A DNA stretch of 64,000 nt from an uncultured virus (IMG/VR IMGVR_UViG_3300015610_000939) (lineage: Duplodnaviria; Heunggongvirae; Uroviricota; Caudoviricetes), in IMG/VR virus record IMGVR_UViG_3300015610_000939; one strand, given 5' to 3'. Position numbers and translations under genes: made by a program. The first letter of the stretch is position 1. The number at the start of each line of letters is the position of its first letter. The notes beneath the pieces were generated by a model. That model was not told the DNA's origin. It searched no databases and worked only from the letters and a program-made list of their open reading frames with translations. Positions 1 to 64,000 of this stretch are shown one piece after another.

Positions 1-2
1 TT

Positions 3-1553
3 GCAAACCGTCCAATCACGGCCGACGAAGCGGTGTACCTCTACAACGGAACAGTCCCCTCGGCTTCCGTTGGGGTGATGATGCCCGCTGGGCTCCACAC
101 CTCTCACCCAGCTTTGAAGCGCTATGATGCCTATGGGTCGTTCGTTGATGATCCCGAGATGACCACTGACTTGGTGGTCTCTGGAATCGTCCGTAAGGGC
201 GTTGGGGACTCATTTGTCAGGTACACTCCAGGCCAGGACATTCAGCCTTTCAGGGATTGCAACAACCCAGCGGTTGACGGCAAGTCCCAGGGTAATGTCT
301 TCTATGCCACAGGTAGCAAGGTTTCTGACATTGGAGAGGGCTTTGACCAGCCTCTTTGGAGCAAAACCAAGATTGAGATTGATCTCACTCCAAACTCTGT
401 CCACTCAGTTTACATCGAGAACTATACTAGCGGCTCCAACAACTACCCAATGTGCTACTGGAACAAGGACCTGAAGAAGTGGCAGGGAATTGGAACAGGG
501 AAGGAGTTTGGAACCTATGCAAACACTCTTTCCGGGCTGCAAAAGCTTTGGGACGAGCAGTGTATTGGGTTTGCCCAAGGGCTTGACAATGGAGGTGCTT
601 CCGTCAGGGATTTGGCCGCAGGAGCTCCTACGAGCAACTTTGGCTTTCCTTACCACGGAAAGTTCCACGCCACATCCTCCAACACAATCTCTCTTTCAGA
701 CTACATCCAGGAGCCATTCCTAGTCGAGAAGATTGTCCTGGAGTTCAGCGGAACCTTCGCTCAAAATTCTTTCGTGGGCGCAGGCAGCACCAAGGCTACG
801 ATGAATACCTTCTTCATCCTCAACCAACGCGCTCCTTTCCGCTACATTGATGGTGGTTTCCAAACGATTCCATATCGTGTCATCAACATATCAACAGCTT
901 CCTTTGAGGTGACAGGAGCTACAATCCCAGAGACCATCAATGGAAACTACTGTGCAACCTCCCGTGACCTTGTCACCTGGGCCCAGTTCGTAGCATTCCA
1001 GACAGGCGATGCAACCTCGATCGAGAGAATGTCAAGGGAACTCAACCTCACAGGAACAAACGGGAACTGGAGCGGGCGTTACGCTCTCTCTGGCACAGTA
1101 AAGAGCCCACTCTCCAGCGACGGCCATGCTGAGATGAGCTTGGGTGATTCGGTTCAGTTCATGCTGCTCAACAAGAATGGAAGTAGGAATGGCTTGTTTG
1201 TTCCAAGCGGTCGCGACCACATTGGCCCCTCGGATAGAGGGAATGTTGTTTCCAGCGCCAGGTTGAACTTTTTCAATGCCCCCGTGGTTTCCTTGGCAAG
1301 ATACAGCAAGCCAAATCCATACCTCTTGCTTCCAACGGATAACTTGGTCCTTGGCTGGCAGCTTCCGTTGTTCAATGCGTTGAATGACAACGGAGACTCC
1401 CCAACCTACAACACCCGCGGGCCAAGCCTTACCTTTGCCGCCGCACCTGCAAAGCTGGTGATTTACGGCTCTATGGTGCGAGAAGGCAAGGAACACCACG
1501 ACACTCTTAACCAACACTTGACTTCGGTCAGCGTTCACGAGGTGATTGGATGA
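3..1553 (+). CDS. putative virion structural protein (5'-partial)
   Basis: Frame is open back to the window edge (ANRPITADEAVYLYNG, resembling the end of a LamG-type domain), so the true start is upstream; lies in the structural cluster; ATGA overlap with next gene. Confidence 0.6.
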   Translation, partial: ANRPITADEAVYLYNGTVPSASVGVMMPAGLHTSHPALKRYDAYGSFVDDPEMTTDLVVSGIVRKGVGDSFVRYTPGQDIQPFRDCNNPAVDGKSQGNVFYATGSKVSDIGEGFDQPLWSKTKIEIDLTPNSVHSVYIENYTSGSNNYPMCYWNKDLKKWQGIGTGKEFGTYANTLSGLQKLWDEQCIGFAQGLDNGGASVRDLAAGAPTSNFGFPYHGKFHATSSNTISLSDYIQEPFLVEKIVLEFSGTFAQNSFVGAGSTKATMNTFFILNQRAPFRYIDGGFQTIPYRVINISTASFEVTGATIPETINGNYCATSRDLVTWAQFVAFQTGDATSIERMSRELNLTGTNGNWSGRYALSGTVKSPLSSDGHAEMSLGDSVQFMLLNKNGSRNGLFVPSGRDHIGPSDRGNVVSSARLNFFNAPVVSLARYSKPNPYLLLPTDNLVLGWQLPLFNALNDNGDSPTYNTRGPSLTFAAAPAKLVIYGSMVREGKEHHDTLNQHLTSVSVHEVIG

Positions 1554-2842
1554 CAGTCCTCGACCAATTCGAAGTTGAGCCAAATGTAGCTTACTCTGGC
1601 TCCTACCTTGATGCAATCTTCTCTGGCAGCTTTATTGACGGAACAAGGCGAATCATTGCCTTGCAGACCAGCGGTTCCAATGAAGTCAGGTTGGCTCAGT
1701 TGCACTCAACCTACGGGGACTACAGTGGAGCAAACCGTACAAGGAGCCTGGGCTCTGGTTTCCGTTTCAGGCGATTCGCTTCGAGCATTGAGCGATACGA
1801 AGATACGATCTTGCCAGATCTATACCAATGCTACCTTCTGAACGGGGGACAAGTTGCATTGGCCCAGGCTGAGCTTGGGCTAGCTCCAATTCTCATTACT
1901 GACGGAGATAGCTGGGTTATCAGCGGTGCCGTTGGAAAGCTGATCTACACAACCTACGGGGTAACGGCATCCCACTTGGATTATGGGACAAACATTGCCG
2001 ACACCGTGTGGACATCAACCTTTCCATTCCAGGAGAGGTACAAGGACATTCCAAGGTTGACGGAGCAACGCCTTCGGAAGAATAACGTTTACGTTCCAAT
2101 CTCCGAGTCCTATACCTTGGCTTCCGGCAAGGGTGTAAGGTACGGGACGTATGTTACTTCTGTTCCGTCTAGCTCCTTGACAACCGTCGAGTTCATCATG
2201 CCAAGGGTTAGCATCCTTGGACCTGATACAGTCGGCGGAAAGGGCGGAACCGAACCGGTACGGTACACTTTGCTTGATGTTACTGGTTCCGTTTCGGCAG
2301 TGGATGAACTGTTCTACAGCATCACCAATGAGCTGTACCCACCTGCCGCTCCCGGACCTTTCGGCATCACAAGGGGCACTATTAGTCCTGCGGAAAAGCA
2401 GTTGACGAAGGTCCTTTTTGGAATTGGAGACAACTACCAAAACGTTCCAATTGTCACCGCAGTAACCTCTAGCAAGCACTACTCCACGGCTGGGGTGATC
2501 AACGGGTACTATGCTTCCTCTGTTGACATCCGTGGCTGGAAGTACGGAGTTCTGAGCGGATTCCCCCTCTACAGCGATTGCGTCTTCAGGAGCAGCCGTT
2601 TTGGTCAGTTCAGGGATATGCTGGAGCAGAGGAAGTTCACAAAGTTCTACAACGTTGAGGGAGTTTCAGCCGATGGTCGTAACACCGGACGAAGAGAATC
2701 CCTTGGTGCCATTGTGAATGTCCGATTTGTCAGCGGCTCGGCTTCGGCTATTTCTGCAAGCAATCCGTCTGTTTACAACACGAACGACTCCGGGATCTAC
2801 GATTTTGAGTGCAAGGCGGCACAGCCATTTAGCGATATTTGA
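1550..2842 (+). CDS. putative virion structural protein
   Basis: 430 aa ORF, translationally coupled to the previous ORF, many SGS/TGS/SAS motifs. Confidence 0.6.
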   Translation: MTVLDQFEVEPNVAYSGSYLDAIFSGSFIDGTRRIIALQTSGSNEVRLAQLHSTYGDYSGANRTRSLGSGFRFRRFASSIERYEDTILPDLYQCYLLNGGQVALAQAELGLAPILITDGDSWVISGAVGKLIYTTYGVTASHLDYGTNIADTVWTSTFPFQERYKDIPRLTEQRLRKNNVYVPISESYTLASGKGVRYGTYVTSVPSSSLTTVEFIMPRVSILGPDTVGGKGGTEPVRYTLLDVTGSVSAVDELFYSITNELYPPAAPGPFGITRGTISPAEKQLTKVLFGIGDNYQNVPIVTAVTSSKHYSTAGVINGYYASSVDIRGWKYGVLSGFPLYSDCVFRSSRFGQFRDMLEQRKFTKFYNVEGVSADGRNTGRRESLGAIVNVRFVSGSASAISASNPSVYNTNDSGIYDFECKAAQPFSDI

Positions 2843-2880
2843 AGTATTCGAGGATGGCATCCAGCACTTGCTAACCTTGG

Positions 2881-2887
2881 ATACTTA
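2881..2887 (+). promoter_or_regulatory. putative late promoter motif ATACTTA, 5 nt before ATG
   Basis: Instance of the recurrent (C/A)TANTTA motif. Confidence 0.6.
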
Positions 2888-2892
2888 CCAGC

Positions 2893-3918
2893 ATGGGTTT
2901 TCTCGACTCAAAATCTCGTATTATGGACACCATTATCACCCTGGAAGGCCGTCGACAGATTGCCACAGGGAAAATGAAGGCAGAATACTACTCCTTCACT
3001 GATACTGGAGCCTTCTACAGTCAAGACCTTTCCACCAGTGCTTCACTTGATGGAACAAGGCGTCCTTACCTGGAAGCTGTATCCCTTCCACAGGATAGCA
3101 TTACCTTTGAGTCGGACGATGCTGGGAAGCTGGTTAACTTTCGTTCGTCCACTTCGGCTGTCAGAAACGGCAAGATCATGACCGTGGTGACCTCTTCCAC
3201 GGAGCTTTCTGGCACAACTGGTAGGGTTTATCTCCCAGCCGAGGATAACGTCTTTTCCTCGATGGCGAACACTCTTCTCAGTGAGTCCTTGGGATCTTTT
3301 CAAAAGAACAGGATCATTGGAAGCCCCGATCCTTTGGATGAGAACAGGGAGTTGTTCTTGGTCAACAAGAGCGAGGTAGCCTTTAGGATCTCTGATGACT
3401 CGCCATTCGCCCCAGGAGATAGAAGTGAATCGAGTGTGGAGACAACAGATGGACTCTTCATTGACTCCAAGCTCAGCCATCTCCCCAACTTCCAATACCT
3501 CCCTCCAATCAACAAGTATCGCCCTGGGGACTCCACGGTAAACTTGCTTGGGAACTACCCCATCTTGAATCAGCGTCCAAAGTTGACTTTTGACGACGTT
3601 GAAAAGGAGTTGGATGTGGCAACCAAGAAGGGATATTCCGCCGAAATTTCCTTTGATGAGACCTCCCGAGCCAACAACCTCGTGTGCCAGATGTTTGAGT
3701 TGGGACAAAACGAGATTGTCAAGCTGGACATCATCGACTTTGGCCTCTTCAACATCCGTGGGGAGGACATCTCTGAGTCAGGCAGGAAGAGGCAGGAGAA
3801 AGATCCAAGGACTCGCCCTATCAGGAGCAAGAGGGTCTTTTTTGCCGGAAAGGTCTTCACCGACAATGCCGGGGTCCATAAGTTCATCAACCTCTTCACC
3901 TTGGTATTCGAGGGCTAA
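2893..3918 (+). CDS. putative baseplate/virion protein, paralog of 12226..12942
   Basis: N-terminus MGFLDSKSRIMDTIITLEGRRQIA resembles MGFLQQSTNNIILDAALTDTGRAFIS. Confidence 0.55.
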   Translation: MGFLDSKSRIMDTIITLEGRRQIATGKMKAEYYSFTDTGAFYSQDLSTSASLDGTRRPYLEAVSLPQDSITFESDDAGKLVNFRSSTSAVRNGKIMTVVTSSTELSGTTGRVYLPAEDNVFSSMANTLLSESLGSFQKNRIIGSPDPLDENRELFLVNKSEVAFRISDDSPFAPGDRSESSVETTDGLFIDSKLSHLPNFQYLPPINKYRPGDSTVNLLGNYPILNQRPKLTFDDVEKELDVATKKGYSAEISFDETSRANNLVCQMFELGQNEIVKLDIIDFGLFNIRGEDISESGRKRQEKDPRTRPIRSKRVFFAGKVFTDNAGVHKFINLFTLVFEG

Positions 3919-6414
3919 ATGAAGGTAACCATTGCTCGCCAGAACGGGATCTTGACTGTCCCAAACGACTTCGCTTCCTTTGTGGGAGTAACAGCTAGGG
4001 GTCAATTCCACTACAAGATCAAATACTCCGTTAATGCCATCCGTGCCATCAAGAAGCGGGCGTACCTGACGAAGATCAGCGTTTCCACGGTTTCGCCAGA
4101 AACGAAGGTTGTTTCCTCGTTCTATGGAACCAATGGCCAGGATTTGGTTGCGGGCCTCTTGCGTCAATCCTCCAGCAAGATTGAAGCTGGTCGTGCCTTT
4201 ACCAAAGGGTTGGTAACCTCAATCACCAGCGACATTACCAGCAAGTTCCCGAACGACAGAACCAGGGAGCTTAACAACCTCAACCAGGGAACAACGCTGT
4301 TCCAAAGGAAAGGACACAAACTGGTTAAGGCCGCTGACCTGACAAAAGAGAATGTTTCGCAGCCAATCTTGCAAACACCTCTCTTCCAGCCAGCAACCAA
4401 CTCGATTTCAAGCATCTCTCCCAGCGAGAATGCCAACATCCTTCTCCTTCGCTTTGGTATTGACCCGGCAACTGTGGGTCAGAAGACACACCAGATTGTC
4501 GACACCAAGAAGGTCCAGGATGGCATCCACCAATCTCTTGGAGGCGTTGCCAAGGCCGCTTCATGGAACGTTCTGGCGGGCTCCACAAGGGCAGCATTCG
4601 GCATCCTTGGGGCTGTGGTGAAGCCGAACGCCAAGCCATCTGACCAACTTGGCCTTGCCAACGATGAGATGGTTTTGGTTGACTTCCAAGAGGGAACCAA
4701 CGACCTTGTGGTTGAGGAAGACCTGTTCATTGACGCTGGCGCTGTTGGCGATCAATTCTACTTGCTCTTTCAACTTCACGACATGGGTGGAGTGGAAGTG
4801 GATACCGCTTCTGTCCTCGTGCAGCACTCCAGGAATCTCGCACTTTCCACACTTCCAACCCTTCCTCCAATCCTGACTGTCAAGCCTTGTGGCGGCTATA
4901 ACAGGCTTGAAATCAAGCAGCTCGATGAGAATGGAGCTGGGGTTATCATCTTCCGCAAAACTGTGGATACACAAACAGTTTCCATGGAAAATGGCTTTGT
5001 GCAGGTTGCGAAGTTCCCAATCCGCAAGCAGGACGGAACCAAGTGGTACGAGGATAGGTTTCCCTCGATGAAGCCGGTCATCTACCGTGCTGTTGTCTAC
5101 AACAGACAGGAGTTCAAGTCCGGCGAGTTTTCCTCTGCCATGTGCACGCCTCTAACCAAGGCGCTTCTTGTTCGTTCGAAGGCTGGCAAGAGGAAGAGCT
5201 ACCTCTCTTTGCACGCAAAGATCGTTGAGAAGTCAGTTCAATTGGAACTGAACGACATTCCGGCCTCAGTTCTTGCAATGAAGGTTTACCGCAGAGATTT
5301 GTCTCTCTTTCAATCCCTGGAAGAAGCGGAGCAAATCGGAAACATCATCTTCATGCCCGAACTCCCTACCACGGACATGCGGTTCTATGTAACAGACCAG
5401 AATCCTGTGGACAAGAGGGATTACGAGTACATCGTTCGTTTGATCTACAGGGACGGCGCTGAGGCGTGGGCAACCCCACCTGTTCAGATCAAGTACAATC
5501 CGGTATCCAACGGTATCCTGACTACCACCTCATCTCCAATGAAGGCGGTAAATGTTGGATTGGAGCAGGATATTCAGTTCTCTTTGTCCACAACCATAGC
5601 AGAAGGAAAGATTGACCAAGTTCGTAGGGCAATGGCTCAACAGGGGATTCTTGGCTTCTTCCAGGATGACCTCGTTAACAATCGGGAGTATCTCCAGAGC
5701 TTGGTAGCCTACCACGTCAAGAGAACCAACTTGACCACGGCTGAGGTGGAGGACATGGGAATCTTCATGGGTTCCGACTTTTCTGACAGGACTCAAGGAG
5801 CTGGAAAGGGTGTTCAGCCTGTTAGAAGTGGGTGTGAGTACGAGTATGCAATCACAACCTATTTCAGAAGCTCCCAGACAATGCTGGCTACCTTCGAACA
5901 AACGGTAACTGACACAACGAACCCAGATAGGACTTACTCCTACTCCCCAGCAAAGTGGCAAAATCCGATCGTCCTGGGCGAAGGTAACCTTGTGACCACA
6001 GCAAGCTTGCAAAGGAACCACGCTTCCTCCGAGTTCACCTCGGCAACAGTTGGTTCGGTAATCCATCTTCGTCTTTCCTTGGCTGAGTCAACTCCGTTGA
6101 TCCAGAATGCAACAGCCATTCCAATTGGCGTGGGCAAGGTTTTGGTTCAGTGGGAGTTGAAGGGAAATGCCAAAGAAATTGACCATTTCCTAGTTACCCG
6201 TGAGGAGCTTGGGATGGTTACTGTTGTTGGCAAGGCTCATGCTCTAACTGACTCGAAGTCAATTCAGTTTGTCGATAGCTTTGACAGCAAGCATATTGAC
6301 AAAAGAGAGAACTACGAAGGCGCAGTAGCCTACCTCATTACTCCAGTCCTCTACGACTACACTCTAGGGGCAACAACCAAGACACCGCAAGTGATCGTGA
6401 AGAAGTCAAGATGA
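3919..6414 (+). CDS. hypothetical virion protein, possible FN3/Ig-like domains
   Basis: 831 aa ORF; beta-rich segments such as IYRAVVYN, YEYIVRLI, YEYAITTY. Confidence 0.5.
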   Translation: MKVTIARQNGILTVPNDFASFVGVTARGQFHYKIKYSVNAIRAIKKRAYLTKISVSTVSPETKVVSSFYGTNGQDLVAGLLRQSSSKIEAGRAFTKGLVTSITSDITSKFPNDRTRELNNLNQGTTLFQRKGHKLVKAADLTKENVSQPILQTPLFQPATNSISSISPSENANILLLRFGIDPATVGQKTHQIVDTKKVQDGIHQSLGGVAKAASWNVLAGSTRAAFGILGAVVKPNAKPSDQLGLANDEMVLVDFQEGTNDLVVEEDLFIDAGAVGDQFYLLFQLHDMGGVEVDTASVLVQHSRNLALSTLPTLPPILTVKPCGGYNRLEIKQLDENGAGVIIFRKTVDTQTVSMENGFVQVAKFPIRKQDGTKWYEDRFPSMKPVIYRAVVYNRQEFKSGEFSSAMCTPLTKALLVRSKAGKRKSYLSLHAKIVEKSVQLELNDIPASVLAMKVYRRDLSLFQSLEEAEQIGNIIFMPELPTTDMRFYVTDQNPVDKRDYEYIVRLIYRDGAEAWATPPVQIKYNPVSNGILTTTSSPMKAVNVGLEQDIQFSLSTTIAEGKIDQVRRAMAQQGILGFFQDDLVNNREYLQSLVAYHVKRTNLTTAEVEDMGIFMGSDFSDRTQGAGKGVQPVRSGCEYEYAITTYFRSSQTMLATFEQTVTDTTNPDRTYSYSPAKWQNPIVLGEGNLVTTASLQRNHASSEFTSATVGSVIHLRLSLAESTPLIQNATAIPIGVGKVLVQWELKGNAKEIDHFLVTREELGMVTVVGKAHALTDSKSIQFVDSFDSKHIDKRENYEGAVAYLITPVLYDYTLGATTKTPQVIVKKSR

Positions 6415-9400
6415 AATCAAGCAACACAACAGGAATCGGTGTACGCGGAGGCAGTCTCCAAATTGGTGGGATTTCGACCCAACCCATCCCTTTTGTCGTG
6501 CCCTCAGCGGCACCTGTTGCAACGACGCCAACGCCTGTGGCTCCTGTGATTGCTCCACCAGCAATTGCAACTGCCTTGCAAAATGGCAGAATTCCACCTC
6601 TTTCCATCCCTGTCACTTCCGTCCTGAATGGCGCAATGACTGCTGCCACGCAAGTTGTTATTCCCAAATCAGTTGGAACGGTTCAATTCCGTCGAAGCGC
6701 ACCATCTCTTGGCACCTTCAGGATTCCAACTCCGGTTATCACACCACAGCGCCGTCCAAACCAGGAAACGCTTTCACTTGCCAATCTCACCGTCCAGAAC
6801 GGAAACCTTGAACCCGCCGATCCAAACGGGATTAGCAGGCTTCGCCCTGAGATTATTGCCTTGATGGACTTCTTTCCTGTTTACGCAGGCGACACGCGTT
6901 CCATGAACAAGAATGGCCTTTTCATGGAAATGCAATACCAAACTCGCCACCTGAGAGAGCAGACCCTCTTTCAGCTTATGGACGCCATTCAGCGTTCTGA
7001 CGAGAACAGGGAGCTTCAGAACATCCAAACTGAGTTCGCGGAGAGTTTCAACAGGGTAAATGCAGCAGCGGAGTTCTACAGGAACTCGCTGATCACCGTG
7101 GAAACCGTGAAGAATGGATTCGATGTGAAGTCCATTCCCAGCTCCAACTTCGACCTGAAGAACTTCAAGACGCTCCAGGACTTCTTCCAGGTCTTCATGC
7201 TCTTCTCGAAGGAAGCATTCAACAGGTTCTCTGGAACCAAGGTTCTACAGCAACTCGTGTTCGACACTAGGTCGATGGCAGAAGGCTATTCCATGAACCT
7301 TCTCAATCTCACAGACCCCGACAGGACCGAGAATGGTGCAGCCTCCTTGAGTCCTGTGGCAATCGACAAGTCGTACAACACTAGGAATGGCTTCTCTTTT
7401 ACCTGTGACACAATCAGGTCGTTCGGCCCAGCAGTGAATGCTACCGATCCTTCCTTCTTTGGAAGGTTCAACAGTGCCTTGCCTCAAACCCCAGATGACA
7501 GGATCAAGGTCCTCGTTGCCCTCCTTTCCAAGGAACTCAGGGTTTCTAGAGGCTTGGGACGTTCCACCGTAACCAATATCCTCCGTCAGAAGTTCGGAGC
7601 TACAAACACCGATGGATCGCCATTCGACAATATCCTTGGTGGGGTTGGATCTACGATCTTTGAACCAGTAACAGGGCCAAATTCCCTTGCTTCCCTTACG
7701 GTCGTGAATGACACACCTGGGAGCGCTGTTCTGCCATTTGAGACGAAGTATATTGACTTCAACGCCGCCACACAAAAGGTCTACATCCCAGGGTCTACCT
7801 TCTTTGTTGACTCGATCTTGAAAGTCGACTCCCTTTCGTCCTTCAACCTTCAGCCTCTTCGAACCTACGTTGAGCAGTATTCCGATACAGTCGACAACTC
7901 CGCTGTTGTCGTGAACAACGTATTTGACTTCGGAGATACCCCCTCCCCTCTGAGCTCTGTTGGTGTGTTCAAGAAACTCATGTCCGCTGCAATCCGTGGT
8001 TTGAATGGACTGCGCTCGAACCTCACCGGTAACTCAACTGGCACAGGAAACTACGGAATCAGGGTTTCCGATGCCGCAATGACAGCCATTGTCAGACTTG
8101 CGTCGTCGGACTCGACCCTGAAGTCCCTTCTTTTCCAGTATTTCCTGCTTTCAATCCTTCAGGACCAAGCGCCGAAGTTTTTCTGTGATGGAATTATTGC
8201 AGACCTGGGAGGTGATATCCGAAACCTGAATGGAGTTGTTCTCTCCGAGGAAGCGCAGGCTCCAAACCTCAAGAACCGAAGCGAAGTATCCTTCCACAGG
8301 ACAGCCCTTGGAACTGCTATTCAGAGGAAAGTCTCGCAGCTCATTACGCAGCTTGAAAACATCAATCCGGCTCAGGCCCGTGAGCGCAGGACAGACCCTA
8401 CTACCGGTCAGGTGGTAGTTGGATTTGACGTAGATACGGTCTACGGCATTCCAAATGCCATGGAAGTCAGCGAGCTCACCAAGGGCTTTGTAGGGTTTTT
8501 CACAGCTTTGGAGAACGCTCTTGGAAATGAGACTTCCAACCTCCTTGACAGCCTCAAGAGAACAAGATTCAATTCCTTCTCGGTTACAACCCTCGTGTTG
8601 ATGGCCTTTGAGGCATTCCTTCAACTGGTTACGAGGTACTCCAGGGTTGAGTTCCAGTCTTCTGTTGCTGGTGTGAACTTCCCAGACATGGTTGTTGACT
8701 CAGCTTTCTGTGCTCGTTCAGCTTCGGCAATTGAAGCCTTGCTTGCGGAGCCAGAGCTTCCACTCCCAATCCTTCCTGCAACTTCCAGCCCAATTGCACC
8801 ATCAAAGAAAGCAATCTCCCAAAGGTTTGCCAGAAATCACAGTGCCACGGCAGCAGAGAACGTTGTTGGGGCAGCTCAACAAGTTGCTAATGCGACAGGA
8901 CAGAGCATTGCAAGCGTACAGAATGGTATCCTTGCCAACTCTCCGCTCCTGGTTGGGCTTCATGCAACCGCTGGATCGAGATTCACTGACGCTGCTTCCC
9001 TGGCTCTCAGAGGAGTTAATGGAAGCTCCAACAGGAATGACCTCCTTGATGCCCTGGCCTTCGATCAAAGCCTCAACTCGATCAGCTTCAAGCTCTTCCA
9101 AGAGGATTTCGCGGTTGCTTGTGCTTTCCACATTTTCTTGACCATCAAGAAGAGGCTTCGTGGTGCCCTGGATGTGGCAAACAACTATTTCACACCACAA
9201 ACGCTTGCCAGCGTGACCAGCGCCGGGGCAACGGACATTGCTGACATCACAAACAACCTCACGCCCTCTCAGGTTCGTCTCTTGGTAAAGGAGCGCGATG
9301 AGCTTGTGAGTAAGTTGACAGCTAATACCCAACAACTCCAATTCATCCCTGCCTCTCCAACAGACCAGAGCGTGAGGAACGCCATCCTCTCCTTGCTGAG

Positions 9401-10403
9401 CAAGAAGGAATTCAGGGAGACAAGCAATGCTGGACTCCGCTATCGTCTTTTGACGGTTGGAATCCCTTCAACCTTTAGCAAGAACTTGGCTGAGAGATTG
9501 AACGGCAATTCGATCGAGTCGACAACCTTCCAAAAGAGCAAGGAGTACGACGTGGTAGCTGTCAAGGTCTACAAGAGAAGCTTGGAGTACCCTCAGCTTA
9601 TCTTCAAGCCCAAGAGGTTCCTCTTCGATCTTTCCCTTTTCTCCAATGGGTATGCCAACCTCGGAATTCAAGCTTCGGACAACTTTGACACCATCCTCAA
9701 GAAGGTGTCGTTGCTTGATTACCAGAGCATCTCCAAGCCCACACCGGTTACCATGGAGAATGTAGTGGAGAGTGATGGTTACTCCTTCCTGGATGTCGCT
9801 CAGCGTCGCCAGATTGTCGAGAACCACGTTGTAAGTGATCTCATGGCTTCGTACGTGCAGTTTCTTACCTCCATCAAGACCACGGAATCAACCTTCGTGG
9901 ACATGACCAGCTCGACCTATCAAACCCTGTCCCGTGGCGGTGGGGTTGACCTGACGCCAAGGTTCTCTGAGTTGGTGAGAAAGTACCTTCTTGCTCAAAG
10001 AACAGAAGAAATCAGAAGGAATCCGTCCCTGCAACCTCTGCCCGACATTCCCATTGAGGAGATGCTCCTCAGCCCAGTTGTCGACCAACCAACCAAGGAC
10101 ATCCTCCGTCTGCTCACTTACGGAAATGTGGCTTTGAAGGTTGAAAACGTCACAGCTACTTTGCTTTCCCCAAAGTTGTTTGAGCGCACTTTCACCCTCC
10201 CATTGGACGTTGACAGCTTTGAGATTGACTACGATGCAACCATCGCAGACGAGAGCGGAAGGGAACTCCTGGAGAAGGGCTTCCTAAGAGACAAGCTTGA
10301 CAAACAAGCATTGGCTTCGGGTATCTACAAAATGACGCCAAGAACTAACCAAGACGTGGTCTTTGAGGACTTTTTCGTCACAATTGAGCTGGTGCAACCA
10401 TGA
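6411..10403 (+). CDS. large hypothetical protein (probable virion component)
   Basis: 1330 aa ORF with ATGA coupling on both sides; Pro/Thr-rich N-terminus. Confidence 0.55.
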   Translation: MKSSNTTGIGVRGGSLQIGGISTQPIPFVVPSAAPVATTPTPVAPVIAPPAIATALQNGRIPPLSIPVTSVLNGAMTAATQVVIPKSVGTVQFRRSAPSLGTFRIPTPVITPQRRPNQETLSLANLTVQNGNLEPADPNGISRLRPEIIALMDFFPVYAGDTRSMNKNGLFMEMQYQTRHLREQTLFQLMDAIQRSDENRELQNIQTEFAESFNRVNAAAEFYRNSLITVETVKNGFDVKSIPSSNFDLKNFKTLQDFFQVFMLFSKEAFNRFSGTKVLQQLVFDTRSMAEGYSMNLLNLTDPDRTENGAASLSPVAIDKSYNTRNGFSFTCDTIRSFGPAVNATDPSFFGRFNSALPQTPDDRIKVLVALLSKELRVSRGLGRSTVTNILRQKFGATNTDGSPFDNILGGVGSTIFEPVTGPNSLASLTVVNDTPGSAVLPFETKYIDFNAATQKVYIPGSTFFVDSILKVDSLSSFNLQPLRTYVEQYSDTVDNSAVVVNNVFDFGDTPSPLSSVGVFKKLMSAAIRGLNGLRSNLTGNSTGTGNYGIRVSDAAMTAIVRLASSDSTLKSLLFQYFLLSILQDQAPKFFCDGIIADLGGDIRNLNGVVLSEEAQAPNLKNRSEVSFHRTALGTAIQRKVSQLITQLENINPAQARERRTDPTTGQVVVGFDVDTVYGIPNAMEVSELTKGFVGFFTALENALGNETSNLLDSLKRTRFNSFSVTTLVLMAFEAFLQLVTRYSRVEFQSSVAGVNFPDMVVDSAFCARSASAIEALLAEPELPLPILPATSSPIAPSKKAISQRFARNHSATAAENVVGAAQQVANATGQSIASVQNGILANSPLLVGLHATAGSRFTDAASLALRGVNGSSNRNDLLDALAFDQSLNSISFKLFQEDFAVACAFHIFLTIKKRLRGALDVANNYFTPQTLASVTSAGATDIADITNNLTPSQVRLLVKERDELVSKLTANTQQLQFIPASPTDQSVRNAILSLLSKKEFRETSNAGLRYRLLTVGIPSTFSKNLAERLNGNSIESTTFQKSKEYDVVAVKVYKRSLEYPQLIFKPKRFLFDLSLFSNGYANLGIQASDNFDTILKKVSLLDYQSISKPTPVTMENVVESDGYSFLDVAQRRQIVENHVVSDLMASYVQFLTSIKTTESTFVDMTSSTYQTLSRGGGVDLTPRFSELVRKYLLAQRTEEIRRNPSLQPLPDIPIEEMLLSPVVDQPTKDILRLLTYGNVALKVENVTATLLSPKLFERTFTLPLDVDSFEIDYDATIADESGRELLEKGFLRDKLDKQALASGIYKMTPRTNQDVVFEDFFVTIELVQP

Positions 10404-12202
10404 TCGAGTCCATTCCATCAAAGAATGCAGCAATCCTTGACGTTCCAGATGTTGAGAGCTTTTCAGCCAAGTTCATCTACAACTATTGGACGAAGGACGA
10501 GTTCGAGAATGGCCTTGGATCGTCTCAGGCAGCCCTCAAGCAGCTTCCTTCCGAGTCGTTCGATGCCTCGTTCGTTGAGAAGACAAGACGGCTTCCAAGG
10601 CTTGTGAAGCTCGTTTGGAAGCCTGTCGTTCTCAACCCAGATATTCGACCTCGTGTTTCAATCCAAGCTAACCTTGGCAAGCTACACAGCGAGGAAACCT
10701 TTACCAACACAGACTACACAACCCTGGAGTTGCAAGATAGCGGTTTGGACTTGAAGTTGAAGTTCTTCGCTGACCAGCTTGCCAAGCAGCTCCCGGAGTT
10801 CGAGACGACACAGTCGGCCAACGAACTCATTGCCTTGCTTAACAAAAGCACAAGCGATCAGGTCTCGGCATCCTTTCTTGCAGAAATCATCTCCGATCTT
10901 TCCAGGCAAGGTGTCCTTTTCCAATCCAAGGGACAAGCAAGCGATAGCATCCTGGGAAGGATCAAGGAGGTTGCCCTGAGCACGAGGGTAAGCAACAGGC
11001 TCTTGGTTCCAATGATTACCTCTGCCAGAACAGACTCCGTTGGTGTCTTTGCAGATGAACTGGGAGCTTCGGAGTTCTTGAAGAAGATGCAGCAAATTCA
11101 AGATATTGCTGTTGCCAGTGCAAATTCCAACATCTTCAGCCCAAACGACTTCGAGTTTGAGGTTCTCTCTTACGTCGGTGTCCGACCTCTCGATACCAAC
11201 GGGTACCAACCTGTTGCCCAGAGTATTGGGTACATCATCGAGAAACGAGAAGTCAAGTCTGATGGAACAGAACAGGTCTACGATCCTATCGTCGTTGAAG
11301 ATCCAAGGATTTCAGTAACTTACGACGGAAAGATTCGTTATGGGTCATCGTACTTCTACAAGATCAGGGCTGTGTTCCTGGTAGAAGCTCGGTCGACAGA
11401 AGAGTCCACGAGCCAGAACTTGTTGGTATCCTTCTTGGTTGGATCTAAGCTCACTGCTGAGGTTGAAGTCCAGACAGTAGAGATGATCCCTCCCCCACCG
11501 CCAGCAGACTTCAATCTTGCCTGGGACTTTGGTGAGAGGGCATTGAGATGCACCTGGAACTTGCCGCCAAATTCCCAGCAGGACATCAAGTACATTCAAC
11601 TCTTCAGGCGAAGGAGCATTTCCGATCCTTTCCAGTTGATCAAGATGTGGGACTTCAACGACACCAACACGATCGTCCCCCTTGCCGAGTACCCACTCCC
11701 GGAGCTGGTTGTGAAGACACCAAGCTTTGTTGGAGTGTTTCTTGACAGGGAGTTTAGCAAGGAGTCCAACTACATCTACGCTGTAGCAGCGGTAGATGCC
11801 CATGGATTGACCTCCAACTATTCGATGCAACTCCAGGTGTCCTTTGACAAGTTCGCCAACAAGCTTGTCAAGAAGCTCATTTCCATCTCTGGAGCCCCAA
11901 AACAGTACCCAAATGCGTATCTGAACGCAGATACCTTCGTGGATACAATGAAGGATTCGGGCCACACTACTATGCGGGTGGTGTTTAACCCGGAATACCT
12001 GAAGCTCGTAAAAGGCGATGGAACAGACCTTGGTCTATTGAAGACCGATCGCCAAAATGGACTCTACAGGATTCAGTTGATCAACATTGACCTGCAATCT
12101 CAGCAAACAGTCGATGTAACGATCGAGGATTCCAGGAAAACAAGCCCCGACACCAAAATCAACTCCGCCATTCCAGGAGCCAAAAATACCGGGCGGCTCT
12201 AG
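10400..12202 (+). CDS. FN3-like domain virion protein
   Basis: PPPPPADFNLAW...YIYAVAAVDAHGLTSNYS is an FN3-like pattern. Confidence 0.55.
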   Translation: MIESIPSKNAAILDVPDVESFSAKFIYNYWTKDEFENGLGSSQAALKQLPSESFDASFVEKTRRLPRLVKLVWKPVVLNPDIRPRVSIQANLGKLHSEETFTNTDYTTLELQDSGLDLKLKFFADQLAKQLPEFETTQSANELIALLNKSTSDQVSASFLAEIISDLSRQGVLFQSKGQASDSILGRIKEVALSTRVSNRLLVPMITSARTDSVGVFADELGASEFLKKMQQIQDIAVASANSNIFSPNDFEFEVLSYVGVRPLDTNGYQPVAQSIGYIIEKREVKSDGTEQVYDPIVVEDPRISVTYDGKIRYGSSYFYKIRAVFLVEARSTEESTSQNLLVSFLVGSKLTAEVEVQTVEMIPPPPPADFNLAWDFGERALRCTWNLPPNSQQDIKYIQLFRRRSISDPFQLIKMWDFNDTNTIVPLAEYPLPELVVKTPSFVGVFLDREFSKESNYIYAVAAVDAHGLTSNYSMQLQVSFDKFANKLVKKLISISGAPKQYPNAYLNADTFVDTMKDSGHTTMRVVFNPEYLKLVKGDGTDLGLLKTDRQNGLYRIQLINIDLQSQQTVDVTIEDSRKTSPDTKINSAIPGAKNTGRL

Positions 12203-12225
12203 TTAGCTCAGAATAGAGGTAAGCA

Positions 12226-12942
12226 GTGGGATTCCTACAGCAAAGCACAAACAACATTATCCTGGACGCTGCGCTGACAGACACAGGGCGTGCATTCATC
12301 TCCAGGAATGATGGCAGCTTTTCCATCGTGAAGTTTGCGGTTGGCGACGACGAGATCGACTACACCATCATCAAACAGTTTGGCCGTACAGTTGGCAAGG
12401 AAAAGATTGAGAAGAACACTCCGGTCTTTGAAGCCTTGACAAATGGGGCGTTTGCTTTGAAGAATCGCTGCGTTTCCTTGTCGAACCCAAACCTTGTTCG
12501 CCTCCCAAGTCTTGCTCTTGCTGGCATTGGAGTGAATAGCACCACCAACGTCGTCTCTATTGGTACCACAACGACCCGTACCCGTCAACTCGCCATCCAA
12601 CAAACGATTGGCGGCGGCGAAACCACGATTGACGTGGAGCTGAGGGACCAAGCATTTGTCCTGGAGCTGGACAATAGGTTCCTCCAGGTTCTTTCCCGTG
12701 CTCCAGACAATGTGGATGTGCAACAGAGAGCAACCTACATCATCTCCAGGGATGCAGCAGAGACCTCAGTTGGAGGTTCTCAGGTTACTTTCTCCATTGG
12801 AGTGAAAGCAATCACAGAATCTCAGTTCCAGGTGTATGGAGCCAAGTACAACAAGAACTTGATTTCCACGTTCGTTCGCGTTTCCGGCATCCAATCGGGA
12901 GCCGTTCTGGAATTCGAAGTCCAGATCAACAAGCTGAGCTGA
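12226..12942 (+). CDS. putative baseplate/virion protein
   Basis: GTG start with GAGGT SD; LTDTGRAFI...IVKFAVGDDEIDY; CTAGTTA motif at 12199. Confidence 0.6.
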   Translation: MGFLQQSTNNIILDAALTDTGRAFISRNDGSFSIVKFAVGDDEIDYTIIKQFGRTVGKEKIEKNTPVFEALTNGAFALKNRCVSLSNPNLVRLPSLALAGIGVNSTTNVVSIGTTTTRTRQLAIQQTIGGGETTIDVELRDQAFVLELDNRFLQVLSRAPDNVDVQQRATYIISRDAAETSVGGSQVTFSIGVKAITESQFQVYGAKYNKNLISTFVRVSGIQSGAVLEFEVQINKLS

Positions 12943-12955
12943 AAAGGGCTTAAAG

Positions 12956-14110
12956 ATGGCAACATTCAAGGAATTTGACGCTTCTGACATCAAGAACTCC
13001 AAGAGCTTCCTTTCGCAGCTTGTGGACATTGTTCAGGAAGACATCTCCGGGTCAACTACCCGAAAGAGAGAAGTCGTTTACGTGACCGGAGGACTTGGCC
13101 CAGGTGTGTCCAGCTCGCTCTTCCAGACGGTTTACGATCAGGACTTCACCCTCCAGACGGCAAACGCTGTTTTTGACATGACATTCGGACTCCATGTGAG
13201 CTCGTCTGTTGTTTCCGGTGCAAGTCCAACGGTTGATTCCAACGGCAAGTACACCTTCCCATCGCAGTCCTTGATGATGCGAGAGAAGATGACGATGTAC
13301 CGCCAATTCGCCAGCTCGCTCCTGGGTGATGCGGAAAGTCAGTTCTCGTTTACCTCTGGCTCTACAACCACAACGATCAACGAGCCGCTGTTCATTTGTT
13401 TCAAGCGTCTTTTCCACAGGGATCAGATCAAGCGCGAGACCTTTGCCATCCAACTCTACCAAACGGCTTCCAGCAACCAGCTCGGCTCCACGGCAGTCGG
13501 CGGAGTCATCTTCTCTGACTTGAGCTCCTCGGTCAACAAGGAGTTGAGTTTCGGCGGGCAGGTATCTACAATTGTGGTCAGTTCTAATCCAACCCAGCAA
13601 GTTGGAATGCTCTACCTCGACAGGGGCGTTGCTGTTCTCGATATGTCCAAGGTCTTCTGTGCTCAGAATACAGCCACAACGTACTTGACCGGAACAATTG
13701 ACGCGATCAGCACCGCAGGAACAGTTGGTTTCACGGGCTCGTTCAACCAGTTCCTTGCTTCTGCTTCGATGGACGATGTGCTTGACCACATTGCAACAAC
13801 GAGATTTTCTGGCAGCACAGGGACGGCAATCAACTTCCAGAACATCACGAACATCAACAGCACCTTGTTCTTCTGCCGCCTGGGTGCCGATGAGTTCAAC
13901 TACTCTTCCAACCCAACGTACGTCGACTCCGATGGGAGAATCCAGGTTATTGACGAAGGTCAAGAAGAGAACCAGCGCGCATTCACCTTTGTGACAACGG
14001 TTGGTCTCTACGATGCCTTGGACAACCTTCTGGCTGTTGCCAAGCTTTCTCGCCCGGTTCTCAAGGATGACGAGCGAGACATGACCCTCAAGGTCAGACT
14101 CGACTTCTGA
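12956..14110 (+). CDS. putative baseplate/virion protein
   Basis: C-terminal VTTVGLYDALDNLLAVAKLSRP...KVRLDF, shared with the next gene. Confidence 0.6.
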   Translation: MATFKEFDASDIKNSKSFLSQLVDIVQEDISGSTTRKREVVYVTGGLGPGVSSSLFQTVYDQDFTLQTANAVFDMTFGLHVSSSVVSGASPTVDSNGKYTFPSQSLMMREKMTMYRQFASSLLGDAESQFSFTSGSTTTTINEPLFICFKRLFHRDQIKRETFAIQLYQTASSNQLGSTAVGGVIFSDLSSSVNKELSFGGQVSTIVVSSNPTQQVGMLYLDRGVAVLDMSKVFCAQNTATTYLTGTIDAISTAGTVGFTGSFNQFLASASMDDVLDHIATTRFSGSTGTAINFQNITNINSTLFFCRLGADEFNYSSNPTYVDSDGRIQVIDEGQEENQRAFTFVTTVGLYDALDNLLAVAKLSRPVLKDDERDMTLKVRLDF

Positions 14111-14122
14111 CAGCGAGGAAAA

Positions 14123-16495
14123 ATGGTCCAGAGGATCAACCCAGACGACATTGAAGTTTTCACCCTTACCACCCACCCACCAAGAACGTTCTTTTCGAGC
14201 TCCCAGGGAGTTGTAAGTGGCACACTCAACGTCTTCGCTCGTAGGTCTTCCTACGAGAAGGAGGTTCATCCTCTTTCCATTTTCACTGGTTCCTTTGCGG
14301 ATCAAAACCTAGACGTTGTCAGGCAAGCAATCGTCGATTCAACTGCTTCCAACAAGTCGGGGATGTTGAGCACCTACCTTCAGTTGGTGAACTCGCAGTC
14401 CGTCTCTTCCAGGAAGCAGCAGACTGTTGAAATCATCCGGTTTACACCGTCAGCGCAGTTTAGCTCGAACAGCATGAGGAAAAAGGTTGTGATGAACAAC
14501 CTGATGCCCTACTACAGGACAGTCTACCCTGAAGCTCACTTTGCTTTCGCAAACTACAACAGCCTGAACTTCGTGACTGGCTCCGGTCTTCCAAGTGACA
14601 CTGCTCTTATCTACGCAGACAACTCGAAGCAGTACGCCGTTACTGGAGCATTCTCCTTGGACTTCTGGATTAACCCAAGATACACCAACGACTACGAGGG
14701 TGCTGGGTTCAAAACGGGTACGATCCTGCACCGATCTTCCTCTTTTGCCATCTCCCTGGCTTCTGGCTCTTCCAGGGACATCAACGGCAAGGTGGATGGG
14801 TTCAAGCTCGTCTTGCAACTCAGCCACAGCGCTGAGGTATCCCCGAGCGTAGCGGCAGCGGGAGCTTTCCCAAGTGATTTGATCTTCTTCTCTGACGACA
14901 ACTCCCTTACACGGAATACGTGGCATCACGTTACCGTCCGTTGGGGAGGTCAATCCTACAACAATGGTTCCGGTTCCTTCGTTATCGACGGGACAGCAGC
15001 GGGAACCTTTGTCATTCCTTCCTCCAGCCTTGCGGATAGGTTTTCCGAGAACTGTCTGTTCGTTGGTAACTTTTTTGCTGGAAAGAACCCGGAATACTTC
15101 TTTACGGCCGAAGTAGCATCCAGGGATGGACTCACACAGCTCATTGGAGGAACAGGTCAGCAACCTGCAACCACGTCCCTGGACCACCCTCTGAACGCCG
15201 AGGTGCATGAGCTCAAGCTCTACAACCGCTACCTGAGCGACGACGAGATTACCACCCTTCAAACGAACGGACCGGCGTCAGGAAGCGCCTTGCTTCACGA
15301 CTCCTTGAAGTTCTACCTTCCTCCATTCTACACGACGGAATCGCCTTATAGGAGCTTCTACTCTACCCATGGTGGAGTGATCACAACTCCATTTTACGAA
15401 AGAGACGGAACCACAAAGGCTCCAATCAACGTCGATGTATCCTTCGGAGGGTATGGACACTACCTGAACCTGGAGAACTACGTGCGGGACTTTGCAACAG
15501 GCAAGTACGCTCGTTTGTTCCACCTCACGGCTTCCGTTCTCACAGCTTCGGCAACAACCCCAACCAGCTTCAACGACTTCCTGTATGCAACGGGGTCCAA
15601 CCTGAAGCGCCAAATGACCATTTTGCCGAACGACAACGGCAACTTCTATCCAAACTTCAGTTTCATGATCCCAGGGCCAGCAGACTACGCTGTGTCGGGA
15701 AGTCCTTTCTCTGTGACACAGAGCTTTCAAGCTCCGTACAAGGTTGCTTCAACGCAATTCGTGAATGACCTTGGGTCGGTATCTCCGGGGTTTGTAACCT
15801 TGAGGGATTATCTGCCAATCGGACTCTTTCAAGCCCAAGGCCAAACTTCAACTGGCTCCATGCTAGACACCCTGAATGGTGTTAGCCCAGATGACCTAAG
15901 CTTGAGACCAAGCACCGCTGGCAGGTACACGATCCTTCAGAGGACGGGAGACAATAGCTCGAACCAAGTTGTCTTCTTTGACATCTCCAACCTCTACTAC
16001 GGCCAGAAGATCCAACCTGGGTCCTTTGTGCTTAGAGATACCAGCTTCTCTGGCTCCTACGGGAAGATGGAGTTCACTATCCGCGATGATGGTGAAGGTA
16101 ACCTCTATCGTTCGAACACCTCTGGCTCATCTCCAGATTGGGCAAGCCTGGGAAACATCTTCTACAACGAAGGTATCGTGGTTCTGAAGCACCCAGCTCT
16201 CTACTTCTTTGGCAAAGACCAATTCGAGGCCACATTCCAGGGCGAGCAGAACACTCACATCTTGACCTTCAACCTTGCAAAGAGGTCAATGATGGCAACG
16301 TCTTCCAGCAACCCGAACTACATGCCGGTTTCTGCTTCGGACAATGCCAATGACACCGACCAGAGGTTCGTCTACATCACAGGAATCAACCTGCATGACG
16401 ACAACCTCAACGTGATCGCCAGGACCTCCCTTGCTCAGCCAATTGTTGCCAGAACCAGCGACAAGTTCCTCTTCAAGGTCAGGATGGACTTCTGA
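14123..16495 (+). CDS. LamG/ConA-like domain virion protein
   Basis: FSLDFWINP...WHHVTVRW...VHELKLYNRYLSDDEI LamG signature; C-terminal motif paralogous to 12956..14110. Confidence 0.7.
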   Translation: MVQRINPDDIEVFTLTTHPPRTFFSSSQGVVSGTLNVFARRSSYEKEVHPLSIFTGSFADQNLDVVRQAIVDSTASNKSGMLSTYLQLVNSQSVSSRKQQTVEIIRFTPSAQFSSNSMRKKVVMNNLMPYYRTVYPEAHFAFANYNSLNFVTGSGLPSDTALIYADNSKQYAVTGAFSLDFWINPRYTNDYEGAGFKTGTILHRSSSFAISLASGSSRDINGKVDGFKLVLQLSHSAEVSPSVAAAGAFPSDLIFFSDDNSLTRNTWHHVTVRWGGQSYNNGSGSFVIDGTAAGTFVIPSSSLADRFSENCLFVGNFFAGKNPEYFFTAEVASRDGLTQLIGGTGQQPATTSLDHPLNAEVHELKLYNRYLSDDEITTLQTNGPASGSALLHDSLKFYLPPFYTTESPYRSFYSTHGGVITTPFYERDGTTKAPINVDVSFGGYGHYLNLENYVRDFATGKYARLFHLTASVLTASATTPTSFNDFLYATGSNLKRQMTILPNDNGNFYPNFSFMIPGPADYAVSGSPFSVTQSFQAPYKVASTQFVNDLGSVSPGFVTLRDYLPIGLFQAQGQTSTGSMLDTLNGVSPDDLSLRPSTAGRYTILQRTGDNSSNQVVFFDISNLYYGQKIQPGSFVLRDTSFSGSYGKMEFTIRDDGEGNLYRSNTSGSSPDWASLGNIFYNEGIVVLKHPALYFFGKDQFEATFQGEQNTHILTFNLAKRSMMATSSSNPNYMPVSASDNANDTDQRFVYITGINLHDDNLNVIARTSLAQPIVARTSDKFLFKVRMDF

Positions 16496-16532
16496 TTTAA
16501 CCTAATGATTGTTTGGCAGTATACTTACTCGT

Positions 16533-17504
16533 ATGACCATACTATCGGACAATCAGACTTCGCCTCGATCCGTTACATTTCAATGCAATAACTGCAACAA
16601 GCAATTCATCAAATCGGGCGCAAAGCTCGATGCTAAGATGCTCTTGAGAGAATTGCATTACTGTAAAATCGCCTGTTGTTACGAACACCGTCGTAACATG
16701 ACAGGTAGTTTTAAGCCTGCCAACACAAAGATTGCGCTAATATGCGAAACTTGCGGGAATGGTTTTCAAAAGTGGAGGTCAACCAACCCGAATGCTTCAC
16801 ACCGCTTTTGTTCCAAGAAGTGCTATGGTCGTGGCATCTCGACAGGCATCGTGCCAATGAATATTGAGATGACTGATGAAGTCAAAGCTAAAATTGGAAA
16901 AGAAACTAAAGAGAGGTACAAGACACAGTCTCATCCATTCCTTGGCCGAAGGCACACTGAAGAGTCAAAGGCGAAGATGTCACTGGAGCAAACATCTTCT
17001 GGTCGTTCCAAAGGTAGCAATAATCCAATGTACGGCAAGCATCACACGGATGATGCCAAAGCATCAATGTCTGAAAAGCATTCGTTGGCCTTTGTTGAAG
17101 GTCGTAGAAAGCAGTATGGCAAAAATGGCCACAAACACGGCACTTACACGTCTTCCAAAACTGGCATCGAAATGACATATCGCTCGTCATGGGAGTTGGC
17201 CACGATGAAGTGGTTGGACGCCAACCCAGATGTGCAAACGTACAGCTATGAGTCTTTGAGAATTCCCTATTGGATCTTGGAGCTATCAGGTGTCAAACAA
17301 AAGCGGCACTATGTCCCCGACTTCCTGGTTACCTTTACAGATGCTCGCAAAGAACTCTGGGAGCTAAAACCCGCTGCGTTCTCAAATAACACTAAGACCG
17401 AGATTAAACAGATTGCGGCCAAGACATGGTGCTTTGACAACAGCGTGGCTCTATATCGACTTCTGTCAAAAGAGCAACTGAAACAATTGGGCATCTTGCT
17501 GTAA
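16533..17504 (+). CDS. putative homing endonuclease: Cys-rich region + NUMOD3 repeats + TnsA/gp4-like PD-(D/E)xK nuclease
   Basis: CxxC motifs; HPFLGRRHTEESKAKMS and NPMYGKHHTDDAKASMS (NUMOD3); YRSSWE...YVPDFLV...ELKP; start placed at the ATG 5 nt after ATACTTA. Confidence 0.7.
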   Translation: MTILSDNQTSPRSVTFQCNNCNKQFIKSGAKLDAKMLLRELHYCKIACCYEHRRNMTGSFKPANTKIALICETCGNGFQKWRSTNPNASHRFCSKKCYGRGISTGIVPMNIEMTDEVKAKIGKETKERYKTQSHPFLGRRHTEESKAKMSLEQTSSGRSKGSNNPMYGKHHTDDAKASMSEKHSLAFVEGRRKQYGKNGHKHGTYTSSKTGIEMTYRSSWELATMKWLDANPDVQTYSYESLRIPYWILELSGVKQKRHYVPDFLVTFTDARKELWELKPAAFSNNTKTEIKQIAAKTWCFDNSVALYRLLSKEQLKQLGILL

Positions 17505-17525
17505 GAAACTGCACTATTTAGGCTT

Positions 17526-18194
17526 GTGAAACGTAATGAGCTAATTCTGTTCATTGAACAGGTCGTCAACCAAACCATTAGTGAAATCGCCACGGGTGTT
17601 GACCAAGCAGCCCAAAGCGGAATGGCTCTCTATGTTTCCGACAAAGGCAGCTCGCGATCTTTTATCCTTTACAACCCAGGGGAGCTTCGACGAGCTCTAG
17701 AAGACCCTGCGTATGAGAAAAGGTTGCATCTAAACCCCGGCAAGTTGATTGTGGGAGTAATTGACATTTCCCATCGAACAAAGTGTGATGGTGCATGGGT
17801 AGTGAACACTGTCGCAGCAGAGAAGGGTTTTGGCCCGCTGATGTACGACATTGCTTTTTCCAGTGTCGGTAAGGCTGGATTGATTTCTGACAGAGACACT
17901 GTGTCCAACTCTGCCAGGAAGATTTGGAAGCACATCGGCGGTTTCCGCAAGAGCGAGTTCTCGTTCTTTCCCATCAACCCAGACAACTATGACTGTATCT
18001 TTCCCGAGCGCCAAGAAACATACCTGAACTACAGGTATGTGCTCAACCAGCCAATTGACACTGGAAGACTTATCCAGCGAAGCAATGAGTTCCTGAAAAC
18101 TGTCGAATCTGAGTTGCCAAACTCCAACCCCATTGAAAAGCTTGATAAACTTGCCAACAAGTTCTTCAATGGCAAGAATGAAGGTTGGCTCTGA
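17526..18194 (+). CDS. GNAT-like protein with N-terminal leader
   Basis: VAAEKGFGPLMYDIA...LISDRDTVSNSARKIW resembles GNAT motifs A/B; CTATTTA 5 nt before GTG. Confidence 0.5.
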   Translation: MKRNELILFIEQVVNQTISEIATGVDQAAQSGMALYVSDKGSSRSFILYNPGELRRALEDPAYEKRLHLNPGKLIVGVIDISHRTKCDGAWVVNTVAAEKGFGPLMYDIAFSSVGKAGLISDRDTVSNSARKIWKHIGGFRKSEFSFFPINPDNYDCIFPERQETYLNYRYVLNQPIDTGRLIQRSNEFLKTVESELPNSNPIEKLDKLANKFFNGKNEGWL

Positions 18195-18195
18195 G

Positions 18196-18600
18196 TTACT
18201 TCCCCGAGAAGAGATCGTAGAGATCATCGTCCTGGAAGGAATCTCCGCGCATCACATCATCCTCGGCGACCGCTACCTCTGCCTTTTGGATCAATTCCTC
18301 TTGGCTCAAAGGTGGTTCGCCGAGCTCCATGCGGATTTGGTTCTCCCTGGCAATGAGCTCATCCACGGACAGCACTTCTCCCTGGAGAGAGAACTCATCA
18401 ATCTCGACCTCAGATGGTTCCTCTGGAGACATGCGAGTAGCTGGTCTGCCTGGGATGACCCTTGCGGACACTTGAACAGGTCCAACCTCAAGGCCGTGCA
18501 TGGTAACGCTGGAAAAGCCTTTTCCGGCAATCATCTCGTGGAGTGTACGCTTCACGGCTTCGTGGATCAAGGTTGCCAGTTGCTTTTTGGTCGTCTTCAT
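18196..18600 (-). CDS. hypothetical protein with N-terminal leader
   Basis: MKTTKKQLATLIHEAVKRTLHE; ATAATTA 8 nt upstream on the minus strand. Confidence 0.65.
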   Translation of the reverse strand: MKTTKKQLATLIHEAVKRTLHEMIAGKGFSSVTMHGLEVGPVQVSARVIPGRPATRMSPEEPSEVEIDEFSLQGEVLSVDELIARENQIRMELGEPPLSQEELIQKAEVAVAEDDVMRGDSFQDDDLYDLFSGK

Positions 18601-18702
18601 TTCTGTTCTAATTATTCCCCCTCCTCCGCTCTTCTTGGTTATCCTCCACTGTGAGAAGAGCTCTCATTTTCCTTTACCGGAAATAGGTGCCATACTCAAG
18701 CC

Positions 18703-19206
18703 ATGCCAACCCCACCAAAGAAGAAGCGCAAGCGCAAGAAGAAGTACAAGACCGGCACCCACAAGAGCCCAAAGTGTGCCACCTTGATCGAATACCGTTC
18801 GGGGTGGGAGAAGGAGGTCTGCATCTTCTTGGATAATGACCCCAACGTCGTTGAGTACGGATACGAGTGTGTAACCATCCCATACGTCTCAAATGTCCGT
18901 ACAGGCAAGATCCGTACCTATTACCCCGACTTCTTGGTGACCTACAAGGATGGGACAAAAAAGCTGATTGAGGTCAAGCGCCGAGACAAATTGGCCGACC
19001 CCAAGGTACTAAAGAAGGCGAAAGCGGCAGAAGAATGGGCAAAAAAGCAAAACATCGCGTACGAGTTCTGGACGAACACGATCATCATGGCACTGAAGAA
19101 GTTGAACCACGCCAACGATCCGCCGAAGCCACGGAAACCAAGGAAGCGGCGGGTGGTGAAAAAAGCGTCGACAAAGACACCCAGGAAGGCCAAGAGACGA
19201 TCGTAG
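18703..19206 (+). CDS. head completion nuclease (T4 gp4 / TnsA N-terminal-like)
   Basis: YRSGWEKEVCIFLDNDPNVVEYGYE...IPY...YYPDFLV...IEVK. Confidence 0.75.
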   Translation: MPTPPKKKRKRKKKYKTGTHKSPKCATLIEYRSGWEKEVCIFLDNDPNVVEYGYECVTIPYVSNVRTGKIRTYYPDFLVTYKDGTKKLIEVKRRDKLADPKVLKKAKAAEEWAKKQNIAYEFWTNTIIMALKKLNHANDPPKPRKPRKRRVVKKASTKTPRKAKRRS

Positions 19207-19754
19207 ACCTTGGGTTGGATATCTCCACCTCGATTACTGGCGTAGCCCTTCTTGACACCTCTGGAGAGATGGTCTTCATGGGACACGTTCCCTTGACATC
19301 CAAGAAGTATACCAACCTTTTCCAGAAGGCAGATGCCGTCCTGGAGTGGATGAAGGAAACACTTCCGAAGAACGTCAAGGTCCGGCGTATCTTTGTGGAA
19401 GCCAATGCCAAAGGCTTCTCTGCTGGTTTCTCCTCGGCCGATACCCTGTTCACCTTGGCAAAGATGAACGTCCTCGTCAGCTATCTCAGCCATAAGCACT
19501 TTGCGGTGCCTGTCCACGACGTAAACGTCACCTCAGCTCGCTCTAAGATCGGATACAAGGACAACCGCTCCGTCAAGCGCCCAGTGAAAGAGAAGGTCAG
19601 GGAGTTCGTCCTCCTTTGCTACCCGCATCTCCCATTTGAAACCAGGGAGGTCAAGAAGGGAAAGAAAAAGGGGACAAGAGTGCCCGTGGCAGGAGCAGCC
19701 GACGAAATTGATGCTTGGGTGATTTGTCGTGGCGGGCAACTTGCTGTAGGCTAG
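19035..19754 (+). CDS. RuvC-like Holliday junction resolvase
   Basis: LGLDISTSITGVA, IFVE, DEIDAWVI acidic catalytic motifs; start uncertain (overlaps previous gene). Confidence 0.75.
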   Translation: MGKKAKHRVRVLDEHDHHGTEEVEPRQRSAEATETKEAAGGEKSVDKDTQEGQETIVDLGLDISTSITGVALLDTSGEMVFMGHVPLTSKKYTNLFQKADAVLEWMKETLPKNVKVRRIFVEANAKGFSAGFSSADTLFTLAKMNVLVSYLSHKHFAVPVHDVNVTSARSKIGYKDNRSVKRPVKEKVREFVLLCYPHLPFETREVKKGKKKGTRVPVAGAADEIDAWVICRGGQLAVG

Positions 19755-19759
19755 GGTGC

Positions 19760-20776
19760 ATGGCATCTCAGGGTGAAGTAATTGAATTCATTGAACGCGC
19801 ATTTGGTCCAGGTTCTCTGTCAAATGGCGGCTTGAACATCTCCGTTGTCTGCCCTGTTTGTGCTGAGCTAAAGGATAACCTCCAAAAGAGGAAGCTTGTC
19901 ATCCGTACCGATGACTTCCTCACCCACTGCTGGGTGTGTGGGTACAGGTCGACCAACCTCTCCAATCTCCTTGCCACCTACCACCCCTTCTTCCTCCAAG
20001 AGTACAAGAAGAAGTTCAAGATCCGCGACCGCTCCCAAAGGTGCATCTTCATTGACCAATTCCGCCTTTTGGCGGAAGGCAAGAAAGAAGCCCCCAAGGA
20101 GCTAACTCCCAGCCTGACTCTTCCCAGGGGGTTCAAGCTCCTTGCTGCTAACAGCAAGGATTGGAGAGCCAAGAAGGCAATCGACTACCTCCGAAGAAGA
20201 GGTTTGGACGAAGCAGACCTGTGGCGCTGGAAGATGGGAATTACAACGGAAGCTCCAGTTGAGAAGGGGGAACAAGACTACCGTTTTCGGGTCATTGTTC
20301 CCTCCTTTGATGTCAATGGGAAGTTGAACTTCTTTAGCGCCCGTGCTTTCTTGCCGGACTGGAAGGGAGCTCCCTACTCGAATCCCCCCATGAAGCGGGA
20401 GGAGTTGGTTTTCAACGAACTCAACATCGACTGGACCAAGGAGCTCACCCTTGTTGAGGGTGTGTTCGACTTGATGAAGTGCAACGACAACGCAAGTTGC
20501 ATTCTTGGTTCCAGCTTTGATCCCTCCTATAAGCTCTTCCAGGAGATTGTCACTCACCAAACGCCGGTACTCCTTGCTCTCGATCCTGATGCCAGGAACA
20601 AGGCTCTGAAGATCGCCAAAGCCCTCCTTGAGTACGGTGTCACTGTTAGGTTCCTGGAACTACCCCCAGGGATCAAAGATGTGGGTGAATTGAAGAAGGG
20701 GGAGTTTACCCAGTATGCAGAACGTGCGAAGCTCATGACGATGGAAGACTTCTTCCAGATGAAACTGAGGGAATAA
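19760..20776 (+). CDS. DNA primase (Zn-binding + TOPRIM)
   Basis: CPVC...HCWVC; YLRRRG; LVEGVFD; LALDPDA. Confidence 0.85.
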   Translation: MASQGEVIEFIERAFGPGSLSNGGLNISVVCPVCAELKDNLQKRKLVIRTDDFLTHCWVCGYRSTNLSNLLATYHPFFLQEYKKKFKIRDRSQRCIFIDQFRLLAEGKKEAPKELTPSLTLPRGFKLLAANSKDWRAKKAIDYLRRRGLDEADLWRWKMGITTEAPVEKGEQDYRFRVIVPSFDVNGKLNFFSARAFLPDWKGAPYSNPPMKREELVFNELNIDWTKELTLVEGVFDLMKCNDNASCILGSSFDPSYKLFQEIVTHQTPVLLALDPDARNKALKIAKALLEYGVTVRFLELPPGIKDVGELKKGEFTQYAERAKLMTMEDFFQMKLRE

Positions 20777-21012
20777 TGTCGAAATGGCATACACGCAAAA
20801 TTGAGAAGGGCGAACTCGGAGAGTTGTCCAAGATTTACGAGGAGTATTTGGAGGCCCTGGATGCCGAAGAGCAGGGTCAGGTCTTGATGCTTCTCTTTGA
20901 GCTCTCCGACATCATTGGTGCTTGCGGCCTTGTTGCCGCCAAACACGGGATGAGCCTGGACGAGCTTGTGAAGTTCTCTAAGCTCAGGAGCGAGGTGGCA
21001 AGAGATGGTTGA
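20776..21012 (+). CDS. small protein, possibly MazG-like NTP pyrophosphatase fold
   Basis: KIYEEYLEALDA...ELSDIIGA pattern. Confidence 0.4.
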   Translation: MSKWHTRKIEKGELGELSKIYEEYLEALDAEEQGQVLMLLFELSDIIGACGLVAAKHGMSLDELVKFSKLRSEVARDG

Positions 21013-21423
21013 TCTTGACAAGTACGCAAAGAACGGAGTTTTCTTTCCAGATCACAAGGTTTCCATGCTGGAAGCAGACCTCTTTCGTGACATGGAAACG
21101 ATCCTGCAACTCAACGGATTCCAACTCCNNNNNNNNNNNNNNNNNNNNNNNNNNNNNNNNNNNNNNNNNNNNNNNNNNNNNNNNNNNNNNNNNNNNNNNC
21201 CTATCGGATTGTGGACGTGACGGAGAAGGATGAAGGCTACCACCTTGAAAAGAAGGACGTTGAGGTGCTCACTGAGACCTACGGGTGGATGGAAACTCAC
21301 TCTTGTTCCTACTTCGGTCATGAGCAGACAAGACGCTTTGACATTGGTGGTGGGATGACCACTATCAGCAACACCGCGATTGCCTCTCCTCGAATCCTGG
21401 TTCCTTTCCTTGAGCGCGGATAA
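21005..21423 (+). CDS. hypothetical protein spanning an assembly gap
   Basis: Open frames on both sides of the N run; the frame offset is probably a gap-size error. Confidence 0.45.
21129..21199. other. assembly gap (71 N)
   Basis: Run of n characters. Confidence 1.
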
Positions 21424-21436
21424 ACTCAGCTAGGAT

Positions 21437-21447
21437 CGTGGTATACT
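21437..21447 (+). promoter_or_regulatory. extended -10 sigma70-type promoter (TGgTATACT)
   Basis: CGTGGTATACT 25 nt upstream of the SbcD-SbcC start; the same 10-mer CGTGGTATAC occurs on the minus strand at 39235-39244. Confidence 0.55.
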
Positions 21448-21472
21448 CTCTTCTTCGAACGAGAAGTAAACC

Positions 21473-24400
21473 ATGAAAATTGCTCACATTTCCGACATTC
21501 ACTGGAGGGGACTCTCAAGGCACGAAGAGTATACACGGGCCTTTGAGTTTCTCTTTGCCAAGCTTCGTGAACTTCGCCCTGATGCAATCTTCCTTGGGGG
21601 AGATTACTTCCACACTAAGACGGCAGGCATCTCCCCGGAGGTGATCGACAAGCTGGCGTGGATGTTCAAGTCCTTTGGGAATATTGCGCCTACAAATGTG
21701 ATCCTTGGCAACCACGATGGCAACCTCGCCAATGAATCAAGGGAAGATGTCATTTCGCCCATCATCAAGGCCATTGCTCACCCAAATGTCCACCTCTTCA
21801 AGAAGAGCACAACAACGGTTTTTGACGCAAACATCAAACGTTTGCCAGTATTTGGAGTGTTTTCTTGTTTCGATAAAGAAAATTGGCCGGGGTCACCCAC
21901 GCGCTACAACCTGAATATTGCTGCCTTCCACGGCTCTGTTGGTGGATCGACCATGGACAATGGCTGGGTTATGCCGGATGCCAAGGCAGAAGTTCAGCTC
22001 TCGATGTTCGACGGCTATGACTTCGTATTCCTTGGGGACATTCACAAGCGCCAGTTCCTTGCCGAGAGACCAGATCGAAATGGCGTGTTGAAGCCCTATG
22101 TGGCCTACCCAGGTTCTCTGATTCAACAGAACTTCGGGGAGGATGAGGTCAAGGGTTTTCTTCTTTGGGATATCCGCGCCAAGGACGATTGGGACGTTGA
22201 GTTCGTGGAAGTTCCAAACTTTCAACCGTTCATCACCACAATGTGGCAGGGAACGACCCAAGAGACCATCTCTTTTCTCCTGAACACCAGGGGCAAGCTG
22301 GCAAAGGGCACCAGAGTTTTGGTTGAGCACAACACCCTGCTTTCTTCTGCTCAGAAGCGGGAGCTTGAGGGTTCTCTGATTGATGGCTACGGGGTGGAGA
22401 GTGTCTCCTACCACTCTCTCCTGAAGAACCAGTACGACTCCGTCGAAGCTGGCGGGACAATCGTCAAGAAGACTTCCTTGAGAAACAACAAGGAAGTCAT
22501 GCGTTCCCTCTATCTTCAATTCCTTGAGGGAAATACCAAGAAATTCCCTCTCACTCCAAATCAGGTTGACCTTGGCGTCTCCTTGATTGAGAAGCTCCTG
22601 GAAAGGGCAAAGGAAGTTGAGGCGGAAACCACGAGGGATGTTTCTTGGAGCCTGAAGAGCATCGAGTTTGACAACCTTTACCGTTATGGCCCAGGGAACA
22701 AGCTGGACTTCAGTGCTCTCAATGGAGTTGTGGGTGTCTTTGGTAAGAACAAGACGGGCAAGAGTTCCCTTGTTGGGGCTTTGCTCTACACACTCTTCAA
22801 TGGCTCTGATCGAGATGGAGTGACCAAGAATGGGTTGATCATGAACCAGTCCAAGAACTCCTGCCAAGCCAGGGCAGTGGTTGCTGTGGATGGAGTTGAC
22901 TACGTGATCGAACGTAGTTCCTCCCGCGTTGAACTTCCCAAAAAAGGAAAGAAGACAGCGGAGCAGTATGACCCAGAGAAGACCGAGACCAAGCTCTCCT
23001 TCTATCGCCTTGATACAGACGGCAGGACGGAACTGAACGGAATCAGCCGAGAGGACACAGACAAGGCAATCAGGAAGCTCCTGGGAAGTCCTGATGACTT
23101 CCTTTCCACTTCCGTTGCCACTCAGCGGAGAATGGAGGCTTTCATTGACGAAGGCCCTTCTGCAAGGAAGACCATTCTCAACCGCTTTCTGGACTTGGAG
23201 ATTTTCGAGCTCCTTTTCTCCTATGCCAAGGAACAGACAGCAGCCATGTCGGCAAAATTGGCTGCTATCCGATCTCTTGAACCAGAGGAGGTTGAAGAAA
23301 TTGAAAATGAGATTGCTGAACTCCAAGACTCAATTCCGGCAATTGATGCCGAATTGGCTGAGTTGCGTGCACTGAGTGCTACCCAAACAGCTTGGCTTGC
23401 CAGCAACGACACCTTCCAGATCAATCGAATGCTGACAACGGAGCGGGCTGCCCTGGAGCTCAAGAAGCAACTGCTTGAGAAGTACGCATCCCAGCGTACC
23501 TCCTTGAGTCAGAGTGTGGCGGCAACTGAGCTGCGTATTGCAGAGCTTGCTGGGAAGATCAAGACCTACGATCCCGAGGCACTGAAGGAAGGCGCTCGGA
23601 AGTTGGCCGAGCTTTCCACCAAACTCACGTCTATCTCTTCTTCCCACAAAGAGGTGTTGGACAGGCTTGAAAATCAAGAAAAGAACGTGCGGAAACTCAC
23701 GTTGGTTCCTTGCGGCGATTCCTTCCCTGACTGCCGGTACATCAAGGATGCTCATGCCGACAAGAAAGTTCTTGCTGAGACACAAGCCAAACTGAACGAA
23801 CTGGCAACCTCCTTGAAGGAGCACATGGAGGTTATCCGGGTTGAAAAGGCAGAACGGTTCGCCGAGCAGCTAGCGGAGTTTGAGCAAGCAAAGAGCAAGC
23901 TTCAACTCCTGGAGTCCAATGCCAAACTGGAGAGGTCGAAACTTCAGTCCCTCGACGAACTGGAAGCTGTTGCCCAGGAAGCCGTTGCTATGTTGACAGT
24001 CAGGGTTGACGAGCTCCAGAAAGAGCTGGACGCTTACAACATTGAAGCCATCAAGGAAATGGAGCGAAATCAACGCGAAACCAGAGCCAAGCTCACAACC
24101 CTTGAGCAGAGGAAGGGAAGTGCTATTGGAGCCCTTGCAAGAGCTCAGGTTCGTCAAGAAAATGCAGCAAAGGCCGAGGAAGAGCGAGAAATCCTTGCCA
24201 AGGAACTCAAGGTCCTGGAATCTGTTCAAGCTGCGTTCCACAGGAATGGAATCCCGGCAATCATCCTGAAGACACAGCTCCCAGCAATCAATCAAGAAAT
24301 TGAGCAACTGCTTGGAGGGTTGGTGGACTTCAGGATCACCTTCGAAACTGAACCCGGTTCCAACTCCCTTGACATCCTGATCGAGGATGGACATTCCAGG

Positions 24401-24688
24401 AGGCCCCTTGAGCTCGGTTCTGGAATGGAGAAGATGATGGCTTCCATTGCAATCCGGGTAGCCTTGGTTAACCTCTCAAACCTCCCCAAGGCTGACGTGT
24501 TCATCATTGACGAAGGGTTCAATGCCCTCGACGAAGAGCACGTTGGGAAGTGCCTGAGCCTCCTCCAGGGGCTCAAGGATCACTTCAAGACCGTTCTGGT
24601 TATCTCGCACATGCAGCGGGTCAAAGAGGCTTCTGACGCGATTGTCGAAGTCATCAACTCTGGCTCCGATTCAAGGATTGAGGTATAA
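21473..24688 (+). CDS. fused SbcD/Mre11 nuclease - SbcC/Rad50 ATPase (T4 gp47-gp46-like)
   Basis: HISDIH, GGD, GNHD, LGDIH phosphoesterase motifs; Walker A GKNKTGKS; coiled coil with CGDSFPDC; signature GSGME; Walker B IIDEGF; VISH. Confidence 0.92.
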   Translation: MKIAHISDIHWRGLSRHEEYTRAFEFLFAKLRELRPDAIFLGGDYFHTKTAGISPEVIDKLAWMFKSFGNIAPTNVILGNHDGNLANESREDVISPIIKAIAHPNVHLFKKSTTTVFDANIKRLPVFGVFSCFDKENWPGSPTRYNLNIAAFHGSVGGSTMDNGWVMPDAKAEVQLSMFDGYDFVFLGDIHKRQFLAERPDRNGVLKPYVAYPGSLIQQNFGEDEVKGFLLWDIRAKDDWDVEFVEVPNFQPFITTMWQGTTQETISFLLNTRGKLAKGTRVLVEHNTLLSSAQKRELEGSLIDGYGVESVSYHSLLKNQYDSVEAGGTIVKKTSLRNNKEVMRSLYLQFLEGNTKKFPLTPNQVDLGVSLIEKLLERAKEVEAETTRDVSWSLKSIEFDNLYRYGPGNKLDFSALNGVVGVFGKNKTGKSSLVGALLYTLFNGSDRDGVTKNGLIMNQSKNSCQARAVVAVDGVDYVIERSSSRVELPKKGKKTAEQYDPEKTETKLSFYRLDTDGRTELNGISREDTDKAIRKLLGSPDDFLSTSVATQRRMEAFIDEGPSARKTILNRFLDLEIFELLFSYAKEQTAAMSAKLAAIRSLEPEEVEEIENEIAELQDSIPAIDAELAELRALSATQTAWLASNDTFQINRMLTTERAALELKKQLLEKYASQRTSLSQSVAATELRIAELAGKIKTYDPEALKEGARKLAELSTKLTSISSSHKEVLDRLENQEKNVRKLTLVPCGDSFPDCRYIKDAHADKKVLAETQAKLNELATSLKEHMEVIRVEKAERFAEQLAEFEQAKSKLQLLESNAKLERSKLQSLDELEAVAQEAVAMLTVRVDELQKELDAYNIEAIKEMERNQRETRAKLTTLEQRKGSAIGALARAQVRQENAAKAEEEREILAKELKVLESVQAAFHRNGIPAIILKTQLPAINQEIEQLLGGLVDFRITFETEPGSNSLDILIEDGHSRRPLELGSGMEKMMASIAIRVALVNLSNLPKADVFIIDEGFNALDEEHVGKCLSLLQGLKDHFKTVLVISHMQRVKEASDAIVEVINSGSDSRIEV

Positions 24689-24700
24689 CCTCGACGCAAC

Positions 24701-25159
24701 ATGAACATCTTCCTTCTCGACACCAACCCAGTTCTCGCAGCAAGTTACCACTTTGACCGCCATGTCGTTAAAATGACGGTTGAAACAGCCCAGTTGCTCT
24801 CGAACTGTGTTGAGTATCAAGAAGGTAAGACCTACCGCCATAGCCACGCGAAGCACCCTTGCACCTTATGGGTGAAGGAGAGCCCAGTTCACTTCTGGTG
24901 GCTCTTTCACTTTGGCTTGGCTCTTGGGGAGGAGTACACCTTTCGCTATGGGAAGATCCACTCCTCTGTTGCCATCATTGAGGAATGTGGAAAGCGCATG
25001 ACCCACGCAAACGGAATTCCCTCCTACTTCGTCCAGGTGATGCCGGATGAGTGCAAGGTTCCCGGAGATACCGTTCAAGCGTACCGTAACCTCTACATGG
25101 GACCCAAGCGATCTCTCGCCAAATGGAAGAAACGAGACACTCCCTGGTGGTGGGTCTAA
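24701..25159 (+). CDS. pyrimidine-dimer DNA glycosylase (DenV-like) family protein
   Basis: MNIFLLD...DRHVVKMTVETAQLLS...HPCTLW...YGKIH...AYRNLY...W. Confidence 0.75.
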   Translation: MNIFLLDTNPVLAASYHFDRHVVKMTVETAQLLSNCVEYQEGKTYRHSHAKHPCTLWVKESPVHFWWLFHFGLALGEEYTFRYGKIHSSVAIIEECGKRMTHANGIPSYFVQVMPDECKVPGDTVQAYRNLYMGPKRSLAKWKKRDTPWWWV

Positions 25160-25168
25160 CATTCCAAC

Positions 25169-25459
25169 ATGACAACCTGGACTCCGTTTGATTCCTACCG
25201 GGAAATGAAGGTTCTCTTGGATGGAAAGATCCTTGTGATCCGCCCCTCCGACGCAGCAACCGTCGTTCCCCTCTTCTGCCCTCTCTGTGAGGTCTCAATG
25301 AAGACCGCAGACGACTCTATTGCCTACAGGAAAGCCCAGTGCTGCGAGAAGTGTTTCTTGGTCTGCAAGGGCGACAAGACGCTTCTGAAGCCAGAGCAGT
25401 GGGCAGAATACCTGGAAGAACGTCGAAACGGCCCACGTTCTCTATTTAAGCTCAAGTAA
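25169..25459 (+). CDS. small zinc-binding protein
   Basis: CPLC...CCEKC. Confidence 0.6.
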   Translation: MTTWTPFDSYREMKVLLDGKILVIRPSDAATVVPLFCPLCEVSMKTADDSIAYRKAQCCEKCFLVCKGDKTLLKPEQWAEYLEERRNGPRSLFKLK

Positions 25460-25468
25460 TAGGGAAAC

Positions 25469-25867
25469 ATGGTAGAAGACTTCAACAAGTACATGGCCCT
25501 GAGCAAGGTCCTGAACAACTCCTGGGGCACAGGCTCTCAGCTCAAGAGCCCTTCACAGTCCGTGAAGTTCCAACTGCGCGACGAGCAGGTGATGAAGGCT
25601 TCTTTGGTCATGATCGTCAACATGCCAAATAACCCAAAGACTGCTCACGAGTTCAAGCAGCGCTACAAGAACGAAGCTCTCGGGAAATTGAAGAGCGCTG
25701 TTGCCGACCTCAAAGAACGTTTTTCTGAGCAAAATGAAGGAAAAACGGTCTCTTTCAAGGTCATCGAGTCCTCGATCCAAGAGGGGGTTGAGTATCTGAC
25801 TAACGCTCAGTACACCCCAACTCTGAGAGCCTACTTCAGGCTCAACTGCCTAATTGCCGTTGAATGA
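25469..25867 (+). CDS. hypothetical protein
   Basis: 132 aa ORF with AGGG SD; CTATTTA at 25442. Confidence 0.65.
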   Translation: MVEDFNKYMALSKVLNNSWGTGSQLKSPSQSVKFQLRDEQVMKASLVMIVNMPNNPKTAHEFKQRYKNEALGKLKSAVADLKERFSEQNEGKTVSFKVIESSIQEGVEYLTNAQYTPTLRAYFRLNCLIAVE

Positions 25868-25905
25868 CCGGGAAAAGGCAAATGTTCTTCGCTAGTTAAG
25901 AACAA

Positions 25906-27639
25906 ATGCCAGTTTCTAACATTCCAGCGCCAAAAGGCAAACTCAAGCAGGAAGAGATTATCAAGTGCGGTGTTGACCCCTTGTACTTCCTCAAGCGTTA
26001 CGGGTACATCACTCACCCCAAGAGGGGTTTGATCAAGTTTACGACCTACCCATTCCAGGATGACTGCGTTCGTGACTTCGAATCCCACCGCTTCAACATC
26101 GTTCTGAAGTCCAGGCAGCTTGGACTCTCGACTATTTGCGCAGGCTACTGCTTGTGGATGGCTCTTTTCCAGAAGGAAAAGAACATCGTGGTCATTGCAA
26201 CCAAGCTCGATGTTGCAAAGAACTTCTTCAGCAAGATCATCAAGATGTACGACAACCTTCCTGATTGGTTGGTAATGACCAAGGAAGAAAGCCGTTCGGT
26301 CAAGTCGATCAAGTTCACCAATGGCTCCAGGATCTCCGCTATCCCCACCGGAGATGACGCAGGACGTGGTGAAGGTATCTCCCTTCTGATTGTCGACGAA
26401 GCTGCTCACATTCAGGGCTTTGACGACCTTTGGATGGGTCTTTACTCGACTGTCTCCACTGGAGGTAACATCATCCTCCTTTCCACCCCAAAGGGTGTTG
26501 GAAACGTCTTCCACAAGACCTGGGTTGGTTGTGACCTGGAGAAGAAAGAGAATGATTTTCATGGGATCAACCTCCCATGGACTGTCCATCCCGAGCACGA
26601 CGAAGCTTGGTTCCAGGAGCAGTGTCGTAACCTTGATGCAAGAGGTATTCAGCAGGAGCTTCTTTGCTCCTTCCTTGGATCGGGGCACACTTACATCCCT
26701 GAAGATTCCCAAGAGTACATCCAGGCGAATATCAAGGAGCCGATTGCCAAGCTCGGTTTCGACCGAAATATTTGGGTTTGGAAGTATCCTGAGACAGACC
26801 ACAAGTATGTGATCTCCGCTGACGTTGCTCGCGGAGACTCCGATGACTACTCAACTGCCCATGTGATCGACACCACGGCAGATGAAGTTGTTGCTGAGTA
26901 TCAAGGCAAGATTCCACCAGACAGGTTTGCTGAGCTCCTGATCGACCTTGGTCAGAAGTATTGCGGCGCTATGATTTGCCCGGAAAACAACTCTTTCGGC
27001 CTTGCAACCGCCTACAGACTCAGGGACCTGAAGTATCCAAACATCTACTACGAGAAGTTCGCCAAGTCCAGCGTCTACCAAACCTACTCGGAAGAAGACG
27101 TGCGGAACTTGACACCTGGAATTACCACCACAGTCAAGAACCGTCAGGCAATGCTTGCCAAGCTTGAAGAGGTGCTCCGCAATAGGCGTTTGAAGGTCTA
27201 TTCCTCCCGCCTTGCCGAGGAGCTCAAGACCTTTGTTTGGAACCCAACAACCAACAAAGCTTCCGCCATGAAGGGGTACAACGACGACCTCATCATGTCC
27301 ATCGCAATTGGTTGCTACCTCTACGAGGCAAATGAGAATCATGTTGACACCAATGCCTTGAATGCCGCCATGTTGGCTGCTTGGGGTAAAAACGTCACCC
27401 AAATGAATCCAACGGGTTATTCCAACCAACAGGTTCCAGATGGTGGAGCTCCATTGGCCTTCCAGCGTGTCAGCCACGGTTCGGCGTACAACCACCAGAA
27501 CGGCTACTACAACAAACCATTCAACCAACAGAACATGAAACCAGGAGTGTCAGCCCAGCAAGCTAGACCAGTAGTCTCGGCCTACAATGCTTACTCTTGG
27601 TTGTTCGATGGCGACCCAAAACCGAAAAAAGAAGGTTGA
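25906..27639 (+). CDS. terL: terminase large subunit (T4 gp17-like)
   Basis: YPFQ, LKSRQLGLST Walker A, LIVDEAA Walker B, LLSTPKG, ISADVARG, ENN, DDLIMS. Confidence 0.95.
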   Translation: MPVSNIPAPKGKLKQEEIIKCGVDPLYFLKRYGYITHPKRGLIKFTTYPFQDDCVRDFESHRFNIVLKSRQLGLSTICAGYCLWMALFQKEKNIVVIATKLDVAKNFFSKIIKMYDNLPDWLVMTKEESRSVKSIKFTNGSRISAIPTGDDAGRGEGISLLIVDEAAHIQGFDDLWMGLYSTVSTGGNIILLSTPKGVGNVFHKTWVGCDLEKKENDFHGINLPWTVHPEHDEAWFQEQCRNLDARGIQQELLCSFLGSGHTYIPEDSQEYIQANIKEPIAKLGFDRNIWVWKYPETDHKYVISADVARGDSDDYSTAHVIDTTADEVVAEYQGKIPPDRFAELLIDLGQKYCGAMICPENNSFGLATAYRLRDLKYPNIYYEKFAKSSVYQTYSEEDVRNLTPGITTTVKNRQAMLAKLEEVLRNRRLKVYSSRLAEELKTFVWNPTTNKASAMKGYNDDLIMSIAIGCYLYEANENHVDTNALNAAMLAAWGKNVTQMNPTGYSNQQVPDGGAPLAFQRVSHGSAYNHQNGYYNKPFNQQNMKPGVSAQQARPVVSAYNAYSWLFDGDPKPKKEG

Positions 27640-27660
27640 CACAACCCAGCTTTGTGTCAA
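27636..27660. repeat. perfect 9-bp inverted repeat TTGACACAA-N7-TTGTGTCAA
   Basis: Read directly; overlaps the terL stop codon. Confidence 0.7.
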
Positions 27661-27673
27661 AGCTCTCGGGGCT

Positions 27674-28084
27674 ATGCACAAGTTCCTCCGAGCAGCTTTC
27701 GACCTTGCAAAGGAACATACCTTTGATCCCCACCTGGATTACAACCATTGCGCGGTTATCGCCAAAGGCGGGAAGATCCTTTCCGTTGGGTACAACTACC
27801 GAGGCACGAATCCACTGACGGAGCACTACAGGACCAAGGAACATACCTGCACCGTTCACGCCGAAATTGATGCGATCGTATCGAAGCGGAAGAAGGTGCG
27901 GTTTGAGGGAGCCAAGGTCTACGTTGTCCGCATCAAGTCTGACGGAAACGTTGCAATGAGCAAGCCCTGCGAGATGTGTCAGCACGTCCTCTACAACTAC
28001 GGGATCAAGCGGGCTTACTTCTCGACCGGCGAATTCCCATTTGTCGGGAAGATGAAGATTGACAACCCAGCCAAGGTTGCGTAG
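27674..28084 (+). CDS. cytidine/deoxycytidylate deaminase family protein
   Basis: HAE...SKPCEMC zinc-deaminase motif; ILSVGYN. Confidence 0.85.
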   Translation: MHKFLRAAFDLAKEHTFDPHLDYNHCAVIAKGGKILSVGYNYRGTNPLTEHYRTKEHTCTVHAEIDAIVSKRKKVRFEGAKVYVVRIKSDGNVAMSKPCEMCQHVLYNYGIKRAYFSTGEFPFVGKMKIDNPAKVA

Positions 28085-28093
28085 ATTGGGTCC

Positions 28094-28957
28094 ATGACTC
28101 AAGAATACCAACCGATCCATGACAGAGCAGCAGGACTCCCTCGCCCACGCCATCCGGTGATCCTCTTCCGAGAAGGCGCTGGTATGATGGATGAAAACGA
28201 GCTGGCTGCCGCAAAGAAACACTTTGTGACGGTCAAGAGCCGTATGTCAGTTTCGGGGAACTCGCTGGTGATCGGCAGGTATTCGGTCCTTCCGTATTAC
28301 AGCGAACTGGAGAACGATCTTAACTCAGTTGGAGCAAAGCTCATCAACTCCTATGGGGAACACAGGTATGTTGCCGACCTCCAGAACTACGCTGCTGACC
28401 TGGATGAACTCACACCAAAGACTTGGAGCTGGAGAGACTTCCCGTATCTCCCTGACATGCCTTTGGTTGTGAAAGGGGAAACCAACAGCAAGAAGGATAA
28501 GTGGAACACCCACATGTTCGCTCCAACCAAGGCAGACGCAATTGCTGTTTACCAGCGGTTGATGGATGATTCCCTTCTGTCCCGCCAGCAAATCTACGTC
28601 CGGGAGTATGTTCCTCTCAAGAAGCTTGGTGTTGGGCTTTACGAGCAACCCATCACGGTGGAGTTCAGGTTCTTTGTGCTCCACGGAAAGGTGGTTTCCA
28701 GCGGCTTCTATTGGTCCAACCACCTGGGAGACATCCAAGAGGTTCCCTCGCCTTCCATGGTCCCCCAGGAGTTCCTGGAGGCTGCCATTGACAGGGTCAA
28801 GGACAACGTCAGCTTCTTCGTGATGGACGTTGCTCTCACAGAAAGTGGGCGTTGGATCGTCGTCGAGCTGAATGACGGTCAAATGTCAGGCTTGTCCGAG
28901 AATGACCCCAACGTTCTCTATGGGAACATGAAGAAGTTGCTCTGGACGAACCCGTAA
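28094..28957 (+). CDS. ATP-grasp domain protein (R2K/DUF4343-like)
   Basis: LVVKG, VREYV, EFRFFVLHGKVV, FFVMDVA...WIVVELNDGQMSG. Confidence 0.75.
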   Translation: MTQEYQPIHDRAAGLPRPRHPVILFREGAGMMDENELAAAKKHFVTVKSRMSVSGNSLVIGRYSVLPYYSELENDLNSVGAKLINSYGEHRYVADLQNYAADLDELTPKTWSWRDFPYLPDMPLVVKGETNSKKDKWNTHMFAPTKADAIAVYQRLMDDSLLSRQQIYVREYVPLKKLGVGLYEQPITVEFRFFVLHGKVVSSGFYWSNHLGDIQEVPSPSMVPQEFLEAAIDRVKDNVSFFVMDVALTESGRWIVVELNDGQMSGLSENDPNVLYGNMKKLLWTNP

Positions 28958-28968
28958 CTCTTTTCCCC

Positions 28969-28997
28969 TTGACTCAACTCAAGGGCAAGCTTAGACT
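28969..28997 (+). promoter_or_regulatory. sigma70-type promoter of tmRNA
   Basis: TTGACT-17 nt-TAGACT, overlapped by CTACTTA at 28996-29002. Confidence 0.65.
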
Positions 28998-29010
28998 ACT
29001 TAGCATCAAC

Positions 29011-29361
29011 GGGCCATAACTGGTTTCGACGTGGATAGCAAAGGATTGATAGCGTGACGGCAGGTGGTTGGCGCTGCCTTAAAGAAGCTGACCAAAAACA
29101 CAAGGCGCTGAAGAAGCCCTCCCTCTCGCTGCTTAATTGCACGAGACACTGCCTGAGAGCTCTGTTCGGGCGTTCAAAGCAGTGATTCAATCGAACAAGG
29201 TTCCCCGAGATGCTTGTGGTAGGGAGAACCGAGATACTACAAGAACCTCCCCCAAAGGCCCCCTTGTTGGCGTTTGGAAGGAGTACAATAGCAAGGAAGG
29301 TCACGTAGGATAGTTGATTCAGCGGTATTCGCGGACTTCGGTTCAATTCCGAAATGGTCCA
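29011..29361 (+). ncRNA. ssrA: tmRNA; tag reading frame (G)AEEALPLAA-stop at 29104-29136
   Basis: 5' GGGCCAT...GGTTTCGAC; 3' T-arm TTCGG-TTCAATT-CCGAA then ATGGTCC-A; G3:U pair; tag ends LAA-TAA; CCA not encoded. Confidence 0.92.
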
Positions 29362-29393
29362 ATTCCATCATCCCTGCTTCGAGCAGTGGTCAA

Positions 29394-29654
29394 ATGTCAC
29401 AAAATAACAGCACCACAACCTTCTACTGCGACAATAAGAGGCACTTGATCTGTGCCCCTTACTCAGTGGAGAACCTTCATAGGATGGCAGAGATCCTGGG
29501 CATCAAGAGGTGCTGGTTCCATAACTCCCCCACCAACGCCCACTACGACATTCCAAAGAGGAGAATCGCTGAGATCCAAGCCAAGTGCAAGGTGATCACA
29601 GACCGAGAACTCCTTGCTTTGATCAAAGGAAGCGAGATCGAGCCTTCGATGTGA
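29394..29654 (+). CDS. DUF4031-like small protein
   Basis: LHRMAEILGIKRCWFH...HYDIP. Confidence 0.65.
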   Translation: MSQNNSTTTFYCDNKRHLICAPYSVENLHRMAEILGIKRCWFHNSPTNAHYDIPKRRIAEIQAKCKVITDRELLALIKGSEIEPSM

Positions 29655-29715
29655 CCCTGAAGCTAACGTGATTTGTTTGGGCGGCAAGCCAAGGTAGCAA
29701 TAGTTACCTTAGCCT

Positions 29716-29788
29716 GGGGCCATAGCTCAGTTGGGAGAGCGCGTGAATGGCATTCACGAGGTGGTGAGTTCGAGCCTCACTGGCTCCA
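29716..29788 (+). tRNA. tRNA-Ala (GGC)
   Basis: Cloverleaf: GGGGCCA/TGGCTCC acceptor with G3:U70, GCTC/GAGC D-arm, CGTGA-ATGGCAT-TCACG, GTGAG-TTCGAGC-CTCAC; CCA not encoded. Confidence 0.95.
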
Positions 29789-29823
29789 CTACAACAGTTG
29801 ACTTTTCTCGCAGACTACGTTCC

Positions 29824-30087
29824 ATGCAATTGAAATATCACTGGAATGGGATGAGTCGTGGAAGTCTCGTGAAGTTGATCAGGAACGTCTACCAGCGTAT
29901 GGATGGGACACCTTACGGTGGCATCTACTACGAGGAACCTGGACACTTGATTGCCGAGCGTGGATTGGTTGGTAGGTTCATTGCGAAGACTCCAAGGGGG
30001 ATTCTAGTGGAGTTTAAGAACTCCACGGGTGGAGTCCTCGGCCTAGTGCTGGACGACTTCGCCGTGGAACGCTACCTAAACGTATGA
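29824..30087 (+). CDS. hypothetical protein
   Basis: First in-frame ATG downstream of the tRNA; coupled to the HNH gene by ATGA. Confidence 0.55.
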   Translation: MQLKYHWNGMSRGSLVKLIRNVYQRMDGTPYGGIYYEEPGHLIAERGLVGRFIAKTPRGILVEFKNSTGGVLGLVLDDFAVERYLNV

Positions 30088-30716
30088 TCCAGTCTTCTGA
30101 CGAAGAGTTGATTGAAGCCGTAAAGAGCTCCCGTAGTCTTCGTAAGGTCGCCCAAGCACTCGGATTGAATTGCCGAGGTGGTGAATCAACGAAACGGGTT
30201 GCAAGGAAGATAGCTGACCTTGGGTTGGACACCACCCACTTTGTCTTCTCTCACAGTGCAGAACCCTCCAGGAGCACTCCACCCATTGGGAAACGCTCTA
30301 ATAGACGCCAGAGGCTTCTCGATCACATCTTGGTGGAGAACTCTCCTCTGGACAATCTGAGGGGTCACAGGCTTACCCTGGTTGCAATGGGCGTGTTGAC
30401 TGATTACTGTGTTGGGTGTGGCAGCAAATCCATTTTCAGTTTTGGAGAAGAGAAGAAGATCCCTCTCCAGATTGACCACATCAACGGAAACAACCGAGAC
30501 AACCGTCCAGAGAACCTGAGACACCTTTGCCCCACTTGCCACTCTCTGCAACCAACAGAGGCGGGCAAGAAGTCAAAAGGAAGAAAGCAGAAGAAGACCC
30601 ATGACACGAGAGCAGCTCCTATTGGAACTCCTGAGCAGGAAGCTCAAGGAAGAGAAGAAAGCCAAGACAGCCTGGGAACAACGAGGGCCGAAGGACCGAT
30701 GGCTTGTTCTGCTTGA
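30084..30716 (+). CDS. HNH endonuclease
   Basis: CVGC...LQIDHINGNNRDNRPENLRHLCPTCH; N-terminal HTH-like segment. Confidence 0.85.
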   Translation: MIQSSDEELIEAVKSSRSLRKVAQALGLNCRGGESTKRVARKIADLGLDTTHFVFSHSAEPSRSTPPIGKRSNRRQRLLDHILVENSPLDNLRGHRLTLVAMGVLTDYCVGCGSKSIFSFGEEKKIPLQIDHINGNNRDNRPENLRHLCPTCHSLQPTEAGKKSKGRKQKKTHDTRAAPIGTPEQEAQGREESQDSLGTTRAEGPMACSA

Positions 30717-30780
30717 TGAGCTGAAAAGAGCAGAAACAGAATTGAACGAAGTCCTTGACGTGATCAAGGAGCAGTATTAG
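30601..30780 (+). CDS. small helical protein (59 aa, not in the ORF track)
   Basis: Manual translation MTREQLLLELLSRKLKEEKKAKTAWEQRGPKDRWLVLLDELKRAETELNEVLDVIKEQY; purine-rich upstream. Confidence 0.5.
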   Translation: MTREQLLLELLSRKLKEEKKAKTAWEQRGPKDRWLVLLDELKRAETELNEVLDVIKEQY

Positions 30781-30859
30781 CCTATCTACACGCAAGAGAG
30801 CCAAATGAACGTCCATCCCCACCCGAACATATCTCGCTGGAGATAGAAAAGGAAAAGTC

Positions 30860-31723
30860 ATGCGAAAAGACATGTTTAAGGTGATTGTGGAACGTCCACG
30901 GAGCAACTCCCGTTGGGCAGACTCGATGTCTCGTCGGGCTCGTGAGCGACACGAGTTGGCAAATATTCTCAAGAACGATTGGTCGGATGATGAGGTGGAG
31001 AACTCGAAGGGACTTTCTCACGAGCTCAACACTCACGAGCCAATGAAGAACAGGTACGACTCCTCGAAGAGTTTGAACGAGAACTTGGCCCCACTCTTCC
31101 GTTTCTTGGAGAAGAGCGTTGGACGACCCTGGGACGAGGTCTACTCGGAGGTCAGAGAACACTTGAGGATGGACAGTGCCGTGCAGTTGCACGTTGTCCA
31201 GCACCTCAACTGGACGGTGACCGAGAAGACCTACATTGGTGAGGACGGCCATGTTTATGCGACGGATCGTTCTTGGCATCGCGCCTACAATGCCCTTGAT
31301 CTTCCCGCTCCCTACTCCATGCACAACTACTACGTCCATCCTGAGACGAAGCTTCTCTGCCGTCAGCCACGCTTGAGCAATAAGGCTCGGCTTGCCAAGG
31401 AGGTCAAGGTTCTTCCTTATGAGAAGTACCGTCAATTCCGTTTGATCGGCGGGAAGTGGATGGTTGTGGAGCTGGCACCTGTCCAGGTTGGTAATCCCAA
31501 GCAGGCTGCAAACGGTCGTGTCATCAAGTACGACTACAAGACTCAGAGGAACTTCAGCTACCCCAACTATGACTTCCCGGACGTGCTCTTTCCCAATGGA
31601 CTCAAGGGAGAGAAGCGTTATGAGGAGTACGGAGACTTTGAGCTCTACGCCACCGTTATTCGTGACGTTGGTGCTCGCGAACAGAAGGTCTTGGAGACCT
31701 TGCTCAAGAAGGAAAAAAAATGA
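30860..31723 (+). CDS. conserved hypothetical protein
   Basis: MRKDMFKVIVERPR...LNENLAPLFRFLEKSVGRPWDEVYSE; AAGGA SD. Confidence 0.7.
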   Translation: MRKDMFKVIVERPRSNSRWADSMSRRARERHELANILKNDWSDDEVENSKGLSHELNTHEPMKNRYDSSKSLNENLAPLFRFLEKSVGRPWDEVYSEVREHLRMDSAVQLHVVQHLNWTVTEKTYIGEDGHVYATDRSWHRAYNALDLPAPYSMHNYYVHPETKLLCRQPRLSNKARLAKEVKVLPYEKYRQFRLIGGKWMVVELAPVQVGNPKQAANGRVIKYDYKTQRNFSYPNYDFPDVLFPNGLKGEKRYEEYGDFELYATVIRDVGAREQKVLETLLKKEKK

Positions 31724-32094
31724 AACTGGTCGATTCGCTCCAGAAGTATCCCAAGAGTGCCGTGGAAACAATCATGATGCGGGTGAAGTCCATCAGCAAC
31801 ACCATTGAGGAGGGCGACGCTGTCCTCATCAAGGAGTTGGAGACACCCACACCACCCCAGGAAGGCGACAACGTCTACCACGTCAACTTCCAGTCCTTCA
31901 CGGAGTACCTCAAGAGTCAAGGTCAGCCTGTGACGATCCCTGAACTCCTGGATGCCTACGAGAAGTGGACGGATGTCTTTTGGGAGCTGGCAAAGGCCAA
32001 TGTGGGTCATTACCACAACAAGAAGGTCGTGGCCCACGTTCTTTCCCATCGCAAGGTCATTGAGACCTTTGGGAACTTCCTCGGAACGGAGTGA
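31720..32094 (+). CDS. hypothetical protein
   Basis: 124 aa, ATGA coupled, AAGGA SD. Confidence 0.65.
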   Translation: MKLVDSLQKYPKSAVETIMMRVKSISNTIEEGDAVLIKELETPTPPQEGDNVYHVNFQSFTEYLKSQGQPVTIPELLDAYEKWTDVFWELAKANVGHYHNKKVVAHVLSHRKVIETFGNFLGTE

Positions 32095-32102
32095 TCAGCC
32101 CA

Positions 32103-33944
32103 TTATGGGTTAACGTCTTCCTTGTTGAGATTGCCGAATTTGACCGTGTAACCTTGGTTTCTCATATAAGAGACCATTGCGTGCATTTCACGGTTGTAGT
32201 TTCGGATGTTTGGGGTAATTACACCGTTTCCATTCGTTCTATGCACGTTGAGTGTGTGCAAGACGAATCCCGGAGTGATCCCAGCATTAGCTTGCTGTTG
32301 CTGGATGCAGTATTCCCAAATTCTGGCCAGCTCATCAATGTTGTCTCTAATCAAAGGGAAAGTGACTGTAGGCCAAGCACCACCACCGATAACCCAGTTC
32401 CAAATTCTCACATCATTGTAAGACTTTCCTGCTCCAACGTAGGTGTCGATAGTAGTAGAACCGTTCGAGGAGCGCTGAGAATGTCCAACTTTGTATGGAC
32501 TGGTTTGGGCGCGCTCAATAGCGTTTGTAATCGCAAAGTGATTCTTTGCAGCACTTGCCGTGCCATCGTTGATTGGACCAACTGGAACTCTTGTGAAGTT
32601 GAACGAACCGCTACCAAATTGGATCATTGTGCGGTAGTCATTTGTTCCGATGGTTGTGCCAGCTCCAACAGCTCTTTGGTCTCCGATAACTCCCACTTTC
32701 ACCGACGACCCACTCAAACCCATTGCATTCACAACAGCCTGTTCCAAAGTCTTCGCTTGGTTAGCTGCTGCTGCGTGCGCGGTGGCATTCCAGTTCAAGA
32801 ATGACGGGATGTTGGCGATTGTGAAGGTTGTGGACACATCGCTATCAAAGGTGAGAAAATTGAAGTTGAACTTGTTGTTACAGTAAGCTTCCCAATCCGC
32901 CACATCTGCGGCTGTTGTGGAGCTGGCCGAGAACACCATGAGGTTTTGGACTCTCATTGAAGTGTAAAGGCTGCCAATTGGGCTTGAGCCAACTGCAAAA
33001 CCATAAGAAGCTCCAGAGTTGGCATTTGCAGTGCTTGTGCCAGAAGACGTGATGGTTGTACGGGTATCGCTCGGAGTACGAGCTTCACGGATAACCTTTA
33101 CAGACCATGTTCTATCGGAATTATGCACAAAGGTTAGCTGGAACACATCTCCAGGCTTCAAGCTGCCTGTAGCGGTATTGTATGAAAGGTGGGTGGTTCC
33201 AGAACCCGAGGTGGAGGTCTTCACGATCTTCAAAAGGAAGTTCGTGTTGTCATACATCACGTACATTCCATTTTGGTTAACCGTGGTATCTGAGTTGCCA
33301 AAAAGGATGGTGTTGGCTCCGTCAAATACCTGCCCTCTGAACACCACACCCATTCCAGGCTGATTCAAGAAGTCTGCATAGCTGGCAGATGAAGCTCCAA
33401 AGTCAATCGCGTTTTGGGTATTGGCCAAGTCAAAACCAAATACTGGATTGCCATTTTGAGCCCAATTCCTTGGGAATGAGAGTGGGTATGGGTATGAAGT
33501 TGAACCGCTGCCTGTCAAGGTTCTTGAGTTACCAGAAAAGTCCGAAAGTGTGGTGATTGTTCCGTCGTTAGCCGCATTTGCTGCATAGGCATACTTCAGT
33601 CCTGTTGTTTGGCCAAGGGAGTAACTAACAACATTCGTGGTCGAGGTTACTGTCCTATTGCCTTTCACAGCGGTAACCGTGCAAGTAATGTCGAAGCCAA
33701 TATCTGCGGAAACGGGAGTGTAGATAGAGCCAGTTGCCCCCGCAATCGACGAACCTGCTCTTTTCCATTGATAAGAAAGGGTAGCTGTCGACGGAGAAGG
33801 CGAGGCTGCAACCGAAAGTGTTCCTCCGATAGAGACTTTGCCGGAAGCAACAGGATTTGATGGAAATCGCACTCCAGCCACAGGCGAAAACCCACCAAGG
33901 GCAGTCGCTCCTTGTGCAAACCCACAAGTGTTGAACCGCTTCAT
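32103..33944 (-). CDS. putative virion surface protein: Ig-like + LamG-like + degenerate SGNH-like domains
   Basis: SYQWKRAGSSIAGATGSIYTPVSADIGFDITCTVTA; VGVIGDQRAVG; IRNYNREM. Confidence 0.55.
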   Translation of the reverse strand: MKRFNTCGFAQGATALGGFSPVAGVRFPSNPVASGKVSIGGTLSVAASPSPSTATLSYQWKRAGSSIAGATGSIYTPVSADIGFDITCTVTAVKGNRTVTSTTNVVSYSLGQTTGLKYAYAANAANDGTITTLSDFSGNSRTLTGSGSTSYPYPLSFPRNWAQNGNPVFGFDLANTQNAIDFGASSASYADFLNQPGMGVVFRGQVFDGANTILFGNSDTTVNQNGMYVMYDNTNFLLKIVKTSTSGSGTTHLSYNTATGSLKPGDVFQLTFVHNSDRTWSVKVIREARTPSDTRTTITSSGTSTANANSGASYGFAVGSSPIGSLYTSMRVQNLMVFSASSTTAADVADWEAYCNNKFNFNFLTFDSDVSTTFTIANIPSFLNWNATAHAAAANQAKTLEQAVVNAMGLSGSSVKVGVIGDQRAVGAGTTIGTNDYRTMIQFGSGSFNFTRVPVGPINDGTASAAKNHFAITNAIERAQTSPYKVGHSQRSSNGSTTIDTYVGAGKSYNDVRIWNWVIGGGAWPTVTFPLIRDNIDELARIWEYCIQQQQANAGITPGFVLHTLNVHRTNGNGVITPNIRNYNREMHAMVSYMRNQGYTVKFGNLNKEDVNP

Positions 33945-34345
33945 CAGCCAACTCCCTGGTAAGACCCCGAGCTGTGAGCAGAACCAGTGATTGGAGGAAC
34001 CCTGGAAGCGTCAAGCCCGCTGAGGCCAGCAGCCACAGTGAAGCTGATCGTAGTTCCAGAAGAACCGGAGAGCCATAGAGAAGTCAGCTTCCAGTCAGCA
34101 GCAAATGACTCCCCTGCACTCAGGAGGACCTTATTGCTCCCAATCACACCGTTCCTCGTTACACCCATTGCCAGAACCTCTGAGCCCGTGGAAGCGTTCT
34201 TCACAATCACAAACTTCGTAATGTTTTGGAACGTAATCTCCCTGATGCCACCAAGAGATACATTGGAGGAAGTCAGGTAGGGGAGGCTCGATCCGATGAA
34301 TTCAGGGGTGTATGCAAGGCCACCCATTGGGTATTGAAACGGCAT
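33944..34345 (-). CDS. small putative virion protein
   Basis: 133 aa, SGS/TGS rich; AGGA SD; CTATTTA on the minus strand at 34365-34371. Confidence 0.6.
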   Translation of the reverse strand: MPFQYPMGGLAYTPEFIGSSLPYLTSSNVSLGGIREITFQNITKFVIVKNASTGSEVLAMGVTRNGVIGSNKVLLSAGESFAADWKLTSLWLSGSSGTTISFTVAAGLSGLDASRVPPITGSAHSSGSYQGVG

Positions 34346-34364
34346 TTTCAGTCTTCCTACAGGC

Positions 34365-34387
34365 TAAATAGCTTCAAAACCTATTTA
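34365..34387. promoter_or_regulatory. back-to-back divergent CTATTTA motifs
   Basis: TAAATAG at 34365-34371 (minus-strand CTATTTA) and CTATTTA at 34381-34387, between divergent genes. Confidence 0.65.
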
Positions 34388-34392
34388 GGCGT

Positions 34393-34974
34393 ATGAAAAC
34401 CAAGTACCTAGCCGAGACCGTTTCCCCTGACATTGCCATTCATGCCGAGAGTACAGCAGCAAAACTGTTTGCCACCGAGGTTCCCATCTTTGATGGACAG
34501 GGTGAGGAGTACGTTGATCTTGCTGTCTTCCTTGGAGCCCTTCGCGCGCTCTACATGATCCACCAGAGCCACCACTGGCAGTCCCAAGGGAAAACCTTCT
34601 ACAGCGACCACCTTCTCTTCCAGAGGCTCTACGAGGGAATTGCACCGGAGATTGACCAAGTCGCTGAGAAGTTGGTTGGCCTGGGCGGAATCAAGCTAAC
34701 AAACTACTTTGCTCAGATGCACCACATGACAACCTTCTTGAAGACTGTCAGCGACAAGAGCAAGTCTCCAAGCGAGGTCTCACTTCTCGCAGAAGCCATT
34801 TTCATTGAAATGGGCAACCTCATGCTCACAAGGCTGGCAGAAGCTCGAAAAGGTGCGGATCAAACCATGCACATGGCTAATCTACGCACCCCCGGCTTGG
34901 AAAACATGGTAGAGGGCATTCTCGACTTGCACGAGAGTCACGTCTACCTCTTGAGCCAGAGACTCTCTGCTTGA
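34393..34974 (+). CDS. Dps/ferritin-like protein
   Basis: HHWQSQGKTFYSDHLLFQRLYE...IDQVAEKLVGLGG ferroxidase-type motif. Confidence 0.8.
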   Translation: MKTKYLAETVSPDIAIHAESTAAKLFATEVPIFDGQGEEYVDLAVFLGALRALYMIHQSHHWQSQGKTFYSDHLLFQRLYEGIAPEIDQVAEKLVGLGGIKLTNYFAQMHHMTTFLKTVSDKSKSPSEVSLLAEAIFIEMGNLMLTRLAEARKGADQTMHMANLRTPGLENMVEGILDLHESHVYLLSQRLSA

Positions 34975-34977
34975 GCC

Positions 34978-35337
34978 TCAGTGCGGCATATCCATGCCGT
35001 GACCACCACCAACTACCCGAAGGCACCTTGTTGGAATGTAGGCCACTTTCTCGTAGTAGTCAAACCGAACTGGGAGCAAGTGCACAAGGTCTGCGCCGCC
35101 CATAGTTGGAGTCTTTTCTTCCCCAACCAACTGAAGTCGGTTTGCTTGGATCGTTGGTCCAGCTACAGTCCCAAGGGTACCACCCTTGACCCCACCCATA
35201 CGGGTGAGCTGGACTCCACCATTGCTCTCCATGACGTAATACCCGTCAGGACGAATGTTTGGCTGGTAAACCATGACAGTAACGCTGTCATCCCAGGTGG
35301 AGCCGTCTCCCACCTTGACCCTGTCTCCAATTGCCAT
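34978..35337 (-). CDS. hypothetical protein
   Basis: 119 aa, coupled to the upstream ORF. Confidence 0.6.
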   Translation of the reverse strand: MAIGDRVKVGDGSTWDDSVTVMVYQPNIRPDGYYVMESNGGVQLTRMGGVKGGTLGTVAGPTIQANRLQLVGEEKTPTMGGADLVHLLPVRFDYYEKVAYIPTRCLRVVGGGHGMDMPH

Positions 35338-35558
35338 CAGCCAATCTCCGATGTTGGGGCAACGTCTGCCAGGGATGGAGTAGCTCGGCTCTTCTGGATA
35401 GCCAGGAATGCTTGATAAACAAGCGCCTTGAGCTGCTCGCGCTGAATATCTCCCAGCAACTCTTCGATGAAATCAGGGGAAAGTTGAACTCCCGTCTGCG
35501 TCTCGATGACTTGGGCGATTTCTTGAACGAGGTTTTGCTTCTGCTCTTCTTGATCCAT
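35337..35558 (-). CDS. hypothetical protein
   Basis: 73 aa, GGAG SD. Confidence 0.6.
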   Translation of the reverse strand: MDQEEQKQNLVQEIAQVIETQTGVQLSPDFIEELLGDIQREQLKALVYQAFLAIQKSRATPSLADVAPTSEIG

Positions 35559-35570
35559 GTTTTTCTCCTA

Positions 35571-37322
35571 CTATTCTTCGTCCCCACTCATTGGGGCTTC
35601 CTTTTCGTTGAGAATCACACTATCGCATGTGAGCATCAGCCCGACAACCGAAGAGGCATGTTCAAGTGCACATCTCGTCACTTTTACGGGGTCAATGATC
35701 CCGCCAGCAACCAAATCCTGAAACTTGCAGGTGGCTGCGTTGTATCCAAAGTGGAGCTTTCCAAGTCCTGGGAAGAAATCCTTCTGGAAGTCAGAAAGTT
35801 CACCACCTGGGGCGGTAACCTCTGCACTGTACGTGTTCATTGCTGTCTCAAGTTGGTTCGCCACAACTTCCGGCGACTTGCCGGTGTTCGAGACGATGGT
35901 GAACAGCGGAGAACGGCAAGCATTCAGGATTACGTCAATGCCAGCACCAACATCGCCCCGTTGCTCGTGGACCTTCTTGAGCTCCTTCTCAGCAATCTTT
36001 GCCGCATAGAAGAGAGCACAGCCACCGCCAGGAACAATGCCTTCCTTAACAGCAGCAATCGTCGCGTTGTGAGCGTCCTCAACCCGGTCCTTGCGTTCGA
36101 GAATCTCCGTCTCCGTAGACCCTCCGACCTTGACCACCGCCACGCCACCAGCAAGCTTTGCAAGGCGCTTGCGGTAGCGATCAATGCGGAGGTCATCCAA
36201 GGTTCCATCCTGTGCCAGAGCGGCTCGTAGGGTCCTTACACGCTCTTCCACCTTCTCCTTCAACTCAGGATCAGGCGAGCCAACAATTGTGGTAGAAGTC
36301 CTGGTAACCACAACCTTTGCTGCCAAACCAAGGTGCTCCAACTCCAAGTTCTTCAGTTGAAGAGGACTCGAAGCGTCAAGCACAGTTCCCCCGACAACAC
36401 AGGCAATGTCACCAAGGATATCCGTACGGTTGTCACCGTAGGACGGTGCCTTGACAGCGCAGCACATCAGGTTTCCCTTCAACCTGTTCACAATCAAGGT
36501 CTGAAGCGCTGGCCCCTCAACATCGTCTGCGATGATCAAGATCGACCTATCTGCATTGGCGATCTTCTCCAGGATAGGAAAGAGCTCGTCCAAGGAGGAA
36601 ATCTTTCGATTGGTTGCAAGAACCAGTGGATTCTCCAGCTCAACCGTGTTCTTCTCTGAGTTCGTCACGAAGTAAGGGGAAAGGTATCCACCGTCGAACT
36701 GCAAGCCTTCCACAACCTCAAGGATCGTAGAAGTGGACTTTCCAGGCTCGACTGTGATGATTCCATCCTCCCCAACCTTCTCGATAGCCTCAGCCAGGAG
36801 TTCACCAATATTGGTATCTCCATTAGCCGAGATGGTGCCAACGTTGACGATATCGGTTTTCGATCGTACAGGCGTTGCAAGCTGCTTCAGAGCCTTCAAA
36901 ACCTCTTCTGTGGCCAAATCCATGCCACGCTTAACCTGGACAGAGTCTCTGCCCGAGGAAATCATCTTGATTCCCTCCTTGAACATCGCATGAGCCAGAA
37001 CGGTTGCGGTTGTTGTACCGTCCCCTGCGATATCATTGGTCTTTGAGGCAACCTCCTTGATCAACTCAGCTCCCATCGACTGAAGCCTGTCCTTGAGGTT
37101 GATTGACCGAGCTACCGTAACTCCGTCCTTTGTGATCAACGGAGCTCCAACGGTAGCGTCAATCGTAACGTTGTGACCAGAAGGACCCATGGTCGAGGCA
37201 ACTGCTTTTGCAAGAATGCTGGCTCCTTCAAAGAGCTGCTTCCTTGCTTCATCGCCAAAGACCACTCTTTGGTGAATACCCTGGGTTGCTGCCAAAAGTG
37301 CTTGCTGTGTTACCTTGTTCAC
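35571..37322 (-). CDS. groEL: chaperonin GroEL
   Basis: TMGPSG, ITKDGVTVA, AGDGTTTATVL, GYLSPYF, GIVPGGG, GIIDPVKV; AGGAG SD before GTG; no GGM tail. Confidence 0.97.
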   Translation of the reverse strand: MNKVTQQALLAATQGIHQRVVFGDEARKQLFEGASILAKAVASTMGPSGHNVTIDATVGAPLITKDGVTVARSINLKDRLQSMGAELIKEVASKTNDIAGDGTTTATVLAHAMFKEGIKMISSGRDSVQVKRGMDLATEEVLKALKQLATPVRSKTDIVNVGTISANGDTNIGELLAEAIEKVGEDGIITVEPGKSTSTILEVVEGLQFDGGYLSPYFVTNSEKNTVELENPLVLATNRKISSLDELFPILEKIANADRSILIIADDVEGPALQTLIVNRLKGNLMCCAVKAPSYGDNRTDILGDIACVVGGTVLDASSPLQLKNLELEHLGLAAKVVVTRTSTTIVGSPDPELKEKVEERVRTLRAALAQDGTLDDLRIDRYRKRLAKLAGGVAVVKVGGSTETEILERKDRVEDAHNATIAAVKEGIVPGGGCALFYAAKIAEKELKKVHEQRGDVGAGIDVILNACRSPLFTIVSNTGKSPEVVANQLETAMNTYSAEVTAPGGELSDFQKDFFPGLGKLHFGYNAATCKFQDLVAGGIIDPVKVTRCALEHASSVVGLMLTCDSVILNEKEAPMSGDEE

Positions 37323-37344
37323 TGATTAGTCTCCTGAATTGCTC

Positions 37345-37956
37345 TCATCGCCAATCCACGTACACTTCTTCGCCGGTTTCCAGTTTGATCTTCCGACGAC
37401 TTTCCCCCACTACGGGAACTTCCTCATCAGGGGTCACCATCCTCCGAATGTGGTCCCGGAGAGGCGGTTGCACGAGTTGTGTTTGTTGTTGCCCATTTTG
37501 GATTTGCAAAGGGTGCGGACCAGATTGAACCGGTTCGTTTGGCTCAACCCTTCCATCAAGGAGAGCTTCGGGGTCGAGTTTCCCGCCCTCGCCCTCAATG
37601 GAACTTGACTCCTGAACAATATCGTTCTCTGGAGTCACTCCATACCACTGCTCAACCTGCTTCTTTGCCTCAGCCATCATCTCGGCAAGAAAGCTCTCAA
37701 GTCTCCCACGAAGGAGCTTCTGAATCTCATCAAGGGACTCGTAAACCTCGCCATTTACACGGTTGAGGTCGACTGTCACACGTTGAGTTTCATTGGGGCC
37801 AAAGGTGACCTTGTAGTTCATCACCTCGTGGAGCGTCCCGTCGCTCCTGCGAACCTTCTTGTGATTCTCTTCAACGACAATGGCCGGGATGATCTTCTGC
37901 GACTTGTTGGAGAGGATATACAGGATCTTACCGATCGGAAATCGTTTGCCAGCCAT
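37345..37956 (-). CDS. hypothetical protein
   Basis: 203 aa ORF in the minus-strand gene run. Confidence 0.7.
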   Translation of the reverse strand: MAGKRFPIGKILYILSNKSQKIIPAIVVEENHKKVRRSDGTLHEVMNYKVTFGPNETQRVTVDLNRVNGEVYESLDEIQKLLRGRLESFLAEMMAEAKKQVEQWYGVTPENDIVQESSSIEGEGGKLDPEALLDGRVEPNEPVQSGPHPLQIQNGQQQTQLVQPPLRDHIRRMVTPDEEVPVVGESRRKIKLETGEEVYVDWR

Positions 37957-37971
37957 TGTGGTTCACCGCTT

Positions 37972-38169
37972 TCAGCGTCCAGTTCCAGCAAGCTGCTTCA
38001 TGTAATCCTCTGTGAGGACCAAGATCACTTCCTGTGAACCCGACTGTCTCTCGTACGGCATGAGGTCAATTTCTTCAAGCATTTTGCGGAGCTTGACATC
38101 CCTCTCATGTCCACCGTAGTTCTGGAACAGGTACATGAGCTTGTTTACAACCGAAACGTGCATTCTCAT
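37972..38169 (-). CDS. hypothetical protein
   Basis: 65 aa, ATGA coupled. Confidence 0.55.
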   Translation of the reverse strand: MRMHVSVVNKLMYLFQNYGGHERDVKLRKMLEEIDLMPYERQSGSQEVILVLTEDYMKQLAGTGR

Positions 38170-38546
38170 TGCTTAGGGCCTTTCTTCGTCTTGTTCTTTT
38201 CTACCGCCGCCATGACTTTGTCCAAAATGGCTTGGCCGGAAACTGTAGCTTCTTCGAGAGGCTTCATCCCGAGGGCAGTGCGGACCATGTTGTTCAAGTG
38301 CGGAGGAAGTTTCTCCTTGAGAACTTCCATGTCCACAAACTTGTGCATCAGGGAGTCCACGATCTCGATGGATTCCCCGTTTGGTCCTGGTTCAACCTCG
38401 CCTGTTTCCCGTCGTTCTTCAATGAAGAGTACGGGAGGCATCTTCTTGCCCGCCTTCAAGAGGATGAAAGGGAACTGGTTGGCCGGTTGCCCTGGCAACG
38501 GCTCGTCGTAGCAAATCTCTGGAACTTCGTACTTCTCTTGTGCCAT
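38166..38546 (-). CDS. hypothetical protein
   Basis: 126 aa ORF. Confidence 0.65.
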   Translation of the reverse strand: MAQEKYEVPEICYDEPLPGQPANQFPFILLKAGKKMPPVLFIEERRETGEVEPGPNGESIEIVDSLMHKFVDMEVLKEKLPPHLNNMVRTALGMKPLEEATVSGQAILDKVMAAVEKNKTKKGPKQ

Positions 38547-38642
38547 TGTGCTCTCACTTGGAGTCCGGGAAAAACGGACGCTCCACGATCCATTCTTCTC
38601 TCACAAGGAAAGCAATCTGTTTAGCCAATAACGGCTAACTCG

Positions 38643-38912
38643 TCATACGCCGGGATACTGCCGACGCAACTCTTCCACGTTGATATACTCCATGACCTTC
38701 GCAATCTTCACTTGTTCAAGGTCAAGGACCACATGCTCGATTCTCGTTTCAGAGCGCACAGGTATGAAAATGACTTCAAACGCCTGATCTTCTTGGCACT
38801 CACTACCCATGCCAAAAGTTTCCCGGACGCCGTCAACGTACGAGGAAATATCCCCTTGCGCAAGACCCCGACAATCGAGGTAGACCAACCTAACGATCCG
38901 AATGCCCTTCAT
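38643..38912 (-). CDS. hypothetical protein
   Basis: 89 aa, ATGA coupled. Confidence 0.6.
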   Translation of the reverse strand: MKGIRIVRLVYLDCRGLAQGDISSYVDGVRETFGMGSECQEDQAFEVIFIPVRSETRIEHVVLDLEQVKIAKVMEYINVEELRRQYPGV

Positions 38913-39193
38913 CCGTCAATCCTCTCCAGGACTTCGACCATCGTGTCGAAGGTGTCCTTGTGGTCAACCTTTTCCTTGACCGCAACGACACGCATAGCAG
39001 CCTTGAGGGCCTTCATGTCGAGCTTGTCCTTGTACTCCTCCATCAGGTCCTTCTCGTCCTGCTTCAGGAGTTCCTGTTCGTTCTTGATGCGCTTCATCTT
39101 CTCCACAAACTCTTGGATGATTGGCTCCAGGTCCGAGATGCTGCTCGGCATTGTGTCTGCGCCCATACCTTCATCTTCTGCTCTTCGTACCAT
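38909..39193 (-). CDS. small dsDNA-binding protein (T4 DsbA / GapR-like)
   Basis: EFVEKMKRIKNEQELLKQDEKDLMEEYKDKLDMKALKAAMRV coiled-coil pattern; GAGG SD. Confidence 0.55.
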   Translation of the reverse strand: MVRRAEDEGMGADTMPSSISDLEPIIQEFVEKMKRIKNEQELLKQDEKDLMEEYKDKLDMKALKAAMRVVAVKEKVDHKDTFDTMVEVLERIDG

Positions 39194-39320
39194 GTTGTAC
39201 CTCGACGCCCAATCTAACGGACAGACGGGGAGCTGTATACCACGAAGGAAAAAAATAGTCCTACACCCCTCAAAAACGGGTAGTGGAGGATAACCAAGAA
39301 GAGAAGACGAAGGGGATCTT

Positions 39321-40295
39321 CTATTTCATAGAAAGGAGGGTCTTGATCCCCCCTTGGAGCTCGGCCTGAGCTTCAGGGTATTGGGCGGCAAGCTCTTGCA
39401 TCTTCTTAACCCAGAAGTCCCTGTAAATCTCCTTGAGCTTTGGCACCATAGCTTGAGCAACGATAGGATTGTCCTGGGGAGGTACCTGTCCGCTTTGGTT
39501 CAACTGCTTCAGAGCTTGACCGATCTGTGCAAACCCTTGATCGTTCCTTGCTAGCCTTCGGAGCTCGTCATAGGACTTGGCGCTCATGAATCGTTTGACG
39601 TGGTCGACAATGACATTCACCCCATCTTGACGCATCTGTCGAGCCAGAGGGCTTTTCTGGAATGCAGCCTGGACCTTTTTGTCCTTGAGGATCTTGAGGA
39701 TCTCAGAGCTGTCTCCAGCTTCCTTGGCTTCCGTAACCCAACCATCGTCAGCATACCCACCACCCTGAGTTGCCCAAGCCCCTGCACTGTGTCCGCCTGG
39801 GTCATGGAACCCCACATTAGCAACACCGGAGATAGCCTTCTGGACATCTCCAAAGATCGCCGAGTCCCCCAGGAAGATTCCGATAATCTTCAAAGCAGCG
39901 GCAGGAACCTTTGCTGCCAACTGAGCAGCGAGGATAGTGCTTGGAGCAAGAAGGAAGGCTAGACCAAAGGCATCATTGGATGTGATGGCATCCAGGTTGG
40001 CCTGAAGTGTCTTCCCGTACTTCTTTTTGAGGTCATCTACCTTCTTCTTTTCATCTTCCCGGAAGGACTCATAGTCAAATTCCAAGAACGGGACAAAGAG
40101 GGTGGGTAGTCCATAGAGGAAACCCTTGACAACCGTTTGCACCTGGGTTGAGAGCCTCTCAATCCCGTAGGCGGCGGTGATACCAACGTCAACAAATGGC
40201 TGAATGAACGTGTTGTAGAGGTCATTCTCTCCTTCGGCTTCAAGGAGGGCTTCCACAAGCTCCCGTACTTGCTTGTTTCTTGAATCTTGCTTCAT
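39321..40295 (-). CDS. hypothetical protein with N-terminal leader
   Basis: 324 aa; RELVEALLE leader-like segment. Confidence 0.7.
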   Translation of the reverse strand: MKQDSRNKQVRELVEALLEAEGENDLYNTFIQPFVDVGITAAYGIERLSTQVQTVVKGFLYGLPTLFVPFLEFDYESFREDEKKKVDDLKKKYGKTLQANLDAITSNDAFGLAFLLAPSTILAAQLAAKVPAAALKIIGIFLGDSAIFGDVQKAISGVANVGFHDPGGHSAGAWATQGGGYADDGWVTEAKEAGDSSEILKILKDKKVQAAFQKSPLARQMRQDGVNVIVDHVKRFMSAKSYDELRRLARNDQGFAQIGQALKQLNQSGQVPPQDNPIVAQAMVPKLKEIYRDFWVKKMQELAAQYPEAQAELQGGIKTLLSMK

Positions 40296-40626
40296 TGGGG
40301 CGCTTTCGTCTCTGCTCGTTAAGTAGGACCAGCGCCCACCCCTTTTTCTTTTGTTCCCACCCAGGGTCGTGTAGCTTTGCTGGATCTAGCTCCAGCTTTA
40401 CCCCCGTCTCTTGCTCCCAGTATTCCATCACCGCTCTGTCGAAGTCATTCAAGGTGTGCTTCTTTGTACAGGGGTGTCTCGCTGAGAATAGTGCCCGAGA
40501 CGGGGTGGGGAAGTTGTTAATCAATTGGCGCTTGATGATCAGGTAATCGGCTGTTGTATCCCCGATATACCCAATCACCTCATTGATGCGTTCTTTCAAA
40601 AAGGGCGGGATGGTTTCCATTGGCAC
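40240..40626 (-). CDS. hypothetical protein
   Basis: 128 aa ORF, GTG start. Confidence 0.55.
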   Translation of the reverse strand: MPMETIPPFLKERINEVIGYIGDTTADYLIIKRQLINNFPTPSRALFSARHPCTKKHTLNDFDRAVMEYWEQETGVKLELDPAKLHDPGWEQKKKGWALVLLNEQRRKRPNEARFKKQASTGACGSPP

Positions 40627-40762
40627 TTAACGGTCGCACTTTCTGCGACTCTATTTAGGACCATCCTGGGATTCCCACAATGGCCGCTCATCTATAGGAT
40701 AGTCCAGAAATTGGCATACTTCCAGACAACTCGTGTTGTGGCCGGGAATATAGAGAAATAAC

Positions 40763-42874
40763 ATGGCTGCACCGCGTGATGATTCCTTTTTCAATCGCCT
40801 GACAAGGCTTTTTCGTTCTGGCCCATCTGTCCGTCGCAAGATTCGTGGCTACGACGACTCTGGCTACTACGACAAACAAGCAGTTTTGGCTGCAAGGTCA
40901 GGTTCAGGGAATGGAATGATCCCTTTCCGCAAGGGAACTTCCCACAACTCCCCCTTCTCGATGCTTGGCGGATCGGACATTATGGCCCGAATGACCCGCT
41001 ACATGGAGTATGCGGAAATGGAGTACACCCCTGTCATGTCGAAAGCCTTGGATGTTCAGGCTGACGAAGCTTGCTCTGGGGACGAGAATGGAAAGAACTT
41101 CCACATCTACTCCGACAACCCGGACATCAAGGAAGCTCTTTCTGAGCTCTTCTACGACATCCTGAACGTGGACTTCAACTTGAGGGTCTGGATCAGGAAC
41201 CTATTGAAATATGGAGACCTATTCCTCTACAACGAAGTAGCCCCAGGTATCGGCGTTGTCAATGTCATGGCCTTGAATGTCAATGAAGTGGAGCGAGACG
41301 AGGGGTATGATGCAAATGACCCCTACGCTGTCCGCTTCCGTTGGCACAAGAATGGACAGAAGGTGTTGGAGAACTGGCAGGTTACCCACTTCCGTATCCT
41401 TGGAAACGATCAGTTTGCTCCCTATGGAACTTCTGTCCTGGAGTCAGCTCGTAGGATTTGGCGTCAGTACGTGATGATGCTCGACGCAATGTTGGTTTAC
41501 CGCCTTGTTCGCTCTCCAGAGCGCAGGGTGTTCTACGTTGACGTTGGAACTGTTGCCCCAAATGACATTCCAAACTACATGAACACCATCATGTCCACCA
41601 TCAGGGGACAGACGGCAGTGGACAAGGAAACAGGCCGCCTTGATGAGAGGTTCAACCCAACAGACGTTCTTGAGGACTACATCGTCCCTGTCCGTGGAGC
41701 CAACTCTGGCACCAAGATCGACACCCTCCAAGGTGGAACCCACCAGACGGCTACAGAAGACATTGAAATCATCCAATCCCAGCTCTTTGCTGCCTTGGGT
41801 GTTCCAAAAGCCTATCTTGGATACGACGAGATGCTTTCTTCCAAGGCAACCTTGGCCCAAGAGGATATCAGGTTCTCCAGGACGATTCAAATCTACCAGA
41901 AGATCATCATTTCCGAGCTGAACAAGCTTGCAATCCTTCACCTCTACGCCAAGGGCTTCGAGGGAGAGGACTTGATTGACTTCCAGCTTCGTCTTTCCAA
42001 TCCTTCCTCTGTTGCACTTCAACAGAAGTTGGACCTCTGGAAGACAAAGATCGACATTATCGGAGCTGTTGACCAAATCGAAACTCGATTCCTTCCAATG
42101 GAATGGCTCTACAAGGAAATTCTTGGTTTTACCGAGGACGAAGTCAAGGGACTCAGGGAGAAGCTCAAGGCAGACAAACGCTTTGCCGTCGAGCTTGATT
42201 CTATTGTTGACGCCGACACCACGGGAGAGAATACCGTTGATCCATTCGACGGTTCGACCTATCTGCCCCCAGGTGGCTCCCAAACAGCGGACACGTCACT
42301 TCCTTCACCTCCAGTGAATTCTTCCCTTCCTGGGGCTCCTGCTTCGCCCAATGCCCCACCTGACGCTGCCCCTTCCACTGTCTCCCCTGTGGCTTTGAAG
42401 CTGAGCCAGGGAGAGGTTCCAATCAAGGTTAATCCTCAAGTCAGGATGGACAAGAGGAATGCGAGAAGAAGGAAGAGCGATCTTGCCATCCAAGCGGATC
42501 AACCAGACTTCGCTGCGATGTTGAATCCTGGGAAGAACACTTCTCTCCGGGATCTCTATGACAAGAACTTTTTGGACGATCCTCTCTCGGAGCAAATCAG
42601 GAAGGATCTTCGTGGCGTCAGGAGCAACCTCTCCAGGGATGTGAAGAAGATGCTGGAGCGCTTTGACCAAGTTAAGGGGCGCAAGAAGATGCTCGCAGAA
42701 AAGGAAGCCCCAGCTCCAACTGATGATGTGCTCGTTGATATTATCGGAGAAGAGGAGCTCGACCTCGGCGATATTCTGGTCGAAGAAACAGCCTCAACCA
42801 ATCAAAATGTCCCAACTTTCGCTGTGTTGGCAGAGCTTGGTTTGGAAATCAAGGAGCCCGAATCAGAGACTTGA
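40763..42874 (+). CDS. portal protein (T4 gp20-like)
   Basis: YGDLF, HFR, YGTSVLE, DAMLVYRLVRSPERRVFYVDVG, LEDYIVPVRG, TLQGG, ALGVPKAYL, DIRFSRTI. Confidence 0.95.
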   Translation: MAAPRDDSFFNRLTRLFRSGPSVRRKIRGYDDSGYYDKQAVLAARSGSGNGMIPFRKGTSHNSPFSMLGGSDIMARMTRYMEYAEMEYTPVMSKALDVQADEACSGDENGKNFHIYSDNPDIKEALSELFYDILNVDFNLRVWIRNLLKYGDLFLYNEVAPGIGVVNVMALNVNEVERDEGYDANDPYAVRFRWHKNGQKVLENWQVTHFRILGNDQFAPYGTSVLESARRIWRQYVMMLDAMLVYRLVRSPERRVFYVDVGTVAPNDIPNYMNTIMSTIRGQTAVDKETGRLDERFNPTDVLEDYIVPVRGANSGTKIDTLQGGTHQTATEDIEIIQSQLFAALGVPKAYLGYDEMLSSKATLAQEDIRFSRTIQIYQKIIISELNKLAILHLYAKGFEGEDLIDFQLRLSNPSSVALQQKLDLWKTKIDIIGAVDQIETRFLPMEWLYKEILGFTEDEVKGLREKLKADKRFAVELDSIVDADTTGENTVDPFDGSTYLPPGGSQTADTSLPSPPVNSSLPGAPASPNAPPDAAPSTVSPVALKLSQGEVPIKVNPQVRMDKRNARRRKSDLAIQADQPDFAAMLNPGKNTSLRDLYDKNFLDDPLSEQIRKDLRGVRSNLSRDVKKMLERFDQVKGRKKMLAEKEAPAPTDDVLVDIIGEEELDLGDILVEETASTNQNVPTFAVLAELGLEIKEPESET

Positions 42875-42961
42875 GAGCAAGTTCTGGTTTTTGCCAAAAT
42901 GAGCCAGCTAATTAGAGGCAACACCAAGGCGCGAGGGCAAACCTCGAAGGAATCTCCTGAA

Positions 42962-43840
42962 ATGTTGAAGTCCACAACCCTGAAGCACAATAAGAAGCGA
43001 AATGTCGGCCTCCTGAACGAGTTCTTTGCTCGTTATATCGCCAAGGCTATCCTTGAGAAGAGGGACGGTGACATTGAGCAAGCGAAAGCCCTCTATGCCC
43101 GTCACTTCCAAAAGGGCACAGAGCTGAGCCGGGAGCTTCGGTTGTTCACGAACCTTTTTGAGACCCGTGTGGAGTCGAGGGAGGCAGCAAATTCTTTGCT
43201 TGCCCAGGTAAAGGAAGCTTGCAAGCTTCAATCCCAAGCTAGGATTGACCTGGAGAAGACAGCTCTTCTCCACGAAATCAATCAAACCTTCGGGGAGTGC
43301 AACTTCTTTGATCAGGAGATTGTTGAATATCGTGATTGCGCGACCATTCAAGTCCTCTTGAACCACTGGCGCGGGAGGATTGTTACGGAGAACCTCAGTG
43401 AGGCAGCTCAACTGGAAGACAAGCTCCTGAACAGGTTGGTTAGCAAGCTTCCTGTCGCTGAGAGCAAGTCCTTGAACATGCAGGAATCTGAGGTTGACGG
43501 GCTGGTTGTGAACCTGATGATTCAGAAGTTCAACCAAAGATTCGGCACCATGCTCAACGAGGAGCAGAAGAAGCTTCTTCGCCTCTATGTCTTCTCAAAG
43601 GACAATGTTTCCTCTAAGGAAGAGTTGATCAAGCTCCTGGAGGGTTTGAAAGAGAAGTCCTCTAAGTTGTTGGAGACAGCTATCCTCCGGGACAAGGACG
43701 CTCAGAAGGTAAAGACCAAGCTGACCGAGGTAAAGCAGATGCTCCAGGAAACCTACCAGGACACCAGCAATCTCGACGATTCTCTGGTCACCTTCTACAT
43801 GTCAATTTCCAAGCTCAACGAGGAGCTCTCCAATGAGTAA
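42962..43840 (+). CDS. hypothetical head-module protein
   Basis: KHNKKRN N-terminus; between portal and protease; AAGGA SD; CTAATTA at 42908. Confidence 0.7.
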   Translation: MLKSTTLKHNKKRNVGLLNEFFARYIAKAILEKRDGDIEQAKALYARHFQKGTELSRELRLFTNLFETRVESREAANSLLAQVKEACKLQSQARIDLEKTALLHEINQTFGECNFFDQEIVEYRDCATIQVLLNHWRGRIVTENLSEAAQLEDKLLNRLVSKLPVAESKSLNMQESEVDGLVVNLMIQKFNQRFGTMLNEEQKKLLRLYVFSKDNVSSKEELIKLLEGLKEKSSKLLETAILRDKDAQKVKTKLTEVKQMLQETYQDTSNLDDSLVTFYMSISKLNEELSNE

Positions 43841-44456
43841 GCTGCTTTTGCAAGAATTCGCCCAGTTCGATTACAAGAAACCAACTGACGAGGAAGGCAA
43901 GCCTCGCCTTTCCAAGTACGGGAACATCCTTGTCAGGGGTGTTATCCAGAGAGCCGACGCCCTCAACCAAAATGGTAGGGTTTACCCAAAGCACATCCTG
44001 GAAAGAGAAGTGCGCAACTACATGACCATGGTCAAGGAGCGTAGGGCAACTGGAGAACTGGACCACGCTGATTCACCATCCGTGAACCTTCAGAATGCTT
44101 CCCACCTTATCACGGATATTTGGTGGGAGGGGAATGACCTCTGGGGAGAGATTGAGGTTCTTGAGGACCTTGATCAAGGAAGAAACCTCAAGGGGCTCCT
44201 GAAGAATGACGTGAAGGTTGGAATCTCTTCCCGAGCTCTTGGATCGGTTGAGAAGCTCCCCGATGTCGATATCGTTCAAGAAGACCTTTACCTTGTTTGC
44301 TGGGACATTGTCTCTGAGCCGTCCACCCATGGGGCATTCATGATGAAGGAAGCCAAGAGCTTCTCTGACGATGAGGTTCGCCGAATCATGAGCAAATCGG
44401 ACCGTATTGATCGTGCAGCCAACGAAATTCTTGCTTTGAAGGGTAAGCGCAAATGA
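43833..44456 (+). CDS. prohead protease (T4 gp21-like)
   Basis: NQNGRVYP, GELDH, SH, GISSRALGS, DIVSEPS. Confidence 0.95.
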   Translation: MSKLLLQEFAQFDYKKPTDEEGKPRLSKYGNILVRGVIQRADALNQNGRVYPKHILEREVRNYMTMVKERRATGELDHADSPSVNLQNASHLITDIWWEGNDLWGEIEVLEDLDQGRNLKGLLKNDVKVGISSRALGSVEKLPDVDIVQEDLYLVCWDIVSEPSTHGAFMMKEAKSFSDDEVRRIMSKSDRIDRAANEILALKGKRK

Positions 44457-44875
44457 AATTGAACCGTTCCGAACTGAAGTCAATCATCAAGGAGTGTCTC
44501 CTGGAACTTGCACAGGAAGGAAAGCTTTCTTTTGCCTCCAAGAGTGACTCGTTGAACGAAATCAAGAATCCACAAGCAGGCCAGGGCACTGGTGGTATTG
44601 GAAACAGCCGTCTTCAAGCTGCTGTGGAACTTACCACACGTCTCTTGGCTGGTAAAGATCCTGCTAAGGCTTCCATGTACGAGTCGATCGTTGCTGATAC
44701 CGCTCGTACAACTCTCCAAAAGCAATTGGCTGCTGGTACATCGGGTGCTGGAATTCTGACTGAAGCCGCTGTTTCTACAGAAGAGCGTCAGTTCGATCAA
44801 GCTCAGCTTGGACAGTTCGAGGCAAAGGACCGCTGGGCTCTCTTGGCATTCGCTGGAAAGTCGAAAAGCTCGTAG
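44453..44875 (+). CDS. hypothetical protein with N-terminal leader
   Basis: MKLNRSELKSIIKECLLE. Confidence 0.7.
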   Translation: MKLNRSELKSIIKECLLELAQEGKLSFASKSDSLNEIKNPQAGQGTGGIGNSRLQAAVELTTRLLAGKDPAKASMYESIVADTARTTLQKQLAAGTSGAGILTEAAVSTEERQFDQAQLGQFEAKDRWALLAFAGKSKSS

Positions 44876-44906
44876 GGAGATATTTAGCTCCAAAGGGTAA
44901 GTTCAA

Positions 44907-45401
44907 ATGCCGTCCCACCGTCAACTCCTCACATCTCCTCAACCAAAGGCCGGTGGCGCATCCACTGGACTTGGCACTTTTTCCCCTGGCAGCGCAGACT
45001 ACGCTTCCCTTCGTGAGTCCTTCCCTGGCTCTCCAGCCTATGACGGTTCTTACGAAGATGAGAAGGTTGTTGCCAAGTACGAAGAAGTCAACCTGTCTCC
45101 TCTGAACGACGGTGGCCATACCTTTGGTTTGGTCAAGACGGATTTCTCGGATTCCCCTGACCTTACCACGGTTGCAACTGGTGGTGGTGGACTTCCCGGA
45201 ACTCCATATGGTCCAAACCCATCGTCCCCAGGACCGGGTTTGAACCCAACAAACATCCCTCACAGGGATGCAGCCTCTATCCGCGTTGGTGGTGGTGGTG
45301 CAGGTGTGGGTGATGGTCTTGCTAACCCAGCAAATACCAGGGTGAACATTGCTCGTCAGAAGATTGGCAATCTCATTTTTGGTAAATCCACCCCTCGTTG
45401 A
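44907..45401 (+). CDS. Gly/Pro-rich hypothetical head protein
   Basis: 164 aa; ATATTTA at 44880. Confidence 0.65.
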   Translation: MPSHRQLLTSPQPKAGGASTGLGTFSPGSADYASLRESFPGSPAYDGSYEDEKVVAKYEEVNLSPLNDGGHTFGLVKTDFSDSPDLTTVATGGGGLPGTPYGPNPSSPGPGLNPTNIPHRDAASIRVGGGGAGVGDGLANPANTRVNIARQKIGNLIFGKSTPR

Positions 45402-45426
45402 TTCTACCTACCCCTAAGAGGTCATA

Positions 45427-47604
45427 ATGTCGTCAATTTTCGAAGAAGCGCTGCTTGAAGCAAAGAAGTTGCGTCAAGTTGCTGAAGAGGATGCAAAGAA
45501 CACCCTCATTCAGGAGATGACTCCTGCAATTCGGAAGATTATCGCAAGCCAGCTTGCAGGTAAGTCCAGCATGCTCTTCGAAGAAGAGCTCCCTGGAGCT
45601 GATCCTGTTGCCCCTGTGACTCCCGAGTCAGAAGTGTCTGCTGATCCTACCGGTGACGCTTCTATGCCCGCTCCTGTGTCTCCTGAGCCACCAGCAAGTG
45701 GGCAGGGTGCCGCACCTATTAAGGTGGCAGGCGCAGAGGTAATGAACATGCCAATGCCAGGACCAGATGGAAAGCTGGTCATTGACTTGGATGATCTCTT
45801 CGTCCCAGCCGAGCCAGGATCGGAAACCTCTGATGAAGGTTCCGGTTCCGCCGAAGCTCCCGCAGAGATTCCAGGTGGTATGCCTTCACCAACTCCAGTC
45901 GACGTGAACCCAAGTGGTTCTGCTGAGCCTTCAGTTGACGGAGAAGTTCCTCCCGCCGCAGGACAAGAGATGGTACCACCAGCACCACCTCCAGCAGAGG
46001 AAGCACCTCCAGCAGAGGAACCAACCATGGAGGAAACCTACGAGCTCTTTACAGAGAAGCTCGGAAAGGCTGCTTCTCAGATTCACCAAGCATATTCCTC
46101 CAAGACCGGAGTTCCGTCCTTGGTGAAGGAAGCTCTTCAGGAAAGGCTGTTCCAGCTCCTGGAATCCCTGGAAACCTTGAACAGCAAAAACCTCATTTCT
46201 CCTCGTCTCAACCAAATTCAAGAGACCCGTTTGGAGATTTTGCACCGCAAACTGAAAGAAGCGGTTGTGGCTAATACTTATCACAGAACAGAAGAAGGAA
46301 CCGGAACTGACATGGCAAGCAAGTCTCTCAAGGAAATGGCTGCAAAGTTGCTCGCAGAGAGCGATTCGGTGAAGGGTGGTCCCGTTACATCTCCCGCTGA
46401 TGTCCACAAGACAGAAGTCTCGATGAAGGTTGACAACTCGAATGACGCCGCTGCTGACAAGGCAGGATCGCACGCCATGAAGGTTACCGAGCCAACAGTG
46501 ACACTCAAGACTGAGTCGGCTGAGGCACAGGCACAGGCTGCTCTTGCAGAGGAGCTTGCAGCTCTTGTTGCAGAGGGTTCTGGAGACTCGCTTGCTGCCA
46601 AGGATGGCGAGCAGGATCTTGCTGGTGCCGCTTCGACAATCCCTGACAAGAAGGTTGGCCAAGTTGACCCAACCAAGAGCACGGCTGCAAGCAAGACCAA
46701 TCCAGCTTCGCACGTTCAGGGTGTTTCCGAGAACATCGAACACTCGAAGGACACGGGTTCGGAGGAAGAAGTTGGCAAGACTTCGACTGGCCACCCAATG
46801 AAAAAGGAATCCGTTGCAGTTTCCTCGAAGGCTCTTGCTAAGCAGACCAAGAAGATCAAGGCCGAGGCTTTGAAGAAGCAAATTGCTGCACTTCAGGAGC
46901 AACTGAAGGAATGCGGAATGCCAATGGAAGGCGGCGACGCTCTCCCAACTCCTGGCGCTCCTGGAATGGGAGTTATGTCGGAGGATGAGGGAACCGTGAT
47001 CAACTTCAACTTTGATCTTGCCGACCTCGTTCCAGAGCTTTCGGGCCTTGGGGACGACGATGAGATTGAAGTCGTCGATGATATGCCTTCTTCGGATGAG
47101 CCAAGCTCGCTTGGTGTTGGATCGGCTGATGCCGGTGCCGACGACGACGGCGACGACGTGGATTTGGACCTCGATGGCGACGATGACGAGCCAGAGGACA
47201 AGGGACCACTTGCTGAGAGCAAGAAGCGTCCTGTTACGGCGAAGATCGTGAAGGAGAATAGAGAGCTCCGTTCGAGTCTTGCCGATCAAAAGCTGTTCAA
47301 CGCAAAGCTGGTTCATTTCCAGCCTTTCGTGAATAACCGAAATCTGACCAAGGAACAGAAGCAGAAAATTGCGGAGCACCTGGACAGAGGGACATCGCTT
47401 GAGGAAGTCAAGGCAATCTACAACCGCGTGAAGGTTGTGGTTGAGGGAATGCAGAAGGTTTCTTCGAAGGCAGGAAGCTCTTCGAAGGCAGGTGTAACCG
47501 CTGCTGCTCCTCTCAACGAATCTGCCAACCCATACGAGGGAGCAACCCTGGTGGAAGCAGAGAAGAACCGTTTGATGCAACTTGCTGGAATCAAGCGCAA
47601 GTAA
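45427..47604 (+). CDS. prohead scaffold/core protein (gp22-like position)
   Basis: Acidic, Pro-rich, helical ends, many LxE sites, ends RLMQLAGI; directly upstream of the MCP. Confidence 0.75.
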   Translation: MSSIFEEALLEAKKLRQVAEEDAKNTLIQEMTPAIRKIIASQLAGKSSMLFEEELPGADPVAPVTPESEVSADPTGDASMPAPVSPEPPASGQGAAPIKVAGAEVMNMPMPGPDGKLVIDLDDLFVPAEPGSETSDEGSGSAEAPAEIPGGMPSPTPVDVNPSGSAEPSVDGEVPPAAGQEMVPPAPPPAEEAPPAEEPTMEETYELFTEKLGKAASQIHQAYSSKTGVPSLVKEALQERLFQLLESLETLNSKNLISPRLNQIQETRLEILHRKLKEAVVANTYHRTEEGTGTDMASKSLKEMAAKLLAESDSVKGGPVTSPADVHKTEVSMKVDNSNDAAADKAGSHAMKVTEPTVTLKTESAEAQAQAALAEELAALVAEGSGDSLAAKDGEQDLAGAASTIPDKKVGQVDPTKSTAASKTNPASHVQGVSENIEHSKDTGSEEEVGKTSTGHPMKKESVAVSSKALAKQTKKIKAEALKKQIAALQEQLKECGMPMEGGDALPTPGAPGMGVMSEDEGTVINFNFDLADLVPELSGLGDDDEIEVVDDMPSSDEPSSLGVGSADAGADDDGDDVDLDLDGDDDEPEDKGPLAESKKRPVTAKIVKENRELRSSLADQKLFNAKLVHFQPFVNNRNLTKEQKQKIAEHLDRGTSLEEVKAIYNRVKVVVEGMQKVSSKAGSSSKAGVTAAAPLNESANPYEGATLVEAEKNRLMQLAGIKRK

Positions 47605-47606
47605 CT

Positions 47607-47613
47607 CTACTTA
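47607..47613 (+). promoter_or_regulatory. putative late promoter CTACTTA of the major capsid gene
   Basis: Instance of the (C/A)TANTTA motif. Confidence 0.65.
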
Positions 47614-47638
47614 GCAAAAAGGAATATCGGAGTAAACG

Positions 47639-49552
47639 ATGAAAACTTTCTCACTTTCGCAATTGGCAGAGGGCGTGAACCGCCGTTCGCTTGGAGCCGA
47701 CGCTCCAAGGCTCCTGTCCAAGTGGTCTGCAACAGGACTTCTTGAGGGTCTTTCCGGTGTCCAGAAGGAGAGCCTCTCTCGCCTTCTTGAGAACCAGACT
47801 GCACAGCTCATCCAGGAGTCCAACGCCATCTCGACAGGTGGCGCTGCTCTGACTTCCTCGGGTCAGATTGCAGGCTTCTCGAACGTTGCCTTCCCTATCG
47901 TTCGTAGGGTCTTTGCTGGCCTCGTCGCCAACGAAGTGGTTTCGGTTCAGCCAATGAGCCTTCCTTCGGGACTGCTCTTCTACTTGGATTACACCTACGG
48001 CTCGAACGTTGGTGGTGATGCAGGTCTGAGCCTTTCGACCTCGGCAACGGCTGACACCTACAAGAGGGCAACCTCGGTGTACGGTCTTCCAACTGGAGCC
48101 TCGATTCGTTCGGGTGCAACTCCTGCTGGTGGCCAGTACGACCTCGTGGGAACAGGATTCTCCAAGGTTCATAAGGGTGCTTTGAACATCGCCGGCTCGA
48201 CTGACTCGGTTGGTTACTGGCTCTCGGGCTCGACCTGGACCACAGGAACCACGGCAGTTGTCGCTTCGTCGGCTGACTGGACAGGCTACAACGCCCGCTA
48301 CGCTGGTTTCCGTTCGGACATTGAGAATGGTCTCACCGATGGCAGCTTCGATTTCTGCTTCATGTTCGTCTCGGCCTCCGAGCTTACAGGCAAGATTTCG
48401 GGACTTGATCTCAACTCGCTTGACCAAATTGCAATCACCGGCTTCGGCTCGGCAGGCAACTCGGTCACAGCTTGGGGTGATAGCTTCCAGGGTGGTCTTG
48501 GCGTCCTCAACCTCCGTGCCTTGAACAGGCGTGGAGACTGGAACGCATCGACGGGTCTCTTCACACCAAACCCACTTGGCGGAAGCCACGTTATGTTTGT
48601 GCTGAAGATCGCCAACGCAGGAACGGCTCCACAGCCTGCTGGCACAGCTTCGACCTACATCTCTGGTTCGGCAGCAATCAGCGACGCACTTTCGGTTGGT
48701 TCCGAGGGCACGACCCTTACGGTTCCATCGTTCGAAACGGACTTCGCAATTGACTCCTCGCCAAGGATTCCAGAAGTTGACATCAAGATCGAAGGCGTGT
48801 CGGTTACGGCTACAACCCGTAAGCTCCGCGCTCGCTGGTCGCCAGAGATGGCACAGGACTTGACAGCTTTCTACTCCATCGACGTGGAAGTGGAGCTGAC
48901 CAACATCCTCAGCGAAATGATCACGCTCGACATCGACCGTGAAATCTTGAACGATCTCCTCACACAAGCCAGCGCAGCAAACCTGTACTGGTCGCGTGCT
49001 CCAGGACGTATCGTCAACAAGCAGACGGGTGCAGAGGCTCTTCACAACAACGTTCTTGCTCCAGGACCACAGTTCTTCGGAAATGTGCGTGAGTGGTACG
49101 AGACTTTGATGGAGACCATCACGGATGCAGCCAACACGATCCACAGGAAGACACTCCGTGGAAGCGGAAACTTCATCATCACCTCGCCAGACGTGGCAAC
49201 GATCTTCGAGCACCTTGTGGCCTACAAGCCAGCATACAAGGTTGACTCGGACGGCCAAGTCAAGGAGAGCATGACGATCGGTGCCGAGGCAATCGGTACG
49301 CTGAACAACAGGTACGTGGTCTACAAGGACCCATACTTCCCAACGAACAAGATTCTTTTGGGATTGAAGGGTAACACCTTCCTGGAGTCCGGCTACATCT
49401 ACGCTCCATACGTTCCTTTGATCCTCACTCCTGTGATCTACGCACAGGAAGACTTCACTCCTCGCAAGGGTGTGATGACACGCTACGGCAAGAAGATGGT
49501 TCGCGCCGACTTCTACGCTACGGTTACGGTTCTCGATATGAACCTCATCTGA
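47639..49552 (+). CDS. major capsid protein (T4 gp23-like)
   Basis: KWSATGLLEGL, LLENQ, FPIVRRVF, VSVQPMSLPSGLLFYLD, TRKLRARWSPEMAQDL, IDREIL, YAPYVPL, MTRYG. Confidence 0.97.
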   Translation: MKTFSLSQLAEGVNRRSLGADAPRLLSKWSATGLLEGLSGVQKESLSRLLENQTAQLIQESNAISTGGAALTSSGQIAGFSNVAFPIVRRVFAGLVANEVVSVQPMSLPSGLLFYLDYTYGSNVGGDAGLSLSTSATADTYKRATSVYGLPTGASIRSGATPAGGQYDLVGTGFSKVHKGALNIAGSTDSVGYWLSGSTWTTGTTAVVASSADWTGYNARYAGFRSDIENGLTDGSFDFCFMFVSASELTGKISGLDLNSLDQIAITGFGSAGNSVTAWGDSFQGGLGVLNLRALNRRGDWNASTGLFTPNPLGGSHVMFVLKIANAGTAPQPAGTASTYISGSAAISDALSVGSEGTTLTVPSFETDFAIDSSPRIPEVDIKIEGVSVTATTRKLRARWSPEMAQDLTAFYSIDVEVELTNILSEMITLDIDREILNDLLTQASAANLYWSRAPGRIVNKQTGAEALHNNVLAPGPQFFGNVREWYETLMETITDAANTIHRKTLRGSGNFIITSPDVATIFEHLVAYKPAYKVDSDGQVKESMTIGAEAIGTLNNRYVVYKDPYFPTNKILLGLKGNTFLESGYIYAPYVPLILTPVIYAQEDFTPRKGVMTRYGKKMVRADFYATVTVLDMNLI

Positions 49553-49630
49553 TCCTTCGGGATCTTAGCTCCCGGTAGAGGGAGCGTCAAGACCCTCGGT
49601 GCTTTTTGCATCGGGGGTTTTGTGCATTTT
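49551..49630 (+). terminator. three consecutive hairpins ending in an intrinsic terminator after the MCP gene
   Basis: GATCC-TTCG-GGATC; GCTCCC-N6-GGGAGC; AAGACCCTCGGTGC-TTTTT-GCATCGGGGGTTTT followed by a T-rich tract. Confidence 0.75.
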
Positions 49631-49664
49631 GGCCTCTCTCTTACAGCCTTTCCGTGAGGAAAAG

Positions 49665-50459
49665 ATGGAAAAGAGAATTATCGGACCAGACGGAAGAGAG
49701 TTTTGCACCCCTGCTTGTTGCGGAGGACCGCCAGCCAAGAAGCCAAGTTCGGAACTTGTGGTTCCACCACTTGAAGCAGCCCTTGCTGCCTGGAGAGCGG
49801 CCCCGAATGTGGCGAAGCTGGAAGCAGCTTTCAAGGCTGGGGGGTTCACCGATCTGAAAGATCACCGCAAGGTGGTTACCGACAGGAGAACGTATCACTG
49901 GTCCATGGCTCCTGGTAGGTACGTTAACAAGGACACGGGTGCAGTGGCCTTGAAGAAGGTCGCGAAAATGGTTGAATTGTCTGTTGCACCACTTCCAGGT
50001 GTGAGTCCAAAGACAGAGGTCGTTGTCCGTCAAGAACAAGAAGTGATGGAGCCAATCATGGAGTTCACAGGAACCATGGAGGATTGGTTTGGAACACTTC
50101 AAGAGCTCATTATTCAGGTTTCCAACGATATGTTCCGCAGGAACCTCTTTACAGCAAATATCGTGGAAACGTCGCCATTCATTACCGACAGTCGCTTGTT
50201 CGGTAGGGAATACGCCAAAGCTTGGGAGCAGGTGAGTCCGTCGAGCTGGATTGCTTCGAACAACCTGTTCGATCGGTTCACTCTCTTGCGCACCAGCACG
50301 CATCCAGAGAACAGGATCAACGTGAAGTTGGTTTCCAGGTTCAAGGCAGAATTTGGGGACATCCACAAGGAAGTGCCTGAGCTCGACATCGTGGCTTTGG
50401 ACCAACCTGCTTTGTTGGCAGACTACGAAATTATCGTTTTGGACATGCCTGTGCTCTAG
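49665..50459 (+). CDS. truncated MCP paralog 1 (A-domain-like part only)
   Basis: YHWSMAPGRYVNKDTGA, FTGTMEDWFGTL, NIVETSP, IIVLDMPVL match C-terminal MCP segments; GAGG SD. Confidence 0.75.
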   Translation: MEKRIIGPDGREFCTPACCGGPPAKKPSSELVVPPLEAALAAWRAAPNVAKLEAAFKAGGFTDLKDHRKVVTDRRTYHWSMAPGRYVNKDTGAVALKKVAKMVELSVAPLPGVSPKTEVVVRQEQEVMEPIMEFTGTMEDWFGTLQELIIQVSNDMFRRNLFTANIVETSPFITDSRLFGREYAKAWEQVSPSSWIASNNLFDRFTLLRTSTHPENRINVKLVSRFKAEFGDIHKEVPELDIVALDQPALLADYEIIVLDMPVL

Positions 50460-50488
50460 AGCCATATTCCTCTGGAATAGAGGAATCA

Positions 50489-51154
50489 ATGACAGAAGAG
50501 CTGACAAATCCATACAGAACTGTTCCAACCGCACCAATCGCACCTCCAACCCCAGTTGTGGAGGACAAGAATGTGCGCTTCTGGTCCAGAGCTCCAGGCA
50601 AGTTCGTCAACAAGTTGACGGGAGCTGATTCTGCCCTTAACAGGGGAGTGGCGACCGCTGGCCCAATGTTTGCTGGGTCTGTCCGTGAGTGGTACGAAAC
50701 CCTCGTTGATGTGATCGACGACGCAGCGTCGACGGTGAGGCAGCGTACGAATCAAATGCCTCAAATTCTGGAGTGTACCCCGGATTTTGCAACTATCCTT
50801 GAGCACACTGTTGCGTATCGTTCTGTGTACTACGCAAACAATAACAGCCCAAAGGAGACAATGAAGGGTGCCTTTGGTGAGCTTGTTGGTGTGCTGAATG
50901 GGAAGTTCTACGTTCACGTAAGTTCCGAACTTCCTGCCTCGGTGGCGAAGCTTGTACTCGTGACCGACAAAAAGGTTTCACGCACCAAGTTTACAGACCA
51001 GAAAAAGCTTGAGGTCAAGGTTGAAGGAAAGGTTGTTCCAAGTCTCTTCGAGGATGACTGGAAGGTTGGCGCTGCTTTCACTGAGGAGCCTCTTCCCTGT
51101 CTCACTCGTCTTGATGGAATCACCATCAAGATCCTCGACATGAACCTCCTCTAA
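50489..51154 (+). CDS. truncated MCP paralog 2 (A-domain-like part only)
   Basis: FWSRAPGKFVNKLTGA, GPMFAGSVREWYETL, TPDFATILEHTVAY, VGVLNGKFYV, KILDMNLL match the MCP. Confidence 0.85.
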   Translation: MTEELTNPYRTVPTAPIAPPTPVVEDKNVRFWSRAPGKFVNKLTGADSALNRGVATAGPMFAGSVREWYETLVDVIDDAASTVRQRTNQMPQILECTPDFATILEHTVAYRSVYYANNNSPKETMKGAFGELVGVLNGKFYVHVSSELPASVAKLVLVTDKKVSRTKFTDQKKLEVKVEGKVVPSLFEDDWKVGAAFTEEPLPCLTRLDGITIKILDMNLL

Positions 51155-51212
51155 AGCCTTCTGAACGCCTTCTAGCGTGGTACAACCTAATTACCACGGA
51201 AAGGCGTATGAA

Positions 51213-51821
51213 ATGAAGGTAAAAGAGCTGAAGAAGATGGTGATGGAGAGCGTCACCAGGACAGTGAAGGAAGCTGGATACGACCAATATGGGGAAGGCG
51301 TATCGCAAGCAACGGACCCAAGCTGGTTTGATACCTTGCTTGCTCCCGATGAACCTTCACCTGAAATGAAGAACACTCCAGAAGCCAGGGTTCTGGTTGA
51401 TGCAGCCAAAAAGCTCTTGAAGAAGGCTGGAAAGATTGACAAGGAAGTCATGAACCAAGTCTCCGCTGAGTTGGAGCAGAACTTCGACCTGCCTGACGGG
51501 GTAAGCTGGGAAGTGGTCCATGCCGCCTTTGAGGAGCTCAAGAGTGACATGCTTTCCGAGGCACCACCAGAGGGATGGCACGGCACTGTGAGGGCTATGA
51601 AGACCCACGGACACACCGGTAAGGGTGGAGAGATCGACAACCCATATGCCTTGGCGTACTACATGGCAAACAAGGGAGATGAACCTCACTACAAGGAGCA
51701 GCCAACTTCCAAGAAGGGCACTCCTGAAAAGAAGAAGAAGTTCATGAGTACGGAAGCCTTCGTTGATATGGTCCGTGAGATGATCAAAGAGGAGCTTGCA
51801 GCTCTTCGCAAAGGAAAGTGA
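51213..51821 (+). CDS. hypothetical protein with N-terminal leader
   Basis: MKVKELKKMVMESVTRTVKE; CTAATTA at 51187. Confidence 0.7.
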   Translation: MKVKELKKMVMESVTRTVKEAGYDQYGEGVSQATDPSWFDTLLAPDEPSPEMKNTPEARVLVDAAKKLLKKAGKIDKEVMNQVSAELEQNFDLPDGVSWEVVHAAFEELKSDMLSEAPPEGWHGTVRAMKTHGHTGKGGEIDNPYALAYYMANKGDEPHYKEQPTSKKGTPEKKKKFMSTEAFVDMVREMIKEELAALRKGK

Positions 51822-51824
51822 ACC

Positions 51825-52199
51825 ATGGCAAAAGAGTTCATGAGCATGGAAGCGTTCGAGAAGCTGGTAATGGAGTACATCCGTGAGGCTGTGAGGGAGG
51901 AGATGCTCAAGGACCTTTCCAAGCTCTCGGAGGTCACCCAGGGCACTCTTTCTACTGGGACTTCCACTACGTCCATGGGCACCTCTGGAACGACTGGAAC
52001 GACTGGTACGAAGTCGGGAGTGGGAACGAAACCAGGGAATGACGACCCGGCAAACAACGTGATGGTTCCCGGAACCAACATGAATATCAACCAAGGTCTC
52101 CAGGCTGCTGCAAAGGAAACGAACTTCAAGAAGAAGGCGGACCTCTTGAACAAGATGAGCACCCAAATTCAGGGAATGAAGGGCCTCGTTATCAAATAA
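51825..52199 (+). CDS. hypothetical protein with N-terminal leader
   Basis: MEYIREAVREEMLKDLSKLSE followed by a Thr/Gly-rich tract. Confidence 0.65.
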   Translation: MAKEFMSMEAFEKLVMEYIREAVREEMLKDLSKLSEVTQGTLSTGTSTTSMGTSGTTGTTGTKSGVGTKPGNDDPANNVMVPGTNMNINQGLQAAAKETNFKKKADLLNKMSTQIQGMKGLVIK

Positions 52200-52235
52200 T
52201 GTGACGTTTGCCAGCCCTACTTAACGGGTAGGCTC

Positions 52236-53495
52236 ATGGCAACGTTCGTAACCACTCCTCGACCAACATCGTTTGGGCTATTCGACTCAGACCCAGCATT
52301 CCAGAGGGATGCTGATTCCATGGTGACTTACGTCAAGCGCAAGGCCGGTGAGACCACGCTTTCGACTGAGTTGTCGAAGAAGGAAATTTGGTCTTGCTTT
52401 GAGGAGGCGACCTGGAGATTCAACTCTTGGGTTATCGAATACCAGACAAAGAGCAACCTTGCCAGCCTTCTTGGAACTCCAACGGGTTCTTGGGATTCCA
52501 CGACCAACCAGAACACCATCAACCTCACGAACGTCTACGTTGCTCCGAACCTTGAGTTCCTTGATAGGTTGGCTGAGCCTTATGCCAATATCATTGGCTT
52601 CGGTTCCACCCAAAACTCCTTTTCCGGTTCGATTGACATGGTAACCGGGAAGCAAGATTACGACCTTTTCACTGATCTGAAGGACGAGGCTGGCAATCCT
52701 CTGTACGGTATGCTTTCCGGCTCTGGTGGAAAGATGCGTGTCTTTGAGGTGTTCCACTTCGCTCCAATCCAATACCTCTTCAACTCCTCGTTCGGTACGA
52801 ACTTTGGAAACGTAGCAGGTGTTGGTATCCCAATGGGAGCCTTCAACACGGATACCCGTTTCCACATCCTTCCACTCTACGAGGATGTTCTTCGTGCTGG
52901 TCAGCTCAAGCTGGCAAGCAAGGTGAGAAGATCCCATTACACCTACAAGATTTCCGGCAGGAATATCCGTTTCTTTCCCGTTCCAACCTCCATCATCCCA
53001 GGGGTGAACAATAAGGTTTGGATTCGAGTGGGCTTCCAAGCCCAGGTGAATGGAGCCTTCATCGACCTTGGTGTCAGCAGCTCACTCAGTGGAACAGCAG
53101 GACTTGCAGGTTCCTCTGGTTTCTCTGGAGTGGCAGCAGGAGCTTCCAATCCCGCCAACATCCCATTCGGCCTTGTGAACTACGCAACCCTCAACCAATG
53201 GGCAAAGAACTGGATCGCCAGGATGACCTTTGCTCTCGCTCTGGAGATCATGGGTCGTGTCCGTCGTAAGGTCAAGCGCATCCCCATTCCAAACGCCGAC
53301 CTGGAACTGGACGGTTCTGAGCTCGTCCAGGAAGCCAGGGAAGACCAAACCAAGCTCATCGAGGAACTCAAGGGTCAGCTTGAGTCCCTGTCCTACGACA
53401 AGCTCCAAGAGATGGAAGCTCAGAAGGCCGAGAACCTGATGAAGCAACTTTCCTTCCTTCCCATGCCTCCAACCCACACGATCAAGAGGTTCTAG
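52236..53495 (+). CDS. neck protein (T4 gp13-like)
   Basis: TELSKKEIWSCFEEA...ALALEIMGRVRRK...IP...LDGSELVQEA; position after head genes; CTACTTA at 52217. Confidence 0.75.
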   Translation: MATFVTTPRPTSFGLFDSDPAFQRDADSMVTYVKRKAGETTLSTELSKKEIWSCFEEATWRFNSWVIEYQTKSNLASLLGTPTGSWDSTTNQNTINLTNVYVAPNLEFLDRLAEPYANIIGFGSTQNSFSGSIDMVTGKQDYDLFTDLKDEAGNPLYGMLSGSGGKMRVFEVFHFAPIQYLFNSSFGTNFGNVAGVGIPMGAFNTDTRFHILPLYEDVLRAGQLKLASKVRRSHYTYKISGRNIRFFPVPTSIIPGVNNKVWIRVGFQAQVNGAFIDLGVSSSLSGTAGLAGSSGFSGVAAGASNPANIPFGLVNYATLNQWAKNWIARMTFALALEIMGRVRRKVKRIPIPNADLELDGSELVQEAREDQTKLIEELKGQLESLSYDKLQEMEAQKAENLMKQLSFLPMPPTHTIKRF

Positions 53496-53516
53496 GCTGG
53501 ATAAAACGTCCCCTCC

Positions 53517-53535
53517 GACTCAAACTAATTGAGTC
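53517..53535 (+). promoter_or_regulatory. hairpin GACTCAA-ACTAA-TTGAGTC abutting the GIY-YIG start, containing CTAATTG
   Basis: Perfect 7-bp inverted repeat ending at the base before ATG. Confidence 0.55.
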
Positions 53536-54546
53536 ATGAAACTAGTTTACAATGAACACTCTCTCAAGCCGGGTATCTACAAGATCCTCAATACCCATAC
53601 CAACAGGACATACATTGGCCAAGCCAAAGAATTGAAAGCTCGTTGGAAAGGTCATTGCAGGTCTCTTCTTGCCGGAAGGCATCAAAACCGTTTTCTCCAA
53701 GCTGACTTCAACAAGTGCCGGGAGGCGTTGGGCCATGATGACTTTCTTGAGTTTCATGTCCTGGAGGTGTTGGAAGGCTCCACTAAGGAGGAACGAAACA
53801 AACGGGAGGAGGAGTACATTGGCAACATTTACCATGCTCTTCTTCCCGATGGCTCCCGTGTTTGCTACAACTTCAAGGAGAAAACAGAAGCGTTGGAACG
53901 TAGCTGCTATTCCAATACTCCCGAGGAGACCAAGGCGAAGAAAAGCGATTCGATGAAGAAGGTTTGGGAGAATGAGGTATATCGGTCTACTCTTGCAGAA
54001 AAGGCAAAGAGGTTCTGGAACACAGAAGAGGGTAAAGCAACGGCCTCCAAGCGTGCTCAAATTATTTGGAATGATCCCGAGCGCCAAGAAGCCATGTCTC
54101 TTCGGATGAAGAATCAGATGAGCAACCCAGAAGTCAAAGAAGCTACAGTCAAGTCTTTGAATGCTGAGGAGTCAGTTAGAAAAAGAGCGGACACATATCG
54201 AAACAGACTTACCTCGGAGCCTGAGTTCAAAGCGAAGATGCAGGCTTGTGGACGAAAGAATATTGCCAAAAGAAACAGCTCTCAGCCTGTAAAAACGTAT
54301 GGTTCAGTGCAGGCACCAGACGGAACTGTTTACCACAACATTTCCCATATTCCTACTTTTGCTAAAACGCACGGGTTGCAAAAGCAGAACCTCTATTCGC
54401 TTCTATCCGGCAAGATCAAATCTCACAAGGGATGGATTCTATTTAAGGAAAATGTCCTCCTGAAACCCCTTCTCATAGTGGAGGATAACCAGGAAGAGGA
54501 GAGAGAGGGGGATATAGGAGAAATAAGATGCCGCGTCTGTTCGTAA
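53536..54546 (+). mobile_element. free-standing GIY-YIG homing endonuclease
   Basis: GIYKILNTHTNRTYIGQA...RWKGH...LQ...E...E...YN; repeated helical W-containing motifs; inserted between neck genes. Confidence 0.85.
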
Positions 54547-55184
54547 CCCAAAAAGAGATCGACTACTTCAATGACCTCGGCAAGGAGTTCATCAAGGACA
54601 TTGTCGGCCAAGCCATCATTTACTGGCCCGTCTCGACCCTGAAGACGAAGATCCACCCTGTGTACAATGAGGCCGTGAAGAAAATCTTCGAAAACCCAAT
54701 CAAGGTTGATGCCCTGGCTGGACAGCCCCAGTGGGAGACGAAGATGACCACCTTTGGACCTGAGCAACAGAACACACTTGAGGTGTTCCTCCAGGCCAGA
54801 GACTTGGCTCAGAAGGGTCTTGAGCTTTCGGAGGGAGACTTCTTCACTTATGGCGATAACGCCTACGAGATTGTCTCTTACCTGAACATGAACAACTTCT
54901 TTGGGCAGGTTGAGCACGATGTTGCCTACAAGGTTATTGGGAAGCTTGCCCGTCCAGGAGAGTTCAATCCTCAGAAGTTCTTCAAGCCAGTTGAAGAGAC
55001 GACCCCGCCAACTCCATTTGAGCAACAGCGGGGAATTGCAGAGACCAGTGACGGGCCAACAGGTGACATCCGTGATGTTCGCGAACGTCTTGGAGATGAT
55101 CTTCCTGCCCCTGCCCTTGGAGATGGTCCAAGGCGAGTTGATGTAGACCCAACCCTGAAAGCGAATACACTGTACGATGAATAA
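54528..55184 (+). CDS. neck/head-closure protein (T4 gp14-like)
   Basis: DIVGQAIIYW...VYNEAVKK...EGDFFTYG; GGAG SD; position. Confidence 0.7.
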   Translation: MPRLFVTQKEIDYFNDLGKEFIKDIVGQAIIYWPVSTLKTKIHPVYNEAVKKIFENPIKVDALAGQPQWETKMTTFGPEQQNTLEVFLQARDLAQKGLELSEGDFFTYGDNAYEIVSYLNMNNFFGQVEHDVAYKVIGKLARPGEFNPQKFFKPVEETTPPTPFEQQRGIAETSDGPTGDIRDVRERLGDDLPAPALGDGPRRVDVDPTLKANTLYDE

Positions 55185-55875
55185 CCTGAAATCTGTTCTG
55201 GACTTCTGGCTTCTTGAGTCTCAAGAGCTTGAAGAGGCAAAGTTCAACCCAGAGATGTTCGACAAGATGGACAGCCCAGAGCAAATGATCCTTACCGTTG
55301 CAGGTAAGCTTCCATTGCTCGGAGAGGGTTCGTCTCGTGCTGCCTTTCTGCTTGACAGTAAGAGGGCCTTGAAAATTGCCAAGAACGAGAAGGGTCTTGC
55401 TCAGAACAGAGCAGAGTACGAACTAGCTCAGAATCCCGGTGTGGCTCCTTTGGTTACGAGGATTTACAAGATGGGACAAAACGACGCCTGGATGGTGTCG
55501 GAGCTGGTACGTCCGCTCAAAAATCAAAAGGAGTTCGAACAACTCACCCAGGTTCCTTGGAGCTTCATGTTCAAGTTCCTGGATCACTACAGCTCGCTGG
55601 GTGATGTTGGCCGAGCATTCGATGTAACAGTAAAGGCCCAAATTGAAGCTGATAAGCGTGCACGGCATCCAATGCCAGGAATGTCAGTTCGGGGAATTGA
55701 ATATCTTCCATTCATCGGAAGACTCTTCACTGCTCTGGCAAATCGCCCTGACTTGATCCCTGCTGACTTGCAGCTTCTAGACCACTGGGGCAAGACACCG
55801 GACCAGCGTGTGGTGCTGCTTGATTCCGGGTACACCGAAGATGTCTATGCTTCCCACTATGCTACTCGGGCATAA
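55177..55875 (+). CDS. protein-kinase-like protein
   Basis: LGEGSSRAAF Gly loop, ALKIA, QNRAE, DLQLLDHWG, VLLDSG. Confidence 0.65.
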   Translation: MNNLKSVLDFWLLESQELEEAKFNPEMFDKMDSPEQMILTVAGKLPLLGEGSSRAAFLLDSKRALKIAKNEKGLAQNRAEYELAQNPGVAPLVTRIYKMGQNDAWMVSELVRPLKNQKEFEQLTQVPWSFMFKFLDHYSSLGDVGRAFDVTVKAQIEADKRARHPMPGMSVRGIEYLPFIGRLFTALANRPDLIPADLQLLDHWGKTPDQRVVLLDSGYTEDVYASHYATRA

Positions 55876-55883
55876 TTACCAGC

Positions 55884-57104
55884 ATGGCACCATCCGGGAA
55901 GAATTCTACTCGCTGGAACATTGAGCGTGACCCAAGAAACCCGGTAGATCATCTTCCTACAGGTTACGAGGGCTCAAGTCCTACAGACTACACCATCCCT
56001 TCATGTGACATTGAAGATGTGGATGTGGCAGTCCATGCACTGTTCGACAGGGAAATTGGGTTTGCAGCTCAGAGCATCTCCGATGGGGAGTCCTCTGTTG
56101 AGCAGGTCAACAAACCTCTTGTCATTCTGGCTGGAGGGGAGAGATTCGCCCTTGTCAAGAAGCTCCGTCCAATCAGGACCAAGAAGGATCACCAGTTGAT
56201 TCTTCCTGCTATTGCCATTCGCAGGAAGTCAATCACCCAAACTCCCGACGATCTAACCTCCAGGGGTATGAATCAGTTTACCGGAGACTTGGTGATCAAG
56301 AGAAGGCTTGCTTCGGAGGATAGGGACTACCAGAACCTTATCAACAAGCTTGCCTTGACTGACTTGAACCCAAATGGACCAAGCTCAACGAGAGACCAAG
56401 GTCAGAACGGTCCAATTGTTGATGAAGCTGTTAGGGAAGGCGCTCTTCTTGACCCAAAGCTCGGCAACAACGTTTGGGAAGTCATCACTATCCCACAGCC
56501 ACAGTTCTACACGGCCACATATGAGATTACCTTTTGGTCATCTTACTCTATCCACATGAACTACATGGTTACGACTCTCTTGAGCGCACAGCTTCCTCAA
56601 GGAAAGATGTTTCGCTTGAACACCCCAAAGGGGTATTGGTTCATTGGCGAAATCTCCGATGAGGTTACCTCGGCTGACAACTTTGAAGAGTTCACCGAGG
56701 ACAAGAAGGTTATCCGCTACACCTTCCAGATGACCGTGAAAGCCTTCCTCTTGGCCTCCAACGGGCCTGGGATGCCTGTTCCTGTCAGGAGAACAATCTC
56801 TGCTGTGGAAATCTCCTTTGAGACAGTGATCCCGACAGGAAAGGTTGTAAGCCCCCAAGGACCCAATCTCCCAGGCGAGCCGTATGCCCTGTCAGATATC
56901 GAAGAAAGAGTTGAGGATGCTCAAACTTTGACTTCGGACCAGAGATTCATTGTCGAGAAGAAGGTAGCCAATCCTCTCACTGGGAAAGTGGCTGTAAAAA
57001 AGGCTAGTATCCTGGGAAGCAACCAAAAGCAAGGCGAAACAGCGTACTACGCTGATGGGTTTGAGACCCTCGACGAGTTCATCCTTGCAATCCAAGGGAA
57101 ATGA
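55884..57104 (+). CDS. tail terminator / sheath stabiliser (T4 gp15-like)
   Basis: GERFA...LPAIAIRR...PQFYTATYEITFW...MN; upstream of the sheath genes; ATAATTA 5 nt before ATG. Confidence 0.65.
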   Translation: MAPSGKNSTRWNIERDPRNPVDHLPTGYEGSSPTDYTIPSCDIEDVDVAVHALFDREIGFAAQSISDGESSVEQVNKPLVILAGGERFALVKKLRPIRTKKDHQLILPAIAIRRKSITQTPDDLTSRGMNQFTGDLVIKRRLASEDRDYQNLINKLALTDLNPNGPSSTRDQGQNGPIVDEAVREGALLDPKLGNNVWEVITIPQPQFYTATYEITFWSSYSIHMNYMVTTLLSAQLPQGKMFRLNTPKGYWFIGEISDEVTSADNFEEFTEDKKVIRYTFQMTVKAFLLASNGPGMPVPVRRTISAVEISFETVIPTGKVVSPQGPNLPGEPYALSDIEERVEDAQTLTSDQRFIVEKKVANPLTGKVAVKKASILGSNQKQGETAYYADGFETLDEFILAIQGK

Positions 57105-57206
57105 AGCCTGACTCCAAGTCGGAATCGTGGATATTGGACCCTAATTATCGCAAGACAATCTGAACTGATTGCTGCGTTCCGTGGCAGAAGTTAGACGAGG
57201 GACATA

Positions 57207-60200
57207 ATGAGCGACCAAATTTTCAAGAGCCCAGGGTTCTACGACCGTGAAATCGACCTCTCTGCCAGGACGGTTGAGCCTTCTGGTATTCCGGCTGCAA
57301 TCGTTGGTACTTCGCAAAAGGGACCAGCTTTTGTGCCAGTTACCCTTGGTTCTTTTGCTGACTTTCAGAGCAAGTTCGGCGACTTGAACCCAAAGTTTGC
57401 TGCCCCATACGCAGTGCAGAAGTGGCTTGACAACCGCTTTGCTGCCACATTTGTTCGTGTTCTTGGTGGTGGAGCCAACTCCACCCAGACCGAGTTCGAC
57501 AACACCAGGACAAAGGGAATTGTCAAGAATGCAGGTTTCTTGATCAGCGGTTCTGCTGTGGGAGCTGGAGACCTTCGTTACAAGGGTTCGACGCAGTTTA
57601 TCGTTGCCAAGCACGTTGTTACGGGAACTGAGGTCTACGGACTTCCAATGTTCTCGGACAACTCGTCCTTCTTCACGACTGGTTCGTCTACGGACGTTTA
57701 CTTGGTTCGTGGAATGGTCTTCACGGCTCACGATACCCGCTTGATGATCATGTCTGCCTCGGACACCTTCTCTGGGGCCCTGGACGACTTTGCAACGCTC
57801 GATTCGGCTTCGACCAGCGCGACCTACAAGAAGTTCAAGCTTGTCCTCTCCTCGTCCTCTGGTTCGTCTTTTGGAAACACTGACGGATACGCTGGCGTGA
57901 GAATCATGACAGCTTCGTTGAACCCAACGAGCCCAGACTACATTGCCAAGATCCTGAACACCGATCCCGAGAAGTTCGAGACAGAGCGCCACGTCCTTTA
58001 CTGCGACTTTGCAGTGGACGACGAGATTGCTACGGTTTCTACTGCATCCAACTGCGTTGGTGTGGTTTCTGGCTCCTCGAACACCTCGGCAAACTCTGGG
58101 GACACTTCCCTGACTCTCAGGGATGCCTTTGGACGCTTTGACACAAGGTTCACGACACCAAAGACGACTTGGTTCATCTCTCAACCTTTCGGGGCAACAG
58201 AGTACAACCTCTTCTACTTTGAGTCCCTGGACGACGGTGCTTACGCCAACCAAAAATACAAGATTTCGATTGCCAACCTGAGAGCTTCGAGCGATCCGAA
58301 GTACCTCTTTGGAACCTTCACTGTCCTTGTTCGTGTCTTTGACGACACGGACATTGAGCCAATGGTGATCGAGCAGTACAACAACGTCAGCCTTGACCCT
58401 GACGCTGACAACTACATCGCCAAGGTCATTGGTGATATCAAGGTTTCCTACGCCTTCGATACCCTCGACCCAGAGGACCGTCGTTTGGTGAAGGAAGGCC
58501 AGAACCCAAACCGCTCGAAGCTCATTCGTGTGGTTATGTCTGACCAAGTCACCAGGAAGACAATTCCAGGAAATGCCCTTCCGTTCGGATTCCGTGGTTT
58601 CGGCTTCCTGAACACATCCCATACTGGAAACGATGGTTTGCCGGTCGGTGGAATCTCCGGTTCCTTCATCCGTCTCGCAGCTTCCGGCACGACAGATGAC
58701 CGTCTGCTCTCGGCAGTGCTTCCTCCACTTCCTTTCCGCTTCAAGGTGACAAGGGGTGAGGTTTCTGCTTCTGCTGGCTTTGAGGGTCAACCTGGAGCCA
58801 ACGAGGTTGTGGACTCCAGGTACTTCTGGGGTGTCAAGGGCGAGCGCAATGTGAACGTCCTGAACCCAAACATCTCGAACGAGCCAAACGCCTTGGTGGG
58901 TGCTTTGACGAAGTTCCATGGAATTGAGAAGCTTGACGTGTTGGTGACCGGCTCCAAGGCTGACACCTTCAACGACAACAAGTTCACGCTTGCCCGTGTG
59001 TGCCTTTCCAACATCACTCTTGCTGATGTTACGGCTTCGGCAGAGACGCACATGAAGGAAACGGCTTACATCCGTAACGGAACGGTTGATCCATCGGATT
59101 ACACCGTTACCGACACAAATGGAGCTCGTGTGACCTTGGCAACCCTTTTGATGAAGGGTTCCACGGCTGCTGTGTTCAACCAGTTCTCGGATTACGCCAA
59201 GTTCACGACTGTGATGGCTGGTGGATTTGATGGAGTCAACATCCTGGACAAGAACGCTGCTCGTTTGAACGACAAGGCTACCTCTACAGAGAGTGGCGGT
59301 GGTGCAAATGGCAGCTTCACGTCCCCAGGATTCTCCTCGAACCTTACGGGAACAGGAAAGACCAACGCCTCGATCTTCTCCTACCAGACAGCAGTGAAGA
59401 TCATCACAGACCCTTTGATCTCCCAGCACAACATTCTGGTGATCCCAGGAATCCGTGAGCCATTCGTCACCGACGATGCTGCTACGAAGACGGCTGAGCA
59501 CACCCTGTCCATGTACATCATGGATATTCCTTACTACGACTTCAATGGAACCCGCATCTTCGATGGAGACAGCGGTCGTTACACTGATTCGGACGAAACC
59601 AAGGATGTGTTCGATGCTCGTGCAATCGACAACGATGCAGTAACCGCAGCCTTCCCAAACACAACGATTGAGGACACAACAAATGGCAGAAATGTCATTG
59701 TTCCAGCCAGCGTTGTGACCTTGTCGGCTTTCGGTTACAACGATAGGGTTGGCTACCCATGGTTTGCTCCTGCCGGATTCAACCGCGCTGCTCTTGGCTT
59801 TGTCAAGGGAACCACAGCAAGGCTAAACCAACCAGAGCGTGATCGTTTGATTGCGGCAAGAATCAACCCAATCGTGAAGTACCCACAAGCTGGTTTCGTG
59901 ATTCCAAGCCAGATGACCCTCAAGCAAGGAAAGTCCTCTTTGACCTCTACGAATGTCAAGAGAATGATCCTTGAGGCCAAGAGGAGCATCGTTGAAATCG
60001 GAAACAAGCTCATGTTCGAGAACATGACAGTCTCCCTCCGCACGGAGCTTGTGAAGCAGTACAACGCTGTTTTGTCGAGCATCCAGGCAAAGGGTGGACT
60101 CCAGGCTTTCGTTGTGATCTGCGACGACAGCAACAACACCCAGGTCGATCTCGACTCCAACCAGATGAACGTTCAAATCCGCTTGCTCCCAACCCTTGCA

Positions 60201-60257
60201 GTTGAGTTCATTGCGCTTGACTTCATCGTTTCGCCAAGTGGCGTTCAGTTCGTCTGA
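57207..60257 (+). CDS. tail sheath protein 1
   Basis: FKSPGFYDREIDLS, GPAFVP, PWFAPAGFNR, RINPI, NVKRM, AVEFIALDF. Confidence 0.93.
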   Translation: MSDQIFKSPGFYDREIDLSARTVEPSGIPAAIVGTSQKGPAFVPVTLGSFADFQSKFGDLNPKFAAPYAVQKWLDNRFAATFVRVLGGGANSTQTEFDNTRTKGIVKNAGFLISGSAVGAGDLRYKGSTQFIVAKHVVTGTEVYGLPMFSDNSSFFTTGSSTDVYLVRGMVFTAHDTRLMIMSASDTFSGALDDFATLDSASTSATYKKFKLVLSSSSGSSFGNTDGYAGVRIMTASLNPTSPDYIAKILNTDPEKFETERHVLYCDFAVDDEIATVSTASNCVGVVSGSSNTSANSGDTSLTLRDAFGRFDTRFTTPKTTWFISQPFGATEYNLFYFESLDDGAYANQKYKISIANLRASSDPKYLFGTFTVLVRVFDDTDIEPMVIEQYNNVSLDPDADNYIAKVIGDIKVSYAFDTLDPEDRRLVKEGQNPNRSKLIRVVMSDQVTRKTIPGNALPFGFRGFGFLNTSHTGNDGLPVGGISGSFIRLAASGTTDDRLLSAVLPPLPFRFKVTRGEVSASAGFEGQPGANEVVDSRYFWGVKGERNVNVLNPNISNEPNALVGALTKFHGIEKLDVLVTGSKADTFNDNKFTLARVCLSNITLADVTASAETHMKETAYIRNGTVDPSDYTVTDTNGARVTLATLLMKGSTAAVFNQFSDYAKFTTVMAGGFDGVNILDKNAARLNDKATSTESGGGANGSFTSPGFSSNLTGTGKTNASIFSYQTAVKIITDPLISQHNILVIPGIREPFVTDDAATKTAEHTLSMYIMDIPYYDFNGTRIFDGDSGRYTDSDETKDVFDARAIDNDAVTAAFPNTTIEDTTNGRNVIVPASVVTLSAFGYNDRVGYPWFAPAGFNRAALGFVKGTTARLNQPERDRLIAARINPIVKYPQAGFVIPSQMTLKQGKSSLTSTNVKRMILEAKRSIVEIGNKLMFENMTVSLRTELVKQYNAVLSSIQAKGGLQAFVVICDDSNNTQVDLDSNQMNVQIRLLPTLAVEFIALDFIVSPSGVQFV

Positions 60258-60325
60258 TAAAACAGGGTAACCTGAACAGCCCACACGGGCATACTTACCG
60301 AATAGCTGTCTAAGGGAAAAGCATC

Positions 60326-63325
60326 ATGGCACAAGGATTTAAGAGCGCTGGCGTAACAACCCGAGAAATCGACCTGACGGGACCAACAGCCAATGAACCA
60401 GTCGGAATTCCTGCTGGAGTGATTGCTCCTGCATCGAAGGGGCCTGCATTTGTGCCAGTGACCCTCCCTGGAATGAAGGACTTTGTGGTGCGCTTCGGAG
60501 CGCCAACGACCACTTTCCGCGCAGGCCCTCTGGCAGCAAATGAGTGGCTCAGGAACGCACAAGCAATTACCTACATGCGTGTCCTCGGCGCTGGTGACGG
60601 CCAGAAGAGAACTTCTTCGGGCAACAACGCTGGCAAGGTGACAAATGCAGGTTTTGTGGTTGGAGATGAGCAGCCACAAGCAACGCTTTCAGGAAACCTT
60701 GGAAGCAACGTCTTTGCAAACACCACAGGACCTCTTGGAAGGACTTACTTCTTGGGAGCATTCATGTCGCAGTCTAACGGCTCGACAGTCTTCACCGATG
60801 CTGGACTCTCTGCGCAGGGAGTTCCTGTCATCCGTGGCGTCCTGATGGCTGCTTCTGGCGTCGTTCTGACTCTTTCAAGCTCCTACAACACTACCTCTAC
60901 AGCTCCGTCTACAACGGCTGCTGCAACGGCTGCAAACATCAAGGGAGCCATCTCTGGAGCTGTGAACCTTGGTTCCGGCAAACAAGAGTTTGTCATGTTC
61001 CTGAATGGACACAAGGCAACGGACTCGGCTTACAGCAACGTGATCACGGCTTCGTTTGATCCTTCTGCTCCGAACTACTTTGCAAAGACCTTCAACAAGG
61101 ACCCACTTCTCCTTGAGCGTGCCGGTTACGTTCTCTACAGCCACCACGACATTCACCCAGCAATCGCTGTTGTTACGGGTTCTGGAATCGTTGTTGCAGC
61201 ATCCGGTGCAGCCGCAGGTAACGGATATCGTGAGCGTTGTGCATTCATCTTGACTGGTTCTCAGACAAGGAATAGCGGAACAACCACGGCTCCAAACTTC
61301 GAAGGATTCGAAGATCGCTTTGCTACAGCCAAGTCGACCTGGGTCATCTCGCAGAAGTTCGGTGGTCGTCCAATCAACCTCTTCCAGGTTTGGGCATCCG
61401 GCGATGGTGAAGAGCCAAATACCAAGCTGAAGATTTCCATCGAGAACATCCAGCCATCGAACTCCGACACAACGCAGTTCGGAACCTTCGACCTCCTTGT
61501 TCGTGACTTCAACGACTCGGACAACAACAAGGTTGTTCTTGAGGCATGGAGAGCTCTGAGCCTCGACGTTGGAAGCCCAAGGTACATCGGCAAGATCATC
61601 GGTGACGCAAGGTTGTTCTACAACTTCGACGCAACCCTTGGGAAGCAGAAGTTGAATCAGACGGGCGATTACCCAATCCGCTCGAAGTACATCCGTGTCC
61701 AGATTTCCGACGACGTGACAAATGGAGAAGCTCCTGAGACAGCCCTTCCAATGGGTTTCAGGGGTTGCCCTCACCTCATCACCTCGGGAACGGCTCCAAT
61801 GCCAGCATTCTCGGATTCGGCTGGTTACAGCTCGTCGAACCCATTCTACAAGCTTGTGCAGCCACCTGTACCATTCCGCTTGGTGTTGACAAGGGGAACT
61901 AGCCCAACTCAGACTTCGGACAAGAACCTCTACTGGGGTGTTCAGTTCGAGCGTCAAGAGTCGGCAACCGATCCAAACTCCAGCTACGTGGCAAACGACT
62001 CTATCAAGTCGTACTCGAAGTATTTCCCAACATTCCAGACTGTTTGGCAAAATGTCCTTGTTTCTGCAAATGAGGGAGTTGCTGACACAGCAGAAAACGG
62101 AATTCTCGATGCTGACAGGTTCAACAACAACCTGTTCACCTTGGAGAACCTGACTGTTCCATACGTTTCCGCAAGCGGAATTGCCGATGGAACCAAGCCG
62201 GAGAACTGGACCTACACCCGTGCTGGTGGAATCGCCACAAACACCACGGCTTTGACCAAGGCCCTGACAGTGTCGGATCTCCTGGACCCAGGAGCCCGTG
62301 CTCTTGCCAAGTTCTCCTTTACCCTTCAGGGTGGCTTTGATGGCGTCCGCATCTTCGATGCAGATGCAGCACAGCTCACAAACAAGGCTCTTGCAGAAGA
62401 GATGACCTACACAGCTCGTGGTTTGTCCTCGGGTCCTACGGTTTCGTCCTTCACCAAGGCTCTGTCGATCATGCAGGATTCGACGGAAGTTGACATCCAG
62501 CTCTTGGCAATGCCTGGAGTTCGTCAGCGCTATGTTACGGACTTGGCAATCCGCTCCGTGGAAGACCGTTTCGACGCTCTTTACCTCATGGACATTGAAG
62601 AGAGGGATATCGACAACCTCGTTGTCTCTGGTTCTTCGCAGCGTGTGAGCGTGAACAACACGATTACGAACTTCTCGGGTCGTGGATTGAACAGCTCGTT
62701 TGCAGCAGCATATTTCCCTGACCTGACCATGAAGGATGGATACAACCGTGATACGGTCCGTGTTCCTCCAACGGTTGGTGTTCTTGGGGCATTCAGCAAG
62801 AACGACGCTGTTGGTTACCCATGGTTCGCTCCTGCCGGTTTCACCAGAGGCGCTCTTGAGTCGTCTGTGGAGCCTGTGGTTCGCCTGTCCAAGGCAAACA
62901 TGGACGCTCTTTACGCCGTCAACATCAACCCAATTGTGTCCTTCCCAGGAAGCACAGGACCGGTTGTGTGGGGCCAGAAGACTGTCCTTGCTCGCCAGAG
63001 CTCCATGGACCGCGTGAACGTTCGTAGGCTCTTGATTGCAGTGCGCCGTGAGGTTCGCAAGGTCGCAAACAAGATGCTCTTCGAGCAGTCCCGTGAGGCC
63101 ACGATCGCAAGGTTCAATCAGCAGGTGACTCCAATCCTGAAGAAGATTCAGGACCAGAGGGGACTTGATGGATTCAAGGTTGCAATTGACACCTCAACCA
63201 CAACCCAGGCCGACTTGGAAAACAAGACGATCAGGGGCAAGGTCTTCATCATTCCGACGAAGACGCTCGAATTCCTCTCGGTGGACTTCGTAATTACCAA
63301 CAGGGGCAACTTTTCCCAAGGATGA
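60326..63325 (+). CDS. tail sheath protein 2
   Basis: FKSAGVTTREIDL, GPAFVP, PWFAPAGFTRG, INPI, WGQKT, RVNVRRL, PTKTLEFL. Confidence 0.95.
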   Translation: MAQGFKSAGVTTREIDLTGPTANEPVGIPAGVIAPASKGPAFVPVTLPGMKDFVVRFGAPTTTFRAGPLAANEWLRNAQAITYMRVLGAGDGQKRTSSGNNAGKVTNAGFVVGDEQPQATLSGNLGSNVFANTTGPLGRTYFLGAFMSQSNGSTVFTDAGLSAQGVPVIRGVLMAASGVVLTLSSSYNTTSTAPSTTAAATAANIKGAISGAVNLGSGKQEFVMFLNGHKATDSAYSNVITASFDPSAPNYFAKTFNKDPLLLERAGYVLYSHHDIHPAIAVVTGSGIVVAASGAAAGNGYRERCAFILTGSQTRNSGTTTAPNFEGFEDRFATAKSTWVISQKFGGRPINLFQVWASGDGEEPNTKLKISIENIQPSNSDTTQFGTFDLLVRDFNDSDNNKVVLEAWRALSLDVGSPRYIGKIIGDARLFYNFDATLGKQKLNQTGDYPIRSKYIRVQISDDVTNGEAPETALPMGFRGCPHLITSGTAPMPAFSDSAGYSSSNPFYKLVQPPVPFRLVLTRGTSPTQTSDKNLYWGVQFERQESATDPNSSYVANDSIKSYSKYFPTFQTVWQNVLVSANEGVADTAENGILDADRFNNNLFTLENLTVPYVSASGIADGTKPENWTYTRAGGIATNTTALTKALTVSDLLDPGARALAKFSFTLQGGFDGVRIFDADAAQLTNKALAEEMTYTARGLSSGPTVSSFTKALSIMQDSTEVDIQLLAMPGVRQRYVTDLAIRSVEDRFDALYLMDIEERDIDNLVVSGSSQRVSVNNTITNFSGRGLNSSFAAAYFPDLTMKDGYNRDTVRVPPTVGVLGAFSKNDAVGYPWFAPAGFTRGALESSVEPVVRLSKANMDALYAVNINPIVSFPGSTGPVVWGQKTVLARQSSMDRVNVRRLLIAVRREVRKVANKMLFEQSREATIARFNQQVTPILKKIQDQRGLDGFKVAIDTSTTTQADLENKTIRGKVFIIPTKTLEFLSVDFVITNRGNFSQG

Positions 63326-63331
63326 TGAGAG

Positions 63332-64000
63332 ATGAGTAGTAAGATCAAGGAAACAAGGCTGCCAGTCCAATTCATTAAGCCCGGAGATATCCGAGCCATG
63401 GTAAATTGGCTTGATTTGCCGCAAAACCACGACGCAGCAGTGAACGCCATTGCTGTTGTCCCTGACTCAAAGCGTGATCGAGCCTTTGTTGACTTCCTTG
63501 CTTCGTCCCCAGCCTTCCAGGGGTGGGAATACAACCAAATTGCACAGGCAGTCGACCAAGCCAACGAAATGGACTTGATGGAGAAGAAAATGAAAAAGAG
63601 CGATCTCAAGAAGCTGGTTTCCGAGGCCGTAAAGGGTGGAATCCAAAAGGCAATCCAAGAAAAGAAGACCGCCCCAAAGGCAAAGATCAGCAAGACAGCA
63701 CTTGCTGAGGCTGTCCGCAAGGTTGTTCGTTCTTCTCTTCAGGAGATGGGTATGCCAGGGGGAGCAATGCCTCCAGCAGGCAAGCCATCGGGTTCCATGA
63801 TGACAGCTCCAACCCAGGAGGGTGTTTTGGACGGTGATCCAAAGAGAAGAAGCTCTTCCTTTGGTCAGCTTCCATCTCCAGAGGAGCTTCAGGCTGCTTT
63901 GGACGCTGATGGTGGTTGGTCGATGACCCTTCGTGGTTCGGACGCCCGTTCGTTCGAAGCTGCAATGGCAAAGGCTGGAATGGATTCGGGCGAAGCAGAG
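63332..64000 (+). CDS. hypothetical protein (3'-partial) with internal leader-like repeats
   Basis: Manual translation is open to the window end; MKKSDLKKLVSEAVKGGIQKAIQE and ISKTALAEAVRKVVRSSLQE. Confidence 0.7.
   Translation, partial: MSSKIKETRLPVQFIKPGDIRAMVNWLDLPQNHDAAVNAIAVVPDSKRDRAFVDFLASSPAFQGWEYNQIAQAVDQANEMDLMEKKMKKSDLKKLVSEAVKGGIQKAIQEKKTAPKAKISKTALAEAVRKVVRSSLQEMGMPGGAMPPAGKPSGSMMTAPTQEGVLDGDPKRRSSSFGQLPSPEELQAALDADGGWSMTLRGSDARSFEAAMAKAGMDSGEAE

Follow-up and report, generated by a model that had tools for sequence, protein, structure and literature searches.

Organization of the capsid locus

The window, a stretch of 64,000 nucleotides from an uncultured virus of the Caudoviricetes (IMG/VR IMGVR_UViG_3300015610_000939), carries a phage head module in which the gene coding for the major capsid protein (MCP) is directly followed, in the late head operon, by two smaller open reading frames, ORF1 and ORF2 (Table 1). 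The MCP matched the Gp23 family of Pfam (E 1.7e-74), the major head protein of PHROG (4.4e-69) and, using phmmer, T4 gp23 (E 1.7e-26). Between the MCP gene and ORF1, a hairpin of 15 pairs, 8 of them G-C, precedes a T-run and is a putative terminator by consensus match only. A sequence-only reading had placed two mini-capsid genes (hereafter minis) at 49665-51154, and these limits were found to be correct, the ATG at 49665 being preceded by GAGGAAAAG and the ATG at 50489 by AGGA. The former start is also used in six database clusters of 234-266 aa; the other possible start of ORF1, a GTG at 49599, falls within the terminator-like hairpin.

Table 1 Features of the MCP locus, with positions in the window
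Feature	Position	Strand	Basis or remark
MCP, 637 aa, gp23 type	47639..49552	+	parent fold of ORF1 and ORF2
Mini-like part of the MCP (residues 450-637)	48986..49552	+	BLASTP; match to the mini-family profile (A1)
Terminator-like hairpin, then T-run	49588..49622	+	consensus scan; downstream of the MCP stop codon and upstream of ORF1
ORF1, 264 aa, divergent A-domain mini	49665..50459	+	BLASTP, A1 profile, AF2, dN/dS
ORF2, 221 aa, canonical A-domain mini with C-terminal hairpin insert	50489..51154	+	BLASTP, AF2, dN/dS
Variable accessory slot, MCP gene to head-tail adaptor-like gene	49553..52235	+	interval comparison across related loci
Head-tail adaptor-like gene	52236-53495		bounds the variable slot

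The variable slot also contains two further ORFs with no assigned function, at 51177-51821 and 51825-52199, and no enzyme gene neighbours ORF1 or ORF2 in the window. Homing endonuclease genes were seen near minis in the window (53536-54546) and in a related locus (L192). The T4 late-promoter motif, TATAAATA, had 0 matches in the window, where sigma-70-like sites were no more frequent than in shuffled sequences. Contigs from RNA libraries span ORF1 and the ORF1/ORF2 junction in two runs of one study (X15 and X16), and in two runs of another (X17 and X18) they reach only the scaffold and MCP genes; DNA can occur in such libraries, and this coverage hints at transcription weakly at best.

ORF1 and ORF2 are free-standing A-domains

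The BLASTP alignment of ORF2 (residues 31-149) with the MCP (residues 450-568) showed 55 identical positions out of 122 (45%, E 5e-28), and ORF1 aligned to the MCP with 27% identity over 166 columns including a 27-residue insertion (E 1e-10), which confirmed the presence of two A-domain-like genes after the MCP gene. ORF1 and ORF2 also matched each other (E 5e-7), and ORF1 matched the A1 profile, which covers MCP residues 444-637, with an E value of 1.4e-30. As judged from these alignments, the similarity between the three proteins lies far beyond chance. The corresponding part of the MCP comprises a loop YWSRAPGRIVNKQTG, a helix FFGNVREWYETLMETITD, a strand and helix NFIITSPDVATIFEHL and the C-terminal TVLDMNLI, and all the motifs quoted for the three proteins by the sequence-only reading were present in the translations. 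In ORF1, the N-terminal region is in addition rich in Cys (CTPACCGG), a beta-hairpin is inserted at residues about 96-130, and a further hairpin lies at the C-terminus.

No counterpart of the MCP upstream of residue about 445, that is of its N-terminal two thirds, was found in either ORF. In the phmmer alignment, MCP residues 355-617 correspond to T4 gp23 residues 225-478, and the ORFs start just past the helix of the gp23 spine-helix region; a profile of this region of the MCP (residues 380-446) matched none of the 126 stand-alone representatives described below. A profile of MCP residues 578-626 (YAPYVPL...MTRYG) gave no match at E <= 1e-3 with P0004, a protein 94% identical to ORF2, so this segment is replaced at the sequence level, as had been proposed, yet AlphaFold still predicts long beta-hairpins where it would sit. 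Pfam returned no family for ORF1 or ORF2 at E <= 1, the threshold of the Gp23 family (PF07068) not being reached, and PHROGs returned nothing for them; among 42 aligned minis, only 5 matched PF07068 at E <= 0.01.

The AF2 model of ORF2 (pLDDT 80.3) superposed on T4 gp23 with a Z-score of 11.1 and an rmsd of 3.3 Å over 129 residues, and that of ORF1 (pLDDT 78.1) had as top matches the capsid protein of jumbo phage S6 (Z 10.4) and T4 gp23 (Z 10.3). For each ORF modelled alone, the fold search retrieved HK97-fold capsid proteins only, aligned by their C-terminal parts, and this, together with the phmmer alignment to gp23, identifies the retained part as the A-domain. In the ESM Atlas, ORF2 found capsid-like or unnamed clusters only, and the N-terminal extension of another family member (P0130) found no named fold. 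A complex prediction with MCP residues 361-637 and ORF2, given as alignments, reached a score of 0.01 (mark 0.32).

ORF1 and ORF2 thus encode the HK97 A-domain on its own, with a capsid protein of the gp23 type as its origin, and neither has the complete HK97 fold made of N-arm, E-loop, P-domain with spine helix and A-domain. The E-loop and spine helix are lost as originally suggested; the loss of the P-domain is not clearly entire, a long beta-hairpin (block-mean pLDDT 66-94) being predicted at the C-terminus of both ORFs at the place of the P-domain strands of the MCP. This hairpin is absent only from the short family members of 130-170 aa, which correspond to the bare domain. Judging from the known HK97 fold, a protein devoid of N-arm, E-loop, insertion domain and spine helix should not be able to tile a shell, in agreement with the sequence-only reading.

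A separate family under selection

The family search retrieved 588 representatives (50% identity) at E <= 1e-3. Among the best 150 of these 588, 126 were stand-alone A-domain proteins, with a median length of 156 aa and an M start in 125, and the motifs were near-invariant across these 126 diverse clusters. Mini lengths ranged from 102 to 432 aa in the sampled set, extra hairpins or N-terminal domains being frequent, and in one protein (P0143) a divergent mini is naturally fused to a canonical one. In the tree, a single branch with a support of 0.997 parts all minis from all MCPs, which means that neither ORF1 nor ORF2 arose recently from the MCP of its own genome; the idea of recent local duplicates had to be abandoned in favour of an old separate family. 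A second mini copy was supported in one related locus (L190, hhalign probability 89%) and was not supported after the mini of another (L006, 6405-6803, probability 9%); an apparent mini of 198 aa in L024 turned out to be the MCP C-terminus behind a frameshift. In 50,697 GenBank phage records, tblastn with ORF1 and ORF2 gave no match, and the only match of short and N-extended minis was the MCP gene of LR756508, with no mini among the records. A scan of 185,579 species genomes gave 6 contig-level matches, all on MAG contigs and uninformative on the host.

The dN/dS ratios were 0.22-0.28 for ORF1 and 0.23-0.31 for ORF2, compared to 0.09-0.11 for the MCP, which shows that the two ORFs are not decaying duplicates. 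With reading frames intact in all relatives seen and conservation in relatives, ORF1 and ORF2 are working genes, as their appearance had suggested. Between the window and the related locus L009, identity was 94% for the MCP, 42% for ORF1 and 54% for ORF2, with dS values of 0.44, 2.5 and 1.7, respectively. The mean patristic distance was 2.42 among minis versus 0.51 among MCPs, and the minis evolve ~5-10 times as fast as the MCP. The MCP-consensus residue was found in minis at a mean of 59-65% for profile positions 1-60 and of 28-35% for positions 61-153, where the MCPs themselves are 77-86% conserved. Across the family, the first loop of the A-domain (WSRxPGKFVNKxTG) and its first helix (F.GTVREWYETLVETIID) keep to the consensus of the MCP, and the remainder of the A-domain drifts. 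In the MCP clade, whose members are 51-94% identical to the MCP of the window, this loop/helix motif is invariant.

The minis are optional and mobile

The clade to which the window belongs consists of giant T4-like phages known only from metagenomes, with near-complete relatives of 273-340 kb. The scan for further copies covered the window and the related records. Of 28 related records, 18 have an MCP and no minis, among them one of 340 kb and 99% completeness, and minis were present in 1 of 19 related long contigs chosen blindly, with 0-2 copies per genome. Across 43 related loci, the interval from the MCP gene to the adaptor gene varies from 96 nt to 7367 nt and is occupied by minis in 7 loci, from 4 contigs.

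The minis were located after the MCP gene, in sugar/glycosyltransferase islands, in the tail module and in the replication module. In the window, L009 and L029, they directly follow the MCP gene in the head module. The sheath and tube genes precede another pair, and several copies are found 50-65 kb away from the MCP gene, in regions for replication or sugar metabolism. Their neighbours are glycosyltransferases (one of them Pfam GT4-conflict), a PD-(D/E)XK nuclease and methyltransferases in one setting, and gp32/RecA/dUTPase or sheath/tube genes in others. An N-extended subfamily of 232-264 aa occurs in runs with UDP-galactopyranose mutase, UDP-glucose dehydrogenase and glycosyltransferases, in which the frames abut or overlap as in an operon; this sugar-nucleotide enzyme context is limited to that subfamily, also on phage contigs, and most family members are bare domains in varied contexts. 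A link with phage GroEL was rejected, since GroEL occurs with or without minis: 15 of the 28 related records have it, among them every record of at least 76% completeness.

The minis are therefore optional, mobile accessory genes in a hypervariable slot, which argues against an essential plug or vertex role of ORF1 and ORF2. Taken together, the sequence comparisons indicate that ORF1 and ORF2 belong to an old, large, separately evolving, fast-changing optional family not yet described.

Comparison with known HK97-type proteins

The T4 vertex protein gp24 (1YUE) is, like the two ORFs, an MCP paralogue, and its fold matched ORF2 with a Z-score of 9.1 and ORF1 with 8.2. However, gp24 has a full-length HK97 fold and forms the pentameric vertices as part of the shell, whereas ORF1 and ORF2, with 264 and 221 aa against 637 for the MCP, lack N-arm, E-loop and spine helix and are absent from most relatives, including the 99%-complete one. 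Ccm of SaPIbov5 (7RWZ) and TcaP, the PLE external scaffold (8G1R), are accessory proteins acting in trans on HK97-type assembly; Z-scores for ORF2 and ORF1 were 6.0 and 5.8 with 7rwz, and 7.3 and 7.0 with 8g1r. Unlike the minis, both are satellite-encoded, and a redirection of capsid size is not indicated for the minis. Ccm reportedly retains the whole HK97 fold.

A further likeness is to the Family 4 "A-domain encapsulins" (PF08967/DUF1884), which also consist of the HK97 A-domain alone. The structure of PF0899 from Pyrococcus furiosus (2PK8) matched ORF2 with a Z-score of 7.2 and an rmsd of 2.5 Å over 82 of 94 residues, and ORF1 with a Z-score of 7.0 over 88 residues; to this common domain ORF1 and ORF2 add their predicted hairpins. 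In PMC8346489, Family 4 proteins are described as cellular proteins of about 100 aa from hyperthermophilic archaea, Rhodothermus and Rubricoccus, encoded in two-gene operons with enzymes, of unknown function and with proposed oligomers. The minis differ in being phage genes, here in a head module instead of a two-gene enzyme operon of a cellular genome, in their clear homology to gp23-type MCPs, in their range of lengths, and in giving no match to PF08967, neither for ORF1 and ORF2 (E <= 1) nor for 42 members of the A1 family (E <= 0.01).

Possible functions of the minis

The best explanation, to which we give a probability of about 0.38, is that the minis would be soluble mimics of the capsomer-forming face of the MCP, most likely serving as decoys for host sensors. 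The two main A-domain helices are described as the main inter-subunit interface in PMC8346489. Mapped through this literature on other HK97 proteins, the conserved loop and first helix of the minis would belong to the face joining capsid subunits into pentamers and hexamers, and on this inferred position the minis would mimic that face of the unassembled capsid protein. As a decoy or competitive ligand, a mini might occupy an immune sensor recognising this face without offering the rest of the capsid protein, and abortive infection would remain untriggered while the real MCP accumulates. Where a canonical and a divergent mini are encoded in tandem, the two may cooperate. More specifically, it is possible, if doubtful, that such truncated copies of the phage's own A-domain would blind STAND NTPases of the Avs7/8/10 type and CapRel-like sensors, which would detect the capsomer-forming face of unassembled capsid protein.

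The main rival, which we consider rather unlikely, is that the minis are capsid-assembly modulators, minor or decoration proteins binding the MCP through homotypic A-domain contacts, either capping, chaperoning or timing capsomer formation or sitting on or in the shell at capsomer centres. The position of minis immediately after the MCP gene in three loci, and of another pair after the sheath and tube genes, is consistent with such a role, as is the retention of the capsomer-forming helix and loop; the P0143 fusion suggests that copies associate with each other, and optional decoration proteins are known in T4 (Hoc and Soc). However, minis are missing from most relatives although their MCPs are 51-94% identical with an invariant motif, several copies lie far from the MCP gene in replication and sugar regions, and the minis evolve much faster than their supposed partner. 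The same mobile and fast-evolving distribution, the capsomer-forming motif and the nearby homing endonuclease genes, consistent with phage-to-phage traffic, might point to a weapon against co-infecting related phages, in which the truncated A-domain enters or caps rival capsomers and poisons head assembly. Since the motif is invariant over the MCP clade, including the MCP of the carrier, such a poison would also act on the carrier, for which no immunity determinant is apparent, and this reading is very improbable.

An oligomeric enzyme scaffold like that of Family 4, forming rings or facets, would concern mainly the N-extended subfamily in its operon-like runs of sugar-nucleotide enzymes and glycosyltransferases, and is improbable: the fold likeness to PF0899 and the enzyme binding proposed for Family 4 (PMC8346489) favour it, but Z-scores near 7 are in the range that the structure-search tool rates as common, no mini matched PF08967 at the thresholds used, ORF1 and ORF2 have no enzyme neighbours and most members are bare domains in varied contexts. 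Gene 24 of T4 is encoded just downstream of gene 23, and the position of the ORFs, together with their blank Pfam and PHROGs results, could recall functionless genes in decay, left over from a vertex paralogue like gp24 or from duplication of part of the MCP. This is hardly credible, being contradicted by the intact frames, the dN/dS ratios, the diversity of the 126 stand-alone clusters with their near-invariant motifs, the single well-supported branch and the confident AF2 models.

Among the functions listed by the sequence-only reading, the decoy idea would fit best with the observed traits, the minis being accessory, fast-evolving and variable in location. A precedent for an anti-sensor phage protein is DSAD1, which counters DSR2, a sensor of the tail tube (PMC11087589). 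In the literature searched, no description was found of a decoy that reuses a domain of the protein being sensed. DSAD1 is reportedly not a paralogue of the protein sensed by DSR2, and we know of no capsid-paralogue decoy. Several points weigh against decoys: a fragment binding the sensor could trigger it instead of blocking it; placement in the late head operon right after the MCP gene, as in the window, is typical of structural or assembly proteins; the region-wise dN/dS analysis gave no region above 1 and no positive selection, with small substitution counts; and the family is without a cultured relative, with 0 minis in the GenBank phage records.

Stand-alone HK97 A-domains were previously known only as cellular Family 4 encapsulins. 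The phage set is much larger and visibly derived from gp23-type proteins, and its members are under selection and behave as genes in an arms race do, not as structural genes. Should the minis blind sensors of unassembled capsid protein, no earlier counter-defence would have been made from a paralogue of the sensed pattern itself; the diversity of the family (at least 126 clusters at 50% identity) would then reflect an arms race over the recognition of capsids, and bacterial capsid sensing would gain a testable viral countermeasure. Should they bind the MCP, giant T4-like heads would have a new type of assembly regulator or decoration. In both cases, they provide a natural minimal fragment marking the part of the MCP that matters in trans, and about 130 diverse sequences with which structure and binding can be studied.

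Genomic context of ORF1 and ORF2

The window includes a head module of the T4 type, and ORF1 and ORF2, which resemble only the A-domain of the major capsid protein (MCP), lie on the 3' side of the MCP gene. The interval between the MCP gene and the adaptor-like gene ranged from 96 nt to 7367 nt in the 43 loci holding both, and seven of these, equal to four contigs since some were fetched twice, contained minis, i.e. stand-alone A-domain proteins such as ORF1 (divergent) and ORF2 (canonical). ORF1 and ORF2 thus sit in a hypervariable cargo slot. The two ORFs that follow them are 80-98% identical in the related loci L002 and L009 and more weakly conserved in L023 and L029. Endonuclease genes occur in the window, and endonuclease-type elements with GIY-YIG and NUMOD3 domains (Pfam) also lie near the minis of locus L192. 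The unknown-function family phrog_4301 recurs near mini genes.

Features of the window and of related sequences (L, related loci; G, related IMG/VR records)
Feature	Sequence	Position	Strand	Remarks
ORF, 1071 aa	window	21473-24688		SbcD-like family over 1-390, SbcC-like over 333-1056
HNH endonuclease	window	30084-30716		further upstream
GroEL-type chaperonin	window	35574-37322	-	PHROG 5725, E 9.7e-145
Portal	window	40763-42874		head module
Prohead protease	window	43833-44456		head module
Acidic ORF, 725 aa	window	45427-47604		scaffold position; no family match
MCP, gp23-type, 637 aa	window	47639-49552	+	
Terminator-like hairpin and T-run	window	between MCP stop and ORF1		consensus match
ORF1, 264 aa	window	49665-50459	as MCP	ATG start behind GAGGAAAAG
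ORF2, 221 aa	window	50489-51154	as MCP	start behind AGGA
ORF, 214 aa	window	51177-51821		same slot, 3' of minis; no family match
ORF, 124 aa	window	51825-52199		same slot, 3' of minis; no family match
Adaptor-like gene	window	52236-53495		downstream end of slot
Homing-endonuclease-like gene	window	53536-54546		PHROG 314/7168; between adaptor-like gene and next structural genes
phrog_4301	window	55177-55875		one copy
phrog_4301	L029	8694-9374		one copy, directly 3' of mini
phrog_4301	L190	6565-8496		three tandem copies, adjoining mini pair
Tail-sheath family, 1016 aa	window	57207-60257		PHROG 23, E 1.8e-43
Tail-sheath family, 999 aa	window	60326-63325		PHROG 23, E 4.8e-51
GroEL match	G012	139336-141858		broken up inside open frames of 896-964 aa (with G013)
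GroEL match	G013	18623-21250		as for G012
Capsid gene, site of frame change	L024	7940-8000		frame change near residue 454

Elsewhere in the window, the tandem sheath-type genes suggest a giant phage with a contractile tail whose sheath gene has been duplicated, and the 1071-aa ORF seems to join a nuclease and an ATPase in one chain. The GroEL gene turned up in 15 of the 28 related records, and every record rated 76% complete or better has it, so it seems to belong to the clade's core genes; its split match in G012 and G013 points to an insertion, for instance an intein.

Similarity to the MCP and predicted structures

All motifs quoted in the sequence-only reading were found in the MCP, ORF1 and ORF2 translations, and the proposed likeness to the C-terminal part of the MCP is real and far above chance. 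Residues 31-149 of ORF2 matched MCP 450-568 with 45% identity (BLASTP, E 5e-28), ORF1 matched the same region with 27% identity and a 27-residue insertion (E 1e-10), and the two ORFs matched each other (E 5e-7). MCP 355-617 aligned to T4 gp23 225-478 (phmmer, E 1.7e-26). The MCP stretch just N-terminal of residue 450 is SPEMAQDLTAFYSIDVEVELTNILSEMITLDIDREILNDLL, aligned to a gp23 segment that corresponds in T4 structures to the strand and spine helix of the P-domain; the minis start directly after it. A profile of the MCP YAPYVPL...MTRYG segment gave no match to the ORF2 relative P0004.

The AlphaFold2 models of ORF2 and ORF1, each made with the family alignment as input, had pLDDT values of 80.3 and 78.1 and pTM values of 0.73 and 0.67, respectively. 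With VIA-align, the best match of ORF2 was T4 gp23 (6uzc; Z 11.1, rmsd 3.3 Å, 129 residues; model 17-218 on chain 301-521) and that of ORF1 the capsid of jumbo phage S6 (Z 10.4, rmsd 2.7 Å, 111 residues), with T4 gp23 at Z 10.3. The Z scores to ORF2 and ORF1 were 9.1 and 8.2 for gp24 (1yue), and 7.2 (rmsd 2.5 Å, 82 residues) and 7.0 for PF0899 (2pk8), a 94-residue A-domain protein. Foldseek against the PDB placed T4 gp23 top for ORF2 (E 4.5e-4, probability 1.00). For either model, every match listed is to a capsid protein, an encapsulin or a capsid-like protein, and the fold check came out in favour of a capsid-type fold. Both models predict an A-domain core (helix, strand, helix), then strands, and long C-terminal beta-hairpins at the site of the YAPYVPL...MTRYG strands of the MCP. 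ORF1 and ORF2 are devoid of the N-arm, E-loop, insertion domain and spine helix, and minis would be unable to build a shell, as the sequence-only reading proposed. The proposed loss holds for the E-loop and spine helix and less clearly for the P-domain, of which a degenerate hairpin may survive in the two models.

The mini family and what it retains

Searching 5.8 billion proteins with ORF2 gave 124 matches, about 40 of them short proteins with no Pfam domain on long contigs; the remainder were MCP fragments from contigs of roughly 1 kb. When a profile was run against 1.84 billion 50%-identity representatives, 588 matched at E <= 1e-3, of which 403 reached 1e-10 and 69 reached 1e-30. The best 150 of the 588 comprised 14 full-length MCPs, 10 MCP fragments (called by a match to a spine-helix or P-hairpin segment profile) and 126 stand-alone proteins with a median of 156 aa (range 102-432 aa), 125 of which start with M. 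Among the representatives below 300 aa (n=130, fragments included), 73 have at most five residues N-terminal of the domain and 18 an extension of more than 60. Alignments of the ORF2-search matches showed the near-invariant motifs YWSRxPGKFVNKLTG, F.GTVREWYETLVETIID, PD..TILE and C-terminal V.VLDMNII; the small ORF1 subfamily (six clusters, 234-266 aa) conserves CT.ACCGG near the N-terminus. ORF1 and ORF2 are members of a family, not a local accident. The 246-aa mini P0186 bears an N-terminal RRRGFLQK and then a hydrophobic segment, an arrangement resembling a twin-arginine export signal. In locus L024 the C-terminal 198 residues of the frame-changed capsid gene appear as a separate ORF; the gene is either truly broken or affected by an error in sequencing or assembly.

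Along 153 profile positions, the MCP-consensus residue was found on average in 59% of minis at positions 1-30 (MCP self-conservation 61%), 65% at 31-60 (81%) and 28-35% at 61-153 (77-86%). Retention reached 80-99% at motif positions within 1-60, where the MCP consensus, YWSRAPGKFVNK.TG ... FTGTVREWYETL.ETIID, is identical to that of the minis. Read from the alignments, the helix carries conserved polar residues (R, E, E, T, E, T, D) as a stripe next to its hydrophobic face, and the loop a conserved R, K and K; the polar-stripe and loop residues would be surface-exposed. The minis are selected to keep one MCP sub-surface.

Selection, history and distribution

Between the window and its close relatives (ORF2 91-93% identical; L002, with L003 for ORF1 and ORF2 only), dN/dS was 0.09 for the MCP, 0.26-0.28 for ORF1 and 0.25-0.31 for ORF2. 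Against L009, the MCP, ORF1 and ORF2 showed 94%, 42% and 54% amino-acid identity, dN/dS of 0.11, 0.22 and 0.23 and dS of 0.44, 2.5 and 1.7, respectively. ORF1 and ORF2 are under purifying selection. Their divergence greatly outpaces that of the MCP, and the excess dS suggests replacement by recombination. A FastTree tree (LG+gamma, 153 profile columns) was built from 102 MCP segments, one a fragment, and 56 minis, with duplicates and matches covering <110 profile positions removed and the small ORFs of L024, L030, L048 and L084-L086 (MCP fragments or re-fetched copies) left out. Every MCP lies on one side of a single branch and every mini on the other (support 0.997), and the ORF1 type (0.985), the ORF2 type (0.998) and other hairpin-bearing minis share a clade (0.986). 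Two minis are on average 2.42 apart in patristic distance, two MCPs 0.51. ORF1 and ORF2 are thus long-standing members of the family rather than recent duplicates of the 3' end of this MCP.

Twenty-eight related records were scanned whole, nine as already-known mini carriers and 19 picked solely for a long contig with an MCP. The MCP stood with no mini in 18 of the 28, including one of 340 kb at 99% complete and others rated 82%, 84% and 76%; one of the 19 (G012) had minis, and copy number is 0-2 per record. Minis lie directly after the MCP gene in the window, L009 and L029, 2 kb downstream in G029, 7.5 kb downstream in G003 and, as a pair, after the sheath and tube genes in G012. They also lie 50-65 kb from it, between gp32/RecA/dUTPase and a 5'-3' exonuclease in G020, and inside glycosyltransferase/sugar-nucleotide runs in G003, G026 and G028; these runs hold glycosyltransferases (one Pfam GT4-conflict), UDP-glucose dehydrogenase, UDP-galactopyranose mutase, a PD-(D/E)XK nuclease and methyltransferases. 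The phage occurs in metagenomes of wastewater and activated sludge, and tblastn of 50,697 GenBank phage records found no minis in cultured phages. Heads are assembled in this clade with or without minis. The pseudogene reading of ORF1 and ORF2 is contradicted: of the two signs the sequence-only reading named for it, neutral decay is not seen (dN/dS 0.22-0.31), and absence from relatives is partial, minis being missing in 18 of the 28 records yet present in the others.

Discussion

The closest known kind, Family 4 'A-domain encapsulins' (PF08967), are likewise stand-alone A-domains with a modest structural match, but have no sequence relation to minis, are cellular and are associated with enzyme operons. 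T4 gp24 shares position and paralogy to the MCP with minis, but is a full shell protein. A full-text literature search, mostly at the level of abstracts, brought up neither A-domain-only capsid paralogues encoded by phages nor capsid-paralogue decoys.

The two main A-domain helices are described in PMC8346489 as the main interface between facet subunits. Minis might have the MCP as their binding partner, serving to modulate assembly or as minor or decoration proteins; the late-operon position in the window speaks for this, as do the canonical and divergent pairs in the window and G012 and the 432-aa protein P0143, a natural fusion of a divergent and a canonical mini. We regard this main rival as rather unlikely, and an enzyme scaffold of encapsulin type (in the N-extended subfamily) or a weapon against co-infecting relatives as lesser possibilities. 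We tentatively prefer, at a probability of about 0.38, that minis are soluble mimics of the MCP inter-subunit face and decoys for host sensors of that face. This would fit their distribution, which is optional and patchy, their evolution, fast and under purifying selection, their variable location, with early-looking and conflict-type neighbourhoods included, and their multiple copies. As decoys, minis would present a soluble copy of the capsomer-forming face of the MCP to the host sensors that recognise it.
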